In this document: in pieces, positions 1 to 64,000 of the stretch
Layout of the letters: each line of letters starts with the position of its first letter
Position numbering within the stretch: position 1 is the first letter of the stretch
Origin: Escherichia phage UGJNEcP3
DNA length: 64,000 nt
Sequence record: OV876907
Strand: one strand, 5' to 3'
Translations under genes and position numbers: made by a program
Notes under the pieces: generated by a model
What the model was told of the DNA's origin: nothing
Seen by the model: the letters and a program-made list of their open reading frames with translations, nothing else
Databases searched by the model: none

Positions 1-102
1 TTTCAATTTCCATTCAGCTTTATCATCGGAAGAGAAAGAAGAACCACCTTTCATTGCAGACAGTTGAGCAGCCAGTTGGGAAGGGTCTTTACGTTTGAAC
101 AT
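1..102 (-). CDS. 32: ssDNA-binding protein gp32, N-terminal 34 codons (gene runs off window start)
   Basis: ATG at 100-102 with AAGGT SD; translation MFKRKDPSQLAAQLSAMKGGSSFSSDDKAEWKLK resembles T4 gp32 N-terminus (memory); synteny with 59/33. Confidence 0.85.
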   Translation of the reverse strand, partial: MFKRKDPSQLAAQLSAMKGGSSFSSDDKAEWKLK

Positions 103-192
103 ATTATTTACCTTAGCAGATTTTAGCAGTTGTATTTTATTAACAGTTTTTAACAGATTGAGTTAGTATATTAACACATTTGATATGAAGCA

Positions 193-846
193 TTAAAACT
201 TACAAGATTTGATAATTTCAATGAACAATTTACGAGCTTCTAAATTATCGATTATAAGAATTTTCTTATAAGCATTTAATTTAGTCGAATACTTAGACCA
301 AACAAGGTCGTTGGTCTGTTCATCATGTTTATTTATTATATCCATAAATGAATCAAGCAAAATAAACGTTTCGAACGAAATAACATTCGATTGAAGGAGC
401 TTAAAAATATAGCTCGAGTTAACTTTTTTATTATAATCAAAAATTTCAGAAAGCGCTTGAACTTCCACTTTCTTACTGAAATAATAGATGTTTTTGATAT
501 CATCCTCAAAAACTTGTTTTATTCTTTTAAGTCTACCAATGTATTCTCGGTAAAAGACTAAGGCGTCAGCATCACTGATGTCGCCAATCCATGCGTCTTG
601 GTTAGCTACCAAGTTACTCATGAAGATAAGAGCAAGCTCTTTCAAAGTGTATTTATCACTCAATTTCTCAAAGAAATATTTGTCGCGACGTTTTTGATAA
701 GCCGTATCAGAGATTCGCATGACCCAGTTATATTTTATAACGTCGTATTTGGCGTTGAAGTGATGCTTTAACATCAAATATAGGGAATATACACTTTTGC
801 CATTCACCATACGGTTATTGTTTGGTGGCATGCGAATCTTAATCAT
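193..846 (-). CDS. 59: gp59 helicase-loading protein
   Basis: 217 aa; near-collinear with T4 gp59 as recalled (MIKxRMP...YDVIKYNW...DAWIGDISDADALVFYREYIGRLK); ATGA overlap with gene 33. Confidence 0.9.
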   Translation of the reverse strand: MIKIRMPPNNNRMVNGKSVYSLYLMLKHHFNAKYDVIKYNWVMRISDTAYQKRRDKYFFEKLSDKYTLKELALIFMSNLVANQDAWIGDISDADALVFYREYIGRLKRIKQVFEDDIKNIYYFSKKVEVQALSEIFDYNKKVNSSYIFKLLQSNVISFETFILLDSFMDIINKHDEQTNDLVWSKYSTKLNAYKKILIIDNLEARKLFIEIIKSCKF

Positions 847-1145
847 AACAAGAAATCCAGAGTATTAGTTTTTTGCGTTCGAGCCATTGAAGGTCGAAGC
901 AAGTTATCATCAATGGCTTCGTTCATAATTTTATCAATAATTCCTGCAGGCAAATAACGAGCAAAGTTACCTTCAGGGATGCTGTTCTCTTCCAACCATG
1001 CTGTAGCCGCTTCGAGGTAACTACAACCTTCAGCTTCAACAAAGGCCTCAATATCAAGGCCATTCTGTTGTTTGTTTACCAATACATGGACAGGTTCAGA
1101 AGCGGTATTAACCGCTCCATCAAAATCATTCAAAGATTGTGTCAT
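843..1145 (-). CDS. 33: gp33 late-transcription co-activator
   Basis: 100 aa acidic protein between 59 and dsbA as in T4; C-terminus ...TNTLDFLL. Confidence 0.75.
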   Translation of the reverse strand: MTQSLNDFDGAVNTASEPVHVLVNKQQNGLDIEAFVEAEGCSYLEAATAWLEENSIPEGNFARYLPAGIIDKIMNEAIDDNLLRPSMARTQKTNTLDFLL

Positions 1146-1389
1146 ACAGTTCTACCACTTCAGTTTTTTCGTCTTCGAAACGTTCACGAGTGCCTTTATG
1201 GTACAGGGAGAACAGCTGGTTAAACATTTTACCGTCTACACCAAGTTCAGTCTTAGCACGGTCTTTGATATCTTTAATTTCGTCACCGTAGGCTTCCATT
1301 TTTAATTTAGTATCAGAAGCAGACTTAATCAACTGAGCAAGGGTATTACCATGTTCTTCTTGATTGAATTCAATTTTCTCTTTAGCCAT
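1126..1389 (-). CDS. dsbA: DsbA dsDNA-binding protein
   Basis: ~87 aa from ATG 1387-1389 (AGGTGA SD; track start 1398 is GTG); position between 33 and rnh. Confidence 0.7.
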   Translation of the reverse strand: MAKEKIEFNQEEHGNTLAQLIKSASDTKLKMEAYGDEIKDIKDRAKTELGVDGKMFNQLFSLYHKGTRERFEDEKTEVVELYDTIFE

Positions 1390-1399
1390 TATATTCACC

Positions 1400-2347
1400 T
1401 TAATAAAAATCAGCTACTGTAGCAGTTAGTTTAGACAAACCAGATTTAACGAAATAAGGATAGACTTTGGATTTCGAAGGTTTGTTATACGTATTATATC
1501 TTTCAGTAATTAAAGCAACAATATCATCTGGAATAAAGTCCATATCAATTAAGATTTGGTTTTCACAGAAACGTTCATATTGTTCTTCAGTAAGAAGTGT
1601 TTTAATTATATCATGGTCGTAATAATTCAGAGCAATCGCTTCAAGTTCCTTGGCACGAGTGCTAGGAGTACGTTCGCCTTCAACCATTGTCAACCAGTAA
1701 TCACCACGAACTTTAATACTCGCAACGTTATCCTTGCGGTCGCCTTTAATAACCTTAGTTACACAATCAAGCAACGCATCACCAGATTTTGTTTTGACGA
1801 ATTTTTTCTGCATTGGAGACCATTGTTTCACCCCAGGGAATTTATGAAGTTGGGTAAAGTCACCATCAGAAGAACCAATCATAACGGGGTGACCTAAAGC
1901 CGTAAGGATACGAGTCAATACAGCAATATGGTCATCGGCCTCGATTGTGTCGATATTCATAACAATATAAGGCATGTTTTGTTCAAGCTCATCCACAATA
2001 ATATGCATTGCAGTGAATAAGCCTTCCCAATCAAATGGTGATTCGTCACGTGCCTTAGCACGGTTTTTCTTATAATAAGAAGAATAACGACGACGCCAAT
2101 AACCTGATTTAGAGTTATCAACACAAATGATTAGTTGGTTGTAACCTTGTTTTTTAAAGTCTTTAATGTTTTTCTTGATTGAATTCAAGACGAGATGTCG
2201 AAGCATTGCTGTTGTTACTTTAGGAAATCCGGCGTTCTCGCCAAACTCTTGGAAAGCCGCAGCCATAATGATTTGGCTGAAATCTAGGAGTAAAAACCCA
2301 TCTTTTTGTTGGTCTTCTTCAGGAAGTAAAAAATCTAAATCGTTCAT
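1400..2347 (-). CDS. rnh: RNase H / FEN-type 5'-3' exonuclease
   Basis: Matches T4 RNase H as recalled (LLDFSQ..., GYWRR, YYKKNR, IEADDHIAV, SSDGDFTQLHK); start moved to ATG 2347 (GAGG SD) because track ATG 2380 lies inside a -10 element. Confidence 0.9.
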   Translation of the reverse strand: MNDLDFLLPEEDQQKDGFLLLDFSQIIMAAAFQEFGENAGFPKVTTAMLRHLVLNSIKKNIKDFKKQGYNQLIICVDNSKSGYWRRRYSSYYKKNRAKARDESPFDWEGLFTAMHIIVDELEQNMPYIVMNIDTIEADDHIAVLTRILTALGHPVMIGSSDGDFTQLHKFPGVKQWSPMQKKFVKTKSGDALLDCVTKVIKGDRKDNVASIKVRGDYWLTMVEGERTPSTRAKELEAIALNYYDHDIIKTLLTEEQYERFCENQILIDMDFIPDDIVALITERYNTYNKPSKSKVYPYFVKSGLSKLTATVADFY

Positions 2348-2375
2348 ATGAACCTCTGTCCAATTAGTGTAGAGG

Positions 2376-2410
2376 TTCATTATATCATGACCCTAGAAGA
2401 AGTAAACACT
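2376..2410 (-). promoter_or_regulatory. early-type promoter for rnh (GTTTAC -35, 17 bp, TGaTATAAT)
   Basis: minus-sense GTTTAC (2403-2408), 17-bp spacer, extended -10 over 2379-2387. Confidence 0.5.
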
Positions 2411-2414
2411 TTGC

Positions 2415-2422
2415 TATAAATA
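2415..2422 (+). promoter_or_regulatory. T4-type late promoter TATAAATA upstream of gene 34
   Basis: exact TATAAATA 33 bp upstream of gene 34 ATG. Confidence 0.7.
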
Positions 2423-2454
2423 GTTCTATACCCTGAAAACGAAAAGGAAATAAA

Positions 2455-5400
2455 ATGGCCGATATTTTAAAACCTGCCTTCCGTGCTACATCCGGACTCG
2501 ATGCTGCAGGCGAGAAAGTTATCAATGTTGCCAAAGCCGATTACAATGTATTAGACGACGGCGTCAACGTTGAATTCTTTATAGATGAGAACACCATCCA
2601 GGCGTACGACAAGACGCGCGGATATAAGAAAGGGTTTGCCGTAATCCATGACCAACGTATCTGGGTTGCTCAACGTGATATCGATGCTCCATCAGGAGCC
2701 TTTGTACCAGGTTATTGGACTGCTACCCGTACTGACCCTAAATGGATTACTGTAGCGTCTCCTACACGCCAACTGGCTTCCGGTGAATATATTGCAGTGG
2801 ATTCTGCTGCTAGCTTTACTACATTTACCCTGCCTCCTAACCCTACAGATGGCGATACCGTTGTAATTAAAGATATCGGTGGTCGTGTTGGTTATAACGA
2901 AATAAAGGTTCAGTCCAGTTCTGCTCCTGGCGGCGGTAACCAGAAAATTGTTCGTTTTGGTAATCAGTTTACTGAGACCTTAATTACGAAGCCTTTTTCT
3001 TATAACATGCTTATCTTTGCTAACCGTCTTTGGCATTTCTGGGAATCAGGTAACGAAGAACGTGGTATCCGTGTAGAACCTAACACCGCTCAGTTCCAAG
3101 CCCAAGCTGGTGATAACATCCTCCGTCGTTATACTTCAGGTGCAGTAATTAAGTTTACTCTTCCTAAGTATGCGAACCAAGGCGATATTATTAAAACCGC
3201 TGATATCGATGGTTTAGGAAGTAAATTCCATTTAATCGTTGAAACGTTTGATGCTTCGTCTGCATTAGGTAAACCCGGACAGCATAGCATGGAATTCCGT
3301 ACCTCCGGTGATGGATTCTTTGTTTATAACTCTACCGAAAAATTATGGTATGTTTGGGACGGTGACCTTAAAACCCGTTTACGTGTAATTCGCGATGATG
3401 TTGAACTCTTGGCTAACGAAAGTGTTATTGTTTTTGGCCCTAATAATACAACACCGCAGACGATTAATATCACATTACCTACAGGCGTAGCCCAGGGTGA
3501 TGTCGTTAAGATTGCTCTGAACTATCTCCGTAAAGCTCAGACGGTAAATATTAAGGCCGCTGTAGGAGATAAAATAGCTTCTTCGGTTCAATTGCTCCAG
3601 TTCCCTAAACGTTCTGAATATCCACCGGAAACCGAATGGGTATTGAATGACGTATTGACCTTTAATGGCAATATAAGTTATACTCCGGTTATTGAACTGA
3701 GTTATATCGAAGACACCACTACAGGTGGTAAATATTGGGTTGTTGCCCAGAACGTTCCTACTATAGAACGTGTAGATTCTAAAGATGATTTAACTCGTGC
3801 TCGTTTAGGTGTTATTGCGTTGGCTACGCAGACCCAAGCAAACGTCGACCATGAAAATAATCCTGAAAAAGAACTTGCAATTACTCCTCAGACTTTAGCT
3901 AATCGTGTAGCGACTGAATCTCGTCGTGGTATTGCTCGTATTGCTACTACTGCTCAGGTGAACCAGGATACAACCTTCGCATTCCAGGACGATTTGATTA
4001 TTTCTCCTAAGAAATTAAACGAACGTACTGCAACCGAAACTCGTCGTGGTGTCGCTGAAATTGCTACGCAAGTTGAAACTGATGCTGGTATAGATGATAC
4101 TACAATCATCACTCCTAAGAAGCTACAAGCGCGGCAGGGTTCGGAAAGTCTTTCAGGTATTGTAACATATACCTCTACCGTAGGAACCACTCCTGCGACT
4201 GCTAGGGACACCGTAGGTACTAACGTTTATAATAAGAACGTAGGCAATTTGGTTATTTCTCCTAAAGCACTTGACCAGTATAAAGCTACTCAAGTTCAAC
4301 AGGGTACAGTATATCTTTCCAACCAGTCTGAAGTTAACGCAGGTCAAACTGCAAGTGGATTCGCCAATAGTGCTGTTTCTCCTGAAACATTACATGCTCG
4401 TGTGGCTCTTGATACTCGTACAGGGTTAATTGAAATTGCTACGCAAACAGAGACTGATACTGGAACAGATTATACTCGTGCGGTAACGCCTAAGACGTTA
4501 AATGATAGGAAAGCTACGGAAGGATTGACTGGTATTGCTAGAATTGCAACACAGGTAGAATTTGATGCAGGTGTATTAGATAATGTTATTTCAACTCCGT
4601 TGAAAATTAAAACAAGATTTAATGATACTGCTAGAACTTCTGTCTCAGCAGCCAGTGGTTTGGTTGAATCAGGAACCTTATGGAACCATTATACACTAGA
4701 TATTAGAGAAGCAAATGAGACACAACGTGGCACTGCTCGCCTGGCAACCCAGACCGAAGTCAACGTTGGTACCGATGATAAAACTATCGTCACTCCTTTG
4801 AAATTGCATTCTAAAAAATCTACTGAAAGTTCTGAAGGTATTATTCGTGTTGCAACCAATACCGAAACAACCGCAGGAACTTCTAAAGTTTTGGCTGTAA
4901 GCCCTTCTGGTTTAAAATATGTAGTACAGACCGAAACTACTTGGGAAGCTACTGCACTTCGTCGTGGATTTGTTAAATTAACCGAAGGTGCTTTAACCTA
5001 TTCAGGAAATAAAGTTACTGGTTCTGGTGTTAAATTCAACTCAGGTACAGGCCTTTATGAGAACGATGATACTGTTCTGAACGCAGCGAACTATCCTAAA
5101 ACGGGTTATGCGGTTTCATCTTACGAGATGAATAAAACTTTACAGAACTTTTTACCCATAAATGCTACGGCTGTGAACTCCGAGAAATTGGATGGCCTGG
5201 ATTCACTTCAGTTCATTCGTAGAGACGTCGACCAAACGGTTAATGGTTCTTTAACCCTGACCAAACAATTGAACCTGGCGGCTCCTCTGGTGTCTTCTAG
5301 TACTGCTAATATTACTGGCAATACTATTTTAGGTTCTCTGGAAGTAACTGGAAATTCTACTTTTAAAAATGATGTATCTGTTAGCTCAGGTAAATCTATT

Positions 5401-6504
5401 AAATTTGTAGGACCGCAGTCAGGTGCCGGTACTTGGAACTCTCAAGGAGATACTTTAGCTCCGATTTTTGCCGAGATAAATTCGACCCCAGATGCCAAGT
5501 TCCATCCTATTGTTAAACAACGTTTAGGGCAAGGTACATTCTCTTTAGGCACTGTAAACGACGGAACTCGTGATTTTAAAATACATTATCTTCCATCGCC
5601 GGGTTCTTTAGAATCTTCCTACTGGACCTTTAATACGACTGGTGACTTTGCTGTTAATAGTGGTTCCATTAGTATTTCTAAGAATGCTAATATCACAGGT
5701 ATAACCACTTCTAACGGTGTTTCTACAACCACACTAAATGCTTCTGCTCTGTCTTCATTGCAAAACGTAACTACTTCAGGTACTATCGTTTCCACCGGAC
5801 AGGTATCGGCAAATAATGGTTTGGTTGCTCAAAAATACGTTCGTTCTGTTGGTGTTAAACCTACATTAGCATCCCAGGCCCCTACTGCAGAAACAGTTGG
5901 CTTCTGGTCTGTTGATATCAATGATTCGGCTACATTTAACCTGTTCCCGGGTTATTGGACGATGAAAACTAAACGTCAGGTTAATATCGATACGGTCCAA
6001 ACTAAACCTGCCGGTGTTTCTGATGAGATATGGAATGCTTCTGGTTGGTTGACAGAAACGGGTGCATTTAGTTCTCCGGCTATTCGTTATCGTAACGAAG
6101 ACGGTAGTTTTGGTGACGAAGTTCTCAGTACGTCAGGTCAGAAATTACGTGGTACTTGGTTTGATTATTCTGTTCGTGATAAGGAAGTTAAATATCCTGG
6201 TACGTTAACCCAGTTTGGTAATACGTTAGATTCATGCTATCAAGATTGGGTGTGTTATCCTACAGGGCTGAATGGCGGTACTATCCGTTATACCCGTACC
6301 TGGCAGAAAAATAAAAACGCATGGACTACATTCTCAATGGTCTATACGGCAGATAACCCTCCTTCTGCAGAAGATGTGGGTGCATTGCCTGCTGATAACG
6401 CTACAATGGGTAACATTACAATCCTCGATTGGTTGCGTATTGGTAACGTTCGCATTATTCCTGACCCAGTCACTAAATCTGTCAAGTTTGAGTGGATTGA
6501 ATAA
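2455..6504 (+). CDS. 34: long tail fibre proximal subunit gp34
   Basis: 1349 aa, first of four co-directional fibre genes after rnh; AAGGAAA SD; size and position as T4 gp34. Confidence 0.88.
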   Translation: MADILKPAFRATSGLDAAGEKVINVAKADYNVLDDGVNVEFFIDENTIQAYDKTRGYKKGFAVIHDQRIWVAQRDIDAPSGAFVPGYWTATRTDPKWITVASPTRQLASGEYIAVDSAASFTTFTLPPNPTDGDTVVIKDIGGRVGYNEIKVQSSSAPGGGNQKIVRFGNQFTETLITKPFSYNMLIFANRLWHFWESGNEERGIRVEPNTAQFQAQAGDNILRRYTSGAVIKFTLPKYANQGDIIKTADIDGLGSKFHLIVETFDASSALGKPGQHSMEFRTSGDGFFVYNSTEKLWYVWDGDLKTRLRVIRDDVELLANESVIVFGPNNTTPQTINITLPTGVAQGDVVKIALNYLRKAQTVNIKAAVGDKIASSVQLLQFPKRSEYPPETEWVLNDVLTFNGNISYTPVIELSYIEDTTTGGKYWVVAQNVPTIERVDSKDDLTRARLGVIALATQTQANVDHENNPEKELAITPQTLANRVATESRRGIARIATTAQVNQDTTFAFQDDLIISPKKLNERTATETRRGVAEIATQVETDAGIDDTTIITPKKLQARQGSESLSGIVTYTSTVGTTPATARDTVGTNVYNKNVGNLVISPKALDQYKATQVQQGTVYLSNQSEVNAGQTASGFANSAVSPETLHARVALDTRTGLIEIATQTETDTGTDYTRAVTPKTLNDRKATEGLTGIARIATQVEFDAGVLDNVISTPLKIKTRFNDTARTSVSAASGLVESGTLWNHYTLDIREANETQRGTARLATQTEVNVGTDDKTIVTPLKLHSKKSTESSEGIIRVATNTETTAGTSKVLAVSPSGLKYVVQTETTWEATALRRGFVKLTEGALTYSGNKVTGSGVKFNSGTGLYENDDTVLNAANYPKTGYAVSSYEMNKTLQNFLPINATAVNSEKLDGLDSLQFIRRDVDQTVNGSLTLTKQLNLAAPLVSSSTANITGNTILGSLEVTGNSTFKNDVSVSSGKSIKFVGPQSGAGTWNSQGDTLAPIFAEINSTPDAKFHPIVKQRLGQGTFSLGTVNDGTRDFKIHYLPSPGSLESSYWTFNTTGDFAVNSGSISISKNANITGITTSNGVSTTTLNASALSSLQNVTTSGTIVSTGQVSANNGLVAQKYVRSVGVKPTLASQAPTAETVGFWSVDINDSATFNLFPGYWTMKTKRQVNIDTVQTKPAGVSDEIWNASGWLTETGAFSSPAIRYRNEDGSFGDEVLSTSGQKLRGTWFDYSVRDKEVKYPGTLTQFGNTLDSCYQDWVCYPTGLNGGTIRYTRTWQKNKNAWTTFSMVYTADNPPSAEDVGALPADNATMGNITILDWLRIGNVRIIPDPVTKSVKFEWIE

Positions 6505-6512
6505 GAGGTATT

Positions 6513-7637
6513 ATGGAAAGATTTATGGCAGAATTTGGACAAGGATATGTCCAGGTTCCTACATTATCTGAAAACAATGCTGTAAGGTACAAACTTAGTA
6601 TAGCTGGTAGTTGTACTAAGTCTACCACAAAAGCATATGTTAAATTTCAAGATGGGGACTTCGGTCCCCAGAATTTTCAAAATGGATTAAATCTTATAGA
6701 AATAGACGTTAGTGCCGAACCTAAAGTGGTGGCTAACAAAACTTATAGTTTTACAAAAGATTTTGATGTTATCTCTGAAGCTTTTATTACTTACATAAAT
6801 TCAATACCTGCAAACAGAATAGTTTGTTTAGTATCTTCTGGTAGATTAAACGCTTCACAGAAACTTATTGATTGGTTCCGTGCAGCAGGAAGTACAGCAT
6901 TCCCGTCTAAATGGATGATAGAGCGATTTGAGCCGTCTTATTCGGCCTTTTACGTTTCTGGTAGAAATACCATAGTGATGGAACACGTCCTTTATAATGA
7001 TGGGGTGTTTGTTGAAGATGTTTCTACACCATTAGAAGTCGTTTTTGACGATATCAGTGATGTCGGCGGTACCGGATATCCTATAAGAATAGTAGAAGAT
7101 GAAAATACTTATCTAAGTAATGGTGGGGAGGAAATAAAACGTTTCCCTACGGATTCTCCTACCACTCCTTGTGCTGATTATAATATGAAGCCTGGGGAGT
7201 TCTTTTATCTTAAATTCCAAATGATGTGCGACCAGGAATTAAAAGATTCAGAAGGGACTTCTCAAATGTCTGTTAGATTTTTTGATTCTAATAGTGCTTT
7301 GACCGGTACTGTAAATATGGAAATCCCGACTAATTTCCCTGCCGGGTCTTGGATGACTTTTGAGCGAGTAATTGAAGTTCCTGCTAATACAGAAACATTT
7401 ACATTGTATGCAAGAAAAACAGTGGCCAGTGGAGGTGGTGGTGTACGCAATGTGATGTTTGGGGAAGTATCAGAGCCGGAATCACAACCTAAATCAGCTG
7501 AATTTGGTGTAAATGGTATTCGTATGAATTTCGGTACCGAAACTAAGAATATGGGTATTACTATAGCCCAGTTATACGATAAAACAGGTACTAAACCGGG
7601 GCAGGTTTGGGTATCTGAATTTAGAGAAAAATATTAA
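6513..7637 (+). CDS. 35: long tail fibre hinge/connector gp35
   Basis: 374 aa immediately after gene 34; size and position as T4 gp35. Confidence 0.8.
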   Translation: MERFMAEFGQGYVQVPTLSENNAVRYKLSIAGSCTKSTTKAYVKFQDGDFGPQNFQNGLNLIEIDVSAEPKVVANKTYSFTKDFDVISEAFITYINSIPANRIVCLVSSGRLNASQKLIDWFRAAGSTAFPSKWMIERFEPSYSAFYVSGRNTIVMEHVLYNDGVFVEDVSTPLEVVFDDISDVGGTGYPIRIVEDENTYLSNGGEEIKRFPTDSPTTPCADYNMKPGEFFYLKFQMMCDQELKDSEGTSQMSVRFFDSNSALTGTVNMEIPTNFPAGSWMTFERVIEVPANTETFTLYARKTVASGGGGVRNVMFGEVSEPESQPKSAEFGVNGIRMNFGTETKNMGITIAQLYDKTGTKPGQVWVSEFREKY

Positions 7638-7638
7638 G

Positions 7639-7660
7639 GAACCTTCGGGTTCCTTTTTCG
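7639..7660 (+). terminator. intrinsic terminator hairpin (GGAACC-UUCG-GGUUCC + T-run) after gene 35
   Basis: perfect 6-bp stem with UUCG loop followed by TTTTT. Confidence 0.65.
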
Positions 7661-7712
7661 TTTTCTACGGCCATAAATATATAAAAGGCTATAACTCCCA
7701 AAGGAAACTCAA

Positions 7713-8360
7713 ATGGCAGATTTAAAATTAGGTTCTACAGCAGGAGGTTCGGTATTATGGCACCAAGGTAATTTCCCCTTAACGCCTGTATCAAATGACC
7801 TTCTTTATAAAACATATAAAGTTTACACCGAGTATAATAAACCACAAGCAGTTGATAATGATTTCGTTTCAAAAGCCAACGGCGGTAATTATAAGAACAA
7901 CGTGTATTTTGAAAAAGGTTTGACCTTTAATGATACTAATGGATATGGTATTAAATTAGGAGCAAGAACAGCCGGAGCCCCGTTTACAGCTTCTTTCCGT
8001 ATTAAAGGTGCTTTTGGATACGAAACGGAAGACGGTACCCCGTTTATGATATTTGACCCAAATACAACAGTTGGTGCTAAACGTCTTACCGTAATGGGTG
8101 ATTCATTATTCCGACAAGTATATGATGAATCAGGTCGTGTATTCAGCCCAGGCAACACCCCTACTAAAGCACAAATTGGATTGCCGTTAGTAGATAACGC
8201 AAAACAGGTCCAAATAAATAATACTAATATGCAAACAATGACTGGAGTACTTGCGGCTCCTAACTTCATTTCATTAAATCCGGCCTCTGACGCAGGACAT
8301 GTTCCCCGTTTCGACCAGATTGTTATTAAAGATTCTATCCAAGATTTTGGTTATTATTAA
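7713..8360 (+). CDS. 36: long tail fibre distal connector gp36
   Basis: 215 aa between 35 and 37; size and position as T4 gp36. Confidence 0.8.
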   Translation: MADLKLGSTAGGSVLWHQGNFPLTPVSNDLLYKTYKVYTEYNKPQAVDNDFVSKANGGNYKNNVYFEKGLTFNDTNGYGIKLGARTAGAPFTASFRIKGAFGYETEDGTPFMIFDPNTTVGAKRLTVMGDSLFRQVYDESGRVFSPGNTPTKAQIGLPLVDNAKQVQINNTNMQTMTGVLAAPNFISLNPASDAGHVPRFDQIVIKDSIQDFGYY

Positions 8361-8368
8361 GAGGCATT

Positions 8369-11300
8369 ATGGCTACTTTAAAACAGATACAATTTAAAAG
8401 AAGTAAAGTAGCTGGTGTACGTCCTACGCCAGCGCAGTTGGCTGAAGGCGAGCTGGCTATTAACTTAAAAGACCGTTTGTTATTTACTAAAGATGATACC
8501 GGCGCCATCATCGACCTTGGCTTTGCTAAAGGCGGTAATATTGACGGTAACGTAGTTCATAAAGGAAATTATAATCAAACCGGTGATTATACCTTGAATG
8601 GTACTTTTACCCAAACAGGTGATTTTAATTTAACTGGTATTGCCAGAGTAACCCGTGACATAATTGCGGCAGGTCAAATTATGTCTGAAGGTGGCGAGCT
8701 TATTTCTAAGAGTTCTTCAACTTCTCATTTGAGATTCTTTGATGGTGCATCACGTGAACGTGGTATTATCTTTTCTCCTAATAATGCAGGTTTGACAACT
8801 CAGGTAGTTAATATCCGCGTTCAAGATTATGCTGCAGGAAGTGAAAGCACTTACGCGTTTTCAGGCAACGGCCTATTTACTTCACCTGAAGTATCAGCAT
8901 GGAAATCTATTTCGTCTCCACAAATTCTGACCGATAAAGTTATTACAAATGGTAAGAAAGAAGGTGATTATGATATCTATTCAATGGCCGATAATACTCC
9001 TTTGGCCGAAAGTGAAACAGCAATTAACCACCTACGTGTTATGCGAAATGCGGTAGGAGCTGGTGTATTCCATGAAGTAAAAGATAATGACGGTATCTCA
9101 TGGTATGCAGGCGATGGACTCGATGCATATCTTTGGTCGTTCACCTGGTCCGGTGGATTGAAAGCGGGTCATTCTATTGCTGTCGGTCTTCCGCACGGTT
9201 CTAAAAATTATTCAGAAATGGGGCCTGGCTCGATAGCTTTAGGTGATAACGACACCGGATTAAAATGGCACCAAGATGGTTATTTCCATACAGTAAACAA
9301 TGGGACAAGAACTTTCATCTACGGACCAGAAGAAACGCAAAGCCTTAGAAAAATGGTTATGGGTTATTCTCCGGATGGGATTAATATGACAGTCCCTCCA
9401 ACAGAAAACTATGCCCTGGCAACTGTAGTTACTTACCATGATAATAACGCCTTTGGTGATGGCCAAACTCTTTTAGGATATTATCAAGGTGGTAAGTACC
9501 ATCACTATTTCCGTGGTAAAGGCGCGACGAACATTAACACCGCTGGCGGTTTGTTAGTTACTCCAGGCAATATCGACGTGATTGGCGGTTTAATTAATAT
9601 CGACGGTCGCAGTAATGCTTCAACCTTACTGTTTAGTAGCTATACGTCTGGACAAAGCTCTGTCGATAATATGAATATACGCGTTTGGGGCGATACTTTT
9701 ACTACTGTAGGTGGTACTCGCAAAAACGTAATGGAAATATCTGATGCCACTAGCTGGATGCAATATATTCAACGAACAACTGCAGGTAAAGTCGAATCGG
9801 TTCTAAACGGCACCCAGATTGTTAATGAAAACTTGACCGTAGTAAAAAATGCTACATTTGATGGTACAATCAGCGCAGCAGGTGAAATCGCAACAAATGC
9901 AGTAAATGGCCTTCGTATTTGGAACGATGATTACGGTGCTATTTTCCGTCGTTCAGAAGGAAGTCTTCACATTATTCCTACTGCTTTTGGTGAAGGTAAA
10001 ACCGGAGATATTGGTCCACTTCGTCCATTTAGTATTGCTTTAGATACCGGTAAAGTTGTTATTCCTGACTTGGATTTATCCCATACCACTTTTGCAGAAA
10101 ACGGTTATATTAAATTTGGCGGACACGGCGCTGGTGCAGGCGGATATGATATTCAATACGTCCAAGCAGCTCCTATTTTCCAGGAAATCGATGATGATGC
10201 CGTAAGTAAATATTACCCAATTGTTAAGCAGAAATTCTTACAAGGAAAGGCTGTTTGGTCTTTAGGTACCGAAATTAATTCAGGGACATTTGTTATCCAT
10301 CATTTAAAAGAAGATGGGACCCAGGGCCATACCTCAAGATTTAATGCCGATGGTACAGTTAATTTCCCTGATAACGTGCAGGTTGGCGCTGGTGAAGCTA
10401 CTATTGCTCGTAATGGTAACATCTTCTCTGATATTTGGAAAGTATTTACCTCTGCCGGTGATATAACTAACATTCACGATGCTATTGCCTCTCGTGTTGC
10501 TAAAGAAGGCGACACGATGACTGGAAAATTGACTATTGCCGCTGCGGATGATGCTTTATTGATTAAAGCCCCAAATGCCAATAATAGTTCTCATATCCGT
10601 TCAGAAGTCGCTGGTGCTAATAGCTGGTTTGTTGGTAAAGGCGGTGAAAGTGATACGGTATCTTTTTATAACTACAAAACATCAACCGGTCTAGATTTGA
10701 GTGATAATGGAGTAATTTCATTTAATCCTAAATCATTTAATTTAGCTCAAATGAGTGAAAACCGTCTGTGGATTAATGGAACAAGATGGGTTGCTACAAA
10801 TCCAGGCGCTATTAGCGGACAATTCGCACTTGAGGCTCCTTTATTTGTAGAACACGGTGACCTGAATGGTAACGTTTATTATCCGATTGTTAAAGGCCGA
10901 AGTTCTTCTGCTGGGTTTGGGTACACGTCCTCCGTAGAGCTAGGTACTTTACGTTCAGGTACCGCAGCCTGGGCCACCGGTTGTATAATTGTTCGTTCAG
11001 CTGAAAATACACCAGAACAAGGACATCCTGCCGCGGTTTATCAATTTTTGTCCAACGGGCAGTTTAGTGCTCCCGGAAGAATTGTTTCTGGTTGGGCTGG
11101 TATTGGTGTTGGTGTTGAACCAGCTTGGACCACGCCATGTATTTCTATTGGTGACGCTGATACTGGTATCGTATGGGAATCCGATGGTATCTACAACCTT
11201 TATGCGAATGGACAAGGTGTATTCAGTATTCGTGCTGGACTTGCTCAAACATTCGGTAACGTAGCATTACACGTTAACGCAGGTATGTATGTTCGTGATA

Positions 11301-11647
11301 ACATTGATGTTAACGATGTTTATATCCGTTCTGATATTCGTTGTAAGTCAGAAATTAAGCTTATTAAGAACGCTCAAGAGAAATCTAAACTCTTAGGCGG
11401 CTATACTTATCTGCTTAAAAACTCTGTTACAGACGAAGTTAAACCATCTGCAGGTTTAATTGCTCAGGAAGTTCAAGAAGTATTACCTGAACTTGTTTCT
11501 GAAGATAAAGAGACCGGACTGCTTCGTTTGAACTATAACGGTATTATTGGTTTAAATACAGCTACTATCAACGAGCATACTGACGAAATCAAGGAATTGA
11601 AATCCGAAATTGCTGAGTTGAAAGCATTAATTAAATCATTATTATAA
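8369..11647 (+). CDS. 37: long tail fibre distal subunit gp37 with C-terminal intramolecular-chaperone-like domain
   Basis: 1092 aa; C-terminal ~120 aa ([10 protein letters not shown]...[15 protein letters not shown]...) resembles S74/endosialidase-type autocleaving chaperone domains (memory). Confidence 0.88.
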
Positions 11648-11651
11648 GAAA

Positions 11652-11665
11652 GGGCCTTCGGGCCC
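11652..11665 (+). promoter_or_regulatory. RNA hairpin GGGCC-UUCG-GGCCC between genes 37 and 38
   Basis: perfect stem with UUCG loop directly before the GGAGG SD of gene 38; no T-run. Confidence 0.4.
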
Positions 11666-11676
11666 TGGAGGTTTTT

Positions 11677-12456
11677 ATGGCAGTAGTAGGAATTCCTGGT
11701 TGGATTGGGACTTCGGCCGTCGCTGAAACCGGGCAAAGATGGATGTCGGCCGCTTCGAGGGAACTTCGTTTAGGAAACCCTTCATGGATGTCCCAATTCG
11801 CCGGCCGCTCAAGAGAAATTATTCACACACTTGGAGCAGACCATAACTTTAACGGTCAATGGTTTCGTGACCGTTGTTTTGAAGCCGGTGGTGCTCCTAT
11901 AGTGTTTAATATCACAGGCAACTTAGTATCATATACTAAAGATGTTCCGTTGTTCTTTATGTACGGTGATACCCCTAACGAATATGTTACTTTGAATATT
12001 CATGGTGGCGTTCATATGTGGGGCCGAGGTGGTAATGGTAGCGTAAATGGAAGCCCAGGCACTAATGGTGGCGACGTAATCCAAAATGATATTGGCGGAA
12101 GACTTCGCATTTGGAATTATGGTGTAATAGCCTCCGGTGGTGGTGGAGGTGGTGCAGTATCATTACAGAATAGTTGGCCTGCAAATTCTACCGCAGGTGG
12201 TGGAGGCGGTCGACCATTTGGTCTCGGCGGTGGTGGCGTTAATTGGCCTGGCGGCAATGCTAGTTATGACGGCCCAGGTGGTGGTGGTAATACAAGTCAA
12301 TTTGGCGGTGGTAATGGAGGTGATGCAGGTGGCGCTGGTGGCGACGGATGGGGCAATCACTTATCTAGATCTGGGGGTGGTGCTCCTGGTAGAGCAGTAT
12401 TCGGTTCCTCCCCATCATGGGGTTCTACAGGCACTATCTACGGCTCTTGGTTATAA
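11677..12456 (+). CDS. 38: T2-type glycine-rich receptor-binding adhesin gp38
   Basis: 259 aa; N-terminus [24 protein letters not shown] and polyglycine blocks as in T2/T6-type gp38 (memory). Confidence 0.85.
12127..12360 (+). repeat. GGT-rich polyglycine-coding low-complexity region inside gene 38
   Basis: runs of GGTGGTGG encoding GGGG(G) blocks separating short variable segments. Confidence 0.8.
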
Positions 12457-12472
12457 TACGAAAGTATTAAAT

Positions 12473-12480
12473 TATAAATA
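12473..12480 (+). promoter_or_regulatory. T4-type late promoter TATAAATA upstream of holin gene t
   Basis: exact TATAAATA ~20 bp upstream of t ATG. Confidence 0.7.
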
Positions 12481-12498
12481 TCTTTAAAGGAGAAAAGT

Positions 12499-13152
12499 AT
12501 GGAACCAAAAGTAGGATTTTCATTATCAGACCTACTTTTTGGACTTCTTGATAGAATTTTTAAAGATACTTCTTCCGGGAAAGTAGTTTTTTCCCGGGTC
12601 CTAGTCGTAATATTATTGTTCTTTATGGCATTAATTTGGTATAAAGGCGAGCATATTCTAAACTTTTACAAAGAGACAACTTATGCCTCTTATACTGAAA
12701 TGATTAGACAAGACCAGGACAATAGATTTAAAATTGCGGCTATCGAGCAGCTCCGAATAGTGCATTCTTCTTCAGGCGCAGACTTCACAGCAATATATTC
12801 TTTTAGACCAACCAACATGAATTATTTTGTGGACATGGTGGCTTATGAGGGTAAATTACCGGAAACGGTAGACGCAAAAAATACGGGAGGATTTCCGATT
12901 GACAAAACGTCAGTAGAGTATATGGCGGGAGTTAACGGGAACTATTTTGAATCAAGTACAGAAACTGTGTTCCTTCCTACAAAGAAGAAAACCCAATTCA
13001 CGTATATGTTCTCATGCCCGTTTTTTAATTTGGATAACATCTATGCCGGCTCGATATCATTATATTGGTATGATATCAAACCGGATTTAGGATTTCCTAG
13101 ACTTTCGTCTATGTGTGGTCAGGCCGGGAGGACATTAGGTCGAACTCGTTAA
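12499..13152 (+). CDS. t: holin T
   Basis: 217 aa; SxSDLLFGLLDRxFKD, one TM segment, C-terminal YAGxIxxYWY as in T4 holin (memory). Confidence 0.9.
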   Translation: MEPKVGFSLSDLLFGLLDRIFKDTSSGKVVFSRVLVVILLFFMALIWYKGEHILNFYKETTYASYTEMIRQDQDNRFKIAAIEQLRIVHSSSGADFTAIYSFRPTNMNYFVDMVAYEGKLPETVDAKNTGGFPIDKTSVEYMAGVNGNYFESSTETVFLPTKKKTQFTYMFSCPFFNLDNIYAGSISLYWYDIKPDLGFPRLSSMCGQAGRTLGRTR

Positions 13153-13424
13153 AAATTGGAGGTATACATCATTAGATAACGGTGTATATCTTCATACCCT
13201 TCATTAAATTGCTCAATAAGAGTATCACGTTCGTCTTCAGTTAAAGACTTAAAGAGTTTATTAAAAGATAAGCCGTTAAGTTCCTTTCCATGTTCATTAC
13301 GAATACCTAACTCATTCAAAAAGGCAATAAACTCATCACGACGTTGCATGATGTCTTCACAATCTGTTTTAATCAAAATAGAAACAATAGTAGCAATTTC
13401 GGAAACGATTTCAATTTTAGTCAT
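13149..13424 (-). CDS. asiA: anti-sigma70 factor AsiA
   Basis: 91 aa; ...IVSILIK...FIAFLNE...DEFNEGxExxxRYLxMYT matches T4 AsiA (memory); convergent with t. Confidence 0.9.
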   Translation of the reverse strand: MTKIEIVSEIATIVSILIKTDCEDIMQRRDEFIAFLNELGIRNEHGKELNGLSFNKLFKSLTEDERDTLIEQFNEGYEDIHRYLMMYTSNF

Positions 13425-13465
13425 AATATTCTCTTCAATTCAGTACGTCATTATCTGATAGGGCT

Positions 13466-13494
13466 ATATTAACATATCCTTAGGGATTGTAAAC
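13466..13494 (-). promoter_or_regulatory. early promoter for asiA
   Basis: GTTTAC(13489-13494), 17 bp, TAATAT, then AGCCCTATCAGA transcribed box. Confidence 0.55.
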
Positions 13495-13638
13495 ATGTTC
13501 TTCATTCATTTTAACATATTCCTGATACATTTCTTCGATAGGTTCCTGGAACTTAAAATCAGCTCCTAGGAATTCCTCAAAGCACTCCTGCTCACGTGTA
13601 CGCATACCTGTTACGGTGTTCTCTAAGTTATGACTCAT
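13480..13638 (-). CDS. hypothetical small protein (52 aa)
   Basis: ATG 13636-13638 with AAGGGA-like SD; not in ORF track (<60 aa); ends in asiA promoter. Confidence 0.3.
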   Translation of the reverse strand: MSHNLENTVTGMRTREQECFEEFLGADFKFQEPIEEMYQEYVKMNEEHVYNP

Positions 13639-13727
13639 AGCCTTTTCCCTTATGTTTCTGCTTACGCTTGGACTCTTTAAAATTTTTCTTCTTGTCCTTA
13701 TGAACAGAAGCCTTATTGAAATCGTGC

Positions 13728-14009
13728 TTAGCTACCAGATTGTTCACGTAATTTCCTTAATTGATATTCAAGAGAGCTTATAATTTCTTTATTAGTCGCA
13801 ATATACATATCACGTAGGAATGGCTTCAACCCTTCCATATTTCCATGGATTGTCTTAGAACTAATATTCTTTATATATTCATGGTCTAATGCATCCCAAG
13901 CCGGCTGGTTGACATATGTTCCCCAGTTATCTTCTACCATAGCATTCAGACGTTTAATATGGTTGATATGGGCTTCGATTGCATCAATCTGGAGTTGTTT
14001 AAGATTCAT
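13728..14009 (-). CDS. hypothetical protein at the arn (anti-restriction) position
   Basis: 93 aa between asiA and motA where T4 has arn; not sequence-verified. Confidence 0.5.
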   Translation of the reverse strand: MNLKQLQIDAIEAHINHIKRLNAMVEDNWGTYVNQPAWDALDHEYIKNISSKTIHGNMEGLKPFLRDMYIATNKEIISSLEYQLRKLREQSGS

Positions 14010-14506
14010 TAGTAAAGGTCCTCAGAGTAAAGTTCTTTTTCACTACCACCGCGTTCAATACGAACTTGATTAGCATACGTTGCAATAATCATTGCTTCTT
14101 CACGAGTCCAATAATTTGAATATTGGTCAATAAAACCTTGGTCGTCACCACAAACATGGTCGGACACAAGTTTATCACTTACTTGGTCAAGCACTTCTGC
14201 CATATCTTTGGAATAATGACGTGCACCCGGAATAATAAGTGTTCCACCGTCTTTTAACTTAAAGCGATTGGCTGCACATACAATTCGACGTTGGTATTTT
14301 TCATTGTTATTCCAATGTGCAATCTGCCAACAGATTTCAGGAACCTCTTCTAAAACATCCTCTTCCGAATATTCAGTGTAATCACCGTAGGCTCGTAATT
14401 TAGCTGCAAGACTTTCAGGTGTCTCACGAGAAAGGGCTTTATCCAACAAGGCCATACGGTCTTTAAAGGATAATTCTTTACCTTTTAATGGATTCATTTG
14501 AACCAT
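14009..14506 (-). CDS. hypothetical protein (165 aa)
   Basis: compact early-strand ORF in arn-motA interval; no motif recognised. Confidence 0.6.
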
Positions 14507-14823
14507 CCTTTAACACGTTGCCATAAAGTTTTCTGTTGGGCTTTGTTAACACCTATTGAACGAATAACTGGTTGTGATTCCTGGTATTCTTTGTAGTCTG
14601 CTTTATAGACTTCATAAGCGGCAGGAACAAAAGTGCTGATTGCGGCCATGAAATTCTTGCGAATTCCCATAGAAGCTTCAGAACCACCACGGATGATTAG
14701 GTATTTACCCGCTTTAATCTTAACAATAGTGCCGAGATAAGCGCCGTGGTACCAAATATCCCAACCTTCTTGAGTAGGTTCTACACAACGACGAAGTTCA
14801 TTAACAATATTCAGCTTGTTCAT
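14494..14823 (-). CDS. hypothetical protein (109 aa)
   Basis: compact early-strand ORF overlapping its neighbour by 13 nt. Confidence 0.6.
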
Positions 14824-14837
14824 AATAATTTCCTCAG

Positions 14838-15473
14838 TCAGATAATTGCGTTGGTTACGGTTTTGATAACTTCAGATGATACGTTTTGGAAGTCGATATA
14901 AGTATTCTTACCACCAGTCTTAATCTTAACATCAAGATTCAAGGAAGTAAACACTTGTTTTTCTTTATCAGTCATATTATAACCGAAAATACGCATCATT
15001 CCATCACGACGGACTTCGATTTGACGAATACCATTGGTACGTTTAGCGAATCGAACTTCAAGGTTGCTACGGTTTTCAGCAATTTCACGAATCTCGATAC
15101 GGTCTTCTAATAAAGCTTTAACTTCATCAGCCAGTGTTACCATTTCAGGAGTAACACCACGTGAACTGCGCGTTTTACGTTTTTCCAACATCTCTGGAGC
15201 ATTTTCAGAAGCGAACAGGTCTGCAGCTTTTTGAACGAGGTCCATTGCTTCACCTGTAGCCACTAAACCATCACCGGATTTTTCGATGAATCCTTTCTTA
15301 ATCAATACACCGATGTTAGAGTTAACTACCGCAGCACTAAATTGCTCATTCAGGGCTTCACGGACTTCGCCTGAAGTGATGAAGTTATGCTTGATGATAT
15401 GTACTAAGATTGAAGCAGTTTTTTCATTCAGGGCGTCTTCAGAAGCTTTGATGATATAAGTAATTTTAGACAT
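14838..15473 (-). CDS. motA: middle-transcription activator MotA
   Basis: 211 aa; MSKxTYIIKAS..LNEKTA...SNIGVLIKKG...KSGDGL matches T4 MotA (memory). Confidence 0.9.
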   Translation of the reverse strand: MSKITYIIKASEDALNEKTASILVHIIKHNFITSGEVREALNEQFSAAVVNSNIGVLIKKGFIEKSGDGLVATGEAMDLVQKAADLFASENAPEMLEKRKTRSSRGVTPEMVTLADEVKALLEDRIEIREIAENRSNLEVRFAKRTNGIRQIEVRRDGMMRIFGYNMTDKEKQVFTSLNLDVKIKTGGKNTYIDFQNVSSEVIKTVTNAII

Positions 15474-15504
15474 TTTGTATCTCCGATAACCATTTATTTG
15501 ATAG

Positions 15505-15540
15505 GTCTATAGTATCATGTTTAAAGCAGATGTAAACACT
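15505..15540 (-). promoter_or_regulatory. early promoter for motA
   Basis: GTTTAC(15532-15537), 17 bp, caTGaTACTAT, then AGACCTATCAA box. Confidence 0.6.
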
Positions 15541-15554
15541 TTTTCACTAAACCC

Positions 15555-15576
15555 AAAAAAGGAACCCGAAGGTTCC
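15555..15576 (-). terminator. intrinsic terminator hairpin (UUCG loop + T-run)
   Basis: GGAACC-UUCG-GGUUCC then TTTTTT on minus strand, right after the micro-ORF stop. Confidence 0.6.
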
Positions 15577-15681
15577 TTACTTTTTAAAGTGAGCTGCTAT
15601 TAAACCTATAGCTAGGCCTGTGGCCAGGCCTAGGATAATAGCAAAGATACAGAGTAACAAGAACTCGACTCCAAGGCTCAT
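15577..15681 (-). CDS. 34-aa hydrophobic micro-protein coupled to gene 52
   Basis: ATG overlaps gene 52 stop (ATGA); MSLGVEFLLLCIFAIILGLATGLAIGLIAAHFKK is one TM helix. Confidence 0.45.
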   Translation of the reverse strand: MSLGVEFLLLCIFAIILGLATGLAIGLIAAHFKK

Positions 15682-17057
15682 AGAGACTCCAAATCTTTAA
15701 CATACTCAGTTACAACATCAGTGGTTTTCCAATATTGATGCTCTTCTTTCTTAGCCTTGGCTTCGAGGGCCAGTTTCTTGGCTTCGTCAGAAGTGATATG
15801 GAAAATGTTCATGGCCACTAGTTTATCGGCATATTCGCCATAGACTTTATTACCGGTCAATTCTTCGGTTAAAACCTTACGGGTCTTACCTTGGATAACC
15901 ACTACACCATCAATAACATCTTTGATAAATGTGGCTTTAGCCAATGCTAGTTTGAAAGCTTCTTCGGTTTCGATGATTTTACCATCAATACGTTTTTGTA
16001 CAAAGGTCTTACGGACCTCAACGAAATCACGAATCAGTTCAACTACATCTTCGTAAACCTTAAGTTTACCTTTTTCATTAATGACGGTCAGGTTTTGTGA
16101 ACGACGTTCGATTAACCCGAAGTCCTTCATGAGTTTTTCGTGTTTCTTATCTTCATCGGTAGGCAATTCATATTCTTTACGAATCTTAACCTTGAAGCCA
16201 AAACCGTTCTCGTCACAGTCATCATCATATGTGATGTACCCTTTGTCTTCCAGAGGGTCTAATACCTTAGCCACATATGTTTCACGGTCATATTTGTATG
16301 GGATTTCCGTGATATGCATTTGGGTTCGAGATGTGAACTTATACGTTCCACGAATCTCATAACTACCTGGTTCAATTTCAACAACTTCACCTCGGAATTC
16401 AGGATAAGCCACTTTAGGCTTGGTTACTCGTTTTTCCTGAAGAACTTGCAATACAGCTTTCTTAACAGAATCAAAACTATGAGGAAGAATATTAGTTGCA
16501 TAACCAGTTGCAATACCGGAAATACCATTAAGAAGAACAGTAGGAATAATAGGCAGATAAAAAGCCGGTGGCTTATGTTCGACATCCGCATGAACCGGAG
16601 CATATTCTGTGTCCTTATAAACTTTTGCAAAGTTACTTCCGATACGAGCAAAAATATAACGAGAGGCTGCAGCCTTTTGAACCAATCGAGAACCGAAGTT
16701 ACCTTGACCGTCTAACAATGGATAGTTGTTGTTCCATGTGTTAGCCATCAAAGCCCCTGCTTCCTGAGCAGAACCTTCACCATGGTGATATCCAAGGTCG
16801 GCTACGCCACCAGCAATAGAAGCTAGTTTGTGGAATTTTTCTTTATTACCACGAGCCATATCAAGACAACGAGCAACTACAAAACGTTGTACAGGTTTAA
16901 AGCCGTCAATCATATTTGGAATGGCTCGGTTTTCGACAGTATACATTGCATAAGCCAATGCTTCGTTGTCGATAATACTTTTTAAGTCACGACGAGTGAA
17001 AGAATCATCGTAAACATCTAAAGCCTGTTTAAAAAGGGTATCAATTACATCAGCCAT
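15678..17057 (-). CDS. 52: DNA topoisomerase II medium subunit gp52
   Basis: 459 aa; GyrA-type N-terminus (AMYTVENRAIPNMIDGFKPVQR), T4 gp52 size and position. Confidence 0.9.
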   Translation of the reverse strand: MADVIDTLFKQALDVYDDSFTRRDLKSIIDNEALAYAMYTVENRAIPNMIDGFKPVQRFVVARCLDMARGNKEKFHKLASIAGGVADLGYHHGEGSAQEAGALMANTWNNNYPLLDGQGNFGSRLVQKAAASRYIFARIGSNFAKVYKDTEYAPVHADVEHKPPAFYLPIIPTVLLNGISGIATGYATNILPHSFDSVKKAVLQVLQEKRVTKPKVAYPEFRGEVVEIEPGSYEIRGTYKFTSRTQMHITEIPYKYDRETYVAKVLDPLEDKGYITYDDDCDENGFGFKVKIRKEYELPTDEDKKHEKLMKDFGLIERRSQNLTVINEKGKLKVYEDVVELIRDFVEVRKTFVQKRIDGKIIETEEAFKLALAKATFIKDVIDGVVVIQGKTRKVLTEELTGNKVYGEYADKLVAMNIFHITSDEAKKLALEAKAKKEEHQYWKTTDVVTEYVKDLESL

Positions 17058-17061
17058 AATT

Positions 17062-17202
17062 TTACCATACTAGTGAATGAATAGCCATAATAACATCGGA
17101 AATAAAAAGCACAACTTGGATAAGTCCGAACATTACTCCATAATACAGTGCTACTAATAAAGCAGCAAGGGCTACTGAGTAGCCCAAGATTTTCTTAATC
17201 AT
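17062..17202 (-). CDS. 46-aa membrane micro-protein (52.1 position)
   Basis: ATG 17200-17202 overlapping ac-like stop; hydrophobic. Confidence 0.45.
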   Translation of the reverse strand: MIKKILGYSVALAALLVALYYGVMFGLIQVVLFISDVIMAIHSLVW

Positions 17203-17356
17203 TTTTAATCATCTTAAGTAAACCGACAGAAGTAGAAAGAACCCAGCCAATAAACAGAAAACTTAAGAATACCGGACCAGGGGCCCACACACCTAAAAAG
17301 AAGCAAACTGAACAGACTATAGCCATAATAAGTTCAATAAAAACTAGGATAACCAT
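17195..17356 (-). CDS. ac: Ac-like 53-aa membrane protein
   Basis: ATG 17354-17356 with GAGGA SD; two hydrophobic segments; position between stp and 52 as T4 ac. Confidence 0.5.
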   Translation of the reverse strand: MVILVFIELIMAIVCSVCFFLGVWAPGPVFLSFLFIGWVLSTSVGLLKMIKND

Positions 17357-17366
17357 ATTTTCCTCA

Positions 17367-17444
17367 TTAGCGTCCGAAGACGCCTTTAGTTTTAAGATTG
17401 TTACGATAGAACTGCATCACATGCTCGTTATGGAAATTACTCAT
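17367..17444 (-). CDS. stp: Stp peptide (25 aa)
   Basis: ATG overlaps ndd stop (TAATG); [25 protein letters not shown] matches T4 Stp as recalled. Confidence 0.75.
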
Positions 17445-17893
17445 TAGTATGCCTGCAGAATGAATTTAAAGTTATCAGCCAACATGCGGTTCATTTCTTC
17501 CAGTGTCTGGAGGTCGGAACTATGATTGCGGGTGAAAGCCATTGCAATTTGACCCTTACCAAAACCGGTGGTCAGAGGTTTCATCTTAGAAGCTGGTACA
17601 TAAAGAACTTCATACACAACACCGTTCACTGCCATGGTGCGAGCTGATTGAGAACGTTTCTTACGAATGTTAGCCACGATGCCATCAAGACCTTGGGCCG
17701 AACGTTGATTACCGACATAAAAACGAGCAGCTACGACACGAGAATCAGCTCCACCTTTAACAAAGAAGTAGAAGCCTGGCTGAGCAGAGATTTCTTTAGA
17801 AGGTTTACCATTTTGGTATTCACCGTTCTTAACATAAGCAACAGTAGTAGCACCAGCAGACAGAACGTTACGGCGAGTCATATAAGTATTCAT
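17444..17893 (-). CDS. ndd: nucleoid disruption protein Ndd
   Basis: 149 aa; ...[10 protein letters not shown]...[25 protein letters not shown]...[20 protein letters not shown] matches T4 Ndd (memory). Confidence 0.9.
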
Positions 17894-17942
17894 ATCAATT
17901 TCCTCAGTAGATTAATGTTTTGTTATCCGGTCAACGAGAACC

Positions 17943-17971
17943 ATTATAACATGATTCTCGAGGTTGTAAAC
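17943..17971 (-). promoter_or_regulatory. early promoter for ndd
   Basis: GTTTAC(17966-17971), 17 bp, caTGtTATAAT; inverted repeat CGAGAA/TTCTCG flanks -10. Confidence 0.55.
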
Positions 17972-18315
17972 TATTTTTGTAGCTGTTCTAAAATAAATCC
18001 GCTCGTATAAAAAGAAGCATTATAAACCTTGTTCAGCGGGTTCAAAGCCTGTCCGTAAGTATCACGTAGTTCTTTGATAACATTTTCATAGCTTACATAA
18101 TAACCACTATGATAATACGGGTCCATACTCATACGAAATTTAATAAACCGATAAAATCCTGTTTCTGGGTCTTGAACGAAAACGAAATCGGCACCCATCA
18201 TAATTTTTGAATCTACGCCAGGAATCATACTTTGATTGAATGCCACCGATGCATCCTGAAGGCTGAGTTGTTTAAAGAACATTACCTTAGCATTACCAAA
18301 AAAGATTTTAGACAT
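17971..18315 (-). CDS. hypothetical protein (114 aa from internal ATG)
   Basis: ATG 18313-18315 with AAGGAAA SD after upstream stop; track ORF extends to 18339. Confidence 0.6.
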   Translation of the reverse strand: MSKIFFGNAKVMFFKQLSLQDASVAFNQSMIPGVDSKIMMGADFVFVQDPETGFYRFIKFRMSMDPYYHSGYYVSYENVIKELRDTYGQALNPLNKVYNASFYTSGFILEQLQK

Positions 18316-18325
18316 GATAATTTCC

Positions 18326-18538
18326 TTATTCAGCGTCAACAGAAATAGCCATCAGTTCATCAACAGTAAGACACTGTACACTAGGTCCTACACAAAAGCG
18401 CTTAGTTGAATCATAAAGGTCCGTGGCATTAACAGGTTGTAATTCGGTCCCAACTTGCAAAGGAGAAATGCGAATCAGTTGTTGACCGTTATGTAATACA
18501 AAGCTCTCGCCGACTACCACATCTTTAAAAAGTTTCAT
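18326..18538 (-). CDS. hypothetical protein (70 aa)
   Basis: start moved to MKLFKD ATG with GAGG SD overlapping the micro-ORF stop. Confidence 0.55.
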   Translation of the reverse strand: MKLFKDVVVGESFVLHNGQQLIRISPLQVGTELQPVNATDLYDSTKRFCVGPSVQCLTVDELMAISVDAE

Positions 18539-18548
18539 AATATTTTCC

Positions 18549-18659
18549 TCAGAAGTTAAAGAATACACGTACATGGTCAATCATAAAAACGATTGGGAAA
18601 ATGCTCAATACCATTAACAACACAAACATGTTCCAAATTGCTTTAAGTAAGTTTTTCAT
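18549..18659 (-). CDS. 36-aa hydrophobic micro-protein
   Basis: ATG 18657-18659 with GGAG SD just after an early promoter; MKNLLKAIWNMFVLLMVLSIFPIVFMIDHVRVFFNF. Confidence 0.45.
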   Translation of the reverse strand: MKNLLKAIWNMFVLLMVLSIFPIVFMIDHVRVFFNF

Positions 18660-18679
18660 AATCATCTCCATTAGTTGAT

Positions 18680-18716
18680 AGGTCTATAGTATCATGATTA
18701 ATGGAGATGTATACCG
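18680..18716 (-). promoter_or_regulatory. early promoter (GTATAC -35 variant)
   Basis: GTATAC, 17 bp, caTGaTACTAT, AGACCTATCAACTAA box. Confidence 0.55.
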
Positions 18717-18804
18717 ATTTATGCCAATTTCCACAACAATAAACTAAAACATACGCAAATCACTGGGATACAGGCCATCCAAATAAGGCACCACGTTTTG
18801 CTAC

Positions 18805-19071
18805 TCAAAACACCACCTCTTTTATCTCAATCAATCCCCTGTACAATGCAGTGCGGAGGTCATAAAGAATATCTATGCCGTCAACATTATCCAGTTTTCC
18901 ATCAATAAGCTTTTCTAAATCTTCCTTTGATGCGATTAAAGGACGGAGAAATTTACATTCAGAAAGAGATAACTCTGTAGTAACATCATCACCTTCACCT
19001 GACGCGTCATACATAGCGGCAACAACCATGCCTGTAACTTTGTGTTTAGCGTAATATAATTTGATATCCAT
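18805..19071 (-). CDS. hypothetical protein (88 aa)
   Basis: start at MDIKLYY ATG with GAGGAG SD; track N-extension is translated promoter. Confidence 0.6.
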   Translation of the reverse strand: MDIKLYYAKHKVTGMVVAAMYDASGEGDDVTTELSLSECKFLRPLIASKEDLEKLIDGKLDNVDGIDILYDLRTALYRGLIEIKEVVF

Positions 19072-19127
19072 TTTGTTCTCCTCATTAGTTGATAGGAAGA
19101 TAGTAACACCATCCATGGCATTATAAC

Positions 19128-19355
19128 TTAAGCAATGGAATGTTTTGGATGCTGTTTAGCCCAACCTACTAAAAATTCCCAATACTTTTCGATAGAACCG
19201 TAAAGATTAATTACCGTAGGAGTGGTAACTTCAGTCCAATCTTTTTGAACATTACCTGTTTTAATATTGGTAAGCTTGTGAAACACTTTACCGTTCTCAA
19301 ATTTATATTCTTCGATTTTACGATTGATTGCTTTAACAGAAGTAATAGAAGTCAT
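19128..19355 (-). CDS. hypothetical protein (75 aa)
   Basis: start at MTSITSV ATG with GAGAGGAAA SD; track N-extension is translated promoter. Confidence 0.6.
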   Translation of the reverse strand: MTSITSVKAINRKIEEYKFENGKVFHKLTNIKTGNVQKDWTEVTTPTVINLYGSIEKYWEFLVGWAKQHPKHSIA

Positions 19356-19369
19356 AATATTTTCCTCTC

Positions 19370-19408
19370 GTGTAGTTGATAGGAAGATAGTAACACCATC
19401 CATGGCGT
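19370..19408 (-). promoter_or_regulatory. early promoter
   Basis: GTTTAC(19400-19405), 18 bp, gTGtTACTAT, CTTCCTATCAACTAC box. Confidence 0.55.
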
Positions 19409-19431
19409 ATGTAAACACTTATTTTAAAAAA

Positions 19432-20013
19432 TTATAAGGCGAGATACCAGCCGTTGTAATTGCTCTTACGGACTAGCTTTGTGATGGCTTCTCTGTCGCC
19501 AGAGAACTTAGGAGTGAACAGGACGTCGCCTGCCTCATTTACTGAAGTGTCGAATATAATTATACAGTCTGCAACTTTATGATTCAAGAGCGGTCCCAGG
19601 TTAATCCCTGTTCCATAAGGGAAGTCACCGGAGTATCCTGTAGTACAGGAAATCCACTTAGAATCTGATTGATGGGTCTTGACCTCTACACGTAGTCCAC
19701 AATACATAGGATGAGCTAAAACATCCCATGCATAGGTATAAGGGTCGTCATGGTCTTCCAGACCACTGTTAACATATCCTTTCAACCAATCAGCCACCAT
19801 ATACTCGGCATACGTTGCAATGACACACCGAGTCAATACTTCTTTCTTATCTTGGGACGGGTCTTGGCTTAAGGAATACAGTACGGTATCCTTAATCTTA
19901 ACCTTCATTTCGCCTGTTAAATCAGATGTCTTCAGGGTAAATGTCGGCATCGCTGCCAATCGGAGTAGTCCCGGGTTCGTCTTCACCATAAATGCCTCGA
20001 ATATGAAGTTCAC
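19432..20013 (-). CDS. hypothetical protein at the denB position (start uncertain)
   Basis: 193-aa ORF; upstream part overlaps next ORF so true start is probably an internal ATG (19950 or 19908); DenB identity unverified. Confidence 0.45.
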   Translation of the reverse strand: MNFIFEAFMVKTNPGLLRLAAMPTFTLKTSDLTGEMKVKIKDTVLYSLSQDPSQDKKEVLTRCVIATYAEYMVADWLKGYVNSGLEDHDDPYTYAWDVLAHPMYCGLRVEVKTHQSDSKWISCTTGYSGDFPYGTGINLGPLLNHKVADCIIIFDTSVNEAGDVLFTPKFSGDREAITKLVRKSNYNGWYLAL

Positions 20014-20230
20014 CGTAATAAATTCGGTCGTCGGGTTCTAAAGTATCAGAATCCGCTAAAGGAAACTCGCCTTCGACCACCTCATCGCATTCTAAAAAAG
20101 CGTAATGAACATCGCCAGGGTGTTTAACGAGCTTAGCACAATAAACAGTACCTGCTTTATGGAACCCGCGCAAATTAGAAATCTTGATATCACGTTCACC
20201 GACATTCAGGTAATTAATCATTTTACTCAC
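19922..20230 (-). CDS. hypothetical protein (102 aa)
   Basis: early-strand ORF, acidic C-terminus. Confidence 0.5.
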   Translation of the reverse strand: MSKMINYLNVGERDIKISNLRGFHKAGTVYCAKLVKHPGDVHYAFLECDEVVEGEFPLADSDTLEPDDRIYYGELHIRGIYGEDEPGTTPIGSDADIYPEDI

Positions 20231-20420
20231 CGAAATAAGAAATACGAACCTCTAAACAATGAGCATAAGCACCCATCGCGTCCAGTTGTGCAATCAGTAA
20301 CCCTTGTTGACGGATATCAAGAGTTTCAAAAACACTACCTTCAATAAAGGTTTCTAGTGCATTAATTTTAAGAACTAACTGGTCGTATTCTTCAACTACA
20401 CGCGCTTGAAAACCTAACAT
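20223..20420 (-). CDS. hypothetical protein (65 aa)
   Basis: GAGGAAA SD before ATG 20418-20420; UUCG hairpin at 20437-20452 upstream. Confidence 0.55.
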   Translation of the reverse strand: MLGFQARVVEEYDQLVLKINALETFIEGSVFETLDIRQQGLLIAQLDAMGAYAHCLEVRISYFGE

Positions 20421-20458
20421 AATTTCCTCTTAGGAGGCCGAAGCCTCCGTTTATTGAT

Positions 20459-21490
20459 TTAGTATTTGTATTCGTTTGCGAACTGTTCAGTGACGTCTTC
20501 CAGAACTTCATAATAACATACACGCATTTTAGCATCACCGTAATCGACCGGGATACTAACAACATCACGTGGGTTAACTTTACATGAAACTACTTTACAG
20601 CTTGAGTTACCAAAATGACCGATATAGCTACGAGAGCAAACGTGCAGACCACTTGAACAAGTTACTTCATCATCGTCATTTACACGAGAACGTGGCATTT
20701 TAACCGGTTTGCCTGGTGAGTTATCAAACGTACCGGTACGACAGTCGGTGTAATCAGAGTTAACTACCTTCCACGTAATAAAGTGGCCATCTTCAGTAAT
20801 TTTGATGTCGTTTGCCACCAGGAAGTCGAACAGACGCTGTACAGCTTTTTCGCTTGGGTTTTCTAACAGGTTTTCAAGGAACGGCAGGTAGAATTCGAAG
20901 TCTTCACCATTTTCCATTGAAGTGATAATACGGTCAATCAGCCCTGAACGCAATTCAATGCCTTGGTAAACCAGCCGTCCACCTTCAATACGAACGTTAC
21001 CTTTAACAAATGCTTTAACAGCTTCTTTAATAGAAATCAGTTTAATTGCATCATCGAAACGGGATTCTTTAAGAGCCTGTACGATGGCATCGAAATGTTT
21101 ATTCTTATTAGTAGTGTTCCATACTGTACGACCTTCAGTGATGGATACGAATTTAGAACTGGCATTCCAAATAATTTCAGGACGAGAACCACCAATAGTG
21201 GCTTCAACAGGAACAACCAGCAGGTTAGGAACTGTTACCGTAACATTTCCGGTAATAACCACTTCTGTTGGGGCGTTAAGAGGTACAGTAGGTGCTTTTT
21301 TAAGAGATTCGGCCATAGAATTAGCCACTTGAGAACGTTTAGCTTCTTCAGCATTTTTCAGGACTTTACGAATGGTATCAACCGAAACACTGTACCAATC
21401 GGCTAGTTCTTGCTGGGTATAATTACCAGATTTATAGAGGGAAACTACTTGCTCTTGTTCAGATTTAGCCAGACACTTAATATTGTACAT
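20459..21490 (-). CDS. rIIB: rIIB protein
   Basis: 343 aa; MYNIKCL..SGNYTQQELADW..VSVDTIR.VLKNAEEAKR and C-terminal CYYEVLEDVTEQF match T4 rIIB (memory). Confidence 0.9.
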   Translation of the reverse strand: MYNIKCLAKSEQEQVVSLYKSGNYTQQELADWYSVSVDTIRKVLKNAEEAKRSQVANSMAESLKKAPTVPLNAPTEVVITGNVTVTVPNLLVVPVEATIGGSRPEIIWNASSKFVSITEGRTVWNTTNKNKHFDAIVQALKESRFDDAIKLISIKEAVKAFVKGNVRIEGGRLVYQGIELRSGLIDRIITSMENGEDFEFYLPFLENLLENPSEKAVQRLFDFLVANDIKITEDGHFITWKVVNSDYTDCRTGTFDNSPGKPVKMPRSRVNDDDEVTCSSGLHVCSRSYIGHFGNSSCKVVSCKVNPRDVVSIPVDYGDAKMRVCYYEVLEDVTEQFANEYKY

Positions 21491-21504
21491 AATATTTCCT
21501 TAGA

Positions 21505-23715
21505 TTAAGCCGCTTCCACGGCTTTCATGAATTTAACGATTTGAGCTACAGAAGCCTCGGTAATGGATGTTCCACGACGATACATGTAGTCCGAAACTAA
21601 ATGGTAATCAGATTCAAACTGTACAGTCATTTTATCATTGTTGCTTGAAGCATTATTGGTTAACGTATTAAACGTATTGTTACAAATTCTCTTGGTGATA
21701 TTCAATTTATCATCAGTGATATAACCATGGAAATTCGTATAACGGAATATATCATAGAAATTACTCAGACGAGTATATGCTTCAGACACAGGCTTATCAC
21801 TGAAATACTTGGTCATGAAACCGAGCTCAGGGAACTTAGCAATGATTTCAAGATAATACCTTGCACGGGTATTACTGCCAATATAATCATCAATATCTAC
21901 AGCATCTAATGCTTCAGCATAAGCTTCTAACGTGGTTTCCATCAAGCATTCGCACTGGCCTAACTTTTTAATCTTTTTAGCAATCTGAGGGCGAATGATA
22001 TGGAATTCGGTAACACCAATCAAATTAGCCATACGACACATGGTAGTGGTATTGATGTCAAAGATACCATAAGCTTCGTCCATTCCCATAATATCAGAAC
22101 GACTGCCAAACAGGACATAACCGGTAATTTCTTCTGCTTCAGCGGTGGTCAAATACATGGTCTCTGTTTGCCAGCGCCCGTCTTTAATGAACCAACGATA
22201 AGCACTTGGTGTTTTAGGACGAGGTTCTGATGAACGAACAGTAACCGGAATCCATGGCTTAACAATTTTATTCAGTTCAGAGACTTTATAAAAATGAATT
22301 GTGTCACCTTTAAAAAGTTCTTTAACCTTTTCAAGTTGTTGCATTTGCAACATTGAATTCGGGTCGACAAAAATAAGGTCAGTTCCGTATTTAGGAATAT
22401 TATGCTCTTTAACAACTTTCTTGGCTGAAGCACTGTTGTCCATTGCCAGAGCCCAAAGTCCTCGAACTAATGGCACACGACCCTTTTCGTCGTCATAAAC
22501 AACATGGATTTCTTTCTTATTAATGCCTAATAAACTACTAAGTCCTGCTACCGAAGAAGTATTACCACTTGACTTAATTCGTTTCAAACGTGGGTCTGAA
22601 ACGACTTCGTAAACAACGCCTAAATTAAGAAGGTCGTTTTGAAGTGTATATTTTTGATACAGTTTTTCAAAGGTCAATTTTTCTGTAGTAAACAGGCTAG
22701 TTCCACCTTTTTTGGTAAGATAGTCACGAGCACTGTAACCAAGGTTAGAAAGGTCACGATAAACATGACGTGGGTTATCAGATTCAACCCATTCACGGGT
22801 ATCATTTTTAAAGACTACCGCATCCAGTGCTTCGATACGAGTTGCAATATTTTCCATCGTACGTTTATCAAGAGACAACACTTCACGAGACGGAGCAATA
22901 TCCAGTGAACCCATAGGGAACTTAATATAAACTACATCATGGCGAGTACGCATCCATGTGCCTTTAATATAAGCTGAATCCAATGGATAAACAATACCAC
23001 CATAAACGGCATAAAGTCCTGAACGTTCGAAATCTCTGTAACCGCTATCTGTTACAGCATAGTAGTCATCAAACTCAGGGAAATAATCAATTTCAGCCCC
23101 ATCGACATCACCAAGACCAATGAATGGACGCATGATATAACGAACTTCAGTTTCAAACTTACGGAAATCTTCTTCATCCACAGGAACTGTGATTTCGATA
23201 CCTGTTTTATCACCTGGCTGCATAGGTTCTACGAAAGTAGGTTTAATCTGTGGTCCGTCACCATCCATATAAGCTACATAACCACGAACTTCGCCATTAT
23301 GCCATGAGGTAATATTAAACGTTTCGGTATAACTGAACGGAGATTTTGAACCAAGGCCAAAGCCGCCGATGAAATCATTAGAAGCCGTTTTGGACGACGC
23401 GAAATAAGAGTTATACAAACCTGTTTCGTTTTCATCACCACGAATTTGGAAATCGCTCATACCCGGCCCGAAGTCACGGCATACGAAACGAGGGTCCAGT
23501 TTACCAGGGACCTGTACTTTCCAACGTTCTTTATTACCATTCAGAATATGGGCGTCAATCATGTTGGTAATTAGTTCACGGACTACAGCGCGCACCTTAT
23601 TACTATAAAGGTCTGATGACAGAATTTTAAAGACCTTAGGCGATGCCTGGATAGTAAAGCCTGTGGACTTAGCACCATTACCAATGATTTGTTCTTTTTC
23701 GGTTTCGATAATCAT
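21505..23715 (-). CDS. rIIA: rIIA protein
   Basis: 736 aa; N-terminus ...FKILSSDLYSNKVRAVVRELITNMIDAH... matches T4 rIIA (memory). Confidence 0.9.
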   Translation of the reverse strand: MIIETEKEQIIGNGAKSTGFTIQASPKVFKILSSDLYSNKVRAVVRELITNMIDAHILNGNKERWKVQVPGKLDPRFVCRDFGPGMSDFQIRGDENETGLYNSYFASSKTASNDFIGGFGLGSKSPFSYTETFNITSWHNGEVRGYVAYMDGDGPQIKPTFVEPMQPGDKTGIEITVPVDEEDFRKFETEVRYIMRPFIGLGDVDGAEIDYFPEFDDYYAVTDSGYRDFERSGLYAVYGGIVYPLDSAYIKGTWMRTRHDVVYIKFPMGSLDIAPSREVLSLDKRTMENIATRIEALDAVVFKNDTREWVESDNPRHVYRDLSNLGYSARDYLTKKGGTSLFTTEKLTFEKLYQKYTLQNDLLNLGVVYEVVSDPRLKRIKSSGNTSSVAGLSSLLGINKKEIHVVYDDEKGRVPLVRGLWALAMDNSASAKKVVKEHNIPKYGTDLIFVDPNSMLQMQQLEKVKELFKGDTIHFYKVSELNKIVKPWIPVTVRSSEPRPKTPSAYRWFIKDGRWQTETMYLTTAEAEEITGYVLFGSRSDIMGMDEAYGIFDINTTTMCRMANLIGVTEFHIIRPQIAKKIKKLGQCECLMETTLEAYAEALDAVDIDDYIGSNTRARYYLEIIAKFPELGFMTKYFSDKPVSEAYTRLSNFYDIFRYTNFHGYITDDKLNITKRICNNTFNTLTNNASSNNDKMTVQFESDYHLVSDYMYRRGTSITEASVAQIVKFMKAVEAA

Positions 23716-23722
23716 ATTTTTC

Positions 23723-23926
23723 TCAATTCAGGTTACGTTTAAAAAGATCTGCCACTTCAAGGAGCTCGTCCTTAGTAGCGATGTCGTTGAGTATTTTATA
23801 TCTGATTTCTTTAAAGCGTTCTTTAAAATCCTCAGCCGCATTGATATCAAAAAATCTCTGGATTAACCTGAATTCTTTATGGACGGCTTTATCAAACAAA
23901 TCAATATTCACTTTAAAGTTTGTCAT
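23723..23926 (-). CDS. hypothetical protein (rIIA.1 position)
   Basis: 67 aa directly upstream of rIIA. Confidence 0.55.
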   Translation of the reverse strand: MTNFKVNIDLFDKAVHKEFRLIQRFFDINAAEDFKERFKEIRYKILNDIATKDELLEVADLFKRNLN

Positions 23927-24236
23927 TTTTAACTACCTCATGTTGAACATATTCTCTGGTAGAACCTAGTTCAGCCAGAATTCTTCTCATAGAACCCATT
24001 GTACTTTTGTGCTCTCTGTGGCGATACATTATCTCTAAAACCTTTTCCTGGACAACAGGAGAGAGCGCCTGGTTATCTTTAATCTTTAAGGCAATAGATT
24101 TTACAGCCTTAAGGTATTCAAGTCCCTTACCGCTTGTAGTCACTATTCCTTCATCTTTACAGTTACGAATAGCCGTTTCCATAAAGGATAAAGCCAGGTT
24201 GCCCGTATTCACTATACTGTTATCTTGCATAATCAT
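23913..24236 (-). CDS. hypothetical protein (107 aa)
   Basis: early-strand ORF in the interval that holds gene 60 in T4; unrelated to gene 60. Confidence 0.55.
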   Translation of the reverse strand: MIMQDNSIVNTGNLALSFMETAIRNCKDEGIVTTSGKGLEYLKAVKSIALKIKDNQALSPVVQEKVLEIMYRHREHKSTMGSMRRILAELGSTREYVQHEVVKNDKL

Positions 24237-24309
24237 ATTCTCACCTCTTAGAGAATCGTATCATACTTTTAATCAGTTGTAAACCCCGAAAAGGGCCTTG
24301 CGGCCCTTA

Positions 24310-24510
24310 TTAGTTACTTGAATCGACCTTATAGACTTGCCCGCGGGTTTGGTAAACTTCGCCGTCCCATGTTTCAACTGTGATAGTAACGTACTCTGCA
24401 AAAAGAGGACGTGTATCTGTCCAGAGATAACCATATTCACCTGTGACGAGCGTAACCCAGTACTTTCTCATAAAGTCTCCTTTTGTATGGCACCAATTAG
24501 TACCATACAT
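24310..24510 (-). CDS. hypothetical protein (66 aa)
   Basis: ORF between gene 39 stop and a GNRA hairpin (24295-24308). Confidence 0.5.
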   Translation of the reverse strand: MYGTNWCHTKGDFMRKYWVTLVTGEYGYLWTDTRPLFAEYVTITVETWDGEVYQTRGQVYKVDSSN

Positions 24511-24515
24511 ATTTA

Positions 24516-26333
24516 TTACGACATCCAGGCCTTACGGAGTTGGGGGTCATTACCAAGGAGCATTTCGAACTGTTCTTTCCAATCTTCAGGTAATTGAACA
24601 ACATCAAATTTAGGGTCTTGAATCATTCGGCGGTATTCAGCTTTCTCAAGAGAACCTAGTCCTTTGATATACCGAATAGAATGTTTTGGTAGAGAGTCCT
24701 TAGCTTTGGTATAACTAGGAACATCATAGAACCATTCCTGTTCTTTACCGACCTGGGCAATAATTACCGGAGTTTTACAGAAACGTACTCGGCCTTGTTC
24801 GAACAATTCAGGCCATTGGCTAAAGAAGGCTAGCAATGATGGATAAATCGAACCAGTACCATCCACATCGGCATCAGTCATAATAGCAATATTACGATAG
24901 TTAGTTTTCTCTGCAGGTTCACCAATAATCAATCCAGTGATTGCACAGATATCAAATAGTTCCTTGTTCTTCATGATATCTGTTGCTGTCATTCCCCAGG
25001 TATTCATAACCTTACCACGTAATGGATAGCCACCTTGAAGGTCTTTATTACGGACTTCAATGAAAGGACCCATAGCGGAATCACCTTCGGTTAGGAACAG
25101 GGTTGTATCAGCATCTTTGCCGTATAGGTTAGCTTTAATATGCTTATGGACCTTGGCTTTAGAAGCTTTCTTAGCGGCTTTAGTTTCGGCAGCCTTTTCG
25201 GCTGCTAATTTACGTGCTAAAGCAGCTTCAACGATAGGCATAATCAACCCATCAACTTTAAGAATGGCTTGGGCAATTTTCTTGGCATCAATTTGGATAT
25301 GATTACGAATCTCACCAAACGGAGATGTTAAGCGCTCTTTAGTCTGGGAATCAAAACGCATGTTGCTCATATCACGAATGAACATCACCATCGTAAGGCA
25401 TTCTTTAACACGAGCTTTAGTTACTTCAATTCCACGGTATTTCTTTTTAATACCAGGCAGAAGATGTTCACAGATATCATCGAACACACATTCAACGTGG
25501 TGACCACCATTCTTGGTATGGATATTGTTTACATACGTCAGTTGACGGAACCCGTCCGGAGAAGGAGTAAATGCCATCGAAACATTATCAGTTTCCTGGA
25601 TTACAAAGTCTTCACCAAATTGCTTAGCATACTTTTTAAAGTTGCCATCTACTTTTTTACCATTAAAAGTAAATTGGATATCTGGATAAATTACAGCTAG
25701 TGTTTGAAGTCGGTCTAATGTAATATCCAGATAAATTTGGGACAGGCTATTTTCTTCGAAATGGTTAAAGTCCGGAGTGAATATAACCGAAGTACCCTTA
25801 CCTTTAGATTTCTTAGTAGACCAACCTTTGTTTTCCATTCCGTTTGAACAGTTAACAGTAATCTCATTCTCACCATCAGAGGTGATGCCTGTGAACAAAA
25901 CAGAGAAGATATTAGTTAAACTACTACCGACACCATTCATGCCGCCTGTCTTACGCTCAGCGTCATCTCCAAAGTTACCACCTGCCTTTGGAATAGTCCA
26001 TGCAGCTACAGGACCTGGAATTTGTTCACCATTTTGGTCGGTGACCATTGCTTGTGGAATACCACGACCATTATCAGAAACTGAAACCTGGTTATTCTTA
26101 ATTTGAACATCAATTTTATTTGCGAATTTAAAATTGGTACGAATAGCTTCATCGACAGAGTTATCAATGATTTCGTCAATTAATTTAACCAGTCCAGGAA
26201 CATAGTTTACCTGTGTAAAATTACCAAACAGGAATCGACCGTGAGCTTCATTAGCACTGGAGCCAATATACATCCCACTACGTTTTTTGATATGTTCAAT
26301 GTCGGACAGTACTTTAATTTCATTCTTAATCAT
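24516..26333 (-). CDS. 39: DNA topoisomerase II large subunit gp39, uninterrupted GyrB-like form
   Basis: 605 aa single ORF; GyrB-type ATPase motifs (IDNSVDE, DNGRGIP, GGxNGxGSS) and TOPRIM region; not split into 39+60. Confidence 0.9.
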   Translation of the reverse strand: MIKNEIKVLSDIEHIKKRSGMYIGSSANEAHGRFLFGNFTQVNYVPGLVKLIDEIIDNSVDEAIRTNFKFANKIDVQIKNNQVSVSDNGRGIPQAMVTDQNGEQIPGPVAAWTIPKAGGNFGDDAERKTGGMNGVGSSLTNIFSVLFTGITSDGENEITVNCSNGMENKGWSTKKSKGKGTSVIFTPDFNHFEENSLSQIYLDITLDRLQTLAVIYPDIQFTFNGKKVDGNFKKYAKQFGEDFVIQETDNVSMAFTPSPDGFRQLTYVNNIHTKNGGHHVECVFDDICEHLLPGIKKKYRGIEVTKARVKECLTMVMFIRDMSNMRFDSQTKERLTSPFGEIRNHIQIDAKKIAQAILKVDGLIMPIVEAALARKLAAEKAAETKAAKKASKAKVHKHIKANLYGKDADTTLFLTEGDSAMGPFIEVRNKDLQGGYPLRGKVMNTWGMTATDIMKNKELFDICAITGLIIGEPAEKTNYRNIAIMTDADVDGTGSIYPSLLAFFSQWPELFEQGRVRFCKTPVIIAQVGKEQEWFYDVPSYTKAKDSLPKHSIRYIKGLGSLEKAEYRRMIQDPKFDVVQLPEDWKEQFEMLLGNDPQLRKAWMS

Positions 26334-26354
26334 GTTATTTCCTCATGTAGTAGG

Positions 26355-26385
26355 AGAATATTATCCCATTTCACTTAAAGCATAA
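26355..26385 (-). promoter_or_regulatory. possible MotA-dependent middle promoter for gene 39
   Basis: minus-sense TGCTTTA MotA-box-like motif ~12 bp upstream of TAATAT. Confidence 0.35.
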
Positions 26386-26399
26386 AAGGGCCGAAGCCC

Positions 26400-26660
26400 T
26401 TAATCAAATCGAATGGTCGACTTTTTAAAGAATAGCCCAGAACAAACTGTTCCTTCAACCCTTTTACCTGTCGGACCTACAGCAATAAAGCCTGTACGTT
26501 GGAAATCATCTTCAGAGCAGCCAAATAGGTTGTATCCCGTGATTTGGATTTGTTCATAGCCATTTGCATCCAATACACGGGTAGCATTATCAGCATCAGT
26601 ACATCCAACCAGTGAAACTGCTAATACGAGAGCTGCAATAGAACGATTAATATATTTCAT
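26400..26660 (-). CDS. small lipoprotein (86 aa)
   Basis: signal peptide with lipobox LVGC (MKYINRSIAALVLAVSLVGC). Confidence 0.6.
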   Translation of the reverse strand: MKYINRSIAALVLAVSLVGCTDADNATRVLDANGYEQIQITGYNLFGCSEDDFQRTGFIAVGPTGKRVEGTVCSGLFFKKSTIRFD

Positions 26661-26850
26661 AATTTCTCACTTAGTCAGTAGGTCGTAAAACCCGCCATTA
26701 ACATGTTTAGGAGCCGAGACTAACCGAACAGCCAGCCGTTGGCAATCAGGACAAACATCATTATCTCTTTCAGATATTTTCTTGATTTTTTTCGTATTCT
26801 TTTGCACAGTCTTCTGATTGGCATTTATAATCATAAAGTGGCATCTTCTA

Positions 26851-27222
26851 TTATTCCTTAAAGTGGGCTTTCAACATCTGGTAAACTGTCCAGGCTTCAG
26901 AATTATTAGAGATAGTGATTTTAGTCAAAGGGAATTCGCTTGGCTCAGATGGAGCCGCGTCTTCGCATTCATCTTCGGTATCGTCATCTTTTTCTTCTTC
27001 AAAGAAACGACGCTCATCTTTCTTTATGAATAGGCTCGTAAATTCACCAGTTGATAATTCCATTTTATACACATCACCATCTTCAATTCTGACTGGTCTA
27101 AATCCCTCGCCATTGATTATAGTATCGGCTATATTATCATTATCTGTACATAACAAACGGAATTTGCTTTCGGCATCATTATCTTTAAAATAATACCACT
27201 TATCGGTTTCAAATTTGGTCAT
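26851..27222 (-). CDS. hypothetical acidic protein (123 aa)
   Basis: start at MTKFETD ATG with AGGAG SD inside the upstream ORF end; acidic D/E-rich C-terminal half. Confidence 0.6.
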   Translation of the reverse strand: MTKFETDKWYYFKDNDAESKFRLLCTDNDNIADTIINGEGFRPVRIEDGDVYKMELSTGEFTSLFIKKDERRFFEEEKDDDTEDECEDAAPSEPSEFPLTKITISNNSEAWTVYQMLKAHFKE

Positions 27223-27433
27223 TATAATTCTCCTTCCAGAATTCAGTGCCTTCAGCAGTGATTTCACGGAACACTGCATAGATAGGGGTTTTATCACCCT
27301 GATTTTCGTATACATAAACCGACGATAAATGAGAAAACGTATCAGAATATTCCTTTTGAACCACGATTAAATCAGGGTTGAACAGAACATCTTCAAATTC
27401 TTCACGAGTCGAGTTCACAGTAACTTTAGCCAT
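27209..27433 (-). CDS. hypothetical protein (74 aa)
   Basis: early promoter at 27458-27496 then GAGAGGAAA SD. Confidence 0.55.
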   Translation of the reverse strand: MAKVTVNSTREEFEDVLFNPDLIVVQKEYSDTFSHLSSVYVYENQGDKTPIYAVFREITAEGTEFWKENYNDQI

Positions 27434-27457
27434 TTTATTTTCCTCTCATTTGTTGAT

Positions 27458-27496
27458 AGGGTAATAGTATCACACTACTACCCTGTTGTATACCAC
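27458..27496 (-). promoter_or_regulatory. early promoter (GGTATAC -35 variant)
   Basis: GTATAC, 18 bp, gTGaTACTAT, TACCCTATCAACAAA box. Confidence 0.5.
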
Positions 27497-27506
27497 TTTT
27501 TAAACT

Positions 27507-28058
27507 TTATGCAAAATGAATATCAGCATACTCAACAATAAAACTTTCAGGAACTACTTTAAAGGTGCCAAGGAACACGATGTTATACAGCTTAACACCT
27601 TCTTCAACCCATTGGTCTGTGATATAACCGGACATGCTGGTAGTTTCGTAAGTGGGGCCATACTTGCAATTGTATTCAAACGGTTTAGGTGAAACGAAAA
27701 AGACACCTTTACCTAATTTCCATTTAAAATCAACACCAACATGAGATCGGTCAATAGTTTCAACGTCTTGAGCTACTACGCCACGGATATCATTGCTTTC
27801 ACATACATACCCATCATGGGATTCAACTTCTTCAACTACAGGAGCGATGTATCCGGTAAATTCAGTAGATTCCAAGAATTTAGCACGCACATATCCGAAT
27901 TGAGTTTCGGTCTGGCCATTTTTAGGAATAATACGCACTTTAACTTCTTTAATTCCACCTACTAAATTGGTACGAATACCTGCAACTTCAACTAAACTGC
28001 CCGCAGCTTTTGAACGAGACTTTTTGGATACACGAACAATTTCACCGATAGTAATCAT
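27507..28058 (-). CDS. hypothetical protein, paralog A of a tandem pair
   Basis: 183 aa; C-terminal block ITDQWVEEGVKLYNIVFLGTFKVVPESF shared with next ORF. Confidence 0.65.
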   Translation of the reverse strand: MITIGEIVRVSKKSRSKAAGSLVEVAGIRTNLVGGIKEVKVRIIPKNGQTETQFGYVRAKFLESTEFTGYIAPVVEEVESHDGYVCESNDIRGVVAQDVETIDRSHVGVDFKWKLGKGVFFVSPKPFEYNCKYGPTYETTSMSGYITDQWVEEGVKLYNIVFLGTFKVVPESFIVEYADIHFA

Positions 28059-28100
28059 AATTTTTCTCTCTTGGTTAAAGGATTATAATCCATAAGAGCC

Positions 28101-28129
28101 ATTATAACATGGCTCTCGATAAAGTAAAC
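28101..28129 (-). promoter_or_regulatory. early promoter
   Basis: GTTTAC(28124-28129), 17 bp, caTGtTATAAT. Confidence 0.5.
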
Positions 28130-28131
28130 TA

Positions 28132-28680
28132 TTAATTCAATACATTAACCACTGCACTACGAGGTACTACGCTAAAATCACCAGCATGTACAACGTTCAG
28201 GAGTTCAACACCATCTTCAATCCACTGGTCTGTTACCCAACCACAGATAGGATTATCAAAAGGACGACGGATAGCCACAGCAGCACACAACAGGTCGGTA
28301 GGGCCTTGTTCTTCAACTTCTTGGAACAGGATGAACTCATCTTCATAAACCAGGTTTTTCTCTATTTTGTTATTATCTAACCGGCGGCCGTGGATGACGT
28401 AAGATTTGTCAAACCACTCACTTTTGGCGAATTCTTCAACAATAAATTCGCCTTCGCCAAAAACATCAGTCAGAGTTTTATAACCAGAAATCAAGGCCTT
28501 AATTTTAATTTCAGGTTCAACCAGTTTGTAGGTTTTGCCGATTTCGATAGTCTGAGTAGTCATAGTGGTTTCCTTAATTTCCAGTGGTTTAACAGGGCAT
28601 ACATAAGTGCTTAAAACATCAAAATCAATCAGTTTAGCTGCCGGATTCGGGGTGTATTTAGGGTTGTAATTAAATTTCAT
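28132..28680 (-). CDS. hypothetical protein, paralog B of a tandem pair
   Basis: 182 aa; C-terminal block VTDQWIEDGVELLNVVHAGDFSVVPRSAV. Confidence 0.65.
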   Translation of the reverse strand: MKFNYNPKYTPNPAAKLIDFDVLSTYVCPVKPLEIKETTMTTQTIEIGKTYKLVEPEIKIKALISGYKTLTDVFGEGEFIVEEFAKSEWFDKSYVIHGRRLDNNKIEKNLVYEDEFILFQEVEEQGPTDLLCAAVAIRRPFDNPICGWVTDQWIEDGVELLNVVHAGDFSVVPRSAVVNVLN

Positions 28681-29186
28681 ATTGTTCTCAATTCAATAAA
28701 ATCTACGAGTTCGGCATAAGATTTGCGGAACATTACTTGGCGGCCACCGATGACAACCTCATCTTCTGGTATTTCGTAAACAGCAAGATAGAATCCTTTA
28801 GAAGATAATTCTTTACGCTCTTCACGAGTGAACCAGCGCATCATATCATACTCACTGGCAAAAGCAAAATGGTAGAGGTTAACAAACCAGCCTGGAATAT
28901 AATCGTCGCAGCCTTCATAATCAGGTCGTTTCCACTTAGTTCTAATGGTTTTATTAGAATTTTCTACCAGCAACTTATCTTGACTTGGTAGTGGGATATT
29001 TTTATTAATGCTATGATGATGTCTAAAAATAGGTCTGTCTAAACCTACTTCTAATAACCAGCCTTCACTCCATGAGTCTGTTGTACTTCTATACGGGGTC
29101 ATTTGAGTACAGAGGTCTCGTCGTATTGTGATAGTGTTTCCATCATCTAAGATACTGAACGATGACTCAACTCGATAAATTTTCAT
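28677..29186 (-). CDS. hypothetical protein (169 aa)
   Basis: early promoter at 29208-29245 then GAGGAGAA SD. Confidence 0.6.
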   Translation of the reverse strand: MKIYRVESSFSILDDGNTITIRRDLCTQMTPYRSTTDSWSEGWLLEVGLDRPIFRHHHSINKNIPLPSQDKLLVENSNKTIRTKWKRPDYEGCDDYIPGWFVNLYHFAFASEYDMMRWFTREERKELSSKGFYLAVYEIPEDEVVIGGRQVMFRKSYAELVDFIELRTI

Positions 29187-29207
29187 TTTGTTCTCCTCAT
29201 GTTGATA

Positions 29208-29245
29208 GGGTAGATAATATCATGTCATGAGGAGAAGTAAACACT
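29208..29245 (-). promoter_or_regulatory. early promoter
   Basis: GTTTAC(29237-29242), 17 bp, caTGaTATTAT, CTACCCTATCAAC box. Confidence 0.55.
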
Positions 29246-29246
29246 T

Positions 29247-29921
29247 TTATCGATTTTTTACACTTAATGGGTCTGGATTCTCAGGAACATCTTCTAGGCT
29301 CAAGGCATACCGTTGAGCGTATTTCAGCATCAAGATATCCTTGGCGCAGTCATGGATGGAGTCATGGGCTACAAAGCCATTCAATGTTCCGTTAGGCAGA
29401 GGGCACATGCTTAATCCACGCGTCAGTGAATAGGCTTCAATGGCCGTACGGATATCGCGTTGGTTCCAGAATTTAACCGGTTCCAACTTAGTGGTATCGA
29501 CTTCGTTCTCAGGAACACCTTCAGAACGATAAGCATCACGAATAAGGTCCACTAAGATCGGAAAGTCAAAGGACATTCCGCGGCACCACATCTGGGATTT
29601 CCATTGGTCCACTTCGTTTTTACGACAGTATTCCAGGAAATTACCAATGCCGATAGAAGTACTCACATCAATTTCGGACGGAGCCAGGTTTTTACGTGCT
29701 TCAGGTCCTTGTTCTTTCCACCACTGCAATGTGCTTTTAGAGAACAGACGTTTATCGCGTTGAGAAGCCAAATCGAATTTAATACGAAGGCCGCGTTGAG
29801 TAAGCTCTTCAAACGATTCTACTACCTCTGGATTGGGGTCATAAGCAATTACGGCGAGGTCTATAACTGCTGCATTTTGGGTAGTGGCAAAGGTTTCGAA
29901 GTCAATAATTATATCTTTCAT
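29247..29921 (-). CDS. dexA: exonuclease A (DnaQ/DEDDh-like 3'-5' exonuclease)
   Basis: 224 aa; N-terminal IIDFETFA (Exo I motif) and C-terminal HDSIHDCAKD; position before dda as T4 dexA. Confidence 0.8.
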   Translation of the reverse strand: MKDIIIDFETFATTQNAAVIDLAVIAYDPNPEVVESFEELTQRGLRIKFDLASQRDKRLFSKSTLQWWKEQGPEARKNLAPSEIDVSTSIGIGNFLEYCRKNEVDQWKSQMWCRGMSFDFPILVDLIRDAYRSEGVPENEVDTTKLEPVKFWNQRDIRTAIEAYSLTRGLSMCPLPNGTLNGFVAHDSIHDCAKDILMLKYAQRYALSLEDVPENPDPLSVKNR

Positions 29922-30157
29922 TTAACGTACCTCATAAGGTCTCGGATTTGGCCAACGGTATAGTCTTCAATATAAACCGAAGAGATATTGTCGTCCATCA
30001 GTTTTTGCACTGCAATAAAATCACTTTCAATCTCTTTAAGTGAATGCAAGACCTTATGAGCCTTGCCACGGATATTTGTATCGTCTGGGTTGACCTTAAT
30101 AATATATTCCGTCTCGAATTTCAACTTATAAAATTGGTCTTTAGTTACTTTAATCAT
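29918..30157 (-). CDS. hypothetical protein (79 aa)
   Basis: start at MIKVTKD ATG just after dda stop. Confidence 0.5.
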   Translation of the reverse strand: MIKVTKDQFYKLKFETEYIIKVNPDDTNIRGKAHKVLHSLKEIESDFIAVQKLMDDNISSVYIEDYTVGQIRDLMRYVK

Positions 30158-30164
30158 ATTTTCC

Positions 30165-31496
30165 TCAAACATAATAGGCATCAGTACGAGCACGGGTAAT
30201 ACTAACATAAGCCAGCTGTGAAGCTAAATTGGCATCTGCCATGTGCATGCACGGAGTATAGATGAAACTGTTTTGGACAGTAAGACCCTGTGATTTATGA
30301 ACAGTGCTCACCGGAAGAGCTCGAACCTTAGTGAACATTCGCTTAGCTTTCCAGAAATCAGCCCACTTAGGTTTCTTACCAGTTCCACGCATAGCCTTGT
30401 ACTCAGTAGCCACCTTAGCCAAGAAATAATGGAACTTCTCAACTGAAGCCTCATCAATAACTTTCAAGTGTTCTACATAGTACTCGTCATCCTCATCAAC
30501 AGATTCAACCTGGAGGTCCCAGTAATTAATCATCTGGCGAGTGCCTACATCCTTGGCAGACAAAAACAATGAGGTGTGGTTCACATCTAAAATACGAACC
30601 ATCTGGCCGTTATTAAAAATGGTTTCAGAGAATTTCTTACCGTCGTATTCAAGTTCCTTAATAAAAGGCTCTTGCATCACGAGGATTTCACCCTTAATAT
30701 AAGGCGCATCGGTTTCATAAAGCTTTTTACGAATAATACTATTCAGCTTTTCAACTGATTTATTTGTATAAGCAAACATCCTATTCTCAAACAAGGCATC
30801 TGCGTCTTTTACGATGGAAAAATAATTCATCATAAAATCTTTTAAAGCAGTCTGAGATTTAAAACCATGGACACCGTGTCCTTCGAATACACAATCTCTA
30901 AACCATCCACCATTACGGATTTCAGTAGCCACCTCAATGATAGGAGCATTACTACGCATCACTTCAGTCAAATGCAATTGCTTTATTTTTGGATGCGTAA
31001 AGAATGGAGACAACTGAGGACTACCATCACTTCCAGGTTCCACAGGCTGTAGCTGAGCTCGGTCACCAATCCCTAATACAGTACACCATGGTGGCACGGA
31101 AGACTCAATAATCTTAAACAACTTACCGTCAATCATTGAGCCTTCATCAACAACTAACACATTACACTTGCTCAAGTCAGGAGCTTCTCGTTGTTCAAAG
31201 ATATCCTGGTCTTCGTATGTAGTAGGGTTAATCTTTAAGATTCGATGAATTGTCGATGCTTCTTGGCCTGCGAGTTTAGACAATACCTTTTTGGCTGCAT
31301 GTGTAGGTGCAGTCAAAATAACTCCGAGTTCACCATTCTTGACCAAGTGGTCAAGGATAAATTTAGTAAGGGTTGTTTTACCTGTACCGGCAGGACCGTT
31401 CAATGTAATCCATTCGCCCTTACGTCGTTTAATAGCTTCAATGATTTCTTTAAAGGCCGTCCTCTGGCCGATGTTCAAGTCTTCAAATGTAATCAT
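30165..31496 (-). CDS. dda: Dda SF1 DNA helicase
   Basis: 443 aa; Walker A GPAGTGKTTL, ILTAPTHAAKK, ASTIHRILKINP match T4 Dda (memory). Confidence 0.9.
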   Translation of the reverse strand: MITFEDLNIGQRTAFKEIIEAIKRRKGEWITLNGPAGTGKTTLTKFILDHLVKNGELGVILTAPTHAAKKVLSKLAGQEASTIHRILKINPTTYEDQDIFEQREAPDLSKCNVLVVDEGSMIDGKLFKIIESSVPPWCTVLGIGDRAQLQPVEPGSDGSPQLSPFFTHPKIKQLHLTEVMRSNAPIIEVATEIRNGGWFRDCVFEGHGVHGFKSQTALKDFMMNYFSIVKDADALFENRMFAYTNKSVEKLNSIIRKKLYETDAPYIKGEILVMQEPFIKELEYDGKKFSETIFNNGQMVRILDVNHTSLFLSAKDVGTRQMINYWDLQVESVDEDDEYYVEHLKVIDEASVEKFHYFLAKVATEYKAMRGTGKKPKWADFWKAKRMFTKVRALPVSTVHKSQGLTVQNSFIYTPCMHMADANLASQLAYVSITRARTDAYYV

Positions 31497-31792
31497 GCCA
31501 ATTTTACTCGCTTAACATATAAAGTGTCTAAAACTAATTTAAGTTCTCGGGCTCGTTCTTCGGTAGGATATACTGTTTTAGTTTCCCACTTATCAAACCA
31601 CCATTTTCTTGGCGTGCACACTGTTTCAAGGCGTCCAAGCTGAAGATATCTTTTTGTTGAGATTTCATAAGCCTCTAAAGCAGTGTCGGCTCCAATCTTT
31701 GTCGAATACAAAGTCACTTCACCGGCATCTTCTAATGGAATTTCGTACCCGTCTTTGTCCTTGTGAACTAATACGTATGCATAGTACATCAC
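31493..31792 (-). CDS. hypothetical protein (dda.1 position)
   Basis: 99 aa overlapping dda start. Confidence 0.6.
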   Translation of the reverse strand: MMYYAYVLVHKDKDGYEIPLEDAGEVTLYSTKIGADTALEAYEISTKRYLQLGRLETVCTPRKWWFDKWETKTVYPTEERARELKLVLDTLYVKRVKLA

Positions 31793-31793
31793 G

Positions 31794-32528
31794 TTAACCT
31801 CTAATCAGTGAAAAAATTGAAGCATTCAGCGGAAGACCTTTTTTCAACTTCAATTTGTCAATAAAAGAAAGGTGTTCTAAACGCTCCAGACCTTGAATAA
31901 TTTTATCATACATATCGTAACGCGTTTCTGCTTCAGACAATTTAAACTTGACACGCCAGTCAGGTCCACCAATTAAAGATTTAAGACCTTTTTCCATAGT
32001 ACCAATTGAAGCATTAGAACCATGAATACGAGCCTTAACCGCGATGACAGAAGGGGTCTTATCAGTAGCTCCTGATTTAATAAGGTCCTTAAGTCGTTTT
32101 TCACGCTTTTTAAGGCCTCTTTGGGTGTCTTTAATATTTTTAACGATTTTACGAATTTTATAATAGTTATCGGGGGTGACTTTAAAACTATTAGGCATTT
32201 TAGAACTACCTGAAATACGGACCGCTAAACGGGTTTGTGCACGTTTCAATTCGTCTAGAGACAAATCGGCCCGTAAGCTGTTATACTTGATTTTAACTGG
32301 GATTACATTACCCTCAATATAGCCGATATCATTATTAAAACGTTCAAATGAAATCTTATCACTAACTGAATTCTCATCAAAGCTCTCGCCTGAATAAGCA
32401 CACACTTTTTGTTCGAGAAGTCTACGAACATACTTACTAGACAGATTGAAGTCCTTACCACGTTTATAAGCAGAAGCTTTGGTGTGTTTGCGGCGGTTGT
32501 AAACCTTTAACTCAAATTCAGGGGTCAT
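31794..32528 (-). CDS. hypothetical basic protein at the srd position
   Basis: 244 aa K/R-rich; syntenic with T4 srd; not sequence-verified. Confidence 0.5.
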   Translation of the reverse strand: MTPEFELKVYNRRKHTKASAYKRGKDFNLSSKYVRRLLEQKVCAYSGESFDENSVSDKISFERFNNDIGYIEGNVIPVKIKYNSLRADLSLDELKRAQTRLAVRISGSSKMPNSFKVTPDNYYKIRKIVKNIKDTQRGLKKREKRLKDLIKSGATDKTPSVIAVKARIHGSNASIGTMEKGLKSLIGGPDWRVKFKLSEAETRYDMYDKIIQGLERLEHLSFIDKLKLKKGLPLNASIFSLIRG

Positions 32529-32563
32529 GGTATTTTTCTCATCTTACGGACGATTAGTTGATA

Positions 32564-32601
32564 GGTTCTATAGTATCATGTTGCTTGGTAAAGTAAACAC
32601 T
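32564..32601 (-). promoter_or_regulatory. early promoter
   Basis: GTTTAC(32593-32598), 17 bp, caTGaTACTAT, AGAACCTATCAACTAA box. Confidence 0.55.
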
Positions 32602-32667
32602 TTTTTGCTTTAAATTTTCGACGGTATAATGAATCAAGGACTTTGCCTTTCAATTAAACCGGGTGGT

Positions 32668-33282
32668 TCAGTAAGAAAGAACGGAAAGATTCCAAATGGT
32701 GTAATTATTCCATTTAGGATTTCTCTCAATAGAGTCTACGCGCAGCGTAGTTCCCGCAGGGAACATCATCTCATCTTCATCATTAATTAATTGTAAGTTT
32801 GCTACACGTGTAGATTCAGGAAATGCGCCTGGGAACTCTTCAGGGGGCGCAGCACATAACATTTTAAAGATTTCTTCCTGATAATTGTACACAAATGGTG
32901 CATCATTAATACAAAAGATATTAAATGTGCCGTAGAAGTTATAAGATGCGAAATTCCTTGCCACGTTGAAGTCTTTAGAGAAGCTCATCACGCGGTCGAA
33001 TTCAATTACCGCACCTACACACATTGTGGACTCTAGATACCTCATAGTCTTTTTAGATATGCCGCGATAGAGCTTATCAGGCACTACAGAAGTCAGGTTC
33101 TTACGAATAATTTTGTTCAGAGTTTCCTGGATAGAATCAGGTTTATTTTCCATACACTGCCAGAGCGTGCTCTGTTCTAAATCAGAATACACCTCATCAA
33201 TTTCTATCTGAGTATTCTCACGGAAATCATCGCATTTGACATTGTTGATAAATTCTGCTAATTTATAGCTTGGATATAACAT
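32668..33282 (-). CDS. Mod-type mono-ADP-ribosyltransferase (ModA/ModB family)
   Basis: 204 aa; R-S-E-type motifs: YRG, SFS, E-x-E-like EDEMMFPAG; tandem with a paralog. Confidence 0.75.
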   Translation of the reverse strand: MLYPSYKLAEFINNVKCDDFRENTQIEIDEVYSDLEQSTLWQCMENKPDSIQETLNKIIRKNLTSVVPDKLYRGISKKTMRYLESTMCVGAVIEFDRVMSFSKDFNVARNFASYNFYGTFNIFCINDAPFVYNYQEEIFKMLCAAPPEEFPGAFPESTRVANLQLINDEDEMMFPAGTTLRVDSIERNPKWNNYTIWNLSVLSY

Positions 33283-33299
33283 ATTATTCTCCTCAGTTG

Positions 33300-33340
33300 A
33301 TAGAAAGATAGTACCACAAGCCTCCTTGCCTGTAAACTAA
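33300..33340 (-). promoter_or_regulatory. early promoter
   Basis: GTTTAC(33332-33337), 18 bp, gTGgTACTAT, CTTTCTATCAACTGAGGAG. Confidence 0.5.
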
Positions 33341-33906
33341 AAATCCAACATTTTTAAATGAATTATTTTGTACTCGATTTCGTATGGATCCCTTTTGACG
33401 GTTTCGATTGCAACAATCTCAAATCGCGATAGACTAGAGACCATGAACTCGCATTCAGTTTCAACCATATCATAGAGGTCGATACGAGATTCATCTATTT
33501 CAAGCTCATCCACATTCCCTGCAAGAACAAGGTCGATAGCATGATTGTAGTAGTCGAAAATGAACGGTGCATTCCTGAGACTTAAAATGGTTTTGGTTCC
33601 ATACTCCCATGCCCCTGCGAACTGACGAGCCTGAGAGTATTGTGTACTAAAAGAAGTAACTCGACCAGGAGACCATTGACACCCTACTGAAAGGAGCTCT
33701 AATTGCTCAAGTTCTCTGGGGGTAATCCCGCGATACAACTCTACTGGAACCGCTGAAGTAACATGCTTGCGAACCAGTTTGTCGAGGTCGTAATGGAAGT
33801 TAGGGTCCTTTTTAGCGTCCAGACATTTTTCTAAAAGATTCTGTTCGTGTTTTGAGAATTTGGAATTGATTCGGTCTTGATAAAGACATTTTTGTTCGAT
33901 GTTCAT
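33337..33906 (-). CDS. Mod-type mono-ADP-ribosyltransferase (ModA/ModB family), paralog
   Basis: 189 aa; YRG, TSFS, ECEFMV motifs. Confidence 0.75.
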   Translation of the reverse strand: MNIEQKCLYQDRINSKFSKHEQNLLEKCLDAKKDPNFHYDLDKLVRKHVTSAVPVELYRGITPRELEQLELLSVGCQWSPGRVTSFSTQYSQARQFAGAWEYGTKTILSLRNAPFIFDYYNHAIDLVLAGNVDELEIDESRIDLYDMVETECEFMVSSLSRFEIVAIETVKRDPYEIEYKIIHLKMLDF

Positions 33907-33930
33907 ATGACCTCCAGTGATTTAGAGGTC

Positions 33931-33959
33931 ATTATAACATGAAGGGAGGAGGTGTAAAC
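33931..33959 (-). promoter_or_regulatory. early promoter
   Basis: GTTTAC(33954-33959), 17 bp, caTGtTATAAT, GACCTCTAAATCA. Confidence 0.55.
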
Positions 33960-34213
33960 TACTTAAACACACCAAGTGGGGCGCCAAACACTGCAATGTC
34001 AGCAGCCATGCCTAATGAGGATTGGGTATATGAAGTATAGGAGCTTTTTGATTCATAAGAGCTTTTTGTTTCTGGCTTCTCGGCTTCAATCTTAGGAGCT
34101 TTCGCCTGAATATTTTTTTGCTCGATTTCCTTACGAGCCTGTTTACGGTCGATATCCAACGCCGATGTAGGTATATTAGTCAGCCAATTCATTATTTTAC
34201 CCAAGGAGCCCAA
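33959..34213 (-). CDS. hypothetical protein (84 aa)
   Basis: early-strand ORF; hydrophobic C-terminus. Confidence 0.5.
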   Translation of the reverse strand: MGSLGKIMNWLTNIPTSALDIDRKQARKEIEQKNIQAKAPKIEAEKPETKSSYESKSSYTSYTQSSLGMAADIAVFGAPLGVFK

Positions 34214-34380
34214 GGTGGAGGGTCTAAGTAATAAGAAGCAAGGTCACTAAGGACCTCTTTAGGCAACTTAAAACCGTGCTTCTGTATAATCATATCAAGT
34301 TCGTTGACAAGGTCAACAGGCGGCTCCTGAGTTGTTTCAGGCTCAGGGTCTGGGATGACAAACATATCAAATAAGTCCAT
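34192..34380 (-). CDS. hypothetical protein (62 aa)
   Basis: early-strand ORF overlapping neighbours. Confidence 0.5.
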   Translation of the reverse strand: MDLFDMFVIPDPEPETTQEPPVDLVNELDMIIQKHGFKLPKEVLSDLASYYLDPPPWAPWVK

Positions 34381-34871
34381 TAGTAACCACCGATAGGGCC
34401 GTAACCGTACATACGAGCTCGTAGCTTAGCATCATGAATAGCTTCTTCGGTCGGGGTAAAGCGCAAACCTATATCAAAGTGTTTCCAAATCTGACATTCT
34501 ACTTCCGCCAGGTCTTCGACGGTAGAAATCAGATAAGTACGACCTTTAAGACGTTCGCCTGTCATTGTATCATGACCTTTATAGAAAATATCCGTTGTTC
34601 CTTCGGCATACGGGTCCGCCGGATAACGATAGCCTTTGATATGCAAGGCTTGAGCCACACTAAAAGGGCATCCCTCAGCAACATCAACGTTTTGATTATG
34701 GCGTACTTTCATCATAACATTTTCAGGAAGATTGATATCTTTTAAGCGCGATTCTAACTGGGTGATAGAATTCATACCGTTGTCAACAAGGATAAGACTT
34801 GCTGTAGCATCATAAGGACGCGTTTGGCCGGCAGAATCACGTACATGGAATTCGAGTTCATAGACTTTCAT
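34380..34871 (-). CDS. hypothetical protein (163 aa; mrh position)
   Basis: size and position resemble T4 mrh; unverified. Confidence 0.55.
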
Positions 34872-35025
34872 TATGTTTTCCTCTTCTTAGTTTACCTACT
34901 AAAGGACCATCCGGAATTTTATTTTCTTGGATGTATTTCTCGTTTTCTTCCATCATTTTACTACCAATTTTAAGAAGCAAATCCAGTGCCTCTTTAGCAT
35001 GTTTTTCAGCCTCTTCAGTAGTCAT
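34858..35025 (-). CDS. hypothetical small protein (55 aa)
   Basis: ATG overlaps upstream stop (ATGA); its stop overlaps next ATG; not in ORF track. Confidence 0.4.
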
Positions 35026-35222
35026 GATTTATCCCCATAGATGTCACGCATAATTCTAAGAGCTTCACGTTCTAATTTCTTTTCGCGTTCGTCACGGATG
35101 CCTTTAAGAATCCATTCCTCGGATTCACGTTTCATTTCTGCATTAGCTTGGTCTAACCAACCGTCATCAAGATAATCACCGGGACGGTCTAGCCAATCTT
35201 TAAGCCATGATAAAGGTTTCAT
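35022..35222 (-). CDS. hypothetical protein (66 aa)
   Basis: early-strand ORF, charged. Confidence 0.5.
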
Positions 35223-35557
35223 TAATCACACGAGCTAGACGACGAGTCACAGCTTCCTGAGTCATAAGACGAATAAGAAGAATCACCAGTCCAAGAACTA
35301 ACAGCCGCCGCAACCATAATAGGAGTACTATCAATATGGCTTGTGCGACGAGCTTCTAAATGTTCTTTTAACTTTTCAGAATTCAAAGGAAGGGCACCTG
35401 GGCCTACATTACCTGCTTTTTCAGGTTGCCGGATAACTTCTTCCATCATACCATCGCCCACATAAACATATTCCCTTAACTTAACGTCTGATGGACTAAT
35501 AGGAACCGGACCTTCGCCTGGGGTAATTTTGAATAAATTCTTAAGCCACTGAATCAT
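35222..35557 (-). CDS. hypothetical protein with Ser/Cys-rich C-terminal tail
   Basis: 111 aa ending ...DSSYSSYDSGSCDSSSSSCD. Confidence 0.55.
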   Translation of the reverse strand: MIQWLKNLFKITPGEGPVPISPSDVKLREYVYVGDGMMEEVIRQPEKAGNVGPGALPLNSEKLKEHLEARRTSHIDSTPIMVAAAVSSWTGDSSYSSYDSGSCDSSSSSCD

Positions 35558-35799
35558 AGGAAACCTCGTTTAAATTCAACTTTATCGATATCATCAGTCT
35601 CGTGACGGATTTCAGCATTAAATTCGATAGAACCGTCTTCATGCATCATAAATGAATGGACAATAACTTCGGTATACCAAGGAGTATAAAAGTACTTTTT
35701 CAATACGTGGTTAGCGATAATTTCATCCAAAGTTTTATTAGGTTTAATCCAACGATTTAACATAGTGTTCTCCTCTATAAGGTAAGACCATCTTAACAC
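35554..35799 (-). CDS. hypothetical protein (81 aa)
   Basis: early-strand ORF. Confidence 0.5.
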   Translation of the reverse strand: MLRWSYLIEENTMLNRWIKPNKTLDEIIANHVLKKYFYTPWYTEVIVHSFMMHEDGSIEFNAEIRHETDDIDKVEFKRGFL

Positions 35800-35829
35800 A
35801 ACCTTTCTAGAAAGTAAACCCTTAAAACG

Positions 35830-35854
35830 AAAAAAGGAATCCCGAAGGATTCCT
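35830..35854 (-). terminator. intrinsic terminator hairpin after soc
   Basis: minus-sense AGGAAUCC-UUCG-GGAUUCCU stem-loop followed by T-run. Confidence 0.6.
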
Positions 35855-35859
35855 CATAA

Positions 35860-36102
35860 TTAAACTCCAGGTGATACAGGAGTCGGCGTGAACATTGCTG
35901 CGTTCTTGGTCTTCCAGTCAGCAGCATCAGTCACTACGGTTGAGTAGGCTGCAACGGCCGAAGGAAAAGTCTGATAATGAGCATTGGCAATACGGTGCTC
36001 GTTCGAATAGATTTCAAACGGAACTGATACTTCAACACCTTTAACTTCTTTACCTTCACCAGCTGGATGCGTAAAGGTTTTTATATTAACGAAACCACCC
36101 AT
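35860..36102 (-). CDS. soc: small outer capsid protein Soc
   Basis: 80 aa; ...VNIKTF......HYQTFPS..AAYSTV... matches T4 Soc (memory). Confidence 0.85.
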   Translation of the reverse strand: MGGFVNIKTFTHPAGEGKEVKGVEVSVPFEIYSNEHRIANAHYQTFPSAVAAYSTVVTDAADWKTKNAAMFTPTPVSPGV

Positions 36103-36133
36103 AATTAACTCCTTTGTTGTTTAATTACAGGTG

Positions 36134-36141
36134 TATTTATA
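36134..36141 (-). promoter_or_regulatory. T4-type late promoter TATAAATA for soc
   Basis: minus-sense TATAAATA ~30 bp upstream of soc ATG. Confidence 0.65.
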
Positions 36142-36144
36142 TCA

Positions 36145-36666
36145 TTAATAACCACGGTCCTGACGAGCAAAGTTCTCGGCATTTTTCAGATAATACAGTT
36201 TAAAGATTTCTTCTGCAGTAAGTCCAAGACCCTGGAACATATTCAGAACAAAGTGCAGAATATCAATCATTTCGAATTTAATTTCGAGTTGGTCTTCAGG
36301 AGACAACTCGTCGATACGACGATTACGGAATTCAGCATGCTGAGCTTTCCAAGGCTTCCACACACTAGAGGCTGCTTTTTCACCGTTGGACATACCGCCA
36401 AGAGAAGTCAGCAGTTCACGGAATTCATCGTCAATATAATCTTTCTGGTTGCGAAGCCAATCGACGACTTGACCTGCGGTAGCCAGTTCATCAGGATTAG
36501 AGTTGAATTCTGATTTTTCGGTAGCCAGGCGAACCTGTAAAGATTTCTGCATATCAAGCATAACTTGCAGAGGGTCTTTATCTTCATGAATCAGAGCATT
36601 AAAATAAGCTTCCTCAGCTTTATCAACACCAGAAATCAAACCACTACATTCGTTAAAAAATGCCAT
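36145..36666 (-). CDS. 56: dCTPase/dUTPase (MazG-like) gp56
   Basis: 173 aa; size, position (between soc and 61) and helical NTP-pyrophosphatase character. Confidence 0.8.
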   Translation of the reverse strand: MAFFNECSGLISGVDKAEEAYFNALIHEDKDPLQVMLDMQKSLQVRLATEKSEFNSNPDELATAGQVVDWLRNQKDYIDDEFRELLTSLGGMSNGEKAASSVWKPWKAQHAEFRNRRIDELSPEDQLEIKFEMIDILHFVLNMFQGLGLTAEEIFKLYYLKNAENFARQDRGY

Positions 36667-36670
36667 TATA

Positions 36671-37327
36671 TTATTTCCTATTAAAGTTTTCTATCATTCG
36701 TCGATAACAAATATCAGGATATCCATTATCAACAGCTATTTTATTAAATTTGGTGCGTTTAGGTTTATTATTGTAAACCCATAATTCATAAAGCATATCG
36801 TAACTATTCCATATTTCTCCACGCCTAGGATTTGGCAAACCATATCGAGGGGAATCTTTACCACTAAATCTTCCTTTTCTAGCTTTACTCATATTGGCCT
36901 TGGCTTCATCAGATATAATTTTATCTTTATGAGCCAGGCGCATTTTGGCTTTAGTTTCTTCAGGAGTTTTCATCCCTCTAATCCAGGAAGGTTTACCAAA
37001 CATCGGGTTATTTTTTCCCGAAAATGCTTTAGCGTTATTTTCTCTTAACGTGGCTATAGTTCTACTAGTTAATTTAACTCCTTTATTATATCTCATTAAA
37101 TTAACAGCATAATGTAGACCTTTTACTTCGGGATATATTTTTGTTAAAAGCCTATGAGCTACAAAGTGTTCTCTTGGCAATAAAGCAACTAAATTGTTTT
37201 TATCATCAGAACCATTCATACATCTAGGTATAACATGGTGTTCTTCCGTATAATACGATAAAGACCGCTTAGAACCTCTTAATTTTCCTTTAGATATTAA
37301 TTCCTGGTATATTTTTTCGTAATTCAT
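36671..37327 (-). CDS. HNH homing endonuclease with NUMOD3-like repeats
   Basis: 218 aa; HNH core EEHHVIPRCMNGSDDKNNLVALLPREHFVAH; repeated GKNNPMFGK / GKDSPRYG modules; between 56 and 61. Confidence 0.8.
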   Translation of the reverse strand: MNYEKIYQELISKGKLRGSKRSLSYYTEEHHVIPRCMNGSDDKNNLVALLPREHFVAHRLLTKIYPEVKGLHYAVNLMRYNKGVKLTSRTIATLRENNAKAFSGKNNPMFGKPSWIRGMKTPEETKAKMRLAHKDKIISDEAKANMSKARKGRFSGKDSPRYGLPNPRRGEIWNSYDMLYELWVYNNKPKRTKFNKIAVDNGYPDICYRRMIENFNRK

Positions 37328-37329
37328 GG

Positions 37330-37360
37330 GATAATTGTATCATTAATTTGTAAAGCAAGT
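37330..37360 (-). promoter_or_regulatory. possible MotA-dependent middle promoter for the HNH gene
   Basis: minus-sense TTGCTTTA MotA-box-like motif ~12 bp upstream of TACAAT. Confidence 0.4.
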
Positions 37361-37368
37361 TATAAATA
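37361..37368 (+). promoter_or_regulatory. late promoter TATAAATA for plus-strand small ORF
   Basis: exact TATAAATA 22 bp upstream of ATG 37390. Confidence 0.5.
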
Positions 37369-37389
37369 TTAATTTAACAGGAGGATAAC

Positions 37390-37590
37390 ATGGGCAGTAT
37401 TTTTTACCAAATCTGGAAATTGGCCGAAAAGAAAGACAAGAAAATGATGTTAGGTTTTCTTGCGCTAGACGTATTCCTTTGGAATCTTTTAGTAGTTCCT
37501 GTAGCCGCTAGCCAAGGGGTAATTTTACCAGCGGTTACAATGGAACACGTATTAAGCATAATTGGATTCTTTAGCGGAGTTCCTGTCTAA
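37390..37590 (+). CDS. small membrane protein (66 aa), opposite strand to neighbours
   Basis: AGGAGG SD 6 nt before ATG; hydrophobic segments; own late-promoter motif. Confidence 0.5.
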   Translation: MGSIFYQIWKLAEKKDKKMMLGFLALDVFLWNLLVVPVAASQGVILPAVTMEHVLSIIGFFSGVPV

Positions 37591-38615
37591 ATTTTAGAAT
37601 ATTTTGAAAGCCTCATTTTTGCCATTAACCCTTGGGCTATATTAGCTTTCATATACGCCAATATATCATTTATATCAGCTTTATCTTTCATAACCATATC
37701 ATTTATATCTTTAGAAGGCCATGGAGCCTTGTCCCAGAATAGGACCCTTTCGCCGGCATCAACTAATCGTTGCATACGCTTAATTGTGTCAGGATGACGG
37801 GGTTCATTGTCCATTACCCAAGCACGAGTTTCTTTACATGGAACCATAGCCAAGTCCAACGACCCACCAGTAATTGCTATTGCATTAGGTACGAATAATG
37901 AATCAATAGGACCTTCCATTACCCACACCAATTGACGTTCGTCAACTGTATCCATTCCATATATTTTTGTAGCTTGGTCATGAGCTTTTATTGTAATATA
38001 TTTTTGTGGAGCATCTTTACGCAAGGCTCGGCCCTGAAAACTTTCAATTTGTTTATTCTTATTGAAAATTGGAATAACCAAACGTGGTTCAGGCATTTCT
38101 TTGGAATAGGTCCCTGGATTCACAGAGTTAACTAATGCTGGCCATTCTTTAGTAAACCATAACCGATTCCATTTATTTTCAGGAATGCACCGCAGAGTTA
38201 CATACTTAATAATAGGATGGTCTTTCGGCATTCTATCTAATCGTTCACAGAAATTAAGCTTTTCAATGACAGGCATCTTAGCTTTAATTTTTTCAGATAT
38301 CTCCACCTTAGGTGCAGCTTGTCTCCCAAACGATTGCTCTTTATGTTTCTCAAGAATATATTCGCGATATAAATCAGGCTCATATTCGTATAGGTACTTC
38401 TTAATTCCTGCCGAATAATCACAGTTAAAACAGTGCAGCATTACGGAGCCATCATTAGCTGGATAGGCCCAAAAACGAGCTTTGTTCTCATCTTTTAGGG
38501 AGTCGCCACATACACGACAACGACAGTTTAATTTAAAATCACTACCGGTTACTTGTCTGAATTTAGGTTGGTAATTCAAGGCACGTACAGCAAATTCTCT
38601 ATCGACATATGACAT
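37587..38615 (-). CDS. 61: DNA primase gp61
   Basis: 342 aa; N-terminal zinc ribbon CRCRVCGDS...HCFNC; size identical to T4 gp61. Confidence 0.9.
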   Translation of the reverse strand: MSYVDREFAVRALNYQPKFRQVTGSDFKLNCRCRVCGDSLKDENKARFWAYPANDGSVMLHCFNCDYSAGIKKYLYEYEPDLYREYILEKHKEQSFGRQAAPKVEISEKIKAKMPVIEKLNFCERLDRMPKDHPIIKYVTLRCIPENKWNRLWFTKEWPALVNSVNPGTYSKEMPEPRLVIPIFNKNKQIESFQGRALRKDAPQKYITIKAHDQATKIYGMDTVDERQLVWVMEGPIDSLFVPNAIAITGGSLDLAMVPCKETRAWVMDNEPRHPDTIKRMQRLVDAGERVLFWDKAPWPSKDINDMVMKDKADINDILAYMKANIAQGLMAKMRLSKYSKI

Positions 38616-38831
38616 TGTTTTTCCTTGGGCTCTAAATTAATAGAGCCATTATATCATTCGTTTTCGGATTTTTCTTTACGCTTTTTGGATGGGATTTGTT
38701 CAGGCCCTTTGTTGACGACTGCACCTGAGGTAGTTCCGGAGGCAATATTAGATGGGTTTCCACCTGCATCACCTGCGACCATATCTTCGTTCATAACTTC
38801 TTTAAAAGATTTCATAGGCTCCTGGCCTTAT

Positions 38832-39023
38832 TTATATTACGAAAATAGCTTTATCGCCATTTGCATCAGTGACTTCGTACGTATCTTCGTGGTAAAGTGG
38901 GATAATCCAGGTCACACCATCATCAGCAATAACATGGATAGCTTCTTGGTCTTTTGATACGATTTCATATTCTTCGAACAACTCGAATACAGAAATCTTA
39001 GAGCCCGTACACATTGCACTCAT
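38832..39023 (-). CDS. hypothetical protein (63 aa)
   Basis: early-strand ORF, acidic. Confidence 0.5.
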   Translation of the reverse strand: MSAMCTGSKISVFELFEEYEIVSKDQEAIHVIADDGVTWIIPLYHEDTYEVTDANGDKAIFVI

Positions 39024-39219
39024 ATTGTTCCCTTCTTTTAATCAGGTGGCGATGAGCCTTTTTAAGTTTACGAAGCTGGCGTTTAGTTGGCCGTGCAACA
39101 TAAGCTTGAGTAGTTACTCGTCCAAAAACACCATACTTAGGTGAAGGAGAATCAATAAAGACTTCCCACTGGCAGGAGTAACCATATACCGCTTTAGAGA
39201 ATTGAGTTAAAACAAACAT
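38998..39219 (-). CDS. hypothetical basic protein with RPTKRQ motif
   Basis: 73 aa; VARPTKRQLRKLKKAHR shared with ORF 40363-40659. Confidence 0.55.
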   Translation of the reverse strand: MFVLTQFSKAVYGYSCQWEVFIDSPSPKYGVFGRVTTQAYVARPTKRQLRKLKKAHRHLIKRREQYECNVYGL

Positions 39220-39220
39220 A

Positions 39221-39571
39221 TCAACCTCGATTCATAAAGGCATTAAAAATCTGGTCGTCGACAGACTGTTCTTGAGCTTTGTCTACCCCGTTCAAAATGT
39301 CGTTCGCTTCATCAGATAGCATGACTCCAATTTTGGGATTTCCTGTTATCCAGGCGGCGCAATCACGTACATTCTTTTTATCAAATGGATAGCCACGAGT
39401 ATCTTCATAAGGTCCATTCATTACCAGGAATGAGCGAGCCTTTATGATAATATCATCTTTAACGATAATATAACCAATCGCTTGATTAAACCGAGGGTCG
39501 CGGAATTCATAATGAGCATTACCATCATTATTGCTCGCCAGTTCAAAATTCAGAAAATTGTAATCATTCAT
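39221..39571 (-). CDS. hypothetical protein, member of paralog pair
   Basis: 116 aa; C-terminus SVDDQIFNAFMNRG shared with next ORF. Confidence 0.6.
   Translation of the reverse strand: MNDYNFLNFELASNNDGNAHYEFRDPRFNQAIGYIIVKDDIIIKARSFLVMNGPYEDTRGYPFDKKNVRDCAAWITGNPKIGVMLSDEANDILNGVDKAQEQSVDDQIFNAFMNRG
39223..39252. repeat. ~30-bp direct repeat, copy 1 (copy 2 at 39585-39614)
   Basis: near-identical ...AAGGCATTAAAAATCTGGTCGTC... at both sites, encoding the shared C-termini. Confidence 0.8.
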
Positions 39572-39572
39572 A

Positions 39573-40007
39573 TCAATCTCGCTTCATGAAGGCATTAAAA
39601 ATCTGGTCGTCAACTGAATATACAGGGGTTTCCAGAATTTTCAACAGGCTGTTTTTGATGTACTTGCTAGGGATATCCATATTAACGCAGTCGTTCAATT
39701 CGTTGTTAGGGATGATGTCTTTAAATTCAAACCCTTCAAACTCAACCTTGTCAGGAATACCATCAGCGAAAAAATAAACCAATTGGTGCATTGTATTGCA
39801 TGAAAATAATTTAGACTTCACTGCAATAAGTTCTTGCCAATGGTTTAATTCTCTATTAAGAAGTTTATGGGCAAATACAATCCTATCATCACTATCAACA
39901 ATAAAATAGCCCAGGTATTGATGGTCATCGTTCCAATACATCCTGTATGCCTGGGCATTTGGATTTTTACAACGAAGTTTTTTGATAACCAAATTTCTGT
40001 TAATCAT
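39573..40007 (-). CDS. hypothetical protein, member of paralog pair
   Basis: 144 aa from ATG 40005-40007 (AGGTGA SD, right after sp stop); C-terminus YSVDDQIFNAFMKRD. Confidence 0.6.
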   Translation of the reverse strand: MINRNLVIKKLRCKNPNAQAYRMYWNDDHQYLGYFIVDSDDRIVFAHKLLNRELNHWQELIAVKSKLFSCNTMHQLVYFFADGIPDKVEFEGFEFKDIIPNNELNDCVNMDIPSKYIKNSLLKILETPVYSVDDQIFNAFMKRD

Positions 40008-40008
40008 T

Positions 40009-40302
40009 TTATTCACCTGTAACTTCTTTAACGATATTTTTGTTATCGAAATTAGCATCGCAGTACAGAACATAGTTATACTGCATAACACCACCTGAAG
40101 CTAATTGGTCTGACACTTCTTTAGCCATATCAGGGCGGTCACGTTTAGTGATGTTCATGATATCAGCATAAATCTGATGTTCGACTGATTCTTGGTCTGC
40201 AGTCATAGACCATTCACAAAGGTCTTTATCCAATCCGGCTGTAACTGGAGCTGTACCACATGATGCTACTGTAAGGATTGCTGCGATTAATAACTTTTTC
40301 AT
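40009..40302 (-). CDS. sp: Spackle-like secreted protein with lipobox-like signal peptide
   Basis: 97 aa from ATG 40300-40302 (GAGGAG SD); MKKLLIAAILTVASCG signal; size and position as T4 sp. Confidence 0.65.
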   Translation of the reverse strand: MKKLLIAAILTVASCGTAPVTAGLDKDLCEWSMTADQESVEHQIYADIMNITKRDRPDMAKEVSDQLASGGVMQYNYVLYCDANFDNKNIVKEVTGE

Positions 40303-40323
40303 TTGAATCTCCTCGTTAGTTGA

Positions 40324-40363
40324 TAGGTCTATAGTATCACTACCATAGACCGTTGTAAACACT
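40324..40363 (-). promoter_or_regulatory. early promoter for sp
   Basis: GTTTAC(40355-40360), 18 bp, gTGaTACTAT, AGACCTATCAACTAACGAGGAG. Confidence 0.55.
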
Positions 40364-40659
40364 TATTTTACTTTAGAGTAATCCAAAGTTACTAACTGTG
40401 GTTCCATTGCCAGCCGACGCTGACGACGGAGAACCTCACCACCAACATAAGCTCGAAAAGCTTTTTTGCACTGGCGAATCTGACGCTTAGTAGGGCGAAC
40501 AGTAAATTCGTAGAACTCTACAAAATCCATTTCGCCTTTAGTTTCCTGAGAAAGGACAAGTTCCCAACGACTATTAATACGGTCTACATAAAACTTGTGC
40601 TTACCAAAAGACCGGTCCCAAAAGCCACTTTTAACAGGTTTCATAATTTGAATATTCAT
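40363..40659 (-). CDS. hypothetical basic protein with RPTKRQ motif
   Basis: 98 aa; VRPTKRQIRQCKKAFR. Confidence 0.6.
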   Translation of the reverse strand: MNIQIMKPVKSGFWDRSFGKHKFYVDRINSRWELVLSQETKGEMDFVEFYEFTVRPTKRQIRQCKKAFRAYVGGEVLRRQRRLAMEPQLVTLDYSKVK

Positions 40660-40800
40660 TTATTCCTCACCTTCATGTTTGTGAGCAAATTCTTCGTATT
40701 CGCTGTCGCAGTCTAAACAGGTAGCGTTGTCCCAAGCATCAAATACTGCCTGGTCTTCACATACTGAACAACCACATACTACACATTCAACTTCTTCCAT
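40660..40800 (-). CDS. Cys-rich 46-aa micro-protein (zinc-ribbon-like)
   Basis: MEEVECVVCGCSVCEDQ...CLDCDSEYEE; stop adjacent to next ATG (TAAATG); not in ORF track. Confidence 0.45.
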   Translation of the reverse strand: MEEVECVVCGCSVCEDQAVFDAWDNATCLDCDSEYEEFAHKHEGEE

Positions 40801-41007
40801 TTAGATTTCCTCAATGCGGGCATCATATTCAAAAACTTTATTGTCATTAACAAAGGCTTTCACCAGTGCATTATTCACTTCTGCATACTGCACTGTAACC
40901 CATTCAATCATTTTTTGGTCACTAACATCCAGCGCAGTTTCTTTGGTAAACATATTACCATTTTCAAACCAACCAATAAACACTACGATCTCTTTTAATT
41001 TCCACAT
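40801..41007 (-). CDS. dmd: Dmd-like antitoxin
   Basis: 68 aa; GWFENGNMFTKE...VQYAEVNNALVKAF resembles T4 Dmd (memory); position near gene 41. Confidence 0.65.
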   Translation of the reverse strand: MWKLKEIVVFIGWFENGNMFTKETALDVSDQKMIEWVTVQYAEVNNALVKAFVNDNKVFEYDARIEEI

Positions 41008-41337
41008 TTAGATTTCCTCACAGAAGGCCCATTCAGCATGATAAACCGTAGCGCCTTTAGTATCATTTAAACAAACCACATCTACCGGAGCAATTACACG
41101 ATAAAGACGGGGTTCTCCTCCCACTGAACGAGCTGCTCGTCCAGCATAAATCTTAGCCAAACCGATATCTTCAGTAAAGAACACACGATTTAGGTTTTTC
41201 TTACGACCGGTTTCAGACAGAACTCCTGTTTCCTCGGGAGGACAAAGCATATTACCGATATTAGCAACACTGCAACTTCCGTGATAATACACTTTATATT
41301 CTGTTTTACAGTCGATGGTTTTCATTTTGTTCTCCAA
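41008..41337 (-). CDS. hypothetical protein (109 aa), extra relative to T4 order
   Basis: lies between dmd and 41; motifs YYHGS, NRVFFTED, VYHAEW. Confidence 0.6.
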   Translation of the reverse strand: MENKMKTIDCKTEYKVYYHGSCSVANIGNMLCPPEETGVLSETGRKKNLNRVFFTEDIGLAKIYAGRAARSVGGEPRLYRVIAPVDVVCLNDTKGATVYHAEWAFCEEI

Positions 41338-41342
41338 GTTGA

Positions 41343-41381
41343 TAGGTCTATAGTATCATGCCTATAGGAGATGTAAACCCT
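41343..41381 (-). promoter_or_regulatory. early promoter
   Basis: GTTTAC(41373-41378), 17 bp, caTGaTACTAT, AGACCTATCAACTTGGAG. Confidence 0.55.
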
Positions 41382-41387
41382 TAAAAC

Positions 41388-41408
41388 AAAAAAAGGAGCC
41401 GAAGCTCC
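41388..41408 (-). terminator. intrinsic terminator after gene 41
   Basis: minus-sense GGAGC-UUCG-GCUCC hairpin followed by TTTTTTT. Confidence 0.65.
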
Positions 41409-42848
41409 TTAAAATTTGATAGATGCTGCTAAATCGTCCAAATCACTTCTATTAACACGCGTCTGTCGATTGACCTCGGCTTGTCGATTCATCTCACCTG
41501 TAGCCTCACGAACGGTGTTCACTGGACCCGGGTTGGAATCGTCTTCAACTTCATACCAACGTTGATTTCCTTTCTTAACACCAATCTTAAATTTGTTGTA
41601 GTAGCTCTTATCGCCATAACGAGATTTAAGCTGCTTAACCATCTGCATACCCATCTGGGCAAACTCTTCTGTCTCGACCACACCTAACATGAAGTCTGCA
41701 GTATGTGCAATACCAAAGGATTCAGCAATATCGGCCATATCGATTTCGGCTGCAACGTTCGCACCACGAGTAGTCTGGGCTGCAGTCCACAACAATAATT
41801 TCTTCTCTACTGCAAGTCCACGTAGTTCTTCGGCAACCATCTTAATCAATCCGTAACTGTTTTCAGAGAAAACTTTCGTACGAGACGATGCACAGATGGC
41901 CAAGTAGTCGACGATAACGACCTGTGGGACAAAGTTTTGTTTGAGCTTATATTCGTTTAATAATGCACGGAATGTATCGGCATTCGCACCACCAGTAGGA
42001 TACTGTTTAATCTTTAAACGACCTAAGGTAGCAGTTGAACGCCATTTATCCATCTTAGCTTTATATTCAGGCCATGAGACGTGACCATCATCGATATCGT
42101 CCAGTGACACGTCCAGAAGGTTGGCATCGATACGCTTAGCACATACTTCCTCTGCCATCTCCATGGAGATATAAAGAACATCGTATCCGGATTGAAGGTA
42201 ATCAGCAGCCAATGAACAAAGACCAAGAGACTTACCTACGTTTGTTCCTGCCAACAATACGTTTTCAGTACCAAACTCGGCACCACCCTTGGTAATCTTA
42301 TTCAGAATATTAAGACGGAATGGAACCTTACGTGCTTTATCGGAATAACTTTTGAATCGTTCTTCATAGTCATCCATCCAGTCATGACCTAATTCAGAAT
42401 CGAAACAAATCGATAATGCATCACGCATGATATCCGGAATAGCACCAATACCTGGAAGTTTTCTATTTTGTTGCTCAACCGGAAGGTCGGCATTAGTTTG
42501 GATTTCAATGATTTTTGAAGTTGCATTATACATCGCTGCTTTCTGAACGTATTTCTCCGTCTCTTTAACCAACCATTCTTGGTCTTCAGGTCCGGCATTC
42601 AGCGAACTTAAAAGCTCTTTAGCGCCTTGGTGTTCAACTTCTGAAAGCGTACTGTTATCTAACGCAATACTCAATGCATTCTTAGAAGGCACTGCATTAT
42701 ATTCATTGACATGTTTTTTAATTTCTTTGAAAAGGGTCTTTGCAGGACCCTGGTCAAAATATGAATCATTCATATAAGGCCAAACCTTAGTGAAATAATC
42801 ACTATTGCCTAGCAGTTGAGCCAAAATAGTTTCTACCACTTCCACCAC
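41409..42848 (-). CDS. 41: replicative DnaB-like helicase gp41
   Basis: 479 aa; Walker A GTNVGKS, RecA-like core; T4 gp41 size and position. Confidence 0.9.
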   Translation of the reverse strand: MVEVVETILAQLLGNSDYFTKVWPYMNDSYFDQGPAKTLFKEIKKHVNEYNAVPSKNALSIALDNSTLSEVEHQGAKELLSSLNAGPEDQEWLVKETEKYVQKAAMYNATSKIIEIQTNADLPVEQQNRKLPGIGAIPDIMRDALSICFDSELGHDWMDDYEERFKSYSDKARKVPFRLNILNKITKGGAEFGTENVLLAGTNVGKSLGLCSLAADYLQSGYDVLYISMEMAEEVCAKRIDANLLDVSLDDIDDGHVSWPEYKAKMDKWRSTATLGRLKIKQYPTGGANADTFRALLNEYKLKQNFVPQVVIVDYLAICASSRTKVFSENSYGLIKMVAEELRGLAVEKKLLLWTAAQTTRGANVAAEIDMADIAESFGIAHTADFMLGVVETEEFAQMGMQMVKQLKSRYGDKSYYNKFKIGVKKGNQRWYEVEDDSNPGPVNTVREATGEMNRQAEVNRQTRVNRSDLDDLAASIKF

Positions 42849-43162
42849 CTCTTAGATTTAATTTTATCCAGTTCTTCTTGTATTTGCATTGTAACACATT
42901 TTTCTACATGAAGCGCTAGCTCTTCTTTTCGGTCTTCGGAAGGTGTTCCGAAATCAACCGACACTTTTCCATCTTTCTCAATAACAATATTCATCACATA
43001 AACGATGTGAGCAGTGCCATCGGGTAAAGTAAGCATAATTTCCTGCTTAACAGAACCCATTGACTTACGGATTATATCTAATGATTTCTCATAATAACGA
43101 GGGTCACTAGGACCCTCTTCGGTATCTTTAACAAAATTATCTAAATCAGATAAATCAGTCAT
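42833..43162 (-). CDS. 40: gp40-position protein (head vertex assembly chaperone in T4)
   Basis: 109 aa between 41 and uvsX as T4 gene 40; not sequence-verified. Confidence 0.55.
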   Translation of the reverse strand: MTDLSDLDNFVKDTEEGPSDPRYYEKSLDIIRKSMGSVKQEIMLTLPDGTAHIVYVMNIVIEKDGKVSVDFGTPSEDRKEELALHVEKCVTMQIQEELDKIKSKRWWKW

Positions 43163-44327
43163 CTAAATCCATCTCTTCTAAATCGTTTTCGATATCAGCA
43201 GCGCTTTGGGTATTTCCACCTAATTTAACAGCAACGTTCTTAGAGACGCGAGAGTTAATAAGGTCGTTAACCGCATCGTCAACTTCTTTAATAGAATTAA
43301 TTGCACCGAGCTTATACTTATTCTCGATTGCTTCACGGAACGGAGCATGTTTAAACAGCGGTCCCCAGAACTCAACGCAATCGGTAGCTTTAGCACGCCA
43401 TGCTTTTTCTTCTTGAACCATTTCACCTGTGGTTTCGTCAAGGAATGCACGATTATACCAGCCAGCTTTAGGTTTCACGACAAAGCCGATATCAGTAGCC
43501 ATTTCAAGCAATCCACTGAATGGGTCGATACCACCTTCGAAGTTAACGGTGATAGGGAACGTTGATTTCTCTTTAACCGTACGAGATTTCTCGGCCTTCA
43601 GTGTGAAGTCATAACCTGTGAGCTCGGTACCATCTTTAACCTGACGTTTAGAGATAAAGAATACGGTAGAAGCAGAGTACAGAATACCAGTACCACCACC
43701 CATAATCTCTTTAGGATACATTCCACCAATTTCCATAGCCGTGTGGTTAATTGCTACACAAGGAATATCCTTGATGGTCAGATAAGGCGTTACGATACGG
43801 AACAGAGATTTCAGTGACTTAGCACGAGTCATATCACCTACAACTTTCTCGTTCAAAGCATCTTCGGTTTCTTTCTTAGAAGCAGTGTTACCAATAGAGT
43901 CGATAAAGATAATAACCTTTTCGCCACGAGTAATTTCTTCTAACTGGTTGGTCATATCAACTTTAAGCTGTTCGACTGACTGGATTGGGGTATGAACCAC
44001 ACGTTCCAAATCAACACCCATCGAACGGAAATAAGATTCTGAAGCACCAAACTCAGAGTCATAGAACAAACAAATTGCGTCTGGATATTTCTTCATATAT
44101 GCCGCAACCATGGTAAGTCCAAACAACGTTTTAAAGTGCTTAGATGGAGCAGCAAAGATTGTCAAACCTGATTGTAAGCCTGCATTCAACGCACCACCCA
44201 ATGCAATATTCAGCATAGGGATACGAGTAGGAACTTCGTCACGACCATTAAACAATTTAGATTTGGTCAGGTCGGCAGTCATTTTAGAAGTAGAAGCTTT
44301 AATCAAACGGGATTTTAAATCAGACAT
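43155..44327 (-). CDS. uvsX: UvsX recombinase (RecA/Rad51 family)
   Basis: 390 aa; near-collinear with T4 UvsX as recalled (MSDLKSRLIKASTSK..., YDSEFG, EKSRTVKEKS, WGPLFKH). Confidence 0.92.
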   Translation of the reverse strand: MSDLKSRLIKASTSKMTADLTKSKLFNGRDEVPTRIPMLNIALGGALNAGLQSGLTIFAAPSKHFKTLFGLTMVAAYMKKYPDAICLFYDSEFGASESYFRSMGVDLERVVHTPIQSVEQLKVDMTNQLEEITRGEKVIIFIDSIGNTASKKETEDALNEKVVGDMTRAKSLKSLFRIVTPYLTIKDIPCVAINHTAMEIGGMYPKEIMGGGTGILYSASTVFFISKRQVKDGTELTGYDFTLKAEKSRTVKEKSTFPITVNFEGGIDPFSGLLEMATDIGFVVKPKAGWYNRAFLDETTGEMVQEEKAWRAKATDCVEFWGPLFKHAPFREAIENKYKLGAINSIKEVDDAVNDLINSRVSKNVAVKLGGNTQSAADIENDLEEMDLDD

Positions 44328-44365
44328 TATATTTTTCCATAGGCATCATTATATTTTACTCACGT

Positions 44366-44400
44366 TTTAAGATAGGGTAATTATATCACTTCACATTTAC
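44366..44400 (-). promoter_or_regulatory. promoter-like element upstream of uvsX
   Basis: minus-sense gTGaTATAAT then TACCCTATCTTAAAAC box; no canonical GTTTAC -35. Confidence 0.4.
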
Positions 44401-44404
44401 AGCG

Positions 44405-45298
44405 TTAAAGGACCACGTCCTCATAACTTGGCATTTCGTGCTCAGAATGGATATGGGCACCGAAATAAATGAATTCAGCTAGACCAGGATGGAATACTAA
44501 ACCAGGATTCTCGTGATAAATGATATGAGGTCTTGATTTCAGAATCTGATAATATTCAACCTTACTAGGTTTGAATTTAATAATCTCTACATCAGGACGA
44601 TAGTCTTCACGTTTAAATGAATCATTCGGGTCGGTGATATAAAGGCGAGAACCTTCAGCTGCAGCTTGGTCTACAACTCTTTCGAATTGATAACATTTAT
44701 CAGAGATACGGAATGGATGGAAAATACCATCAATTTTAATAGGCGCTAGACCTTCAGAGTAACGCTCAATTACTGCGGGATTAATTACCTTTTGGTCTAC
44801 AAAAATCTTATCAGAGGACGCACCTCGTGACACCAGGACGTCTTTCTGGCATTGATTCAGGACTGTAGTATAAATCGAACGTTCAACTGAGGACACGTCG
44901 GTATCAATAAACTCGTCGATATAATAACGAGGAACTTCAGGGTCCATTGTAATGTTAAAGTTGAATTGTACAGTCTGAGTGCCATCATAACCTGTGATAT
45001 CGGTTACTAATCCTGAGCAGTCATAGTATTCGATTAACGAATCAACAACGAACTCGTTTTCAGACCAAAAATGTTTACGAGTTTCATAAGCATTTTCTTT
45101 ATACCAAAGCGGTACAAAATTCAGTTCAGGAAATAATTCAATGCATTCTTTGATATCGCTCGAATTTCTAGGATAAGCCAGATAATCACCTGGGCAAGCA
45201 CGGTTTAAATGGAGTTGAAAATTACCGTCCTTAAGGACGGCATATTCACCTGTTTCGTAACTACGCATACTGAAAATAGGAACGATAAACAGACTCAT
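44405..45298 (-). CDS. hypothetical 297-aa protein in the beta-glucosyltransferase locus (candidate DNA sugar transferase)
   Basis: occupies T4 beta-gt position between uvsX and 42-like gene; sequence does not resemble T4 beta-gt; no motif recognised. Confidence 0.6.
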   Translation of the reverse strand: MSLFIVPIFSMRSYETGEYAVLKDGNFQLHLNRACPGDYLAYPRNSSDIKECIELFPELNFVPLWYKENAYETRKHFWSENEFVVDSLIEYYDCSGLVTDITGYDGTQTVQFNFNITMDPEVPRYYIDEFIDTDVSSVERSIYTTVLNQCQKDVLVSRGASSDKIFVDQKVINPAVIERYSEGLAPIKIDGIFHPFRISDKCYQFERVVDQAAAEGSRLYITDPNDSFKREDYRPDVEIIKFKPSKVEYYQILKSRPHIIYHENPGLVFHPGLAEFIYFGAHIHSEHEMPSYEDVVL

Positions 45299-45993
45299 TT
45301 CAGGAATCCTCGAACATAGTCAAAATCACGTTCAAATACATGTGCACTAACCATAGTATGGGAATACGTACCCAGACCAACACCACACTGTTCAGCAATA
45401 AAGGCCATCAGTTTACCCTGCAGATAGAAATCCAGCTGCATAACGATAGCACAGTTCTGTGAACGCATATGAGTGTGTGCATACAGACGTCCATCACGAA
45501 TATAATATGTCACCGAATCGGTACAAGGATATTCTAAGGATTCGTCAGAATCAAGGAGGGCTTGGTCTTGTTCTTGGAGAATCTGGAACACAACTCTTCT
45601 TGAGTTAGGCTTCTCTTTAAGCTCTTTAAGTAAGGCTGGGAGTTGGGCCACAATTCGAGGTCCATAGAAAGTGTTGAAGTTTGCAGGCAATACGTCACTT
45701 TTCGGCTTATCAATGAACTTAGCAACATTAGGGTATTCCTTAAATGCTTCGGCGGCGTCAGTACCACCGGAAATCATAAACTTCCAGAAAGATTCGGCAT
45801 AATCATAGTTGATACGATTAATACGAGGGTCGGTGAATTTATAGGTGCTTGCATCCAGAACTTCAACTGAAGCCGAACCAATTTCATAACAACGACCGAT
45901 ACGAGAATCAACTGCAAACTGTGGAGCTTCCAGGATTTCTTCGTTCATTTGTTTAAATGCATTTTCAAAACTAACAGCGGTAATGTGTTTCAT
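45295..45993 (-). CDS. 42: thymidylate-synthase-family pyrimidine hydroxymethylase (gene 42-like)
   Basis: 232 aa; SRR arginine motif, catalytic-Cys block YPCTDSVTYYIRD, MRSQN...LD with Asp at the gp42 cytosine-specificity position, C-terminal SAHVF. Confidence 0.65.
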   Translation of the reverse strand: MKHITAVSFENAFKQMNEEILEAPQFAVDSRIGRCYEIGSASVEVLDASTYKFTDPRINRINYDYAESFWKFMISGGTDAAEAFKEYPNVAKFIDKPKSDVLPANFNTFYGPRIVAQLPALLKELKEKPNSRRVVFQILQEQDQALLDSDESLEYPCTDSVTYYIRDGRLYAHTHMRSQNCAIVMQLDFYLQGKLMAFIAEQCGVGLGTYSHTMVSAHVFERDFDYVRGFLK

Positions 45994-46526
45994 TTATTCA
46001 CCTCATAATTAATGTATTCATTAAGACGTTTTAATTCTACCATATCGACGTTAAGCAAGTTATTATGGCCGTCGTGATTTAAGATTTTAAACACGTTTTC
46101 AAAACATGTTTCATATTGGCGGATAGTTAGGTTGAACTCATCTTTAGTCAGTTTAATGAGGTCATCTTCAAAGTCTTTATCCAACGGATTACGGGTTAAA
46201 ATAACCTCAATGATATTGAATTCTTTTTTGAAATCAATCCAATCTGCTAGTTCTACATAAGGGTCCATTTCACCACGAAGGAATCCCGAGTAAACAATAT
46301 TACTAGGATAACCACGGTCTAGGATGTAAACGAAATTAGGGTCTAAAAACTTATACAACGTCTCGACTAAAGCCTTGTCATTATCAGTTCCTAACGAAAT
46401 ACATTTACCATTAATCTTTTTAGGAAAATCAATAAGACGATATTTCTTATCAGATAAAAGGGTTTCGATTAAAGTAGACTTCCCGGAATTATCCGGGCCG
46501 TCTATAACAATGATTTTTGGATTCAT
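45990..46526 (-). CDS. P-loop nucleotide/nucleoside kinase
   Basis: 178 aa; Walker A IVIDGPDNSGKSTL at N-terminus (dNK/TMK-like); unlike T4 gp1. Confidence 0.65.
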   Translation of the reverse strand: MNPKIIVIDGPDNSGKSTLIETLLSDKKYRLIDFPKKINGKCISLGTDNDKALVETLYKFLDPNFVYILDRGYPSNIVYSGFLRGEMDPYVELADWIDFKKEFNIIEVILTRNPLDKDFEDDLIKLTKDEFNLTIRQYETCFENVFKILNHDGHNNLLNVDMVELKRLNEYINYEVNK

Positions 46527-46897
46527 GGATGATAGGCCTTATAACTATCAAGAGTTCCTTCGCGAACCATTTCTTTAAAGTGGTCAGGACGAATTGCTCG
46601 GTCATCGATGATAAAAGTATAACTCGGCTTGTGTGTAAGCAAATTGTGATATTTCAATCCAATTTTTTCAAGGTTCTTAACCAATGCAGGAACTACTTCA
46701 ACCAAGATTCGGCCTGGGCCGCATGAAGTCATACCACGGGCAGTGAACAATGTAATCTCATGACCTTCATCGTACAGCTTATTAATCATGGACACCATTT
46801 CGGTGTCCGGTTTAAAGTTTTCATAATCACGGTCATCTTGCCAGTGAGTAATGGTATTATCGATGTCAAAGCACAAATGCATTAAATTTTCTTCCAT
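46523..46897 (-). CDS. HAD-superfamily phosphatase
   Basis: 124 aa; motif I FDIDNTIT (DxDxT), motif II TARG. Confidence 0.65.
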   Translation of the reverse strand: MEENLMHLCFDIDNTITHWQDDRDYENFKPDTEMVSMINKLYDEGHEITLFTARGMTSCGPGRILVEVVPALVKNLEKIGLKYHNLLTHKPSYTFIIDDRAIRPDHFKEMVREGTLDSYKAYHP

Positions 46898-48555
46898 TGT
46901 TTGTGGAGTTCAGTAGAACCTGTAGGTTTATATTTTACACCAGTTTCCTGGTCAAGCAAAACCCACTTATCAGGGCATCGAGTGATAATTTGGGCCGTAA
47001 TAGGGTCACGAACTTCATCGACAAATTCACCTGTAATAAGCTTACGCTTACGAGGATGCCGCTTCAGCAGCACACTCAGTTGATATAGACCGTTGTAATA
47101 AGCGCCCAGAGCTTTCAGAGGGTTATTTTTAAAGTAACCTGCCAACGCCATCCAGATAACAGCAATCCAGAGCTTGTGCTTAAATGTACACATTGGAATA
47201 TCATCTAAAGGCATAACCTTTTCAATATCAACGAATACTCGAGTTCCATTACGAGTTAAGCCACCCCATAGAGGGTCAGAGTTAAATTTGTCATAACCAT
47301 CGATAGAATAAAGCACCTTAGCTTCATCATAAATCGCAGGGCCTTTAGAACTATTACCAAAATAACCGCGTGGGTCGATGATTTTAATATCACCTTCGTC
47401 CGACAGCATAATATTACTGTAGTGCGGGTCGCCGTGAATAAGTTGGTACGGTTCTTTATGTTCAGACAGAATTTCTAGTGCATGACGAAGAAGTTTTTCT
47501 GGGTCGCCTACCTTAAAGTCATTGACATGGGTAATGCCCTGTGGAGCAAAGCCTTCAATCAATCCAGCAATAGAAGCATTACGAATAAGGACCTTGTCCA
47601 ATACTTCTTTCTTAACATCGGAATACCATTGCTCATCGGATGGATTATCGATAGTTCCACCAAATGAACGTAATGCACTAATGACCTTATAAACCATGAG
47701 GACTTTAGTTTCTTTAGACATAAACCGATAGGCATCTGCCATGGTGCGACCAAAGATACGTTCCATTTTAATGAATTCACCTGGAGCAAAGTCTACAATG
47801 CTCGGAACAAATTCAGAATCAATAGAATTATACCAATTGATTTCTTTAGATTGGATTTCTTTACCTAATTCGTTGGTAGGTACTTTAATAGCCAGATTCT
47901 CAGTGAACTCTAATTTATTAAATTCACGGTTAATTTCAGAATCTTCATGGGCCTTAGCCAGTTTCAATTTGTCACCGACATCAACTACAAAGTCCAGCTT
48001 ACGTTCGGTCAAATGGACCATCGAATCTAGGTTATCAGCAAGGTCTTCGCCATAATTAGAACGGTTGAAGCCTGTCCAATTAGCCACCTGATACAAACCA
48101 ACCACACCACCGCCAGTACCAATTTCACGCAAGTACGGTTCTTCAAATGTAAAACGACAGTCAGTCCCGTAGGTATAGCAATAGTCGTTATCCCACTCAA
48201 CTTTATGACCCTCAGGAATGATGTCACACCAGTTAAACAAGACGTTATGGCCAATGATATCTTCAGCAATGCAATCGATAGCATGAGCTGAACCATTAGC
48301 CACATCTACGTTACGAATAGTGAATTTAGGCTTATCACTATTAATCATGTTAATGGATTTAATATAGCCTTTAACGAGGTCGTTAAATTTGCTGTGAATA
48401 ACCAGAATAATTTCATCTGATTGGTTACTATACAAATCATACAAATGTTTTAATACAGTATGTTGTTTGTAGTTAACCAATACCTTCGGGATTTCGTTAG
48501 TAATTGGATACAACCGTGAGCCAAGACCCGCGCCTAAAATAACAACCTTTTTCAT
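46882..48555 (-). CDS. bifunctional sugar-1-phosphate nucleotidyltransferase / APH-fold kinase
   Basis: 557 aa from ATG 48553-48555 (GAGGAA SD); N-terminal ILGAGLGSRLYPIT..PKVLV (RmlA/GlmU-type); C-terminal LIHGDPHYSNIML + IIDPRGYFG (APH/ChoK-type). Confidence 0.75.
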   Translation of the reverse strand: MKKVVILGAGLGSRLYPITNEIPKVLVNYKQHTVLKHLYDLYSNQSDEIILVIHSKFNDLVKGYIKSINMINSDKPKFTIRNVDVANGSAHAIDCIAEDIIGHNVLFNWCDIIPEGHKVEWDNDYCYTYGTDCRFTFEEPYLREIGTGGGVVGLYQVANWTGFNRSNYGEDLADNLDSMVHLTERKLDFVVDVGDKLKLAKAHEDSEINREFNKLEFTENLAIKVPTNELGKEIQSKEINWYNSIDSEFVPSIVDFAPGEFIKMERIFGRTMADAYRFMSKETKVLMVYKVISALRSFGGTIDNPSDEQWYSDVKKEVLDKVLIRNASIAGLIEGFAPQGITHVNDFKVGDPEKLLRHALEILSEHKEPYQLIHGDPHYSNIMLSDEGDIKIIDPRGYFGNSSKGPAIYDEAKVLYSIDGYDKFNSDPLWGGLTRNGTRVFVDIEKVMPLDDIPMCTFKHKLWIAVIWMALAGYFKNNPLKALGAYYNGLYQLSVLLKRHPRKRKLITGEFVDEVRDPITAQIITRCPDKWVLLDQETGVKYKPTGSTELHKQWKKI

Positions 48556-48615
48556 TATCTGTTCCTCAAGTGAATGTAGGTACATTATACACTATTTTTA
48601 ATAAATTGGTATTGC

Positions 48616-49116
48616 TTAAATCTTATCTTTACCGATTTCAATACACTGTTCTATTGCCGCCGGTACTTTGGTCTTGAGCTTATCGATTTGTTTCTTATAA
48701 TCACGAGCTTTACCGAAGCTCTCGGTTTCGAGCATTTCGTAATAACGAGCCTCGTGGATGGAAATCTGTAGATTGATATGGTTTACGCACATCGCATACA
48801 GTTTCTGCTTTTTGTACAAATCATCTTGGCGCTTCATTTCTGCCTGGTGTTTGGCTAGTACCGCTTCACGCTTAGACTCTTGTTCACGTTGGAATTCGAT
48901 TTCCCTTTGAGCATATTTTGCACAGTTATTACCACATTGATTATTAGCTCGGGTATACACAAGTCCAGAACCGGCACGGAATTTCATTTCGCCATCGAAT
49001 TGTTTCTGTTCAGCTGCGATACGAGCTTTACCAACTTCATCGGCTGAAACTGCATCACCATATTGGACCGCACAACCTGATAGGAGCATACTCATTGCGA
49101 TAATTAACTTTTTCAT
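48616..49116 (-). CDS. lipoprotein with coiled-coil-like body (166 aa)
   Basis: MKKLIIAMSMLLSGCAV signal + lipobox; charged helical remainder; GAGGA SD. Confidence 0.6.
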   Translation of the reverse strand: MKKLIIAMSMLLSGCAVQYGDAVSADEVGKARIAAEQKQFDGEMKFRAGSGLVYTRANNQCGNNCAKYAQREIEFQREQESKREAVLAKHQAEMKRQDDLYKKQKLYAMCVNHINLQISIHEARYYEMLETESFGKARDYKKQIDKLKTKVPAAIEQCIEIGKDKI

Positions 49117-49123
49117 AATATCC

Positions 49124-49261
49124 TCAATTAAAACAGTTATACTTAATTTGTGCTATAAGAATAATCCATCCTATGATTAATGTCGGAATCATTGGCGGAA
49201 TTGCCACTGCCCAATAAACGGTAAAGGCAGCCATTATAAGAAATAAAATAATTATCTTCAT
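49124..49261 (-). CDS. 45-aa membrane micro-protein (imm.1-like)
   Basis: ATG overlaps imm-like stop (ATGA); hydrophobic MKIIILFLIMAAFTVYWAVAIPPMIPTLIIGWIILIAQ. Confidence 0.4.
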   Translation of the reverse strand: MKIIILFLIMAAFTVYWAVAIPPMIPTLIIGWIILIAQIKYNCFN

Positions 49262-49494
49262 TGTTTAACGATAATGATTTGTGCGGTTGATTTACGTTCA
49301 GCGACGATAGCCCAGATTAAAGCCACTACCCAACCAATCATCGTCCATCCTAACAGGAGATTAAGGAAGAAGATTCCGACATTGTTACGAGTGCCTCGCA
49401 GAAGAGCTAGAATCCATGGTAAGAAGTAAGCGATGAACATCATAACCAGAGAACCGAATCCTAAAACACCAGCACTAACGATTAAAGCTTCCAT
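49258..49494 (-). CDS. imm: Imm-like superinfection-immunity membrane protein
   Basis: 78 aa with two TM helices; directly downstream of gene 43 as T4 imm; early promoter upstream. Confidence 0.6.
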   Translation of the reverse strand: MEALIVSAGVLGFGSLVMMFIAYFLPWILALLRGTRNNVGIFFLNLLLGWTMIGWVVALIWAIVAERKSTAQIIIVKQ

Positions 49495-49519
49495 TGTAAT
49501 TTCCTCTTAAGTAGTTGTT

Positions 49520-49559
49520 AGGAAGGATAATACCACGTTCCATGTGGTATGTAAACACT
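49520..49559 (-). promoter_or_regulatory. early promoter for imm-like gene
   Basis: GTTTAC(49551-49556), 18 bp, gTGgTATTAT, CCTTCCTAACAACTAC box. Confidence 0.5.
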
Positions 49560-52270
49560 TAAAAGTCAAACATGTCAAATAATGTTGCTTTTTTCTCGTA
49601 GTCGATTTTAGCAGACTCGGTGAAACCGGTAAGAGGTTTGATAAAGGTCTTTTGGAACAATACGTTGTAGTCCATCCAACGGAGGACTTGGTCACGAATC
49701 TGAACTGGAAGTTCAATACCTGATGGCCATGCCATACAAGCTTCACCGAACGGGTTGCCTTCTTTAAGTGGAAGTACATATACCTTTTCACCGTCGACGA
49801 TACGTGGCATAGTCAAATCACCAGCAGAAGCACGCATGTAAGCTAAGCAACCTTTGATGTGATACGGGCATTTAGAACCAGGGAATCCACCTTCATTATA
49901 TTTCTCGATGTTGTTAGCACTGGATACTGCTGCAATGCTTACATAGTTTAGTTCGTTAAATTCCTTATTAAACTGTTTGAAATATTCTTGCAAAGAGGCC
50001 TCGCCTTCCTGAAGCATACGACGGATACATTCTTTCAGAGCTTTCTGAACTGCTTTAGGTGTACTTGATTTCTGAGTTTCGAGACCCATGATTTTCAAGT
50101 GTGGTTCAGCATAACGAGTACCTTCCATGTCCCAAACGTTCAGTGCATAACGTTTCTTGCCTGTCCAGAATCCACCAAGACCTTTAGAACCAAGTGGAGG
50201 TCCTGCGATAGCTTCTCGGTCCATGAACATCAAGTGCTGTTTGTTGTTCATGTATTCACACATCTCACGGAAGCCTGCATCAATAGCAGGTTCCATACGT
50301 TCACGTGCAAATTTATCTAAGAAGTCGACCCAGTGGTTAGTATCACGGAATTTTTCTTCGCCAACTTTATTGATGATGGCATCTGCCTTAACATAAATGG
50401 AGTCAGTATCACCATAGAGCACGAACTTCTGGTTTTCAGTCTTGCACACTCTATTCAGATATTCGTTAACCTTACGTTCAATCCATTGGAGGGCCATTTG
50501 ACCAAACAGTGTGATTGCAGTTGCGTTCCTGAGGTCATAATAACGGAACCATACGTTACCAAGTGCACCATAAAGGGAGTTGATAAGCAACTTACGGTTA
50601 ATCTGAGCAGTGTTACCTGCAACTTCAGTGAGCTCGGCTTTCTTCAACATTTCTCTTAAAGAAGGCCCTGACAGTGCTTTAATCTGGGCTTTGATTTCGT
50701 CAGAGAAGTCAAAACGATAATCGATATCTAGTGGACTATCAACTGAGAGATTAGGATTTTCCAATGCTTCTTTAATTAACTCACCATTACGTTGAGCTGC
50801 AAGCATGTAACCTTTATGTTCTTTACGCTGCAAGAATACCTTGGTGATTTCTGTCGGAATCACACCTTCACGGTCTTTATAATACATCATGCCGTTAGGA
50901 GAGCAACTGTAGGTGTCGCTAGGACGCTGAGCAGTTCCGGCAATATATTCATGTATCGGTGCGTTGGCGAATGTCCCTGCGATGGTCTCTGGGCTTATAT
51001 TCACTTGCCGAATGATACTCGGGTACAGAGATGTAAGGTCAAAACTCATTACATATTTGTAAGCGTTAGGAATAGGTTCCTTAACGAAAGCACCAGGATA
51101 AGGTTGGACCACGTGTGAACGACCCTGTGGAATTACCTTGCCTTGTTCTTTAAGACTATTAAAGATAATAGCGTCCCAAGTCTTAATTGGACTGAACACC
51201 GACTGAATCTGCATCTTGGCATAATAACCCATGTCCAAACTCAGAAGAATGAACTGACGTTTCATATCAATCTGCACTACACGATATACGTCGATAATGT
51301 TATAGGAAATATATCGTTGGTGGTTCGTCTCACGTAACTTAGAGATTGGACCATCATATTTCAACTTACCTACTTTCAATTCATATTCAGAAACATAATC
51401 CAGAGAATAAGAAGGCTGGTTGGTAAAGCTGAATTTTTTATACAGGTCGATATAATCCAGAACAGAGATACCGAACAGTGTAATAATTTCACGAGCACCG
51501 TACATGTTCTCAATAACTTTAACACGAGTTTTACGATGCGGGCTTAATCGCTTAGCAGTGTTCTCACCGAACAGATTTTTCAGACGGTTATAAACGTACG
51601 GCACGTCAAATGACTCAACGTTCCACCCAGTCAAAATCACAGGAGTTTTCTGTTGCCAGAAATTCAGGTACTCAAGCATCATTTCTTCTTCAGAATTAAA
51701 CGAAAGATAAACGATTTTGTCAATGATTTCCTGTGGAACTTCGTCACCACCTTCGTCTTGGAGTTTCTCAGCGATTTTAATCGACCACTCTTCAACAGTA
51801 CCATAAGGCGAAACTAAAAGGTCGAATACATAGAATTTATCGTCAATCGAGTCGTAGTGGGTAATGGCATCGATAGGATGTTTAGCCTGAGCTGGTTCAG
51901 GGAATCCATCAGGAGATGTTACCTCGATGTCGAAGTTAGCAATACGAATCTTAGAAGAATCATATTTGATTTCTTTACGATAGGTATCAGACAAATAGGC
52001 TAATTTATAGTCGTCCATACCCAGGGCTTCGAGACCCATATCGTCCATACGTTTCATCCATTGGGATGCATCACGCATAGAGTCGAATTCTTTCTTAACA
52101 CAACCCTTACCATAGATATCAATGTATTTTACGGCTTGCTCTGGATTGGCATGCATAAACATTGTAGGCTTGTATGGAACTTCACGACTACGTTCGTTAC
52201 CATTTTTATCGATGTAACGTTCGAGAATATTATCACCGATTTGTTCGACTGTCAAATAGAATTCTTGCAT
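49559..52270 (-). CDS. 43: DNA polymerase gp43 (family B, with 3'-5' exonuclease)
   Basis: 903 aa from ATG 52268-52270 (AAGGAAA SD; track start 52330 is TTG); Exo I FDIEV, motif A DLTSLYPSI, motif C YGDTDS; N-terminus closely resembles RB69 gp43 (memory). Confidence 0.93.
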   Translation of the reverse strand: MQEFYLTVEQIGDNILERYIDKNGNERSREVPYKPTMFMHANPEQAVKYIDIYGKGCVKKEFDSMRDASQWMKRMDDMGLEALGMDDYKLAYLSDTYRKEIKYDSSKIRIANFDIEVTSPDGFPEPAQAKHPIDAITHYDSIDDKFYVFDLLVSPYGTVEEWSIKIAEKLQDEGGDEVPQEIIDKIVYLSFNSEEEMMLEYLNFWQQKTPVILTGWNVESFDVPYVYNRLKNLFGENTAKRLSPHRKTRVKVIENMYGAREIITLFGISVLDYIDLYKKFSFTNQPSYSLDYVSEYELKVGKLKYDGPISKLRETNHQRYISYNIIDVYRVVQIDMKRQFILLSLDMGYYAKMQIQSVFSPIKTWDAIIFNSLKEQGKVIPQGRSHVVQPYPGAFVKEPIPNAYKYVMSFDLTSLYPSIIRQVNISPETIAGTFANAPIHEYIAGTAQRPSDTYSCSPNGMMYYKDREGVIPTEITKVFLQRKEHKGYMLAAQRNGELIKEALENPNLSVDSPLDIDYRFDFSDEIKAQIKALSGPSLREMLKKAELTEVAGNTAQINRKLLINSLYGALGNVWFRYYDLRNATAITLFGQMALQWIERKVNEYLNRVCKTENQKFVLYGDTDSIYVKADAIINKVGEEKFRDTNHWVDFLDKFARERMEPAIDAGFREMCEYMNNKQHLMFMDREAIAGPPLGSKGLGGFWTGKKRYALNVWDMEGTRYAEPHLKIMGLETQKSSTPKAVQKALKECIRRMLQEGEASLQEYFKQFNKEFNELNYVSIAAVSSANNIEKYNEGGFPGSKCPYHIKGCLAYMRASAGDLTMPRIVDGEKVYVLPLKEGNPFGEACMAWPSGIELPVQIRDQVLRWMDYNVLFQKTFIKPLTGFTESAKIDYEKKATLFDMFDF

Positions 52271-52330
52271 TTCATTTCCTTTATAGACGAGTGATTGTCT
52301 TTTGTTTGTTGATGAATCATTATACTCCAA

Positions 52331-52349
52331 AAGGGACCGAAGTCCCTTT
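52331..52349 (-). promoter_or_regulatory. RNA hairpin upstream of gene 43 (possible translational operator)
   Basis: minus-sense AAGGGAC-UUCG-GUCCCUU ~60 nt upstream of gene 43 ATG. Confidence 0.4.
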
Positions 52350-52351
52350 GC

Positions 52352-52567
52352 TTAAATTTCTATTGTTTGACGTTTAATGGTTGAATTACCATCTTCGTCT
52401 TTAGTTTTAATCATAGCCTGGAAGACTTGCTGACCGGGGTGTAGTAACTTTTGGAGGTCCTTTTGAAATTCTATTTGGAGCTCTTCGGAAAGGTCAAAAA
52501 TCGTTTGAGTTGGAGAAAGTCCGTATACCTCTTTAAGACGTTCACACGTTTCAATTTCAAGAATCAT
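52352..52567 (-). CDS. hypothetical protein (71 aa)
   Basis: ATG 52565-52567 right after regA stop; track ORF extends into regA. Confidence 0.5.
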   Translation of the reverse strand: MILEIETCERLKEVYGLSPTQTIFDLSEELQIEFQKDLQKLLHPGQQVFQAMIKTKDEDGNSTIKRQTIEI

Positions 52568-52568
52568 A

Positions 52569-52931
52569 TTAATTACCAATGGTATACTTAGACAGTAGTT
52601 CCCAGTCATTTTTCTGCTTAAAGGAAATGACACGGAAGTTATTGGTGATTTCGAACAGCTCAGAGTCGTCTACGATATCAATCAGTCCCCACTCCTTAAG
52701 AAGCTGAGCAATTGAATCTCGACGTTGATAGTCTTCACCATCGATATCAACCTGGCGGCCATCCATACGTAACATCTCTTTAAAGTGGACGATATAATAT
52801 AGCCCTTGCTTTTGCAAAATGTGACAAGATTGATATAGTTTCTTTTCTTTATTATTAGCGATACCCATACGAGTTAGGGTCTCTTTCACTTTCAAGAAGT
52901 CTTCAGGTTGTTTCAGAGTAATTTCAATCAT
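52569..52931 (-). CDS. regA: translational repressor RegA
   Basis: 120 aa; near-collinear with T4 RegA as recalled (MIEITLK.PEDFLKVKETLTRMGIANNK...NNFRVISFKQK). Confidence 0.9.
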   Translation of the reverse strand: MIEITLKQPEDFLKVKETLTRMGIANNKEKKLYQSCHILQKQGLYYIVHFKEMLRMDGRQVDIDGEDYQRRDSIAQLLKEWGLIDIVDDSELFEITNNFRVISFKQKNDWELLSKYTIGN

Positions 52932-52937
52932 TTTAAT

Positions 52938-53510
52938 TTACCATTCCAATGCTTTCTTTTTCAAGTCTTTTTGTTCTTTAACATTTTTAGTTACGGATTT
53001 CAGGAATTCGTCCGTAACCAACCCTTTCATCTTCTTAAGCACCGCCGGAAGATGGCCTTTAATTTTATAAGTCTCGAGATAACGATAAGCGTCATCATTA
53101 TTAATTGAATGGTATTTCATCAATAAACGAGTAATAAAAACTACACTAACTTCATCATCATGGGCCTTAGCCCATTTACCAAATCTCTTACCCTTAGGAA
53201 CCGCGTGTAAAAGATAGTTAAAATGACTTTGGTCATCAAGTTTCAAACAGTTAACCATTGCAGCTTGCATAATGCAATCCACATGTTGGCTCAAACTATT
53301 ATCGAGCCAAAATTGATTGTAGTTTTCCGACTGAGCCAAGTTACGTTGGTTCTTACCATATGTGATATCGTTCATAATGGCGAACAATTCGTTTTCAGCC
53401 TTTTCTTTAAATGAATCGGCCAAGGCTTGAATAGCCGCATCGTTACGTTGTTTCCAAGCAACTTCATGTTCGTTCAGTTCAACGTCATCATCAAAAAGAC
53501 TTATAGCCAT
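52938..53510 (-). CDS. 62: clamp loader small subunit gp62
   Basis: 190 aa between regA and 44; T4 gp62 size and position. Confidence 0.8.
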   Translation of the reverse strand: MAISLFDDDVELNEHEVAWKQRNDAAIQALADSFKEKAENELFAIMNDITYGKNQRNLAQSENYNQFWLDNSLSQHVDCIMQAAMVNCLKLDDQSHFNYLLHAVPKGKRFGKWAKAHDDEVSVVFITRLLMKYHSINNDDAYRYLETYKIKGHLPAVLKKMKGLVTDEFLKSVTKNVKEQKDLKKKALEW

Positions 53511-54460
53511 TGGAGCTCCAGAGCAAGTTGGATGAACAGATAAGTCATGTGAATTTCTGGGTTAGCAGCAATACCATGGTATTGGTTATTTTCACCGACA
53601 ATTTCATACATTCTAACAATGCTTGGCCCAGGCAATTTACCATAGAGTTCGTTAGCCAATGTCATAATAAAGTTGGCATAATCATTGACATGGCGTGGGG
53701 CTAATGCACGGAGTTCTTTAAAGTTTTTATCTTTAAGTGCAGCCACTACTTCATCGATAGGCGAATTGGTATTCATTACAATACTCAAAATGCCTGAATC
53801 GATTTTACCACCGGACGAGTAACGGTCTAGTTGGTTAACTGTTTTACGGAAGTCAGGAAAGTTTTGTTTAACTAAAGCAGCAATAACTTTAAGGTCTTCG
53901 ACTTCGATATTTTCGTTTTTACAGATTGCTACAGCACGATGAATCATTTCTTTCATCATGTTTGTTTGGTCGGCCGGAGTGGCTTCACCAAATTTAATAA
54001 CACGACAACGGGACTGAAGTGGACCGATAATACCATCAATATTGTTCGCTGTAATAATTACAGAACAGTTTGAGGAATAGGCTTCTAAGAACGAACGAAG
54101 GTGACGTTGAGCTTCAGCAACACCGGCCCGGTCGAATTCGTCGATAACAATTACCTTACGCTTACCTTCGATAGATTTAGAAGATGCAAAACGAGTAAGT
54201 TCATTACGAACGAAATCAATACGGCAGTCAGAACCGTTAACAAAAAGCATATCTGAATTTGTATCAGCACACAATGCTTTAGCTACGGTAGTTTTGCCAG
54301 TGCCTGGTGAAGCAGAGACTAGGATAATGTTAGGGATTAGGCCCTTATTAACAATGGCTTGGAGAGTTTCTTTATCATGAGCAGGCAGAATACATTCAGA
54401 TAAAGTACCCGGACGATATTTCTGCTCGAACATGAATTCATTATTATTTACTGTAAGCAT
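53501..54460 (-). CDS. 44: clamp loader large subunit gp44 (AAA+)
   Basis: 319 aa; Walker A SPGTGKTT, Walker B VIVIDEFD; T4 gp44 size. Confidence 0.9.
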   Translation of the reverse strand: MLTVNNNEFMFEQKYRPGTLSECILPAHDKETLQAIVNKGLIPNIILVSASPGTGKTTVAKALCADTNSDMLFVNGSDCRIDFVRNELTRFASSKSIEGKRKVIVIDEFDRAGVAEAQRHLRSFLEAYSSNCSVIITANNIDGIIGPLQSRCRVIKFGEATPADQTNMMKEMIHRAVAICKNENIEVEDLKVIAALVKQNFPDFRKTVNQLDRYSSGGKIDSGILSIVMNTNSPIDEVVAALKDKNFKELRALAPRHVNDYANFIMTLANELYGKLPGPSIVRMYEIVGENNQYHGIAANPEIHMTYLFIQLALELQWL

Positions 54461-54521
54461 ATTAATTTCCTCAGGTTTGTTTTTACATTATACTCCAAGG
54501 GAGGATATTCCTCCCTATGCT

Positions 54522-55220
54522 TTAGAACGAGTGGCTTGAGCCTGCTTCCATAGCCAATACATAAGAAGCTTGTGAACCTTCAAACTTGGCTGCGAAACGA
54601 GCATCCTGACCTTCACCACGAGCCCATAGCAATACATGGTAATCAGCCGGCATCATTTTCATATTGGTTTTGTTAATGATGAACTTAAAGTCAGGGCCAT
54701 CATGGTCTGCAACCACTAAGGAATACAATGGACGTGCCAGGTCCTTATCATCAACTTGTTTGTAGCCATTGATTACAATTTTACCATTGTCTACAGTAAT
54801 AGCAAATGTATCAATACCCAGACCGGAGGACACACGCATCAACTGTTGGTAATCTTCGGCTTTAAGGTCAAAAATAACTTCAGCCACTGGGAACGGAATA
54901 GCTTTGCTTGGGAATGCTATTGTGCTTGGGTCGGCAATAGGCCACTTAATAGTTGAACGTTGGTCTTTAATAATTAAGGTGGTTTGGTCTTCACTTACCG
55001 AAACTTCAGCACTTTCAGATACTAAAGACAGAATACTTAAGAAGCCGTTCAAATCATAAATTGCAGCTTCGATATCAAAGGTATCACTTACAGTAGCTTC
55101 ACCATAACTTGCACCTGTTACTGAACGGGTTAGAATAGTGTTACCAGGTTTAAGCATGATACCTGGGTTAATACCGGAGAAGTTTTTCAGAATGTTCAGA
55201 GTTTCTTTAGAGAATTTCAT
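54522..55220 (-). CDS. 45: sliding clamp gp45
   Basis: 232 aa; ...NFSGINPGIMLK...FINKTNMKM.PADY.LLLWA.G...AKFEG matches T4 gp45 (memory). Confidence 0.9.
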   Translation of the reverse strand: MKFSKETLNILKNFSGINPGIMLKPGNTILTRSVTGASYGEATVSDTFDIEAAIYDLNGFLSILSLVSESAEVSVSEDQTTLIIKDQRSTIKWPIADPSTIAFPSKAIPFPVAEVIFDLKAEDYQQLMRVSSGLGIDTFAITVDNGKIVINGYKQVDDKDLARPLYSLVVADHDGPDFKFIINKTNMKMMPADYHVLLWARGEGQDARFAAKFEGSQASYVLAMEAGSSHSF

Positions 55221-55244
55221 AATGTTTCCTTATCAAGACAAAAA

Positions 55245-55658
55245 TTAAGCAATAACGATCATTTGTTTACGAATGGATTCAGGCAGAGATTCAATATACT
55301 CTGGAATCTGGGAAGCAACAATAGCACCGGCTTCAAGCAGTTGTTCGTCAAAATCTACGCAATAATCATCTTCGAGACGTTCAGAACCATCACGGTCGAT
55401 AACCAGTTTAGCACCTGCGGCCAGCGAATCGTTATAATGACGACGCATGATTTCTACCCACTTATCGGATACGTCGTTATCAATGATACCGTAGAGCATG
55501 AACTTGGTTTCTTGTGGAAGAGACTGCAGACGACGTGCAGAGTCGGTATCAATATTCAGTACCCATGATTTACGAATACGGTTTTGATTGTGTGGGTTGG
55601 AATCGGTACGAATGGTTTTAACTTGGATATCTTTAACAGTAATAGCGTTAGCAAACAT
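55245..55658 (-). CDS. rpbA: RpbA-position protein (RNA polymerase-binding protein in T4)
   Basis: 137 aa from ATG 55656-55658; directly downstream of 45 as T4 rpbA. Confidence 0.55.
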   Translation of the reverse strand: MFANAITVKDIQVKTIRTDSNPHNQNRIRKSWVLNIDTDSARRLQSLPQETKFMLYGIIDNDVSDKWVEIMRRHYNDSLAAGAKLVIDRDGSERLEDDYCVDFDEQLLEAGAIVASQIPEYIESLPESIRKQMIVIA

Positions 55659-55714
55659 AATATTTTCTCTCATTTGGTTGGTAAATGTATTATAAATCTA
55701 TATTTTAAAGCAAT

Positions 55715-55906
55715 TTAATCAAAGTACTCGTAGACAAACCATGCCGGATTTCTATTTGACATGATTTTATCATATTCTGACTTAAAAGCATTTCGGAGAT
55801 ATTCTTCAGTAACAAGATGCTCATCTCCAGAGAAGTTGTTAACTAAAACGTATCTCTTTATTTCTGGAAAGGCCAACAAATGCTGGCCTGTTATAAAATC
55901 ACTCAT
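55715..55906 (-). CDS. hypothetical protein (63 aa)
   Basis: early-strand ORF abutting the GIY-YIG gene. Confidence 0.5.
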   Translation of the reverse strand: MSDFITGQHLLAFPEIKRYVLVNNFSGDEHLVTEEYLRNAFKSEYDKIMSNRNPAWFVYEYFD

Positions 55907-56589
55907 TATGAAGCATCCTTTAATTTACAATTATCAAAGTGCCATCGTTTCATAATGTTGTTAGAGCCAATTTTATCACAATATGGGCACTTTACAGTTG
56001 GTCTGCTTTTAGCTTTTGCAGATTGTTTGCTTTTCATAGCCTGTTTTGCTTCGTCAGACCTAGAATTAAGGGCTATAGAAATTTTATCCCTTGTTTCTTG
56101 GCTATGAGTTTTTCCGAACATAGGGTTGTTCTCAGGCAAATATGTACCATTTCTTATATTACTCTGACGAATTTTTTCTATATGTTCTTTAGATTTATTT
56201 CTTAGCTCTAGGCATTTAGATTTCTTTCTAGTTTTAAAAAGGTTTTCATAAAATGAATACGGTCTATTTTTAGCAGCTATACTCTGTTTAAGTCTGGTTT
56301 CCTCTTTTATAAAAGGTGCGGCATTACCTCCTAAAGAAATATTATATGTAAGAGGGTTCTTTATAAATTCCTCATTGACTATAATTCTTTCCATTTGGAT
56401 AGCCTCTTCTCTGGTATCAAAATTATAAAGTATTTCCTTTCTATGATTTTCCAAACCATATTTTTTAATAGAAGCTTTAATATATAAACCAGAGCCCATA
56501 TACGAATCTTTAATATTTTCAGTACTATGTATCCCTACATAGTACTTATTATTAACTAAATTTATTATTTTGTAAACAAGATGTCTCAT
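55906..56589 (-). CDS. GIY-YIG homing endonuclease (Seg-like) with NUMOD3-like module
   Basis: 227 aa; VYKIINLVNNKYYVGIHS...YMGSG (GIY...YIG core); ENNPMFGKTHSQETRDKIS; C-terminal CPYC; between 45/rpbA and 46. Confidence 0.8.
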   Translation of the reverse strand: MRHLVYKIINLVNNKYYVGIHSTENIKDSYMGSGLYIKASIKKYGLENHRKEILYNFDTREEAIQMERIIVNEEFIKNPLTYNISLGGNAAPFIKEETRLKQSIAAKNRPYSFYENLFKTRKKSKCLELRNKSKEHIEKIRQSNIRNGTYLPENNPMFGKTHSQETRDKISIALNSRSDEAKQAMKSKQSAKAKSRPTVKCPYCDKIGSNNIMKRWHFDNCKLKDAS

Positions 56590-58271
56590 TATTCTAATAC
56601 TGTAAAGCGGCCAACCTTCTTCATTTGTAAATGTTGTCCATACGATTGTGGGTCATGGTCTTTGTGTGAAATTATAAAGACATTAGAATCTTCCAAAGAA
56701 TTTATAATATTTGATACACCTTTAATACCTTCTGCATCAAAACTTCCATCAAAGACCTCATCAAGAATAAGAGTAGATATATTAATGCCTGAAACCTTTG
56801 AAGCAATATCTCGCCAGGTAAATAACAGAGCCACATCTATTCTAGACTTTTCACCTTCACTAAATGAAGCATAACTAAAGTCTTCGCGTCCACGCGACTT
56901 AATCGTCTCATTGAACTCTTCGTCAAGAGAAAAACTATAATCCGCCTCTAACATCTTCAAATAAGAATTTATTTGCTTATTAAAGATAGGAATGTATTTC
57001 TTAATAATGGAACCTTTAATACCAGTGTCCTTCAACATTTCTGTCAGAATTCCACGGTGATATTTTTCCATTACCAATGACGATTTGGTAGAGACGATTT
57101 TATCAAGCTCTGCTTGAAGCGTGGCAATCTCTTCGGCATTACTTACGAACTCTGCAGCCGCTTGGTCAATTAATACTTTAACCTTTTTAGCTTTCTCGAC
57201 AGCAGTAATGGCTTGCTGCTTATGAGTAGCTATCTGAGATTTAATAGCCAGCGCTTTATTACGTTGCTCGGTTACTTGGTCTTTAATAAGTTTGAGCTCT
57301 TGGTACTGCTCATTAATCTTATCCAAAGATTTTTGAAGCTCAAAGTTCTTATCCTTAATTTTAGTAAGGATGTTCCCATGTTCTTCCAATCCTTGCATAC
57401 ATGTAGGGCAGTGACCACCTGTTTCGTATAACTTAACCACCTTTGTAAAGGTTGCCATATCATTTTTGATTGCAAACCCTTTATTACTCAGGTCACTCAT
57501 GGAGTCGCTAGGGTCATCATCTACGATAACATTGAGTAATTCATCAGTCAGGAATTCTATGCTCGCTTTCGCAGTCCTGGCTTCTTTAACGAGCTCATCA
57601 TACATTAATTGTAGTCGTGCCGCATTCTCGCCGGATAATTTACGCTGACGCTCTTCGTTGTCATTATAAATTTTAATTTGCTGGGTAATAGAATCCTGTT
57701 TAACGTCTATCACCTGGATTTGGCTATTAGTCTCACGAATCAAAGATTTGTTCAACTTATCCATATCCGCTAATACAGAAACCTCTAAAAGGTCTTCCAC
57801 CAGCTTTCGACGCGCTGGGGTTGACAAACCCATGAAGGGGGTATACCCTGCCGTGCCAAGAACGACAATCTGTTTGAAGCTTGCATAGGACATTCCGATA
57901 AGCTGTTCAAATTCTGCTTGGAAGTCTTTACTGCTGGCAGATTCATCAAGACGTTCACCGCCACAAGAGATTTCAAAAACGTTCGGTTTTTGTCCGCGTT
58001 TGATATAGTATTCTTTGCCATCGTATTCCATCCACAGTTCGACCAAAAGGTCTTTCTTGTTACTTGAGTTAATCAACTGCCCTTTCTTAACATCACGAAA
58101 AGGCTTACCGAACAGAGCAAATGTTACAGCTTCAAGGAATGTTGATTTCCCTGCACCATTTTTACCAGTGACTAAGGTCTTTTGGACCTTATCAAGTTGG
58201 ATTGTAATGGGCTGCTGCCCGACCGACATAATATTTTTATACGTTACTTTCTTTAACTTAAAAGTCTTCAT
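56589..58271 (-). CDS. 46: recombination endonuclease subunit gp46 (Rad50/SbcC-like ATPase)
   Basis: 560 aa from MKTFKL ATG; Walker A GKNGAGKST, central coiled coil with CPTC hook, C-terminal LILDEVFDG. Confidence 0.9.
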   Translation of the reverse strand: MKTFKLKKVTYKNIMSVGQQPITIQLDKVQKTLVTGKNGAGKSTFLEAVTFALFGKPFRDVKKGQLINSSNKKDLLVELWMEYDGKEYYIKRGQKPNVFEISCGGERLDESASSKDFQAEFEQLIGMSYASFKQIVVLGTAGYTPFMGLSTPARRKLVEDLLEVSVLADMDKLNKSLIRETNSQIQVIDVKQDSITQQIKIYNDNEERQRKLSGENAARLQLMYDELVKEARTAKASIEFLTDELLNVIVDDDPSDSMSDLSNKGFAIKNDMATFTKVVKLYETGGHCPTCMQGLEEHGNILTKIKDKNFELQKSLDKINEQYQELKLIKDQVTEQRNKALAIKSQIATHKQQAITAVEKAKKVKVLIDQAAAEFVSNAEEIATLQAELDKIVSTKSSLVMEKYHRGILTEMLKDTGIKGSIIKKYIPIFNKQINSYLKMLEADYSFSLDEEFNETIKSRGREDFSYASFSEGEKSRIDVALLFTWRDIASKVSGINISTLILDEVFDGSFDAEGIKGVSNIINSLEDSNVFIISHKDHDPQSYGQHLQMKKVGRFTVLE

Positions 58272-58521
58272 CGTTATAAGCATCCTTGATGCATGATTCA
58301 GCCATATGAATTAATGTTTCTGGAGTATCATCTACCATTACATTAAAGCTAAATTCTACAGCCCAATCGGTAGCAACATAAACTTTAATAAGCTCGCCGG
58401 TATCACGAGTGCTCACGGCTTCAAACCAGAACTTAATTGTACTAGGTTGACCATCATCATCAATAACTATACAGTCGTGTTCCAGTTCAAGTCCCGATTT
58501 TTTGAATTCATCTAAAGTCAT
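58258..58521 (-). CDS. hypothetical protein (46.1 position)
   Basis: 87 aa between 47 and 46. Confidence 0.55.
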   Translation of the reverse strand: MTLDEFKKSGLELEHDCIVIDDDGQPSTIKFWFEAVSTRDTGELIKVYVATDWAVEFSFNVMVDDTPETLIHMAESCIKDAYNDEDF

Positions 58522-59540
58522 CGTGTAACCTCATTATAAAGTTGTGCAGCCATAGTCTTAAGGGCTTTAACATCGGCTTCAGTGTGGCCATCAGGAAGGG
58601 CATCGATATAATCATACATCATATCCAAGAGGGATTTAACTTCGTCTTCCTCTTCAGAATCATCAATATCAACACTATTATCTACCTTAGACACAATACG
58701 TAAAGAGTGAACAACCTTTTCAAGCTCTGATTCGAACTTAGTAAGACCGTCATCGATTTTATCGACTATAACACGAACTGCGATATTTGTAAAATCTTTG
58801 TAATCGATAGTCTCGTTAGGATAATGAATCTTACGATGCCAACAGGTTTCATTAATGATGAAATCCATTTTATGAGTTTCGGTATCGAAAATCCAGAAAC
58901 CACGAGGGTCGTTCTCATCGCCTGCAGTAAGGGTCCATGGCGTACCAATGTACTTGACGTTTGCTGCATCAGAAATGGTGTGGAAGTGGCCAGACCATAC
59001 TTGCTTATACTTCTTAAGGAAATCAGGTTCTAAACCATGTGATTTCATTCCTTTATAGAAATAGAAACCATTTAATTCCCAGTGGCCAATACAGAAATCT
59101 GCCGTGGTATTTTTGATATGGTCCATGATATCAGTGGTGTTTTCTTCACACATCCATGGAATCAAATCAATTTCGGTGCCATCAAAGTTAACCGTAGTAG
59201 GTTTCTCAATAACCTTGATATGGTCATATTTACCCAGAACTTCAGAAGCTGCGTTCGGCGTCAGGGTATTTTTGTAGTGGGCATCATGGTTACCAACGAC
59301 CGTATACATGGTAATGCCACTTTCTTTAAGCAAATCAGAGATTTCGCGAGCGAATTCCATACACTTATGGGTAATTGCTTTACGAACGTCAAAGATATCA
59401 CCGTATTGAATCCACACGGTAATACCATTTGCTTTAGAATAATTGATAGCGTCTTGGATACCTTGACGTTGGATATTTTGTACCCACACATCATCGGCCT
59501 TCACTCCAAGGTGCCAGTCACCTGTGTTTAATATTTTCAT
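58518..59540 (-). CDS. 47: recombination nuclease subunit gp47 (Mre11/SbcD-like)
   Basis: 340 aa from MKILNTGDWH ATG; phosphoesterase motifs GDWHLG, GDIFD, GNHD, GHWE, GHFH. Confidence 0.9.
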   Translation of the reverse strand: MKILNTGDWHLGVKADDVWVQNIQRQGIQDAINYSKANGITVWIQYGDIFDVRKAITHKCMEFAREISDLLKESGITMYTVVGNHDAHYKNTLTPNAASEVLGKYDHIKVIEKPTTVNFDGTEIDLIPWMCEENTTDIMDHIKNTTADFCIGHWELNGFYFYKGMKSHGLEPDFLKKYKQVWSGHFHTISDAANVKYIGTPWTLTAGDENDPRGFWIFDTETHKMDFIINETCWHRKIHYPNETIDYKDFTNIAVRVIVDKIDDGLTKFESELEKVVHSLRIVSKVDNSVDIDDSEEEDEVKSLLDMMYDYIDALPDGHTEADVKALKTMAAQLYNEVTR

Positions 59541-59680
59541 AAGCCGAGCACCGTTATCGCAATGCAAAATAAAATTATTGAGATGAACCCATCAGGAGTA
59601 GAAAAGAATCCTATCCAACAGGCTCGTGTGAATGTGTAGAATGCCATGAATAACACGACATATCCTAAAAGTAATTCCAT
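59537..59680 (-). CDS. 47-aa membrane micro-protein coupled to gene 47
   Basis: GAGGAG SD; MELLLGYVVLFMAFYTFTRACWIGFFSTPDGFISIILFCIAITVLGL; stop overlaps gene 47 ATG (ATGA). Confidence 0.45.
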   Translation of the reverse strand: MELLLGYVVLFMAFYTFTRACWIGFFSTPDGFISIILFCIAITVLGL

Positions 59681-59722
59681 ATGTTCTCCTCAGTTGGTTC
59701 ATTTTATCATCCGAATATAAAG

Positions 59723-59745
59723 CAAAAAAGGAGCCTAAGCTCCTT
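59723..59745 (-). terminator. hairpin + T-run terminator
   Basis: minus-sense AGGAGC-UUAG-GCUCCU followed by TTTTTT. Confidence 0.5.
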
Positions 59746-59996
59746 TACCAATTAATACGCCATACAGAGGTTCATGAGAAGACCTGAACTTGATAGGCTT
59801 ATAGGTAATAGTACCTTCATTTTCCGCTTTAATACGAGCAGCTTCAAATTTAAGTATCATCTCATTTTTGTCAGATTTAATCTTATCAAAATCCATCGAA
59901 TTCGTCATTCATAAAACCTCTTAAACTTTTTCGTATTCGTCATTCATAGCTTAAAAATCTGGATGTTCGTCTTTCATTAGCCACCTGTCCATGTTA

Positions 59997-60197
59997 TCAT
60001 CGTTGCCACCACTTCTTAAGTTGATGTGAATCCACCCAAACCTTGGCTACAGGCTCAATCCGAAAAATTTCATCGGAATACTGCCCAACCATTTTATATT
60101 CGGTTTCAGTCTGCTTAATACAAATATTACCGTATGAGCGAAGTCTGAAGGCGGCTCCAATAAGAAGCCGTTTAAAGGGTTTATTTACTAGCGCCAT
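59997..60197 (-). CDS. hypothetical protein (66 aa from internal ATG)
   Basis: start placed after upstream ORF stop; basic. Confidence 0.45.
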   Translation of the reverse strand: MALVNKPFKRLLIGAAFRLRSYGNICIKQTETEYKMVGQYSDEIFRIEPVAKVWVDSHQLKKWWQR

Positions 60198-60492
60198 TGA
60201 TAATTTCCCAAATCTGTTTACGCGTAGTTTCCCACATAACTCTAACGATTTCGTCAGTAGTTGGTTGACGGTAAATACCACGTAATTTAATTATAGCATA
60301 TTTGTAAGCTTCGAAATTGTTTTCGAGAACAGCGCCCTGAGCATGTGTATTAAGACGCTTAATTTCACGGGCATTCTTTTTAAGAATTTTGGCAGCTTGG
60401 GAAGCGGCTTCTTTAGCATTATTCTCTTCTAAACGCTTCTGGGCTTCTTCAATTTGCTCTTCGGTCAATTGAGAAATGTCGGTGCTTTGCAT
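60181..60492 (-). CDS. hypothetical protein (103 aa)
   Basis: early-strand ORF in the 47-55 interval where T4 carries alpha-gt. Confidence 0.55.
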   Translation of the reverse strand: MQSTDISQLTEEQIEEAQKRLEENNAKEAASQAAKILKKNAREIKRLNTHAQGAVLENNFEAYKYAIIKLRGIYRQPTTDEIVRVMWETTRKQIWEIINGASK

Positions 60493-60493
60493 A

Positions 60494-60742
60494 TTAATCC
60501 TTGTAATTCAGTTTTATATAAAAATCTTCGTCGGTAACGTGATAGTTATAAGTTAATGTTCCTTTTTCAGCTTTAATTTCTACCGAATCAGGGTGTTTTG
60601 GGTCTATTACAATAGGAAGCTTGGCAATATCCTTAAGATACATTTTAAGAACATAAGGAATTGCCGAATACTCTCCATCTACTTCTTCTAAAAGGCCTAC
60701 CAGGTTAATCTTGAGTTCCATATAAAAAATCCAGCTCACCAA
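60494..60742 (-). CDS. hypothetical protein (82 aa)
   Basis: ORF directly downstream of gene 55. Confidence 0.55.
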
Positions 60743-61262
60743 CTTTAGATTCGGCGCTCTTATCAGACCCTGGCGCTTTAACTAAAGAGGTTTCATACTG
60801 AGTCATTTTGTCGTAAATATCCTGGATAAAAGTTTCATCTGCGATACCTACCATGTCGTCGTCATTGGCGTCATAAACGTTATGGACGAAGTAGCTGTAT
60901 TTCTTTGCCATTTCTTTACGTTCTTTCTTGATACGCTGAACAAAGGCATTAAAACAAGCCATAGTGATATATGCATGTGGGTTGTCGTATTTTGTTTCGT
61001 CGAAGTTATGAAGACCTTTAATAGAGGCTTCGATTCCATCAGCAATCATTTCTTGCTTCCAAGATTGGGTATATCCGGAGAAGTTGAAACGCTTAGAAAG
61101 GCCTTCAGCAATGAGCATAATAGCCAAGCCGATAACGTCGTTCTGACGAACTATTTTATTAGGGTCGGTATTTTCTCGGAGTTCTGTTTTCCACTGGGTA
61201 ATGGCTTTCAGAAGCTCCTTATTATTTACATAGTTATTTTTAGTCAGTTTAATTTCGGTCAT
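60705..61262 (-). CDS. 55: late-promoter sigma factor gp55
   Basis: 185 aa; [15 protein letters not shown]....[65 protein letters not shown] matches T4 gp55 (memory). Confidence 0.92.
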
Positions 61263-61328
61263 TGTTACCTCAGATAACTCAAATCATAGGTCTATTATAT
61301 CATAGTATTTGGAGACCCGTTTAAAGCA

Positions 61329-61592
61329 TCAACGGAGTAAGCAATAAGCCTGAAATACTGTTTCAAGGATTTGTATGAACTCGGGATAAGAAATTGTATC
61401 AGTACATCCATGTTCGGACATATATCCGCAAAATTCTTTAAAAAGTTCCGGATAATCCCGATGGTTGTATTTGGAAATACGAGACTTCCATACTAAAGAA
61501 GTCTCACCACAAACAAACTCAACATCCATACAGTTATCTATTAAGAAAAATCCGAGACCTTCATAAGCGAGGGTGGTGGATATGGGTTTCAT
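61329..61592 (-). CDS. hypothetical protein (87 aa)
   Basis: 55.x-type early ORF. Confidence 0.5.
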   Translation of the reverse strand: MKPISTTLAYEGLGFFLIDNCMDVEFVCGETSLVWKSRISKYNHRDYPELFKEFCGYMSEHGCTDTISYPEFIQILETVFQAYCLLR

Positions 61593-61855
61593 TGTAGGAA
61601 TCGAGCTCCTTCTAATGCATCATCAAGATTATCAAACTCATCGACGTAATCAATACCGCCAACTTCATCTTTAGCGTATAGCCAGTACCGTTTAAATTCA
61701 TATTCGATAATAAAGTGGTCACCTTCAATCTGGAGAGCCCCATCACCATTAAATTGGACTGCATAACCTGTAAAGCGGACATCATTCAGGAGTTCTTCTT
61801 TCATAGCAATCATTTCCAAGTTTTTATCGTAATTAGAGAGTTTTATTTTAATCAT
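61589..61855 (-). CDS. hypothetical protein (88 aa)
   Basis: 55.x-type early ORF, start/stop overlap with neighbours. Confidence 0.5.
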   Translation of the reverse strand: MIKIKLSNYDKNLEMIAMKEELLNDVRFTGYAVQFNGDGALQIEGDHFIIEYEFKRYWLYAKDEVGGIDYVDEFDNLDDALEGARFLQ

Positions 61856-62096
61856 TTAAATAATCCTCAAATTCATTTAATGTCATGCCTTCATCCCAAG
61901 CTATTTTAGGATCCGGCATTTTCATATAAGTGGTCTTAGAGCTTATAGGAAATATCCTAAAATCGCGATGACTTCCACTTAGCATATTAGCCGCTTTTAT
62001 AATGGTTTCACTATTATTCATCATAGGGGTACGTTGGAAACCGGCTAAAGCTTTAAGGACTATTATAACCGATACATCTTCAGGCAAATTACTCAT
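61848..62096 (-). CDS. hypothetical protein (82 aa)
   Basis: 55.x-type early ORF. Confidence 0.5.
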   Translation of the reverse strand: MSNLPEDVSVIIVLKALAGFQRTPMMNNSETIIKAANMLSGSHRDFRIFPISSKTTYMKMPDPKIAWDEGMTLNEFEDYLND

Positions 62097-62422
62097 TTAG
62101 CTGCCTTAACAATTTTCAGGTCAACGAATTTTTTCTTACGTTGATTCTTCATACGACGGATGGTTTTGTCTGTGATTTCACCTGGCTGCCAAGCTTTAGA
62201 TTCGACACCAAAGGCGGCCACATCAAACTCGTCGAGAATATATTGAACCAGGATTTCACGAATACCGTTCTTACCAATTTTTTGGTCTTTAGAGTGCATG
62301 ATTGGTAACAGTTCAGCAACCCATTGGTCAAGAACCTGAGGAGTTACAAAGCCAGTTTTCATCAGTTCATTAACTTTATCGAAAGCGAAAGAGTTCAGTA
62401 CGTTTTTAATAGCTTGTGACAT
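62093..62422 (-). CDS. hypothetical protein (109 aa)
   Basis: 55.x-type early ORF; basic C-terminus. Confidence 0.55.
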   Translation of the reverse strand: MSQAIKNVLNSFAFDKVNELMKTGFVTPQVLDQWVAELLPIMHSKDQKIGKNGIREILVQYILDEFDVAAFGVESKAWQPGEITDKTIRRMKNQRKKKFVDLKIVKAAK

Positions 62423-62491
62423 AATAATTTCCTCAGTTTAAAAATTTATAATCCGTAGGACCATTATACTCTGGTCCCAAGAGTTTGTAAA

Positions 62492-62692
62492 CTATTTTTG
62501 TGCTAATGCACCTTTCCAACCTTCATACATCATTGCGGCTGATATTAATATTGCTCCTGCGCATTTTGAATATTTGTTATTCCAAAACCAGTTTAGAAAA
62601 ACTTCGTCATCAATACCTTGAGCTATCATATTTTCAAAGAACTGACGACGGGCTTCAGCAATTCGTTGTGATAATTTAGATTCAGGATTCAT
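62492..62692 (-). CDS. hypothetical protein (66 aa)
   Basis: early ORF; hydrophobic C-terminal segment. Confidence 0.5.
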   Translation of the reverse strand: MNPESKLSQRIAEARRQFFENMIAQGIDDEVFLNWFWNNKYSKCAGAILISAAMMYEGWKGALAQK

Positions 62693-62824
62693 TTAAATTT
62701 TCCAGTTGCCGTTTTCATCAATAAATTTAATCCAGTCATTTACTGACCACTTAGTCGTATCGCCTTTTGGAGTAACATTTAAAGTGTATAATCCTTGTTT
62801 AAAAAGCATACGTTTGATATTCAT
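62693..62824 (-). CDS. hypothetical small protein (43 aa from internal ATG)
   Basis: GAGGAAAAT SD before MNIKRM ATG; track ORF to 62917 overlaps upstream gene. Confidence 0.4.
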   Translation of the reverse strand: MNIKRMLFKQGLYTLNVTPKGDTTKWSVNDWIKFIDENGNWKI

Positions 62825-62831
62825 ATTTTCC

Positions 62832-63125
62832 TCAGCTGTAACGATAGCATTCGTTTGATTTACGTTTTGCAACTCGATGAGAAGTATTGTAATCGGGTTC
62901 ATCGTCGCTGTAAACATCTTTTTTCAGTTTTCTCACTTCTTTACGAAGTTGGCGGTTCATTTCATTCTTAACTTCAGAATCAACGCCGCTAAAGCGTTTC
63001 CATTTATCTGACCGGAAGATATTTTCATTCAAAGTTTCTTCCGATACGCCATCAGGTGCTTTACGTCTAGCAATGCAATTAAAATCTCTAGATGGCAATT
63101 CTTTACGACGGATAGTTTTACCCAT
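62832..63125 (-). CDS. hypothetical basic protein (97 aa)
   Basis: K/R-rich early ORF. Confidence 0.5.
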   Translation of the reverse strand: MGKTIRRKELPSRDFNCIARRKAPDGVSEETLNENIFRSDKWKRFSGVDSEVKNEMNRQLRKEVRKLKKDVYSDDEPDYNTSHRVAKRKSNECYRYS

Positions 63126-63127
63126 AG

Positions 63128-63382
63128 TTACCTCAACAGTTTGTATCCAATAAGGTTTTTAATGTACTGGATGTCTTTGATATCCAAATCCAACTTAAGG
63201 TCTTTCAGACGGTCGGCCAGGGTCAAAAAGGTTACATGCTTCCAATTCTTAACAGGACAGCAATAAGTCTTAGGACCATTTGCAATTTCAATATTCTTAT
63301 CAGTGACGGTGAGAAAAATTAGGCGCTCATCATCCAGATTAAGGGTGATGACATTTTTCATTGAATGCAATTTCAGGCTCAT
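63128..63382 (-). CDS. hypothetical protein (84 aa)
   Basis: early ORF coupled to upstream micro-ORF. Confidence 0.5.
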   Translation of the reverse strand: MSLKLHSMKNVITLNLDDERLIFLTVTDKNIEIANGPKTYCCPVKNWKHVTFLTLADRLKDLKLDLDIKDIQYIKNLIGYKLLR

Positions 63383-63557
63383 AATTTAATTTCCTTAGCT
63401 ATCGAACAAAATACACCACGGTCACAAATCATTTTAATATTAAGGTCAATTATGGTATACCACACGTCTAGGCTAGATATTTCAGTTACTAGAACAGCTT
63501 TGCCGTTGATTGAATAATACTGGTTGACTTTAATTTCTTTATCTTGGATAGTCATAA
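63381..63557 (-). CDS. hypothetical small protein (58 aa)
   Basis: GAGGAGAA SD after early promoter at 63578-63616; not in ORF track. Confidence 0.4.
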
Positions 63558-63577
63558 TGTTCTCCTCATGTGTTGAT

Positions 63578-63616
63578 AGGATAGACTATAACACGTGAGG
63601 AGAGGAAGTAAACACT
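63578..63616 (-). promoter_or_regulatory. early promoter
   Basis: GTTTAC(63608-63613), 17 bp, gTGtTATAGT, CTATCCTATCAACAC box. Confidence 0.5.
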
Positions 63617-63980
63617 AATCTTCAATTAAATCTCGGTCATAGCCAAGCTCAATCAAAAGGGATTTGAAGGCAGGAATATTTTCTATTTTCTTATTATCAA
63701 CAAAGATTACAGGATAGCGTATAGCTAAGCTCTTGAAGCCGGCACGTTTGGCCAATGATACTATAAGAGGCTTGTCATATACTGCGCCTGACGGCGTCTG
63801 GTTAATCACAGGATAGAAAGTATGTGGGATAGAAAGGGAATTTAGGAGCGATAGAACTGCAATGCACCCTGGACAGCGCATGACTGCCTCAGGGATACCG
63901 TAAATCTCAATTTTAGTTAACTTTTGGTCCACAGGAAATAACTCCTTGGTAGTCCCAAGTTTTGATAACTTCGTCTTCAT
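63615..63980 (-). CDS. thioredoxin-fold CxxC protein (NrdH/NrdC-like redoxin)
   Basis: 121 aa; beta-strand KIEIYGIP followed by CPGC; region matches T4 nrd accessory genes downstream of 55. Confidence 0.55.
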   Translation of the reverse strand: MKTKLSKLGTTKELFPVDQKLTKIEIYGIPEAVMRCPGCIAVLSLLNSLSIPHTFYPVINQTPSGAVYDKPLIVSLAKRAGFKSLAIRYPVIFVDNKKIENIPAFKSLLIELGYDRDLIED

Positions 63981-64000
63981 TAGTTCCGTATGGGACGTAA

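Follow-up and report, generated by a model that had tools for sequence, protein, structure and literature searches.

The stretch of DNA analysed here, hereafter the window (64,000 nucleotides of Escherichia phage UGJNEcP3, sequence record OV876907), derives from a Dhakavirus, a T4-like phage. Between uvsX (43155..44327, minus strand; 89.5% identity to RB69 UvsX and 66.6% to T4 UvsX) and the gene for the gp43 DNA polymerase (annotated at 49559..52270, minus strand, with a TTG-start open reading frame reaching 52330; 83.4% to RB69 gp43 and 60.7% to T4 gp43), which serve as synteny anchors on the two sides, lies a tightly overlapping, co-directional string of genes. Within it, the open reading frame at 45295..45993 (minus strand; the identical annotation is present in record OV877765.1) encodes a protein of 232 aa with a thymidylate synthase fold, and we predict it to be an afhB-like gene for a 5-hydroxy-dCMP synthase (i.e., a dCMP 5-hydroxylase). 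It is a real gene of the thymidylate-synthase family: Pfam Thymidylat_synt (PF00303) matches the protein with an E-value of 4.8e-14 and 52.6 bits (cut-off 24.3), over residues 114-229 only, its PHROG match is PHROG 160 ('thymidylate synthase'), and the family motifs to which an earlier note on this DNA had drawn attention are all in place (S131-R132-R133, P156-C157-T158 and M176-R177-S178-Q179-N180, followed by D188). GenBank and RefSeq name the protein 'thymidylate synthase' in this phage and its relatives, and its homologues appear as 'dCMP hydroxymethylase' in some database records.

The gene overlaps each of its neighbors by 4 nt. On one side is a 297-aa predicted DNA 5-hydroxycytosine arabinosyltransferase 1 (44405..45298, minus strand; PHROG 3891), an orthologue of RB69 gp46:47 that we label after Table 1 of Lee et al. 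(PMC13326640); it shows 69% identity to RB69 p047 over residues 1-179, 63% to p046 over residues 184-297 and 45% to its counterpart in Serratia phage 92A1, with no Pfam match and no credible match in a sequence search of the PDB. On the other side is a 178-aa P-loop nucleotide kinase (45990..46526, minus strand; 'thymidylate kinase-like', PHROG 761), a homologue of RB69 gp45 with 37% identity to RB69 p045, whose matches to dCMP/dTMP kinases are weak and N-terminal only. The string continues with a 124-aa HAD-family phosphatase (46523..46897, minus strand; GenBank start at window position 46882) orthologous to AfhF and RB69 gp51 (61.5% to RB69 p051, 66% to the 92A1 counterpart; NCBIfam capsule biosynthesis phosphatase, E 5.5e-14), and with a 567-aa orthologue of AfhE and RB69 gp52:53 (46882..48585, minus strand; GenBank start at window position 48555). 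This last protein combines an N-terminal sugar-1-phosphate nucleotidyltransferase (Pfam NTP_transferase, residues 13-110) with a C-terminal APH-type sugar kinase (Pfam APH, residues 356-427), and is 44% identical to RB69 p053, 41% to p052 and, over its full length, 47% to the 92A1 protein. Between positions 44200 and 49600, neither promoter-like sites (17) nor terminator-like sites (2) outnumbered those in shuffled sequence (18.2 and 3.4 expected, respectively).

Outside this string, the window holds a gp56 dCTPase/dUTPase gene (36145..36666, minus strand; 94.2% to RB69 gp56 and 67.6% to T4 gp56), and elsewhere in the genome are the phage's own td, frd, cd, alc, denA and gene 1 kinase, the td/thyA being a separate, normal gene of 287 aa that adjoins frd. 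Across the window and further parts of the genome, about 136 kb in all, a T4 gp42 query found no other match, and tblastn with the a-gt and b-gt of T4 found none; nor does the 297-aa transferase have detectable similarity to the T4 enzymes.

As the earlier note had claimed, the 232-aa protein is much less T4-like than its neighbors: 23.5-25% identity to gp42, as against 60.7% for gp43, 66.6% for UvsX, 76.0% for gp59 and 61.7% for Ndd. One alignment with T4 gp42 gives 25% identity over 159 aa and a second 23.5% over 217 aa, the lowest among 40 window-T4 orthologue pairs (median 58.1%, next lowest 32.6%). That note had allowed that the divergence might be only apparent, an alternative that these identities dispose of: The divergence is real. 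The closest characterized sequences belong instead to another group of enzymes. Identity is 79% to RB69 gp48 (ORF048c; 182/231, E 1e-145) and 79.2% to HY126 AfhB (PDB 9IQU sequence), these two being identical to each other at 228 of 231 positions, 80.5% to the counterpart in Serratia phage 92A1 and 71% to that in Shewanella phage Thanatos-2; phmmer gave an E-value of 1.5e-125 to 9IQU versus 4.7e-6 to T4 gp42 (1B5E). RB69 has no T4-type gp42, only ORF048c/gp48 at that position. The earlier note had proposed alignment to T4 and RB69 gp42, with identity above 60% to count against divergence; the protein is 24-25% identical to T4 gp42, and the 79% identity to the RB69 gene does not contradict its divergence from gp42, because the RB69 gene at that position is the same non-gp42 enzyme.

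The AF2 model of the protein (pLDDT 87.3) superimposes on 9IQC, entitled 'Monooxygenase dependent on riboflavin with dCMP and FAD', with TMq/TMt of 0.95/0.95 and an rmsd of 1.6 Å, and the TM score is likewise 0.95 for 9IQU ('phage HY126 dCMP hydroxylase-AfhB with substrate dCMP'). In alignments, C157 (codon at 45523-45525) corresponds to C148 of T4 gp42 and C146 of E. coli ThyA, D188 (45430-45432) to gp42 D179 and ThyA N177, N180 (45454-45456) to gp42 D171 and ThyA D169, E154 (45532-45534) to ThyA L143, and A91 to gp42 W82 and ThyA W80. The earlier note's placement of an Asp at the position that confers cytosine specificity was correct. It had also listed an MRSxN motif, which is present, but passed over the Asn within it; this residue replaces the folate-binding Asp169 and is the one that Lee et al. 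2026 (PMC13326640) give as diagnostic of enzymes that make 5hodC. The published signature (in ThyA numbering, C146 kept, N177D, L143E and D169N) is complete in the 232-aa protein. C157, E154, D188 and N180 are invariant in two alignments of the family (22/22 and 42/42 members), and in every family member aligned Ala and Asn take the place of the folate-contacting Trp80 and Asp169, both of which are kept in T4 gp42 and ThyA.

Outside the family, the best match among solved structures, ranking next after the AfhB entries, is the CMP 5-hydroxymethylase MilA (5B6D/5JNH; E 2.5e-14, TM 0.86), which likewise has the Asp for cytosine specificity and an acidic side chain at the L143 position. MilA is only 24-25% identical to the protein, uses folate, prefers the ribonucleotide, and retains Asp at the ThyA-169 position, reading 'MRAND' where the 232-aa protein reads 'MRSQN'; at about 320 aa it is some 90 residues longer, for which reason TMt is only 0.62-0.64. 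From ThyA/Td, the 232-aa protein keeps the fold, the catalytic Cys, the phosphate-binding Arg pair and Arg-Ser, and the equivalents of Tyr94 and His207, but differs by N177D, D169N, W80A and L143E and by the loss of about 40 C-terminal residues.

What the orthologues do has been determined directly. RB69 gp48 and Acinetobacter phage DLP3 gp80 make 5hodC, as do nine further D169N homologues, and both incorporation of 18O2 and a co-purifying, FMN-like flavin were demonstrated (Lee et al. 2026, PMC13326640); the crystallized AfhB of HY126 (9IQU/9IQC) is reported to convert dCMP to 5-hydroxy-dCMP with O2 and flavin. For the orthologues, the substrate (dCMP), the product (5-hydroxy-dCMP), the source of the oxygen (O2) and the binding of a flavin are all established (Lee et al. 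2026, PMC13326640; PDB titles). Distant family members (50-56% identity) adjoin a Flavodoxin_2 gene, or lie near an FMN_red gene together with glycosyltransferase and NDP-sugar genes, neighborhoods that provide independent support for flavin chemistry. We therefore consider it very likely, on grounds of orthology, that this Dhakavirus has in its 232-aa protein an orthologue of this 5-hydroxy-dCMP synthase, which would hydroxylate C5 of cytosine in place of a one-carbon transfer and would start a pathway to O-arabinosyl-5-hydroxycytosine DNA. The signature residues are identical in RB69 gp48, HY126 AfhB (9IQC/9IQU/9IR2) and DLP3 gp80, and the length is similar (232 aa here versus 234-238); the genus, Dhakavirus, is a different one.

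Could the protein nevertheless be a true, fast-evolving orthologue of T4 gp42, i.e., a folate-dependent dCMP hydroxymethylase, with DNA containing 5-hydroxymethylcytosine that is perhaps arabinosylated, as was first reported for RB69? In favor of this, the gene takes the chromosomal place that gene 42 has in T4, flanked by uvsX and gene 43 and separated from uvsX by a DNA glycosyltransferase gene, and the protein has in common with gp42 (1B5E) the thymidylate synthase fold, the catalytic Cys, the Asp at the N177 position (and hence a dCMP substrate) and the acidic residue at the L143 position; some homologues carry the name 'dCMP hydroxymethylase', and the older literature assumed hmC for RB69. 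The catalytic Cys and the cytosine-specifying Asp, however, belong to the superfamily and to cytosine-acting enzymes at large and do not single out gp42. Its 24-25% identity to gp42 is about as low as that between gp42 and E. coli ThyA (22.6%), the folate-site residues Asp171 and Trp82 of gp42 are Asn180 and Ala91 here (replacements shared throughout the family), there is an extra conserved loop (residues 96-114), RB69 gp48 and HY126 AfhB, at 79% identity, yield 5-hydroxy-dCMP and not 5hm-dCMP, and the original assignment of hmC to RB69 has since been corrected. In place of the methylene-THF and 5-CH2OH product of gp42, flavin with O2 and a 5-OH product are predicted. We regard a diverged gp42 as highly improbable, and the GenBank/RefSeq reading, a thymidylate synthase (dUMP to dTMP), as scarcely credible. 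For the latter speak the record annotation, the PF00303 match and PHROG 160, but the uracil-specifying Asn177 is replaced by Asp, identity to E. coli ThyA is 18%, the NCBIfam thymidylate synthase equivalogs all fall far under their cut-offs (best 63.1 bits vs. 174.55), the Pfam match leaves out residues before 114, and the same genome already has its normal 287-aa td/thyA. Active-site residues and curated cut-offs led us to reject both a diverged gp42 and a second thymidylate synthase.

With the 5-hydroxy-dCMP synthase as the preferred reading, the conserved residues suggest how the reaction would proceed. Cys157 would serve as a thymidylate synthase-type nucleophile that adds to C6 of dCMP, while Asp188 would read the N3/N4 face of the cytosine; the activated C5 would attack an oxygen species derived from reduced flavin and O2, and loss of the Cys would give 5-hydroxy-dCMP. 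The flavin site is probably formed by the family-specific conserved loop at residues ~96-114. The earlier note had raised the possibility of a different substrate or one-carbon chemistry linked to the adjacent genes. A different chemistry and the link to the neighbors were borne out, but the retention of D188 makes dCMP the most likely substrate here as well, and flavin/O2 hydroxylation is indicated in place of one-carbon transfer; its label of a gene 42-like hydroxymethylase does not fit what the orthologues do (Lee et al. 2026, PMC13326640; PDB titles).

Orthology suggests roles for the remaining genes. By removing dCTP, the gp56 dCTPase would supply the hydroxylase with dCMP, and the hydroxylated product would be raised to the triphosphate by the phage dNMP kinase and the host NDP kinase, and put in place of dC by the gp43 polymerase. 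Once in DNA, the 5-OH group would be arabinosylated by the 297-aa glycosyltransferase with UDP-arabinofuranose, which the adjacent AfhE-like kinase/nucleotidyltransferase and AfhF-like phosphatase would provide: The phosphatase is predicted to convert arabinofuranose-1,5-bisphosphate to arabinofuranose-1-phosphate, and the bifunctional AfhE-like protein is predicted to make UDP-arabinofuranose. Because no phage isomerase gene was found, arabinose-5-phosphate would derive from host KdsD/GutQ, with which E. coli itself makes this compound for Kdo synthesis. The end product would be restriction-resistant, O-arabinosyl-5-hydroxycytosine DNA, and since only one transferase is present, this DNA is probably mono-arabinosylated.

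The neighborhood resembles that of RB69 and HY126 in its position between uvsX and gene 43 and in its orthologous transferase, kinase, phosphatase and nucleotidyltransferase/kinase genes. It differs from RB69 in the place of the kinase gene, which in RB69 adjoins uvsX and is separated from the hydroxylase gene by the transferase, and which in the Dhakavirus has the hydroxylase gene between itself and the transferase; in addition, the Dhakavirus cluster is without an isomerase, a U32-family gene and the small ORF p049, and the genome without a second arabinosyltransferase. In about 136 of 170.6 kb (the record positions outside the structural-gene stretch at 86-120 kb), tblastn with RB69 p055, p050, p003 and p049 gave best E-values of 0.5 or worse, with no arabinose-5-phosphate isomerase, second transferase (RB69 gp3) or U32-family gene found; none of 18 unannotated ORFs from other parts of the genome had a SIS domain by Pfam, and a PDB sequence search with RB69 p050, the U32-family protein, gave no match. 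The trimmed cluster is a feature of the Dhakavirus genus, which is also without the anaerobic ribonucleotide reductase NrdDG.

For the hydroxylase, identity to characterized counterparts is 79-80%, versus 41-47% for the AfhE-like protein and 37% for the kinase. Because of these low identities, and because the isomerase, second transferase and U32 gene were not found, the identity and number of the sugars are less certain than the predicted hydroxylation step. The same disparity and the same missing genes would fit a Dhakavirus end product unlike that of RB69 and HY126, whether another sugar, partial glycosylation or bare 5-hydroxycytosine, and Rhizobium phage RL38J1 bears galactose/glucose on the same 5hoC base (Lee et al. 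2026, PMC13326640). We think such an outcome unlikely: For the HAD phosphatase (61-66%) and transferase 1 (63-69% to RB69), orthology is clear and the domain architecture is unchanged, and a phage isomerase is dispensable when host KdsD/GutQ makes arabinose-5-phosphate. Furthermore, Lee et al. (2026, PMC13326640) count Dhakaviruses among the predicted carriers and place their cluster among those for arabinosylation.

The GenBank label 'thymidylate synthase' is wrong for the 232-aa protein, and 'hydroxymethylase' is a misnomer. For this phage and its relatives, the public names 'dCMP hydroxymethylase', 'phosphoheptose isomerase' and 'thymidylate kinase' are also wrong, and should read 5-hydroxy-dCMP synthase, sugar-bisphosphate phosphatase, etc. 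The enzyme and the modification are already known (2025-26), and Dhakaviruses are already listed as predicted carriers. The arabinosyl-5-hydroxycytosine modification of RB69-type phages was reported by Mahler et al. in 2025 and, for HY126, by He et al. in 2026 (Nat Chem Biol); the searchable literature yielded neither biochemical data nor DNA compositions for Dhakaviruses. A thymidylate synthase-fold enzyme in which folate has been swapped for flavin and which hydroxylates cytosine is remarkable enzymology, and on the dCMP hydroxylase is built a whole class of phage DNAs that are O-glycosylated and so escape restriction and CRISPR. Dhakaviruses are found in phage-therapy collections, and their probable arabinosyl-5-hydroxycytosine DNA bears on sequencing, cloning and engineering, and on predicting sensitivity to type IV restriction (e.g., BrxU/GmrSD). 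Their trimmed cluster also lends itself, as a minimal system provided by nature, to the question of which genes suffice for modification.

A U32-family protein adjoins afhB in RB69, in Serratia phage 92A1 and in about 220 other phage records, the hosts being almost all enterobacterial, plus Shewanella; its conserved Cys residues line up with three cysteines of UbiU. The U32 enzymes (UbiU/V, TrhP and RlhA) are O2-independent hydroxylases with prephenate as oxygen donor, and RlhA is needed for the formation of 5-hydroxycytidine (ho5C2501) in rRNA. A chorismate mutase accompanies the U32-family gene in 92A1 and in Klebsiella phage PWKp16, and its gene is also absent from this phage. We raise, as a tentative and rather doubtful proposal, that the U32 module acts as an anaerobic back-up for cytosine hydroxylation in other phages, and that this Dhakavirus has the oxygen-dependent route only. 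If true, the hypermodification of its DNA, and hence its restriction resistance, would be oxygen-dependent.

The minus-strand ORF at 45295-45993 encodes a 232-aa protein bearing the thymidylate-synthase-family motifs that the earlier note had read in it (S131-R132-R133, P156-C157-T158 and M176-R177-S178-Q179-N180...D188), and it matches Pfam Thymidylat_synt above the gathering score (E 4.8e-14) over residues 114-229 only. Of the window's ORFs, 46 matched a protein in a T4 comparison set. In the 40 pairs whose coverage was 60% or more, this protein ranked lowest, at 23.5% identity to T4 gp42 across 217 aa (direct pairwise BLASTP gave 25% across 159 aa), against a median of 58.1% and a next-lowest value of 32.6%. 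The proteins that had served as yardsticks, gp43 (60.7%), UvsX (66.6%), gp59 (76.0%) and Ndd (61.7%), are all closer to their T4 counterparts, as had been claimed; the divergence is confirmed. The next most T4-divergent genes are the ModA/ModB ADP-ribosyltransferase pair (32668-33906, minus strand), with 33–37% identity to T4 and 58–62% to RB69.

Against its true relatives, the same protein is among the best conserved: it is 80.5% identical to its counterpart in Serratia phage 92A1 (compared with 64% for UvsX and 69% for gp43), 79.2% identical to the sequence of PDB entry 9IQU, and 79% identical to RB69 ORF048c/gp48, which differs from the 9IQU sequence at 3 of 231 positions. A PDB sequence search places three structures of AfhB, the dCMP hydroxylase of phage HY126, at the top (9IQU, 9IQC and 9IR2; E 1.5e-125), the CMP 5-hydroxymethylase MilA next (E 2.5e-14), and T4 gp42 at E 4.7e-6 only, amid ordinary thymidylate synthases. 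An AlphaFold2 model built from 42 homologues (pLDDT 87.3) matches 9IQC ('Monooxygenase dependent on riboflavin with dCMP and FAD') with a TM of 0.95, and also 9IQU ('phage HY126 dCMP hydroxylase-AfhB with substrate dCMP'); the two entries share the release date 2025-07-16. By all sequence, structure and context criteria tested, the window protein is a predicted member of the AfhB/RB69 gp48 family of 5-hydroxy-dCMP synthases. The flag raised from raw sequence was a good one, in that it singled out the region's one enzyme with chemistry unlike T4.

A T4-type gp42 would share with this protein both its dCMP substrate and its chromosomal slot, and RB69 itself is without any T4-type gene 42; in about 136 kb of the genome, a T4 gp42 query finds no second match besides the hydroxylase gene. 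This identity is nevertheless rejected, since both the folate-site features and orthologue-level identity fail. Thymidylate synthase, the name that GenBank takes from PHROG 160, is likewise rejected: the NCBIfam thymidylate synthase equivalogs all score far under their cut-offs, and no curated model yet bears the name of the AfhB/RB69 gp48 family.

The failure at the folate site is apparent from an alignment of the window protein, RB69 gp48 and 20 homologues from the databases, the most distant at 50% identity, with T4 gp42 and E. coli ThyA. C157 (C146 in ThyA, C148 in gp42), E154 (L143; D145), D188 (N177; D179), N180 (D169; D171) and V184 (G173; G175) are each present in 22 of 22 family members, and A91 replaces the tryptophan of ThyA (W80) and gp42 (W82) in 19 of 22; C157, E154, N180 and D188 are also invariant in the 42-member alignment. 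The phosphate-binding R132/R133 and R177/S178 are kept, as are Y110 and H218, and MilA differs at the same motif, reading MRAND. Judged from these aligned residues, the protein thus keeps the nucleotide-activating half of the thymidylate synthase active site together with the cytosine-reading Asp, and its predicted pterin-holding residues are replaced. A further difference is a nearly invariant, family-specific loop, KPKSDxLPANFNTFYGPRI (residues 96–114, window 45652-45708; K96-P97...L102-P103-x-N105-F106-N107...Y110-G111-P112-R113), which T4 gp42 and ThyA both lack. Only here is confidence in the AlphaFold2 model low (mean pLDDT 54–55, residues 91–110), and because 217 residues are modelled in the crystal chain with dCMP alone against 234 in the FAD complex, a difference of 17, the loop may become ordered over the flavin and is a candidate flavin-binding lid.

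The activity of orthologues has been established by Lee et al. (NAR 2026, PMC13326640), who obtained 5-hydroxy-dC (5hodC) in E. coli DNA with RB69 gp48 or Acinetobacter phage DLP3 gp80 plus a phage dNMP kinase. These enzymes bind flavin (an FMN-like flavin co-purifies) and convert dCMP and O2, the oxygen source being traced with 18O2, to 5-hydroxy-dCMP, which the phage dNMP kinase accepts; D169N, in E. coli ThyA numbering, is diagnostic, and 9 of 9 further natural D169N homologues gave 5hodC (PMC13326640). The same authors describe DNA arabinosyltransferases that act on DNA, and extend the pathway to Dhakaviruses by comparative genomics (PMC13326640). As cited there, He et al. (Nat Chem Biol 2026) report a flavin-containing crystal structure for HY126 and in vitro reconstitution, with AfhE phosphorylating arabinose-5-phosphate and synthesizing UDP-arabinose and AfhF removing the 5-phosphate, and Mahler et al. 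(Cell Host Microbe 2025) report that Serratia and E. coli phages have arabinosyl-hydroxy-cytosine. The family, the diagnostic residue and the predicted presence in Dhakaviruses are all published. Given orthology and the conserved residues, Cys157 would add to C6 of dCMP, Asp188 would stabilise the cytosine, and the nucleophilic C5 would attack a flavin-derived oxygen species, with elimination yielding the product.

The gene lies in a run of five minus-strand genes (48585 to 44405) that overlap one another by 1–16 nt and whose orthologues are the modification genes of RB69 and HY126. The earlier note was right to link the enzyme and a different chemistry with its neighbours. The five are an AfhE-like NTP-transferase/APH-kinase fusion (44% identity to RB69 p053, 41% to p052), an AfhF-like HAD phosphatase (61.5% to p051), a P-loop kinase (37% to p045), the hydroxylase, and a 297-aa protein corresponding to the split arabinosyltransferase 1 (69% to p047, 63% to p046). 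Public names in GenBank/RefSeq are misleading: across 45295-46897 the hydroxylase appears as 'thymidylate synthase' or 'dCMP hydroxymethylase', the P-loop kinase as 'thymidylate kinase' and the HAD sugar phosphatase as 'phosphoheptose isomerase', and the fusion and the transferase are each a 'hypothetical protein'. Compared with RB69 and 92A1, the window version is trimmed and reordered, with its P-loop kinase gene on the other side of the hydroxylase. Homologues of RB69 p049/p050 were not found in the window cluster, nor were those of p055 (SIS arabinose-5-phosphate isomerase) and p003 (transferase 2, between rIIA and gene 39) across the window and two other loci, which together make up about 136 of 170.6 kb; the rest of the genome holds structural genes. 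From this trimmed complement we predict host-supplied arabinose-5-phosphate, probably from KdsD/GutQ, and mono-arabosylation. By orthology, gp56 (94% identity to RB69 gp56) would supply dCMP and remove dCTP, gp43 would incorporate the triphosphate, and the 297-aa transferase would add arabinofuranose from UDP-Araf made by two adjacent enzymes.

Escherichia phage UGJNEcP4 (OV877765.1; Straboviridae, Tevenvirinae, Dhakavirus) matches the segment 44300-48700 at 100% identity, and Bp7, QL01, WG01, MX01, IME08 and other Dhakaviruses match it at 94–96%. The window is a circular permutation of the UGJNEcP4 record, such that window position = record position + 19362. The minus-strand early genes follow T4 order: 41, 40, uvsX, a six-gene insert, imm and 43. 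Elsewhere the phage genome carries td adjoining frd, as well as cd, alc, denA and a gene 1 dNMP kinase; about 136 kb of it contains no counterpart of T4 a-gt, b-gt, dam or arn. A 166-aa ORF (48616-49116, minus strand) separates imm from the modification cluster. Its N-terminus is lipoprotein-like (MKKLIIAMSMLLSGC), and it belongs to PHROG 1754 (unknown function), with no meaningful Pfam match and no T4/RB69 match in the compared sets. The T4 dam slot, between genes 56 and 61, holds a 218-aa ORF (36671-37327, minus strand) matching neither T4 Dam nor any other T4/RB69 protein in the comparison set.

Independently of the published papers, we found two distant family members (50–56% identity) on metagenome contigs (L010:9497-9991 and L008:5649-6116), one directly downstream of a Flavodoxin_2 gene (NAD(P)H-flavin reductase type) and the other in a block with FMN_red, glycosyltransferase and epimerase/hexapeptide/PIG-L sugar genes. 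These contexts fit an enzyme that needs reduced flavin and feeds a glycosylation pathway, and suggest that in some viruses it has flavin reductases dedicated to it; in the Dhakavirus cluster no flavin reductase-type gene was noticed.

Beside afhB, RB69 and 92A1 encode a 389-aa Peptidase_U32-family protein (Pfam E 7e-11; RB69 p050 at L003:26492-27661, 92A1 at L012:5360-6529) in which three Cys align with those of UbiU/UbiV; about 220 other phage records share this arrangement. The U32 and afhB genes of 92A1 are separated by the gene for a chorismate mutase of 85 aa (CM_2, E 4.6e-10; L012:6747-7004), and a Klebsiella phage record has a chorismate mutase annotated beside its U32 gene. U32 enzymes (UbiU/V, TrhP, RlhA) are O2-independent hydroxylases that use prephenate, so their location beside afhB suggests, as a lead and not a result, that 5-hydroxycytosine may also be made anaerobically. 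No such route is proposed by Lee et al. (PMC13326640), who label the protein only 'sugar or heterocycle reductase', and we found no paper tying it to one.

The window phage has neither the U32 gene nor the chorismate mutase in about 136 of 170.6 kb. Its nrdH (63687-63917) lies about 0.6 kb from gene 49 (window 63687-64000 plus 1-1040 of L007, a further locus of the genome), without the nrdG and nrdD that intervene in T4 and RB69; tblastn with T4/RB69 NrdG/NrdD gave no match in about 136 kb, an absence that co-varies with that of the U32 module. In all, 222 phage records contain the U32 gene, and their listed hosts are nearly all enterobacterial; Acinetobacter is outside their ten commonest host names, yet 63 Acinetobacter phage records carry an afhB-like gene.

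Follow-up and report, generated by a model that had tools for sequence, protein, structure and literature searches.

The locus considered here raises the question of what a phage uses a protein for in which a sugar-1-phosphate nucleotidyltransferase is joined to a kinase of the APH fold, and whether such a protein is new. The gene lies on the minus strand of the window, a stretch of 64,000 nucleotides from Escherichia phage UGJNEcP3 (sequence record OV876907). In sequence comparison, the window matched phage UGJNEcP4 of the genus Dhakavirus at 100% identity.

Gene boundaries and domain architecture

In the ORF list, the enclosing minus-strand frame spans 46882..48585 (567 aa). The ATG at 48555 gives a 557-aa product opening MKKVVILGAGLGSRLYPIT, which is identical to CAH1616651.1, the annotated CDS of UGJNEcP4, and ends with a TAA stop at 46882-46884 (-). 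The equivalent start (M-K/R-K-V/A-V-I) was found in 81/81 aligned homologues, and the 10-residue N-terminal extension in none. Since GAGGAA is located 6 nt upstream of this ATG and all of these homologues start there, the internal start codon is well supported, as was originally proposed together with the idea that the extension is probably untranslated. A scan for sigma-70 promoters and terminators across 44200-49700 returned 17 sites versus 18.2 expected from shuffled sequence, and it missed the -10-like TATAAT upstream of the fusion gene. Inspection by eye near this element (48584-48589) revealed neither a clear -35 hexamer nor a MotA box; therefore, no promoter is claimed there.

Table 1. 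Features of the fusion gene and of the operon that it opens (window coordinates).
Feature	Coordinates	Strand	Evidence
CDS, bifunctional enzyme (AfhE orthologue), 557 aa	46882..48555	-	ORF list, annotated CDS CAH1616651.1, match to HY126 AfhE
Shine-Dalgarno GAGGAA	48562..48567	-	Sequence; 6 nt 5' of the start ATG (48555)
Upstream in-frame ATG, probably unused	48583..48585	-	No Shine-Dalgarno; overlaps the -10-like TATAAT at 48584-48589
Sugar-1-phosphate nucleotidyltransferase domain, N-terminal, residues ~1-205	47941..48555	-	Invariant G10, R14, K24, D111, D192, D195
ILGAGLGSRLYPIT, G-x-G-x-R-L nucleotide-binding signature, residues 6-19	48499..48540	-	Sequence; kept in all aligned homologues
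APH/choline-kinase-fold kinase domain, residues ~206-500	47056..47940	-	Invariant K224, E238, H374-G375-D376, N381, D394
HGDPHYSN, Brenner catalytic-loop motif, residues 374-381 (catalytic D376, N381)	47413..47436	-	Sequence, homologue alignment
IIDPRGYFG, DFG-equivalent metal-binding segment, residues 392-400 (D394)	47356..47382	-	Invariant I393 to G400
C-terminal tail, short beta-strands, residues ~501-557	46885..47055	-	AlphaFold secondary structure, pLDDT 84-93
HAD-family phosphatase, AfhF orthologue, DxD motif FDIDNT	46523..46897	-	61% identity to HY126 AfhF, E 5e-62
P-loop (thymidylate-kinase-like) kinase, 178 aa	45990..46526	-	36% identity to HY126 182-aa protein, E 7e-35; phrog_761
Thymidylate-synthase homologue, predicted 5-hydroxy-dCMP synthase	45295..45993	-	79% identity to HY126 enzyme; Pfam PF00303
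Predicted DNA arabinosyltransferase 1, 297 aa	44405..45298	-	67% identity to HY126 299-aa protein, E 7e-150; phrog_3891

The fusion of a nucleotidyltransferase with an APH-fold kinase is real: Pfam detects both NTP_transferase (E 2.4e-8) and APH (E 1.2e-5) above their gathering scores, and the three motifs quoted in the original prediction (ILGAGLGSRLYPIT, HGDPHYSN and IIDPRGYFG) are all present. The domain sizes given there (~250 and ~200 residues) had to be corrected to about 205 and 295, followed by a tail of 57 that occurs in only 33/81 aligned sequences. The AlphaFold model, proposed as a check, is of high confidence (pLDDT 94.4, pTM 0.91) and confirms the C-terminal half as a kinase; MurU, LicC and LicA were among its top structural matches. 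The prediction was to be abandoned if both folds went undetected or if the kinase lacked its catalytic Asp/Asn. Neither is the case, since Asp376, Asn381 and Asp394 are present and invariant in 81 homologues. No structure of an AfhE protein turned up in the PDB, which was searched with the sequence, with profiles and by fold.

The AfhE family and the Dhakavirus operon

The fusion protein is collinear end to end with AfhE of phage HY126 (43% identity, 557 vs 562 aa, E 2e-144), and phrog_4098 matches it over residues 1-557 (E 3e-269). The two proteins share their two-domain layout, length and catalytic motifs, and equivalents of AfhE are gp52:53 of RB69, gp82 of Acinetobacter phage DLP3 and Bas46_0146, the last being already annotated as this fusion in the BASEL phage Bas46. 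The family is thus already known and described, and the protein is of the AfhE type. In RB69, the gene has been a candidate for UDP-arabinose synthesis since Thomas et al. 2018 (PMC6024577), and Dhakaviruses are named among the genera carrying the arabinosylation cluster (PMC13326640). The earlier remark that T4 has no such fusion is correct, though the fusion is known in other phages (RB69, HY126, Bas46).

Full-length homologues were found in 367 phage records and the arabinose-5-phosphate isomerase in 276. The proteins of Dhakavirus, Marfavirus and a Providencia phage form a separate subclade with 42-47% identity to all others, and identities between proteins outside it range from 45 to 71%, mostly at or above 48%. 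Unlike HY126 AfhE, the UGJNEcP4 version belongs to this subclade. NCBIfam (June 2026) holds no dedicated AfhE model and gave superfamily matches only, all sub-threshold; PHROGs lists phrog_4098 as 'unknown function'.

The fusion gene opens a single minus-strand operon (44405-48555) of five genes overlapping by 1-4 nt, placed between uvsX and gene 43 (DNA polymerase), the slot that the HY126 cluster also occupies. The HAD phosphatase starts either at 46882 (119 aa), giving a TAATG junction with a 1-nt overlap, or at 46897 (124 aa), giving a 16-nt overlap; the three following junctions are all ATGA. The overlapping stop and start codons originally noted for the phosphatase and P-loop kinase genes are therefore seen.

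All four downstream genes are orthologues of HY126 cluster genes; full-length homology, both folds with their catalytic motifs and linkage to AfhF, 5-hydroxy-dCMP synthase and arabinosyltransferase were found together. The phosphatase also hits TIGR01689 (capsule-biosynthesis phosphatase) under the cut-off, with E 5.5e-14. The 178-aa P-loop kinase, an orthologue of RB69 gp45 and of the HY126 182-aa protein, is more likely to act on nucleotides than to take part in the sugar pathway, and its gene directly follows that of the phosphatase, unlike in the HY126 cluster. For the thymidylate-synthase homologue, 5-hydroxy-dCMP synthase function was shown with RB69 gp48 and DLP3 gp80 (PMC13326640). The 297-aa glycosyltransferase is the orthologue of RB69 gp46:47, and the role of DNA arabinosyltransferase 1 is assigned in Table 1 of PMC13326640.

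A tblastn search with the HY126 arabinose-5-phosphate isomerase, which characterises the HY126, RB69 and DLP3 clusters and not the AfhE enzyme as such, gave no match in the whole UGJNEcP4 genome. The genome likewise yielded neither an RB69 gp50-like (386-aa) gene nor an RB69 gp3-like second arabinosyltransferase. Because all three are missing, the pathway context differs from that of HY126 and RB69. These absences, together with the placement of its AfhE in a divergent subclade, are the one local peculiarity of the UGJNEcP4 genome.

Proposed pathway and alternative readings

According to PMC13326640 (Lee et al., NAR 2026), which summarises He et al. (Nat Chem Biol 2026), HY126 AfhE is a dual D-arabinose-5-phosphate kinase / UDP-D-arabinose pyrophosphorylase. 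By this account, AfhE phosphorylates Araf5P at C1 to give Araf-1,5-P2, AfhF (a Mg-dependent phosphatase) then takes off a phosphate, and AfhE converts arabinofuranose-1-phosphate and UTP into UDP-arabinofuranose. This literature narrows the range of pentoses and hexoses considered in the original prediction to D-arabinose-5-phosphate and arabinofuranose-1-phosphate. In the accessible literature, no enzyme assay or DNA composition analysis was found for any Dhakavirus.

We suggest that the fusion gene is most probably the Dhakavirus AfhE orthologue, supplying the sugar donor for arabinosylation of 5-hydroxycytosine in phage DNA. Its substrates, order of steps, UTP specificity and final DNA modification are proposed by homology as follows. 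As the phage has no arabinose-5-phosphate isomerase of its own, the sugar phosphate that feeds the pathway would presumably be drawn from Kdo synthesis in the host (KdsD/GutQ), for which E. coli produces arabinose-5-phosphate constitutively. With ATP, the C-terminal APH-fold kinase would add a phosphate to the anomeric carbon (C1) of D-arabinofuranose-5-phosphate, so that arabinofuranose-1,5-bisphosphate is formed; like those that follow, this step is transferred from the HY126 work as summarised in PMC13326640. The AfhF-type HAD phosphatase encoded by the next gene would remove the 5-phosphate to yield arabinofuranose-1-phosphate, from which the N-terminal RmlA/MurU-type nucleotidyltransferase may form UDP-arabinofuranose and pyrophosphate with UTP. 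The thymidylate-synthase homologue is the predicted source of 5-hydroxy-dCMP, and the glycosyltransferase encoded by the last gene of the operon would transfer arabinose to 5-hydroxycytosine in DNA. It should be noted that, against an AfhE-type role, the characterised enzyme is only 43% identical and the Dhakavirus protein stands in a separate subclade.

It is rather unlikely that the Dhakavirus/Marfavirus/Providencia-phage version is a distinct functional subtype, namely a stripped-down five-gene pathway that feeds on the host sugar-phosphate pool (KdsD/GutQ arabinose-5-phosphate, possibly another pentose phosphate) and places a single sugar on 5-hydroxycytosine. If true, this would reveal a minimal gene set for DNA hypermodification, possibly with a different sugar.

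The same enzyme could also lead to the same end product in another order, with the HAD phosphatase first releasing free D-arabinose from arabinose-5-phosphate, followed by the anomeric kinase and then uridylylation; we consider this order unlikely. The closest kinase folds in the structure search (choline kinase, APH enzymes and glucosamine kinase) use unphosphorylated small molecules. In the AmgK-MurU salvage pair, the kinase acts first, on the free sugar, as it would in the reversed order, and NahK is likewise an anomeric kinase. Table 1 of PMC13326640 also favors this order, stating that DLP3 gp81 and RB69 gp51 'dephosphorylates Araf5p to Ara' and that the C-terminal domain 'phosphorylates Ara to Araf1p'. 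However, the running text of that paper has HY126 AfhE making Araf-1,5-P2 from Araf5P, with AfhF acting after it. The kinase-domain residues R210, R325, R396, K413 and K481, basic and invariant in the alignment of 81 homologues, could bind a second phosphate, which is suggestive only.

It is quite improbable that the divergent Dhakavirus-type enzyme activates another sugar, e.g., another host pentose phosphate, or uses another nucleotide, the DNA then carrying a non-arabinose glycosyl-5-hydroxycytosine. The identity of only 42-47% to all other clades and the absence of the phage isomerase and the gp50-like gene are consistent with such a change, and related clusters elsewhere make other sugars, e.g., galactofuranose in RL38J1 (PMC13326640). 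The partner proteins, however, have remained close to those of HY126 (phosphatase 61% and, especially, glycosyltransferase 67% and 5-hydroxy-dCMP synthase 79%), constitutive E. coli arabinose-5-phosphate is at hand, and Dhakaviruses were grouped with the arabinosylating clusters (PMC13326640).

A LicA/LicC-like choline/ethanolamine kinase with a cytidylyltransferase, or a GlmU-like enzyme, in either case unrelated to DNA modification, can hardly be right: some phage records call homologues 'bifunctional protein GlmU', but orthology to AfhE is full-length, and the gene is part of the DNA-modification operon that lies between uvsX and gene 43. The GlmU model TIGR01173, with a cut-off of 366.85, scored just 21.8 bits and matched residues 3-101 only; the left-handed beta-helix acetyltransferase domain is lacking, and the C-terminal half is a kinase. 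The RmlA, GalU, MurU and HddC equivalogs all fell far under the NCBIfam cut-off (MurU 23.9 vs 370, HddC 19.8 vs 300), and the superfamily fold is all that they have in common with the fusion protein. Domain content and score thresholds ruled out the GlmU, LicA/LicC and generic RmlA assignments, and this reading as a whole is effectively refuted.

Related systems and significance

Two bacterial systems, AmgK + MurU of Pseudomonas (MurNAc recycling) and LicA + LicC of the pneumococcus (phosphocholine pathway), likewise combine, within one activation pathway, a kinase of the APH/choline-kinase fold with a small nucleotidyltransferase of the RmlA type. Some bacteria have LicCA fusions, but as a rule the kinase and the transferase of these systems are not joined in one chain. 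They also start from free MurNAc or choline rather than from a sugar 5-phosphate, and no phosphatase acts between the two enzymes. Comparison by sequence, profile and NCBIfam detected no relationship of the fusion protein to AmgK, MurU, LicA or LicC beyond the fold. Fkp of Bacteroides, an L-fucokinase / GDP-fucose pyrophosphorylase, also unites a sugar anomeric kinase and an NDP-sugar pyrophosphorylase in one polypeptide with the pyrophosphorylase N-terminal; however, its kinase half, which uses GTP and fucose, is of the GHMP fold and not homologous to the APH fold found here.

The same transferase-kinase module occurs in the metagenomic four-domain proteins P0094, P0068 and P0077 (29-32% identity over ~89% of the query), which differ in that a phosphatase and an arabinose-5-phosphate isomerase (SIS) are added in the same chain. 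Such natural HAD + SIS + NTP_transferase + kinase fusions tie the module to arabinose-5-phosphate isomerase and phosphatase. Their context is not obviously that of a phage DNA-modification cluster, and a sulfotransferase adjoins. The Butyrivibrio 'GutQ' fusions to which Thomas et al. 2018 (PMC6024577) drew attention are grouped with these proteins.

The locus carries little weight as a discovery, since the literature already covers the fusion, its pathway and its occurrence across Straboviridae, Dhakaviruses included by name, and reports the biochemical characterisation of a homologue. The practical use of the locus lies in annotation: the fusion gene is entered as a 'hypothetical protein' in UGJNEcP4, as it is in dozens of related records. 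Neighboring genes are mislabelled in records as 'phosphoheptose isomerase', 'thymidylate kinase', 'thymidylate synthase' or 'dCMP hydroxymethylase'. Recognition of the operon leads to the prediction of arabinosylated 5-hydroxycytosine in these therapeutic-candidate coliphages, a modification that would bear on their sensitivity to restriction, CRISPR and type IV defence and on how their DNA behaves in sequencing and cloning. With its minimal set of five genes, the Dhakavirus cluster is also a convenient natural experiment for asking which genes are sufficient for the modification.

Folds, catalytic residues and start codon of the fusion protein

The annotated CDS CAH1616651.1 ("hypothetical protein", 557 aa) coincides exactly with the predicted fusion gene. 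Over the tested 5.3 kb, the window was 100% identical to UGJNEcP4 (OV877765.1; Straboviridae, Tevenvirinae, Dhakavirus), and QL01, WG01, Bp7, MX01 and JS10 showed ~93–96% identity to the window. The open frame continues upstream as far as an ATG at 48585. As originally proposed, the internal ATG at 48555 is favoured as the start, because GAGGAA (48562–48567) lies 6 nt upstream, the 81 homologues in the alignment all start at the corresponding Met, and the upstream ATG, overlapped by a −10-like TATAAT, has no Shine–Dalgarno sequence.

Both predicted folds, a nucleotidyltransferase and a kinase, are real and are supported via four independent routes. Pfam assigned NTP_transferase (residues 3–100, E 2.4e-8) and APH (residues 346–417, E 1.2e-5), both above the gathering score. 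When an 81-homologue profile was compared with PDB sequences, the N half matched HddC (3e-11), LicC (9e-11), GDP-mannose pyrophosphorylases and RmlA, and the kinase half matched APH(2'') (3uzr, 3ham; ~2e-4, profile positions 221–404). The AlphaFold2 model from the same alignment had a mean pLDDT of 94.4, a pTM of 0.91 and zero disordered segments. The three motifs of the original prediction are located at residues 6–19, 374–381 and 392–400. Residues invariant among the 81 homologues include G10, R14, K24, D111, D192 and D195 in the transferase and K224, E238, H374-G375-D376, N381 and the whole I393-D-P-R-G-Y-F-G400 segment in the kinase, the catalytic Asp and Asn among them. The C-terminal tail is present in just 33 of the 81 aligned sequences and is apparently missing from most of the more distant homologues (coverage ~87–89% of the query); it may serve oligomerisation or phosphatase docking.

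It should be noted that PHROG 21938, a phage protein family in its own right, matches only the kinase domain (residues 207–499, E 2e-31); judging from this match, some phages seem to encode the kinase unfused to a nucleotidyltransferase. In mechanism the protein is akin to AmgK/MurU, LicA/LicC and the LicCA fusions, activation systems that pair a kinase and a nucleotidyltransferase with these two folds; MurU, LicC and LicA were among the top structural matches. It is likewise akin to Fkp, a kinase–pyrophosphorylase fusion whose kinase fold differs.

Orthology and operon organization

Full-length homologues were found in 367 phage records, with identities of at least 95% in Dhakavirus and close relatives (51 records), 80% in Klebsiella Marfavirus, 72% in Providencia phage PSTCR6, 42–43% in Mosigvirus (the RB69, Bas46, HY126 group), 43–44% in Acinetobacter phages such as Maestro and DLP1, and 24–28% in jumbo phages of Vibrio, Sphingomonas and Tenacibaculum. 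In a gene-by-gene comparison with phage HY126 (PP658200.1), the protein was 43% identical, end to end (E 2e-144), to the bifunctional UDP-arabinose enzyme AfhE (562 aa). The HAD phosphatase was 61% identical to AfhF, the thymidylate-synthase homologue 79% to the 5-hydroxy-dCMP synthase, the 297-aa protein 67% to the first arabinosyltransferase, and the P-loop kinase 36% to a 182-aa protein. All AfhE-family features testable here were found except linkage to a phage isomerase, which is a feature of the cluster and not of the enzyme; the fusion protein belongs to the AfhE/RB69 gp52:53 family. A GlmU identity was rejected despite this label in some phage records.

The original observation is confirmed and its interpretation supported; the fusion enzyme is already known. 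Thomas et al. (2018, PMC6024577) named RB69 ORF53_52c as a candidate UDP-arabinose gene and pointed to fusions in bacteria that include a SIS isomerase domain, a 2021 survey reported RB69p052 with RmlA and aminoglycoside-phosphotransferase homologues (PMC8056088), and the BASEL annotation of the Bas46 homologue reads "putative enzyme involved in UDP-arabinose biosynthesis". For RB69 and DLP3, Lee et al. (NAR 2026, PMC13326640) showed that the DNA contains arabinosylated 5-hydroxycytosine, that the thymidylate-synthase homologue is a 5-hydroxy-dCMP synthase, and that RB69 gp52:53 and DLP3 gp82 consist of an N-terminal nucleotidyltransferase and a C-terminal kinase domain; they listed Dhakaviruses among the genera with the cluster.

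The fusion gene comes first in a compact minus-strand operon that lies between the DNA polymerase gene and uvsX, and the predicted stop/start overlaps are borne out by its junctions (in order TAATG, ATGA, ATGA, ATGA). A Pfam search with the 297-aa protein gave no match. The start of the HAD phosphatase is ambiguous (46880–46897, −): ATG 46882, annotated in the record, yields 119 aa and the TAATG overlap, and ATG 46897 yields 124 aa and a 16-nt overlap with the fusion gene. A clear Shine–Dalgarno sequence was seen at neither, and the annotators of HY126 and Bas46 chose differently for the orthologue.

The 166-aa ORF carries a lipoprotein-type signal MKKLIIAMSMLLSGC and falls in PHROG 1754 ("function unknown"); its place is occupied in HY126 and Bas46 by the isomerase and a 47-aa ORF. 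The translation of 49127–49246, a region outside the window ORF list (ORFs of at least 50 aa), matches the HY126 47-aa hypothetical ORF after the isomerase (40 residues, 57% identity, E ~1e-12). Some labels are misleading, namely "phosphoheptose isomerase" (PHROG 1238) for the HAD phosphatase and "thymidylate synthase" or "dCMP hydroxymethylase" for the 5-hydroxy-dCMP synthase homologue; the genome has a genuine thyA at another site. In addition, the phage has a DNA helicase gene that appears to be interrupted by a homing-endonuclease gene.

Coordinates of the operon, its surroundings and compared loci (window positions unless a locus or the record is named)
Feature	Coordinates	Strand	Remark
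DNA polymerase gene	49559–52330		separated from the operon by imm and the 166-aa lipoprotein-like ORF
Match to 47-aa ORF	49127–49246	−	between imm and the 166-aa ORF
166-aa ORF	48616–49116	−	between imm and the fusion gene
Fusion gene	46882–48555	−	operon gene 1
Transferase domain	residues ~1–205		AlphaFold2 model, phrog_21938
Kinase domain	residues ~206–500		AlphaFold2 model, phrog_21938
Beta-strand tail	46885–47055 (residues 501–557)	−	short strands, confident in AlphaFold2 model
HAD phosphatase	46523–46882 or 46523–46897	−	operon gene 2
P-loop thymidylate-kinase-like protein	45990–46526	−	operon gene 3
Thymidylate-synthase homologue	45295–45993	−	operon gene 4
297-aa protein	44405–45298	−	operon gene 5
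uvsX	43155–44327		far side of operon from polymerase gene
Marfavirus fusion gene	L012:4501–6165		divergent subclade
Providencia phage fusion gene	L013:4501–6159		divergent subclade
P0094	L008:14–2854		metagenomic four-domain protein
thyA	record 147158–148021
Helicase / homing endonuclease / helicase	L006:19107–21606 (record 113106–115605)		as annotated

Proposed pathway

Based on orthology, a four-step route to DNA arabinosylation is most likely. The analysis establishes the folds, the catalytic residues, the orthology and the organization of the operon, and the substrates, step order and nucleotide specificity are inferred from the literature. The kinase domain would phosphorylate C1 of arabinofuranose-5-phosphate, and the downstream HAD enzyme would then remove the 5-phosphate. 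Next, the transferase domain would make UDP-arabinofuranose, from which the 297-aa glycosyltransferase would place arabinose on DNA 5-hydroxycytosine. In the chief alternative the steps are reversed and pass through free arabinose, an order still given in Table 1 of Lee et al. (NAR 2026, PMC13326640); the same paper, citing He et al. 2026, describes AfhF as a Mg-dependent phosphatase acting on the 1,5-bisphosphate. The logic of the proposed pathway is independently supported by three metagenomic proteins (P0068, P0077 and P0094; 922–946 aa), because they join a HAD phosphatase and a SIS domain of the arabinose-5-phosphate-isomerase type to the nucleotidyltransferase–kinase module in a single chain. 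The neighbour of P0094 is a sulfotransferase, and therefore that locus may represent a cellular glycan pathway instead of phage DNA modification.

Reduced cluster of Dhakavirus

The complete UGJNEcP4 genome (the window plus loci L005–L007, overlapping it at both ends) was searched by tblastn with HY126 and RB69 genes. The search yielded neither an arabinose-5-phosphate isomerase, nor a homologue of the 386-aa RB69 gp50-like gene, nor a second arabinosyltransferase of the RB69 gp3 type. Across the window, L005–L007 and L009, the arabinosylation cluster has five genes, the smallest number among the clusters examined, and the interval from rIIA to the topoisomerase gene holds three small ORFs only. 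From this gene content, mono-arabinosylation and dependence on host arabinose-5-phosphate are predicted; read most simply, a minimal pathway would take its arabinose-5-phosphate from the Kdo pathway of the host and attach just one arabinose. Attachment of a different sugar is unlikely, because the partner enzymes are 61–79% identical to their HY126 counterparts.

The order fusion gene–phosphatase–P-loop kinase is common to Dhakavirus, Marfavirus PhiKpNIH-6 and PSTCR6, and an isomerase adjoining the polymerase gene is absent in both latter phages. PhiKpNIH-6 retains the 386-aa gp50-type gene, and PSTCR6 carries a similarly sized gene at that position. The fusion proteins of Dhakavirus, Marfavirus and PSTCR6 form a divergent subclade with 42–47% identity to every other clade, whereas those of Mosigvirus, Acinetobacter, Shewanella, Pseudomonas and Yersinia phages share 45–71% mutual identity, mostly at least 48%. 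The remaining interest lies only in the minimal, isomerase-less Dhakavirus-type cluster with its divergent enzyme, and in mending the misleading annotations.

Follow-up and report, generated by a model that had tools for sequence, protein, structure and literature searches.

I-TevI, the endonuclease of the td intron, carries its Cys4 finger inside the linker and doubles as a repressor. The free-standing enzymes SegA to SegG of T4 break DNA at specific sites, in many cases hundreds of bp away from their own gene, and leave 2-nt 3′ overhangs; after resection, the endonuclease-carrying genome serves as the template for repair, and flanking markers are co-converted (PMC2988022). T4 Seg enzymes also cause the exclusion of T2 markers (PMC2988022), and a 2026 paper describes T6 SegB as amplifying anti-defence loci (PMC13096335). 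In this study, we analyzed a stretch of 64,000 nucleotides (the window) and describe what is probably a free-standing homing endonuclease gene of the T4 Seg type in a JS98-like coliphage, spread by double-strand-break repair. That its product cuts DNA and homes is what we infer from the comparative evidence set out below.

From position 19363 on, the window is base for base the start of the record of Escherichia phage UGJNEcP4 (OV877765.1; window 19363 corresponds to record position 1), which is classified in Straboviridae, Dhakavirus, JS98 group; window 1..19362 is presumably the far end of this linear record, so that the window would run across the arbitrary ends of a circularly permuted genome. 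The open reading frame at 55906..56589, the coordinates given in a preliminary description of this DNA, lies on the minus strand, is intact, starts with ATG, ends with TAA and encodes 227 aa, and OV877765 already labels it ‘homing endonuclease’ (CAH1616662.1). All genes around it lie on the same strand and form a T4-type replication/recombination cluster: gene 43 (49559..52330, minus strand), then regA, 62 and 44, gene 45 (54522..55220), rpbA (55245..55673), gene 45.2 (55715..55906; Pfam Gp45_2, E 1e-27), the endonuclease gene itself, gene 46 (56589..58271; SbcC/Rad50-like, PHROG 77, E 3e-190) and, beyond it, gene 46.2 followed by gene 47 (58518..59567). The preliminary description had placed the insertion between rpbA/45 and 46, of which the gene 46 side stands, and the other neighbour is 45.2. 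It had also let the start codon merely abut the gene 46 stop; the two are indeed in contact, and direct reading of the sequence reveals that one base is common to both, in a TAATG overlap at 56587..56591 (minus strand). The endonuclease stop and the gene 45.2 start form the same TAATG overlap at 55904..55908 (minus strand). The gene is free-standing, sitting flush between genes 46 and 45.2 with both left intact, and lies inside neither an intron nor an intein. The only NCBIfam match, to a ‘group I intron endonuclease’ model, is below threshold (35 vs 56 bits); an intron-encoded origin was rejected, as no intron is present.

The match to PHROG 314 (‘homing endonuclease’, E 2.7e-50) and the 324 homologues at E ≤ 1e-5 in a collection of 5.8 billion proteins indicate that this is not a chance reading frame. 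Its N-terminal GIY-YIG catalytic domain (aa 1-94; 56308..56589, minus strand) reads MRHLVYKIINLVNNKYYVGIH, an LVY...YVG variant of GIY-(x10)-YIG of a type also found in T4 SegA-E. As a single sequence, the protein falls below threshold for both Pfam GIY-YIG (PF01541; 14.6 bits vs a cut-off of 22.6) and SegE_GIY-YIG (PF19835; 16.2 bits vs 25), and a single-sequence search of PDB sequences returned a chance match to thimet oligopeptidase only; matches to PF01541 or PF19835 are present in many of its homologues. Because the single-sequence Pfam scores are sub-threshold, the fold was shown by family profile and structure model instead. When 42 full-length homologues, each with 30-47% identity to the query, were aligned, both ends proved conserved and the middle variable, and within the first 90 residues Y6, Y17, G19, Y30, S33, E67 and N83 are invariant. 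The profile of these homologues matches the I-TevI catalytic domain (1LN0) with E 1.9e-5 and covers the whole domain, pairing Y6, Y17 and G19 with Y6, Y17 and G19 of I-TevI, E67 with the metal-binding glutamate E75, and N83 with N90. In the same alignment, the I-TevI segment with R27 is an insertion relative to this family. As T4 SegA-E share this gap, the missing Arg27 counterpart is weak evidence against activity. The AlphaFold model has a pLDDT of 96-98 over residues 1-80 and of 88 over residues 81-90, and presents the three-stranded sheet with helices of the I-TevI and UvrC N-terminal type. The preliminary description had made its reading depend on a GIY-YIG fold and had called the core canonical: the fold is detected by profile and by model alike, and the adjective is too strong for the sequence, whose matches to PF01541 and SegE_GIY-YIG are sub-threshold.

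The other half of the protein is built for DNA binding. A NUMOD3 motif, also anticipated in the preliminary description, occupies aa 133-171 (56077..56193, minus strand) in a helical linker; it passes the cut-off of PF07460 (32.5 bits vs 20.4, E 8e-8) and is modelled as helices by AlphaFold. At the C-terminus, aa 198-226 (CPYCDK...MKRWHFDNC; 55912..55998, minus strand) make up a beta-beta-alpha module in which C201, C204, H217 and C221 are invariant in the 42 homologues, within a terminal motif CPxCxK...RWHFDNC. AlphaFold renders this motif as two short strands and a helix, with a pLDDT of 91-95 over residues 201-220, and as modelled it is a CCHC zinc-finger-like module. None of the seven T4 Seg proteins (SegA-G) has this finger, and none gave a significant BLASTP match beyond residue ~110.

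Consequently, the likeness to the T4 Seg enzymes resides in the nuclease. Over residues 1-94, identity is 51% to SegD, 50.5% to SegB, 48% to SegC, 47% to SegE, 39% to SegA and 29% to SegF, with BLASTP E values of 4e-32 (SegD), 4e-29 (SegB), 2e-23 (SegC), 3e-22 (SegE) and 4e-18 (SegA), and the motif H-S-T...D-x-Y-M-G-S-G is common to our protein and SegD, SegB, SegC, SegE and SegA. The term ‘Seg-like’, used in the preliminary description, therefore fits the catalytic domain, where SegB, SegC, SegD and SegE are 47-51% identical, and does not extend to the DNA-binding C-terminal half, to which no T4 Seg is similar; SegD, for instance, has an I-TevI-like helix-turn-helix end in place of the CCHC finger end (CPxC...RWHFDNC) found here. 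As in the T4 Seg family, the gene is free-standing, of ~220 aa, inserted between conserved genes and sporadic among relatives. It differs from the T4 genes in its insertion site, the 46|45.2 junction, which in T4 is unused, and in that its activity is predicted. Compared with I-TevI (1LN0 / 1MK0), to which it is 22-27% identical, it is not intron-encoded, lacks an aligned counterpart of the Arg27 helix, has no helix-turn-helix, and carries its finger as a CCHC type at the extreme C-terminus.

The gene is compositionally foreign. Its G+C content is 30.1%, against a window mean of 39.2%, and only 0.3% of 684-bp windows are equally low; its GC3 is 23%. Both ends of the insert carry the 8-bp direct repeat ATAATGAG (window 56584..56593 and 55901..55910), and loss of one copy together with everything between would restore an intact TAATG overlap of 46 and 45.2. 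We rejected the repeat as evidence of a target-site duplication, since the two TAATG overlaps dictate five of its eight bases; it may be due to chance or be a trace of microhomology-mediated entry.

With regard to expression, no Shine-Dalgarno-like GGAG or GAGG was seen in the bases examined upstream of the endonuclease start, which suggests translational coupling to gene 46. For gene 45.2, AAGGA is found 9 nt before the ATG, within the endonuclease 3′ end. The T4 late-promoter box TATAAATA does not occur near the gene, and its five occurrences in the window are no more than expected by chance; in 55500..57300, 4 sigma-70-like sites were counted where 7.5 would be expected. On these counts of late boxes and sigma-70-like sites, a promoter of its own was rejected for the endonuclease gene. 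As neither a separate promoter nor a ribosome-binding site is evident, the gene is probably expressed at a low level, through translational coupling to gene 46, a conclusion that takes in the TAATG overlaps and the AAGGA as well; the arrangement also suggests that the insertion is neutral for the operon. The RNA fold around the start codon is unexceptional overall (z -1.68), bar one 11-bp hairpin. This dominant hairpin of the mRNA fold corresponds to a perfect 11-bp inverted repeat with a 4-nt loop (AGTACTATGTA-TCCC-TACATAGTACT) at 56521..56546 within the endonuclease ORF, 43 nt past the AUG, where the KYYVGIHST (YVG) motif is encoded.

Among 50,697 phage records, the gene is carried by UGJNEcP4 and UP19 only, with 100% identical proteins, and the next best match is at 39%, in Vibrio phage ValKK3. 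In the 5.8-billion-protein set, the endonuclease forms a cluster of its own, the next relative being 40% identical. An exact 29-mer scan of IMG/VR found no copy, and a degenerate-peptide scan of the same collection found only relatives of ≤38% identity over the full length. Our literature search retrieved no paper describing an endonuclease gene at the 46|45.2 junction and none mentioning UGJNEcP4. When occupancy of this junction was scored in the 40 records closest in the flanks, 31 were empty, JS98 and IME08 being so called by annotation and 29 further records by match length. A different insert of ~770 bp is present in 7 of the 40 records, representing five phages (Bp7, MX01, KIT01, FB and 04086, the last judged solely from match length). 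In JS98, genes 46 and 45.2 overlap directly as ATGA with nothing between them, and in T4 and RB3 the junction holds no gene, just a 55-bp spacer. The distribution is thus cassette-like, with two carriers, five phages with another endonuclease and the rest of the 40 empty, as are T4 and RB3; this is the pattern on which the preliminary description had staked a mobile element, as opposed to a universally present ORF. Relatives at 30-40% identity are scattered over many unrelated loci, in T4-like phages whose hosts include Vibrio, Aeromonas and Acinetobacter, which fits a mobile free-standing family. Within IMG/VR, 4 of 80 relatives lie within ~3 kb of a gp46 or gp47 homologue, none of them at the 46|45.2 junction; an association of the family with genes 46/47 was rejected, 4 of 80 being about what chance would give by a rough estimate for genomes of this size.

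The two carriers share more than the gene itself. Sliding identity and lists of differing positions delimit a tract of 1099 bp (55871..56969) that is 100% identical between the window and UP19 and has the appearance of a natural transfer (co-conversion) unit. It is made up of the 686-bp insert, ~36-41 bp of the 45.2 5′ end and ~365-380 bp of the gene 46 3′ end. In the flanks, the window differs by ~4-8% from both UP19 and JS98, and the UP19 backbone is JS98-like (97-100% identical in most flanking windows, with short patches at 88-93%). At the endonuclease block, the differences of UP19 from JS98 lie entirely between 55865 and 56952, and within the identical block the window and UP19 are both ~70% identical to JS98. 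Evidently, to judge from these comparisons, the endonuclease gene and a recoded piece of gene 46 were copied into a second phage. As in T4 homing, the endonuclease gene adjoins an essential gene and a flanking stretch is co-inherited, here as a 1.1-kb block; in T4 this is known from crosses and mapped cuts, whereas here the co-transfer of flanking sequence shows as a footprint in two natural genomes.

The gene 46 part of this unit is unusual in its own right. Identity, codon and GC3 comparisons define a recoded, low-G+C 3′ end of gene 46 (56592..56952, minus strand) that travels with the endonuclease gene. The last 378 bp of gene 46 in the window are 74% identical to JS98 and 73% to IME08, compared with 92-98% identity among all Dhakaviruses compared over the first 1305 bp. 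Against JS98, 48 synonymous and 22 amino-acid-changing codons were counted among the 125 of the patch, and 77 synonymous and 4 amino-acid-changing codons among the 435 of the rest of the gene. GC3 is 27% in the patch vs 41% in the rest of gene 46. The patch encodes the Walker B / H-loop end of the Rad50-like gp46 and, at the amino-acid level, looks closer to T4-type sequence; the nearest gene 46 3′ ends are those of FB (85%) and of Tequatroviruses (~79%). The low G+C shared by endonuclease gene and patch points to their joint arrival from a lower-G+C donor absent from the databases. As crossovers are unlikely in ~70%-identical sequence, the tract had to reach the end of the diverged patch. For the same reason, the asymmetry of the conversion tract was rejected as a guide to the position of the cut: with any cut position, crossovers within the patch would be blocked.

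Other signs of exchange are scattered through the region. A second tract nearly identical to UP19 spans window ~58024..58940, with one substitution (58665) and 95-98% identity to JS98, and contains no endonuclease gene. UP19 in turn has patches at window ~51650..51950 and 55250..55650, the latter falling in rpbA, that are 88-93% identical to JS98 and unlike the window too; these show frequent small-scale mosaicism in the gene cluster. Gene 46.1 is missing from the window and UP19 (a 213-bp gap) as well as from MX01 and KIT01, and is present in JS98, IME08, FB, Bp7, RB3 and T4.

Our preferred reading, homing by double-strand-break repair, would proceed as follows. In a mixed infection, the enzyme would make a staggered double-strand break in the endonuclease-less allele, by analogy with T4 SegA-G, with the gene 46 3′ end of empty-site phages or its vicinity as the most likely place. 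The recombination machinery of the phage would repair the resected break with the endonuclease-carrying genome as template, and the recipient would thereby acquire the endonuclease gene together with the recoded stretch of gene 46 next to it. This recoded segment would at the same time protect carriers from their own enzyme.

Homologous recombination is rampant in T4-like phages, and sharp mosaic tracts without an endonuclease gene lie nearby (58024..58940, and the UP19 patches at ~51650..51950 and 55250..55650), so that ordinary recombination could have moved the block. The gene would then be a passenger, inactive or no longer homing, and the 1.1-kb block a mosaic patch like others. The rarity of the gene agrees with this and might speak against homing, given that an efficient element would be expected in more than 2 of the ~50 related records; so does the lack of an aligned Arg27 equivalent, although the motif is just as Arg-less in active T4 Seg enzymes. 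Against a passenger, the ORF is intact and keeps all family-invariant nuclease and finger residues, and there are 0 substitutions in 1099 bp between phages whose flanks are ~5% different. Moreover, this is the only patch in the region that pairs an insertion with a tract ~30% diverged from JS98. On balance, we consider a passenger unlikely.

It is more doubtful still that the phage itself makes use of the nuclease, either as a weapon in competition, through exclusion of the markers of co-infecting relatives by cuts in their gene 46, or as a promoter of recombination or amplification. Such a role would suit a gene that is translationally embedded in a replication/recombination operon, with the 46 to 45.2 coupling left intact, and whose presumed target encodes an essential Rad50-like recombination nuclease, and the T2 marker exclusion by T4 Seg enzymes provides a precedent (PMC2988022). 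However, the gene is absent from most Dhakaviruses and is therefore not needed, exclusion is in the known cases a by-product of homing and no separate mechanism, and the sequence offers nothing that would separate this use from selfish homing. We regard it as very improbable that the nuclease scaffold is dead and the protein a regulator that binds specific DNA sequences. Its two DNA-binding modules, NUMOD3 and the zinc finger, and the 11-bp perfect hairpin in its own mRNA would be in keeping with the kind of repressor role known for I-TevI, but the catalytic Tyr, Tyr, Glu and Asn are all kept and family-invariant, the gene is distributed like a mobile cassette, and a conserved operator did not turn up.

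Homing into this junction, which we favour, also has to be seen against the other element found there. In Bp7, FB, MX01 and KIT01, a 238-aa ORF is annotated at the 46|45.2 junction on the opposite strand. The Bp7 and FB copies (2462..3178 of each compared locus segment), which we compared at the protein level, encode an HNH (Mob-like) endonuclease (PHROG 655, E 2.6e-68) that repeats the finger module of our protein two to three times, as two CPHC...RWHFDNC fingers and a third, variant one. The HNH gene, present in Bp7, MX01, KIT01, FB and probably 04086, thus shares with the Seg-like gene the junction, a diverged gene 46 3′ end of its own and the CPxC...RWHFDNC finger, the terminal finger of FB being identical to the Seg-like one at 22 of 33 positions. 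It differs in an unrelated nuclease domain, its opposite orientation with intergenic spacers of its own, and its length of ~770 bp, and it has no nucleotide similarity to the Seg-like gene. By these comparisons, the 46|45.2 junction is a hot spot for two unrelated nuclease families sharing one finger module, and the gene described here, a Seg-type nuclease joined to a finger shared with a rival HNH element, is a rare member of a well-known kind.

The gene 46 3′ ends may be tied to the occupant of the junction. Between genera, the 3′ end is the better conserved one (for JS98 vs RB3, 75% compared with 67% at the 5′ end), and the two empty-site alleles are 95.5% identical. The endonuclease-adjoining alleles form separate classes that are only 71-85% identical to each other: that of Bp7, MX01 and KIT01 (97-98% identical among themselves, 80-83% to empty alleles and 71-72.5% to the window), that of the window and UP19, and that of FB (85% to the window). 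The FB HNH gene is that of Bp7 over its first ~430 bp (92-99%), and at FB ~2899..3500 the finger end and the adjoining gene 46 end diverge from Bp7 together, with 56-82% identity; this may reflect co-variation of the DNA-binding end with its target region, or a natural recombinant. The pattern fits, short of proving, that the gene 46 end holds the recognition or cleavage sites of whatever endonuclease occupies the junction. We tentatively go one step further, to a possibility that we rate somewhat below even: the junction may be a contested landing site at which GIY-YIG and HNH enzymes replace each other, each linked to its own synonymously recoded Rad50-like ATPase motifs in the gene 46 end as an immunity determinant, with endonuclease pressure diversifying that otherwise conserved part of an essential gene and with FB as a natural recombinant.

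A mobile endonuclease of another kind occurs elsewhere in the window. The preliminary description had counted the GIY-YIG gene as a second, independent one, and its counterpart is readily found in an ORF of 218 aa at 36671..37327 (minus strand) that combines HNH and NUMOD3 and is ‘MobE-like’ (PHROG 655, E 2e-54). It is placed between gene 56 (36145..36666) and the primase gene 61 (37587..38615). Coverage of window 36100..37700 reaches 80% or more in only 9 phage records, which makes this ORF, too, cassette-like. At its position, the GenBank record annotates just a 303-bp ‘hypothetical protein’ (record 17309..17611).

For the annotation of the genome, our findings change nothing, as the gene carries the homing endonuclease label already. 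Their bearing is on the biology of the group. Much of the mosaicism of T4-like phages, and of the exclusion of one by another, is attributed to free-standing homing endonucleases, for which the direct evidence comes mostly from T4 × T2 laboratory crosses. Here, two natural isolates keep a whole transfer unit, with base-pair boundaries, on two different backbones. If the junction is indeed a contested site, FB would represent an HNH gene with an altered DNA-binding end beside a gene 46 end that is 85% like the Seg-linked one. UGJNEcP4 or UP19, set against JS98, Bp7 or FB, thus offers a compact and tractable system in which to study recoding as immunity and the competition for a site.
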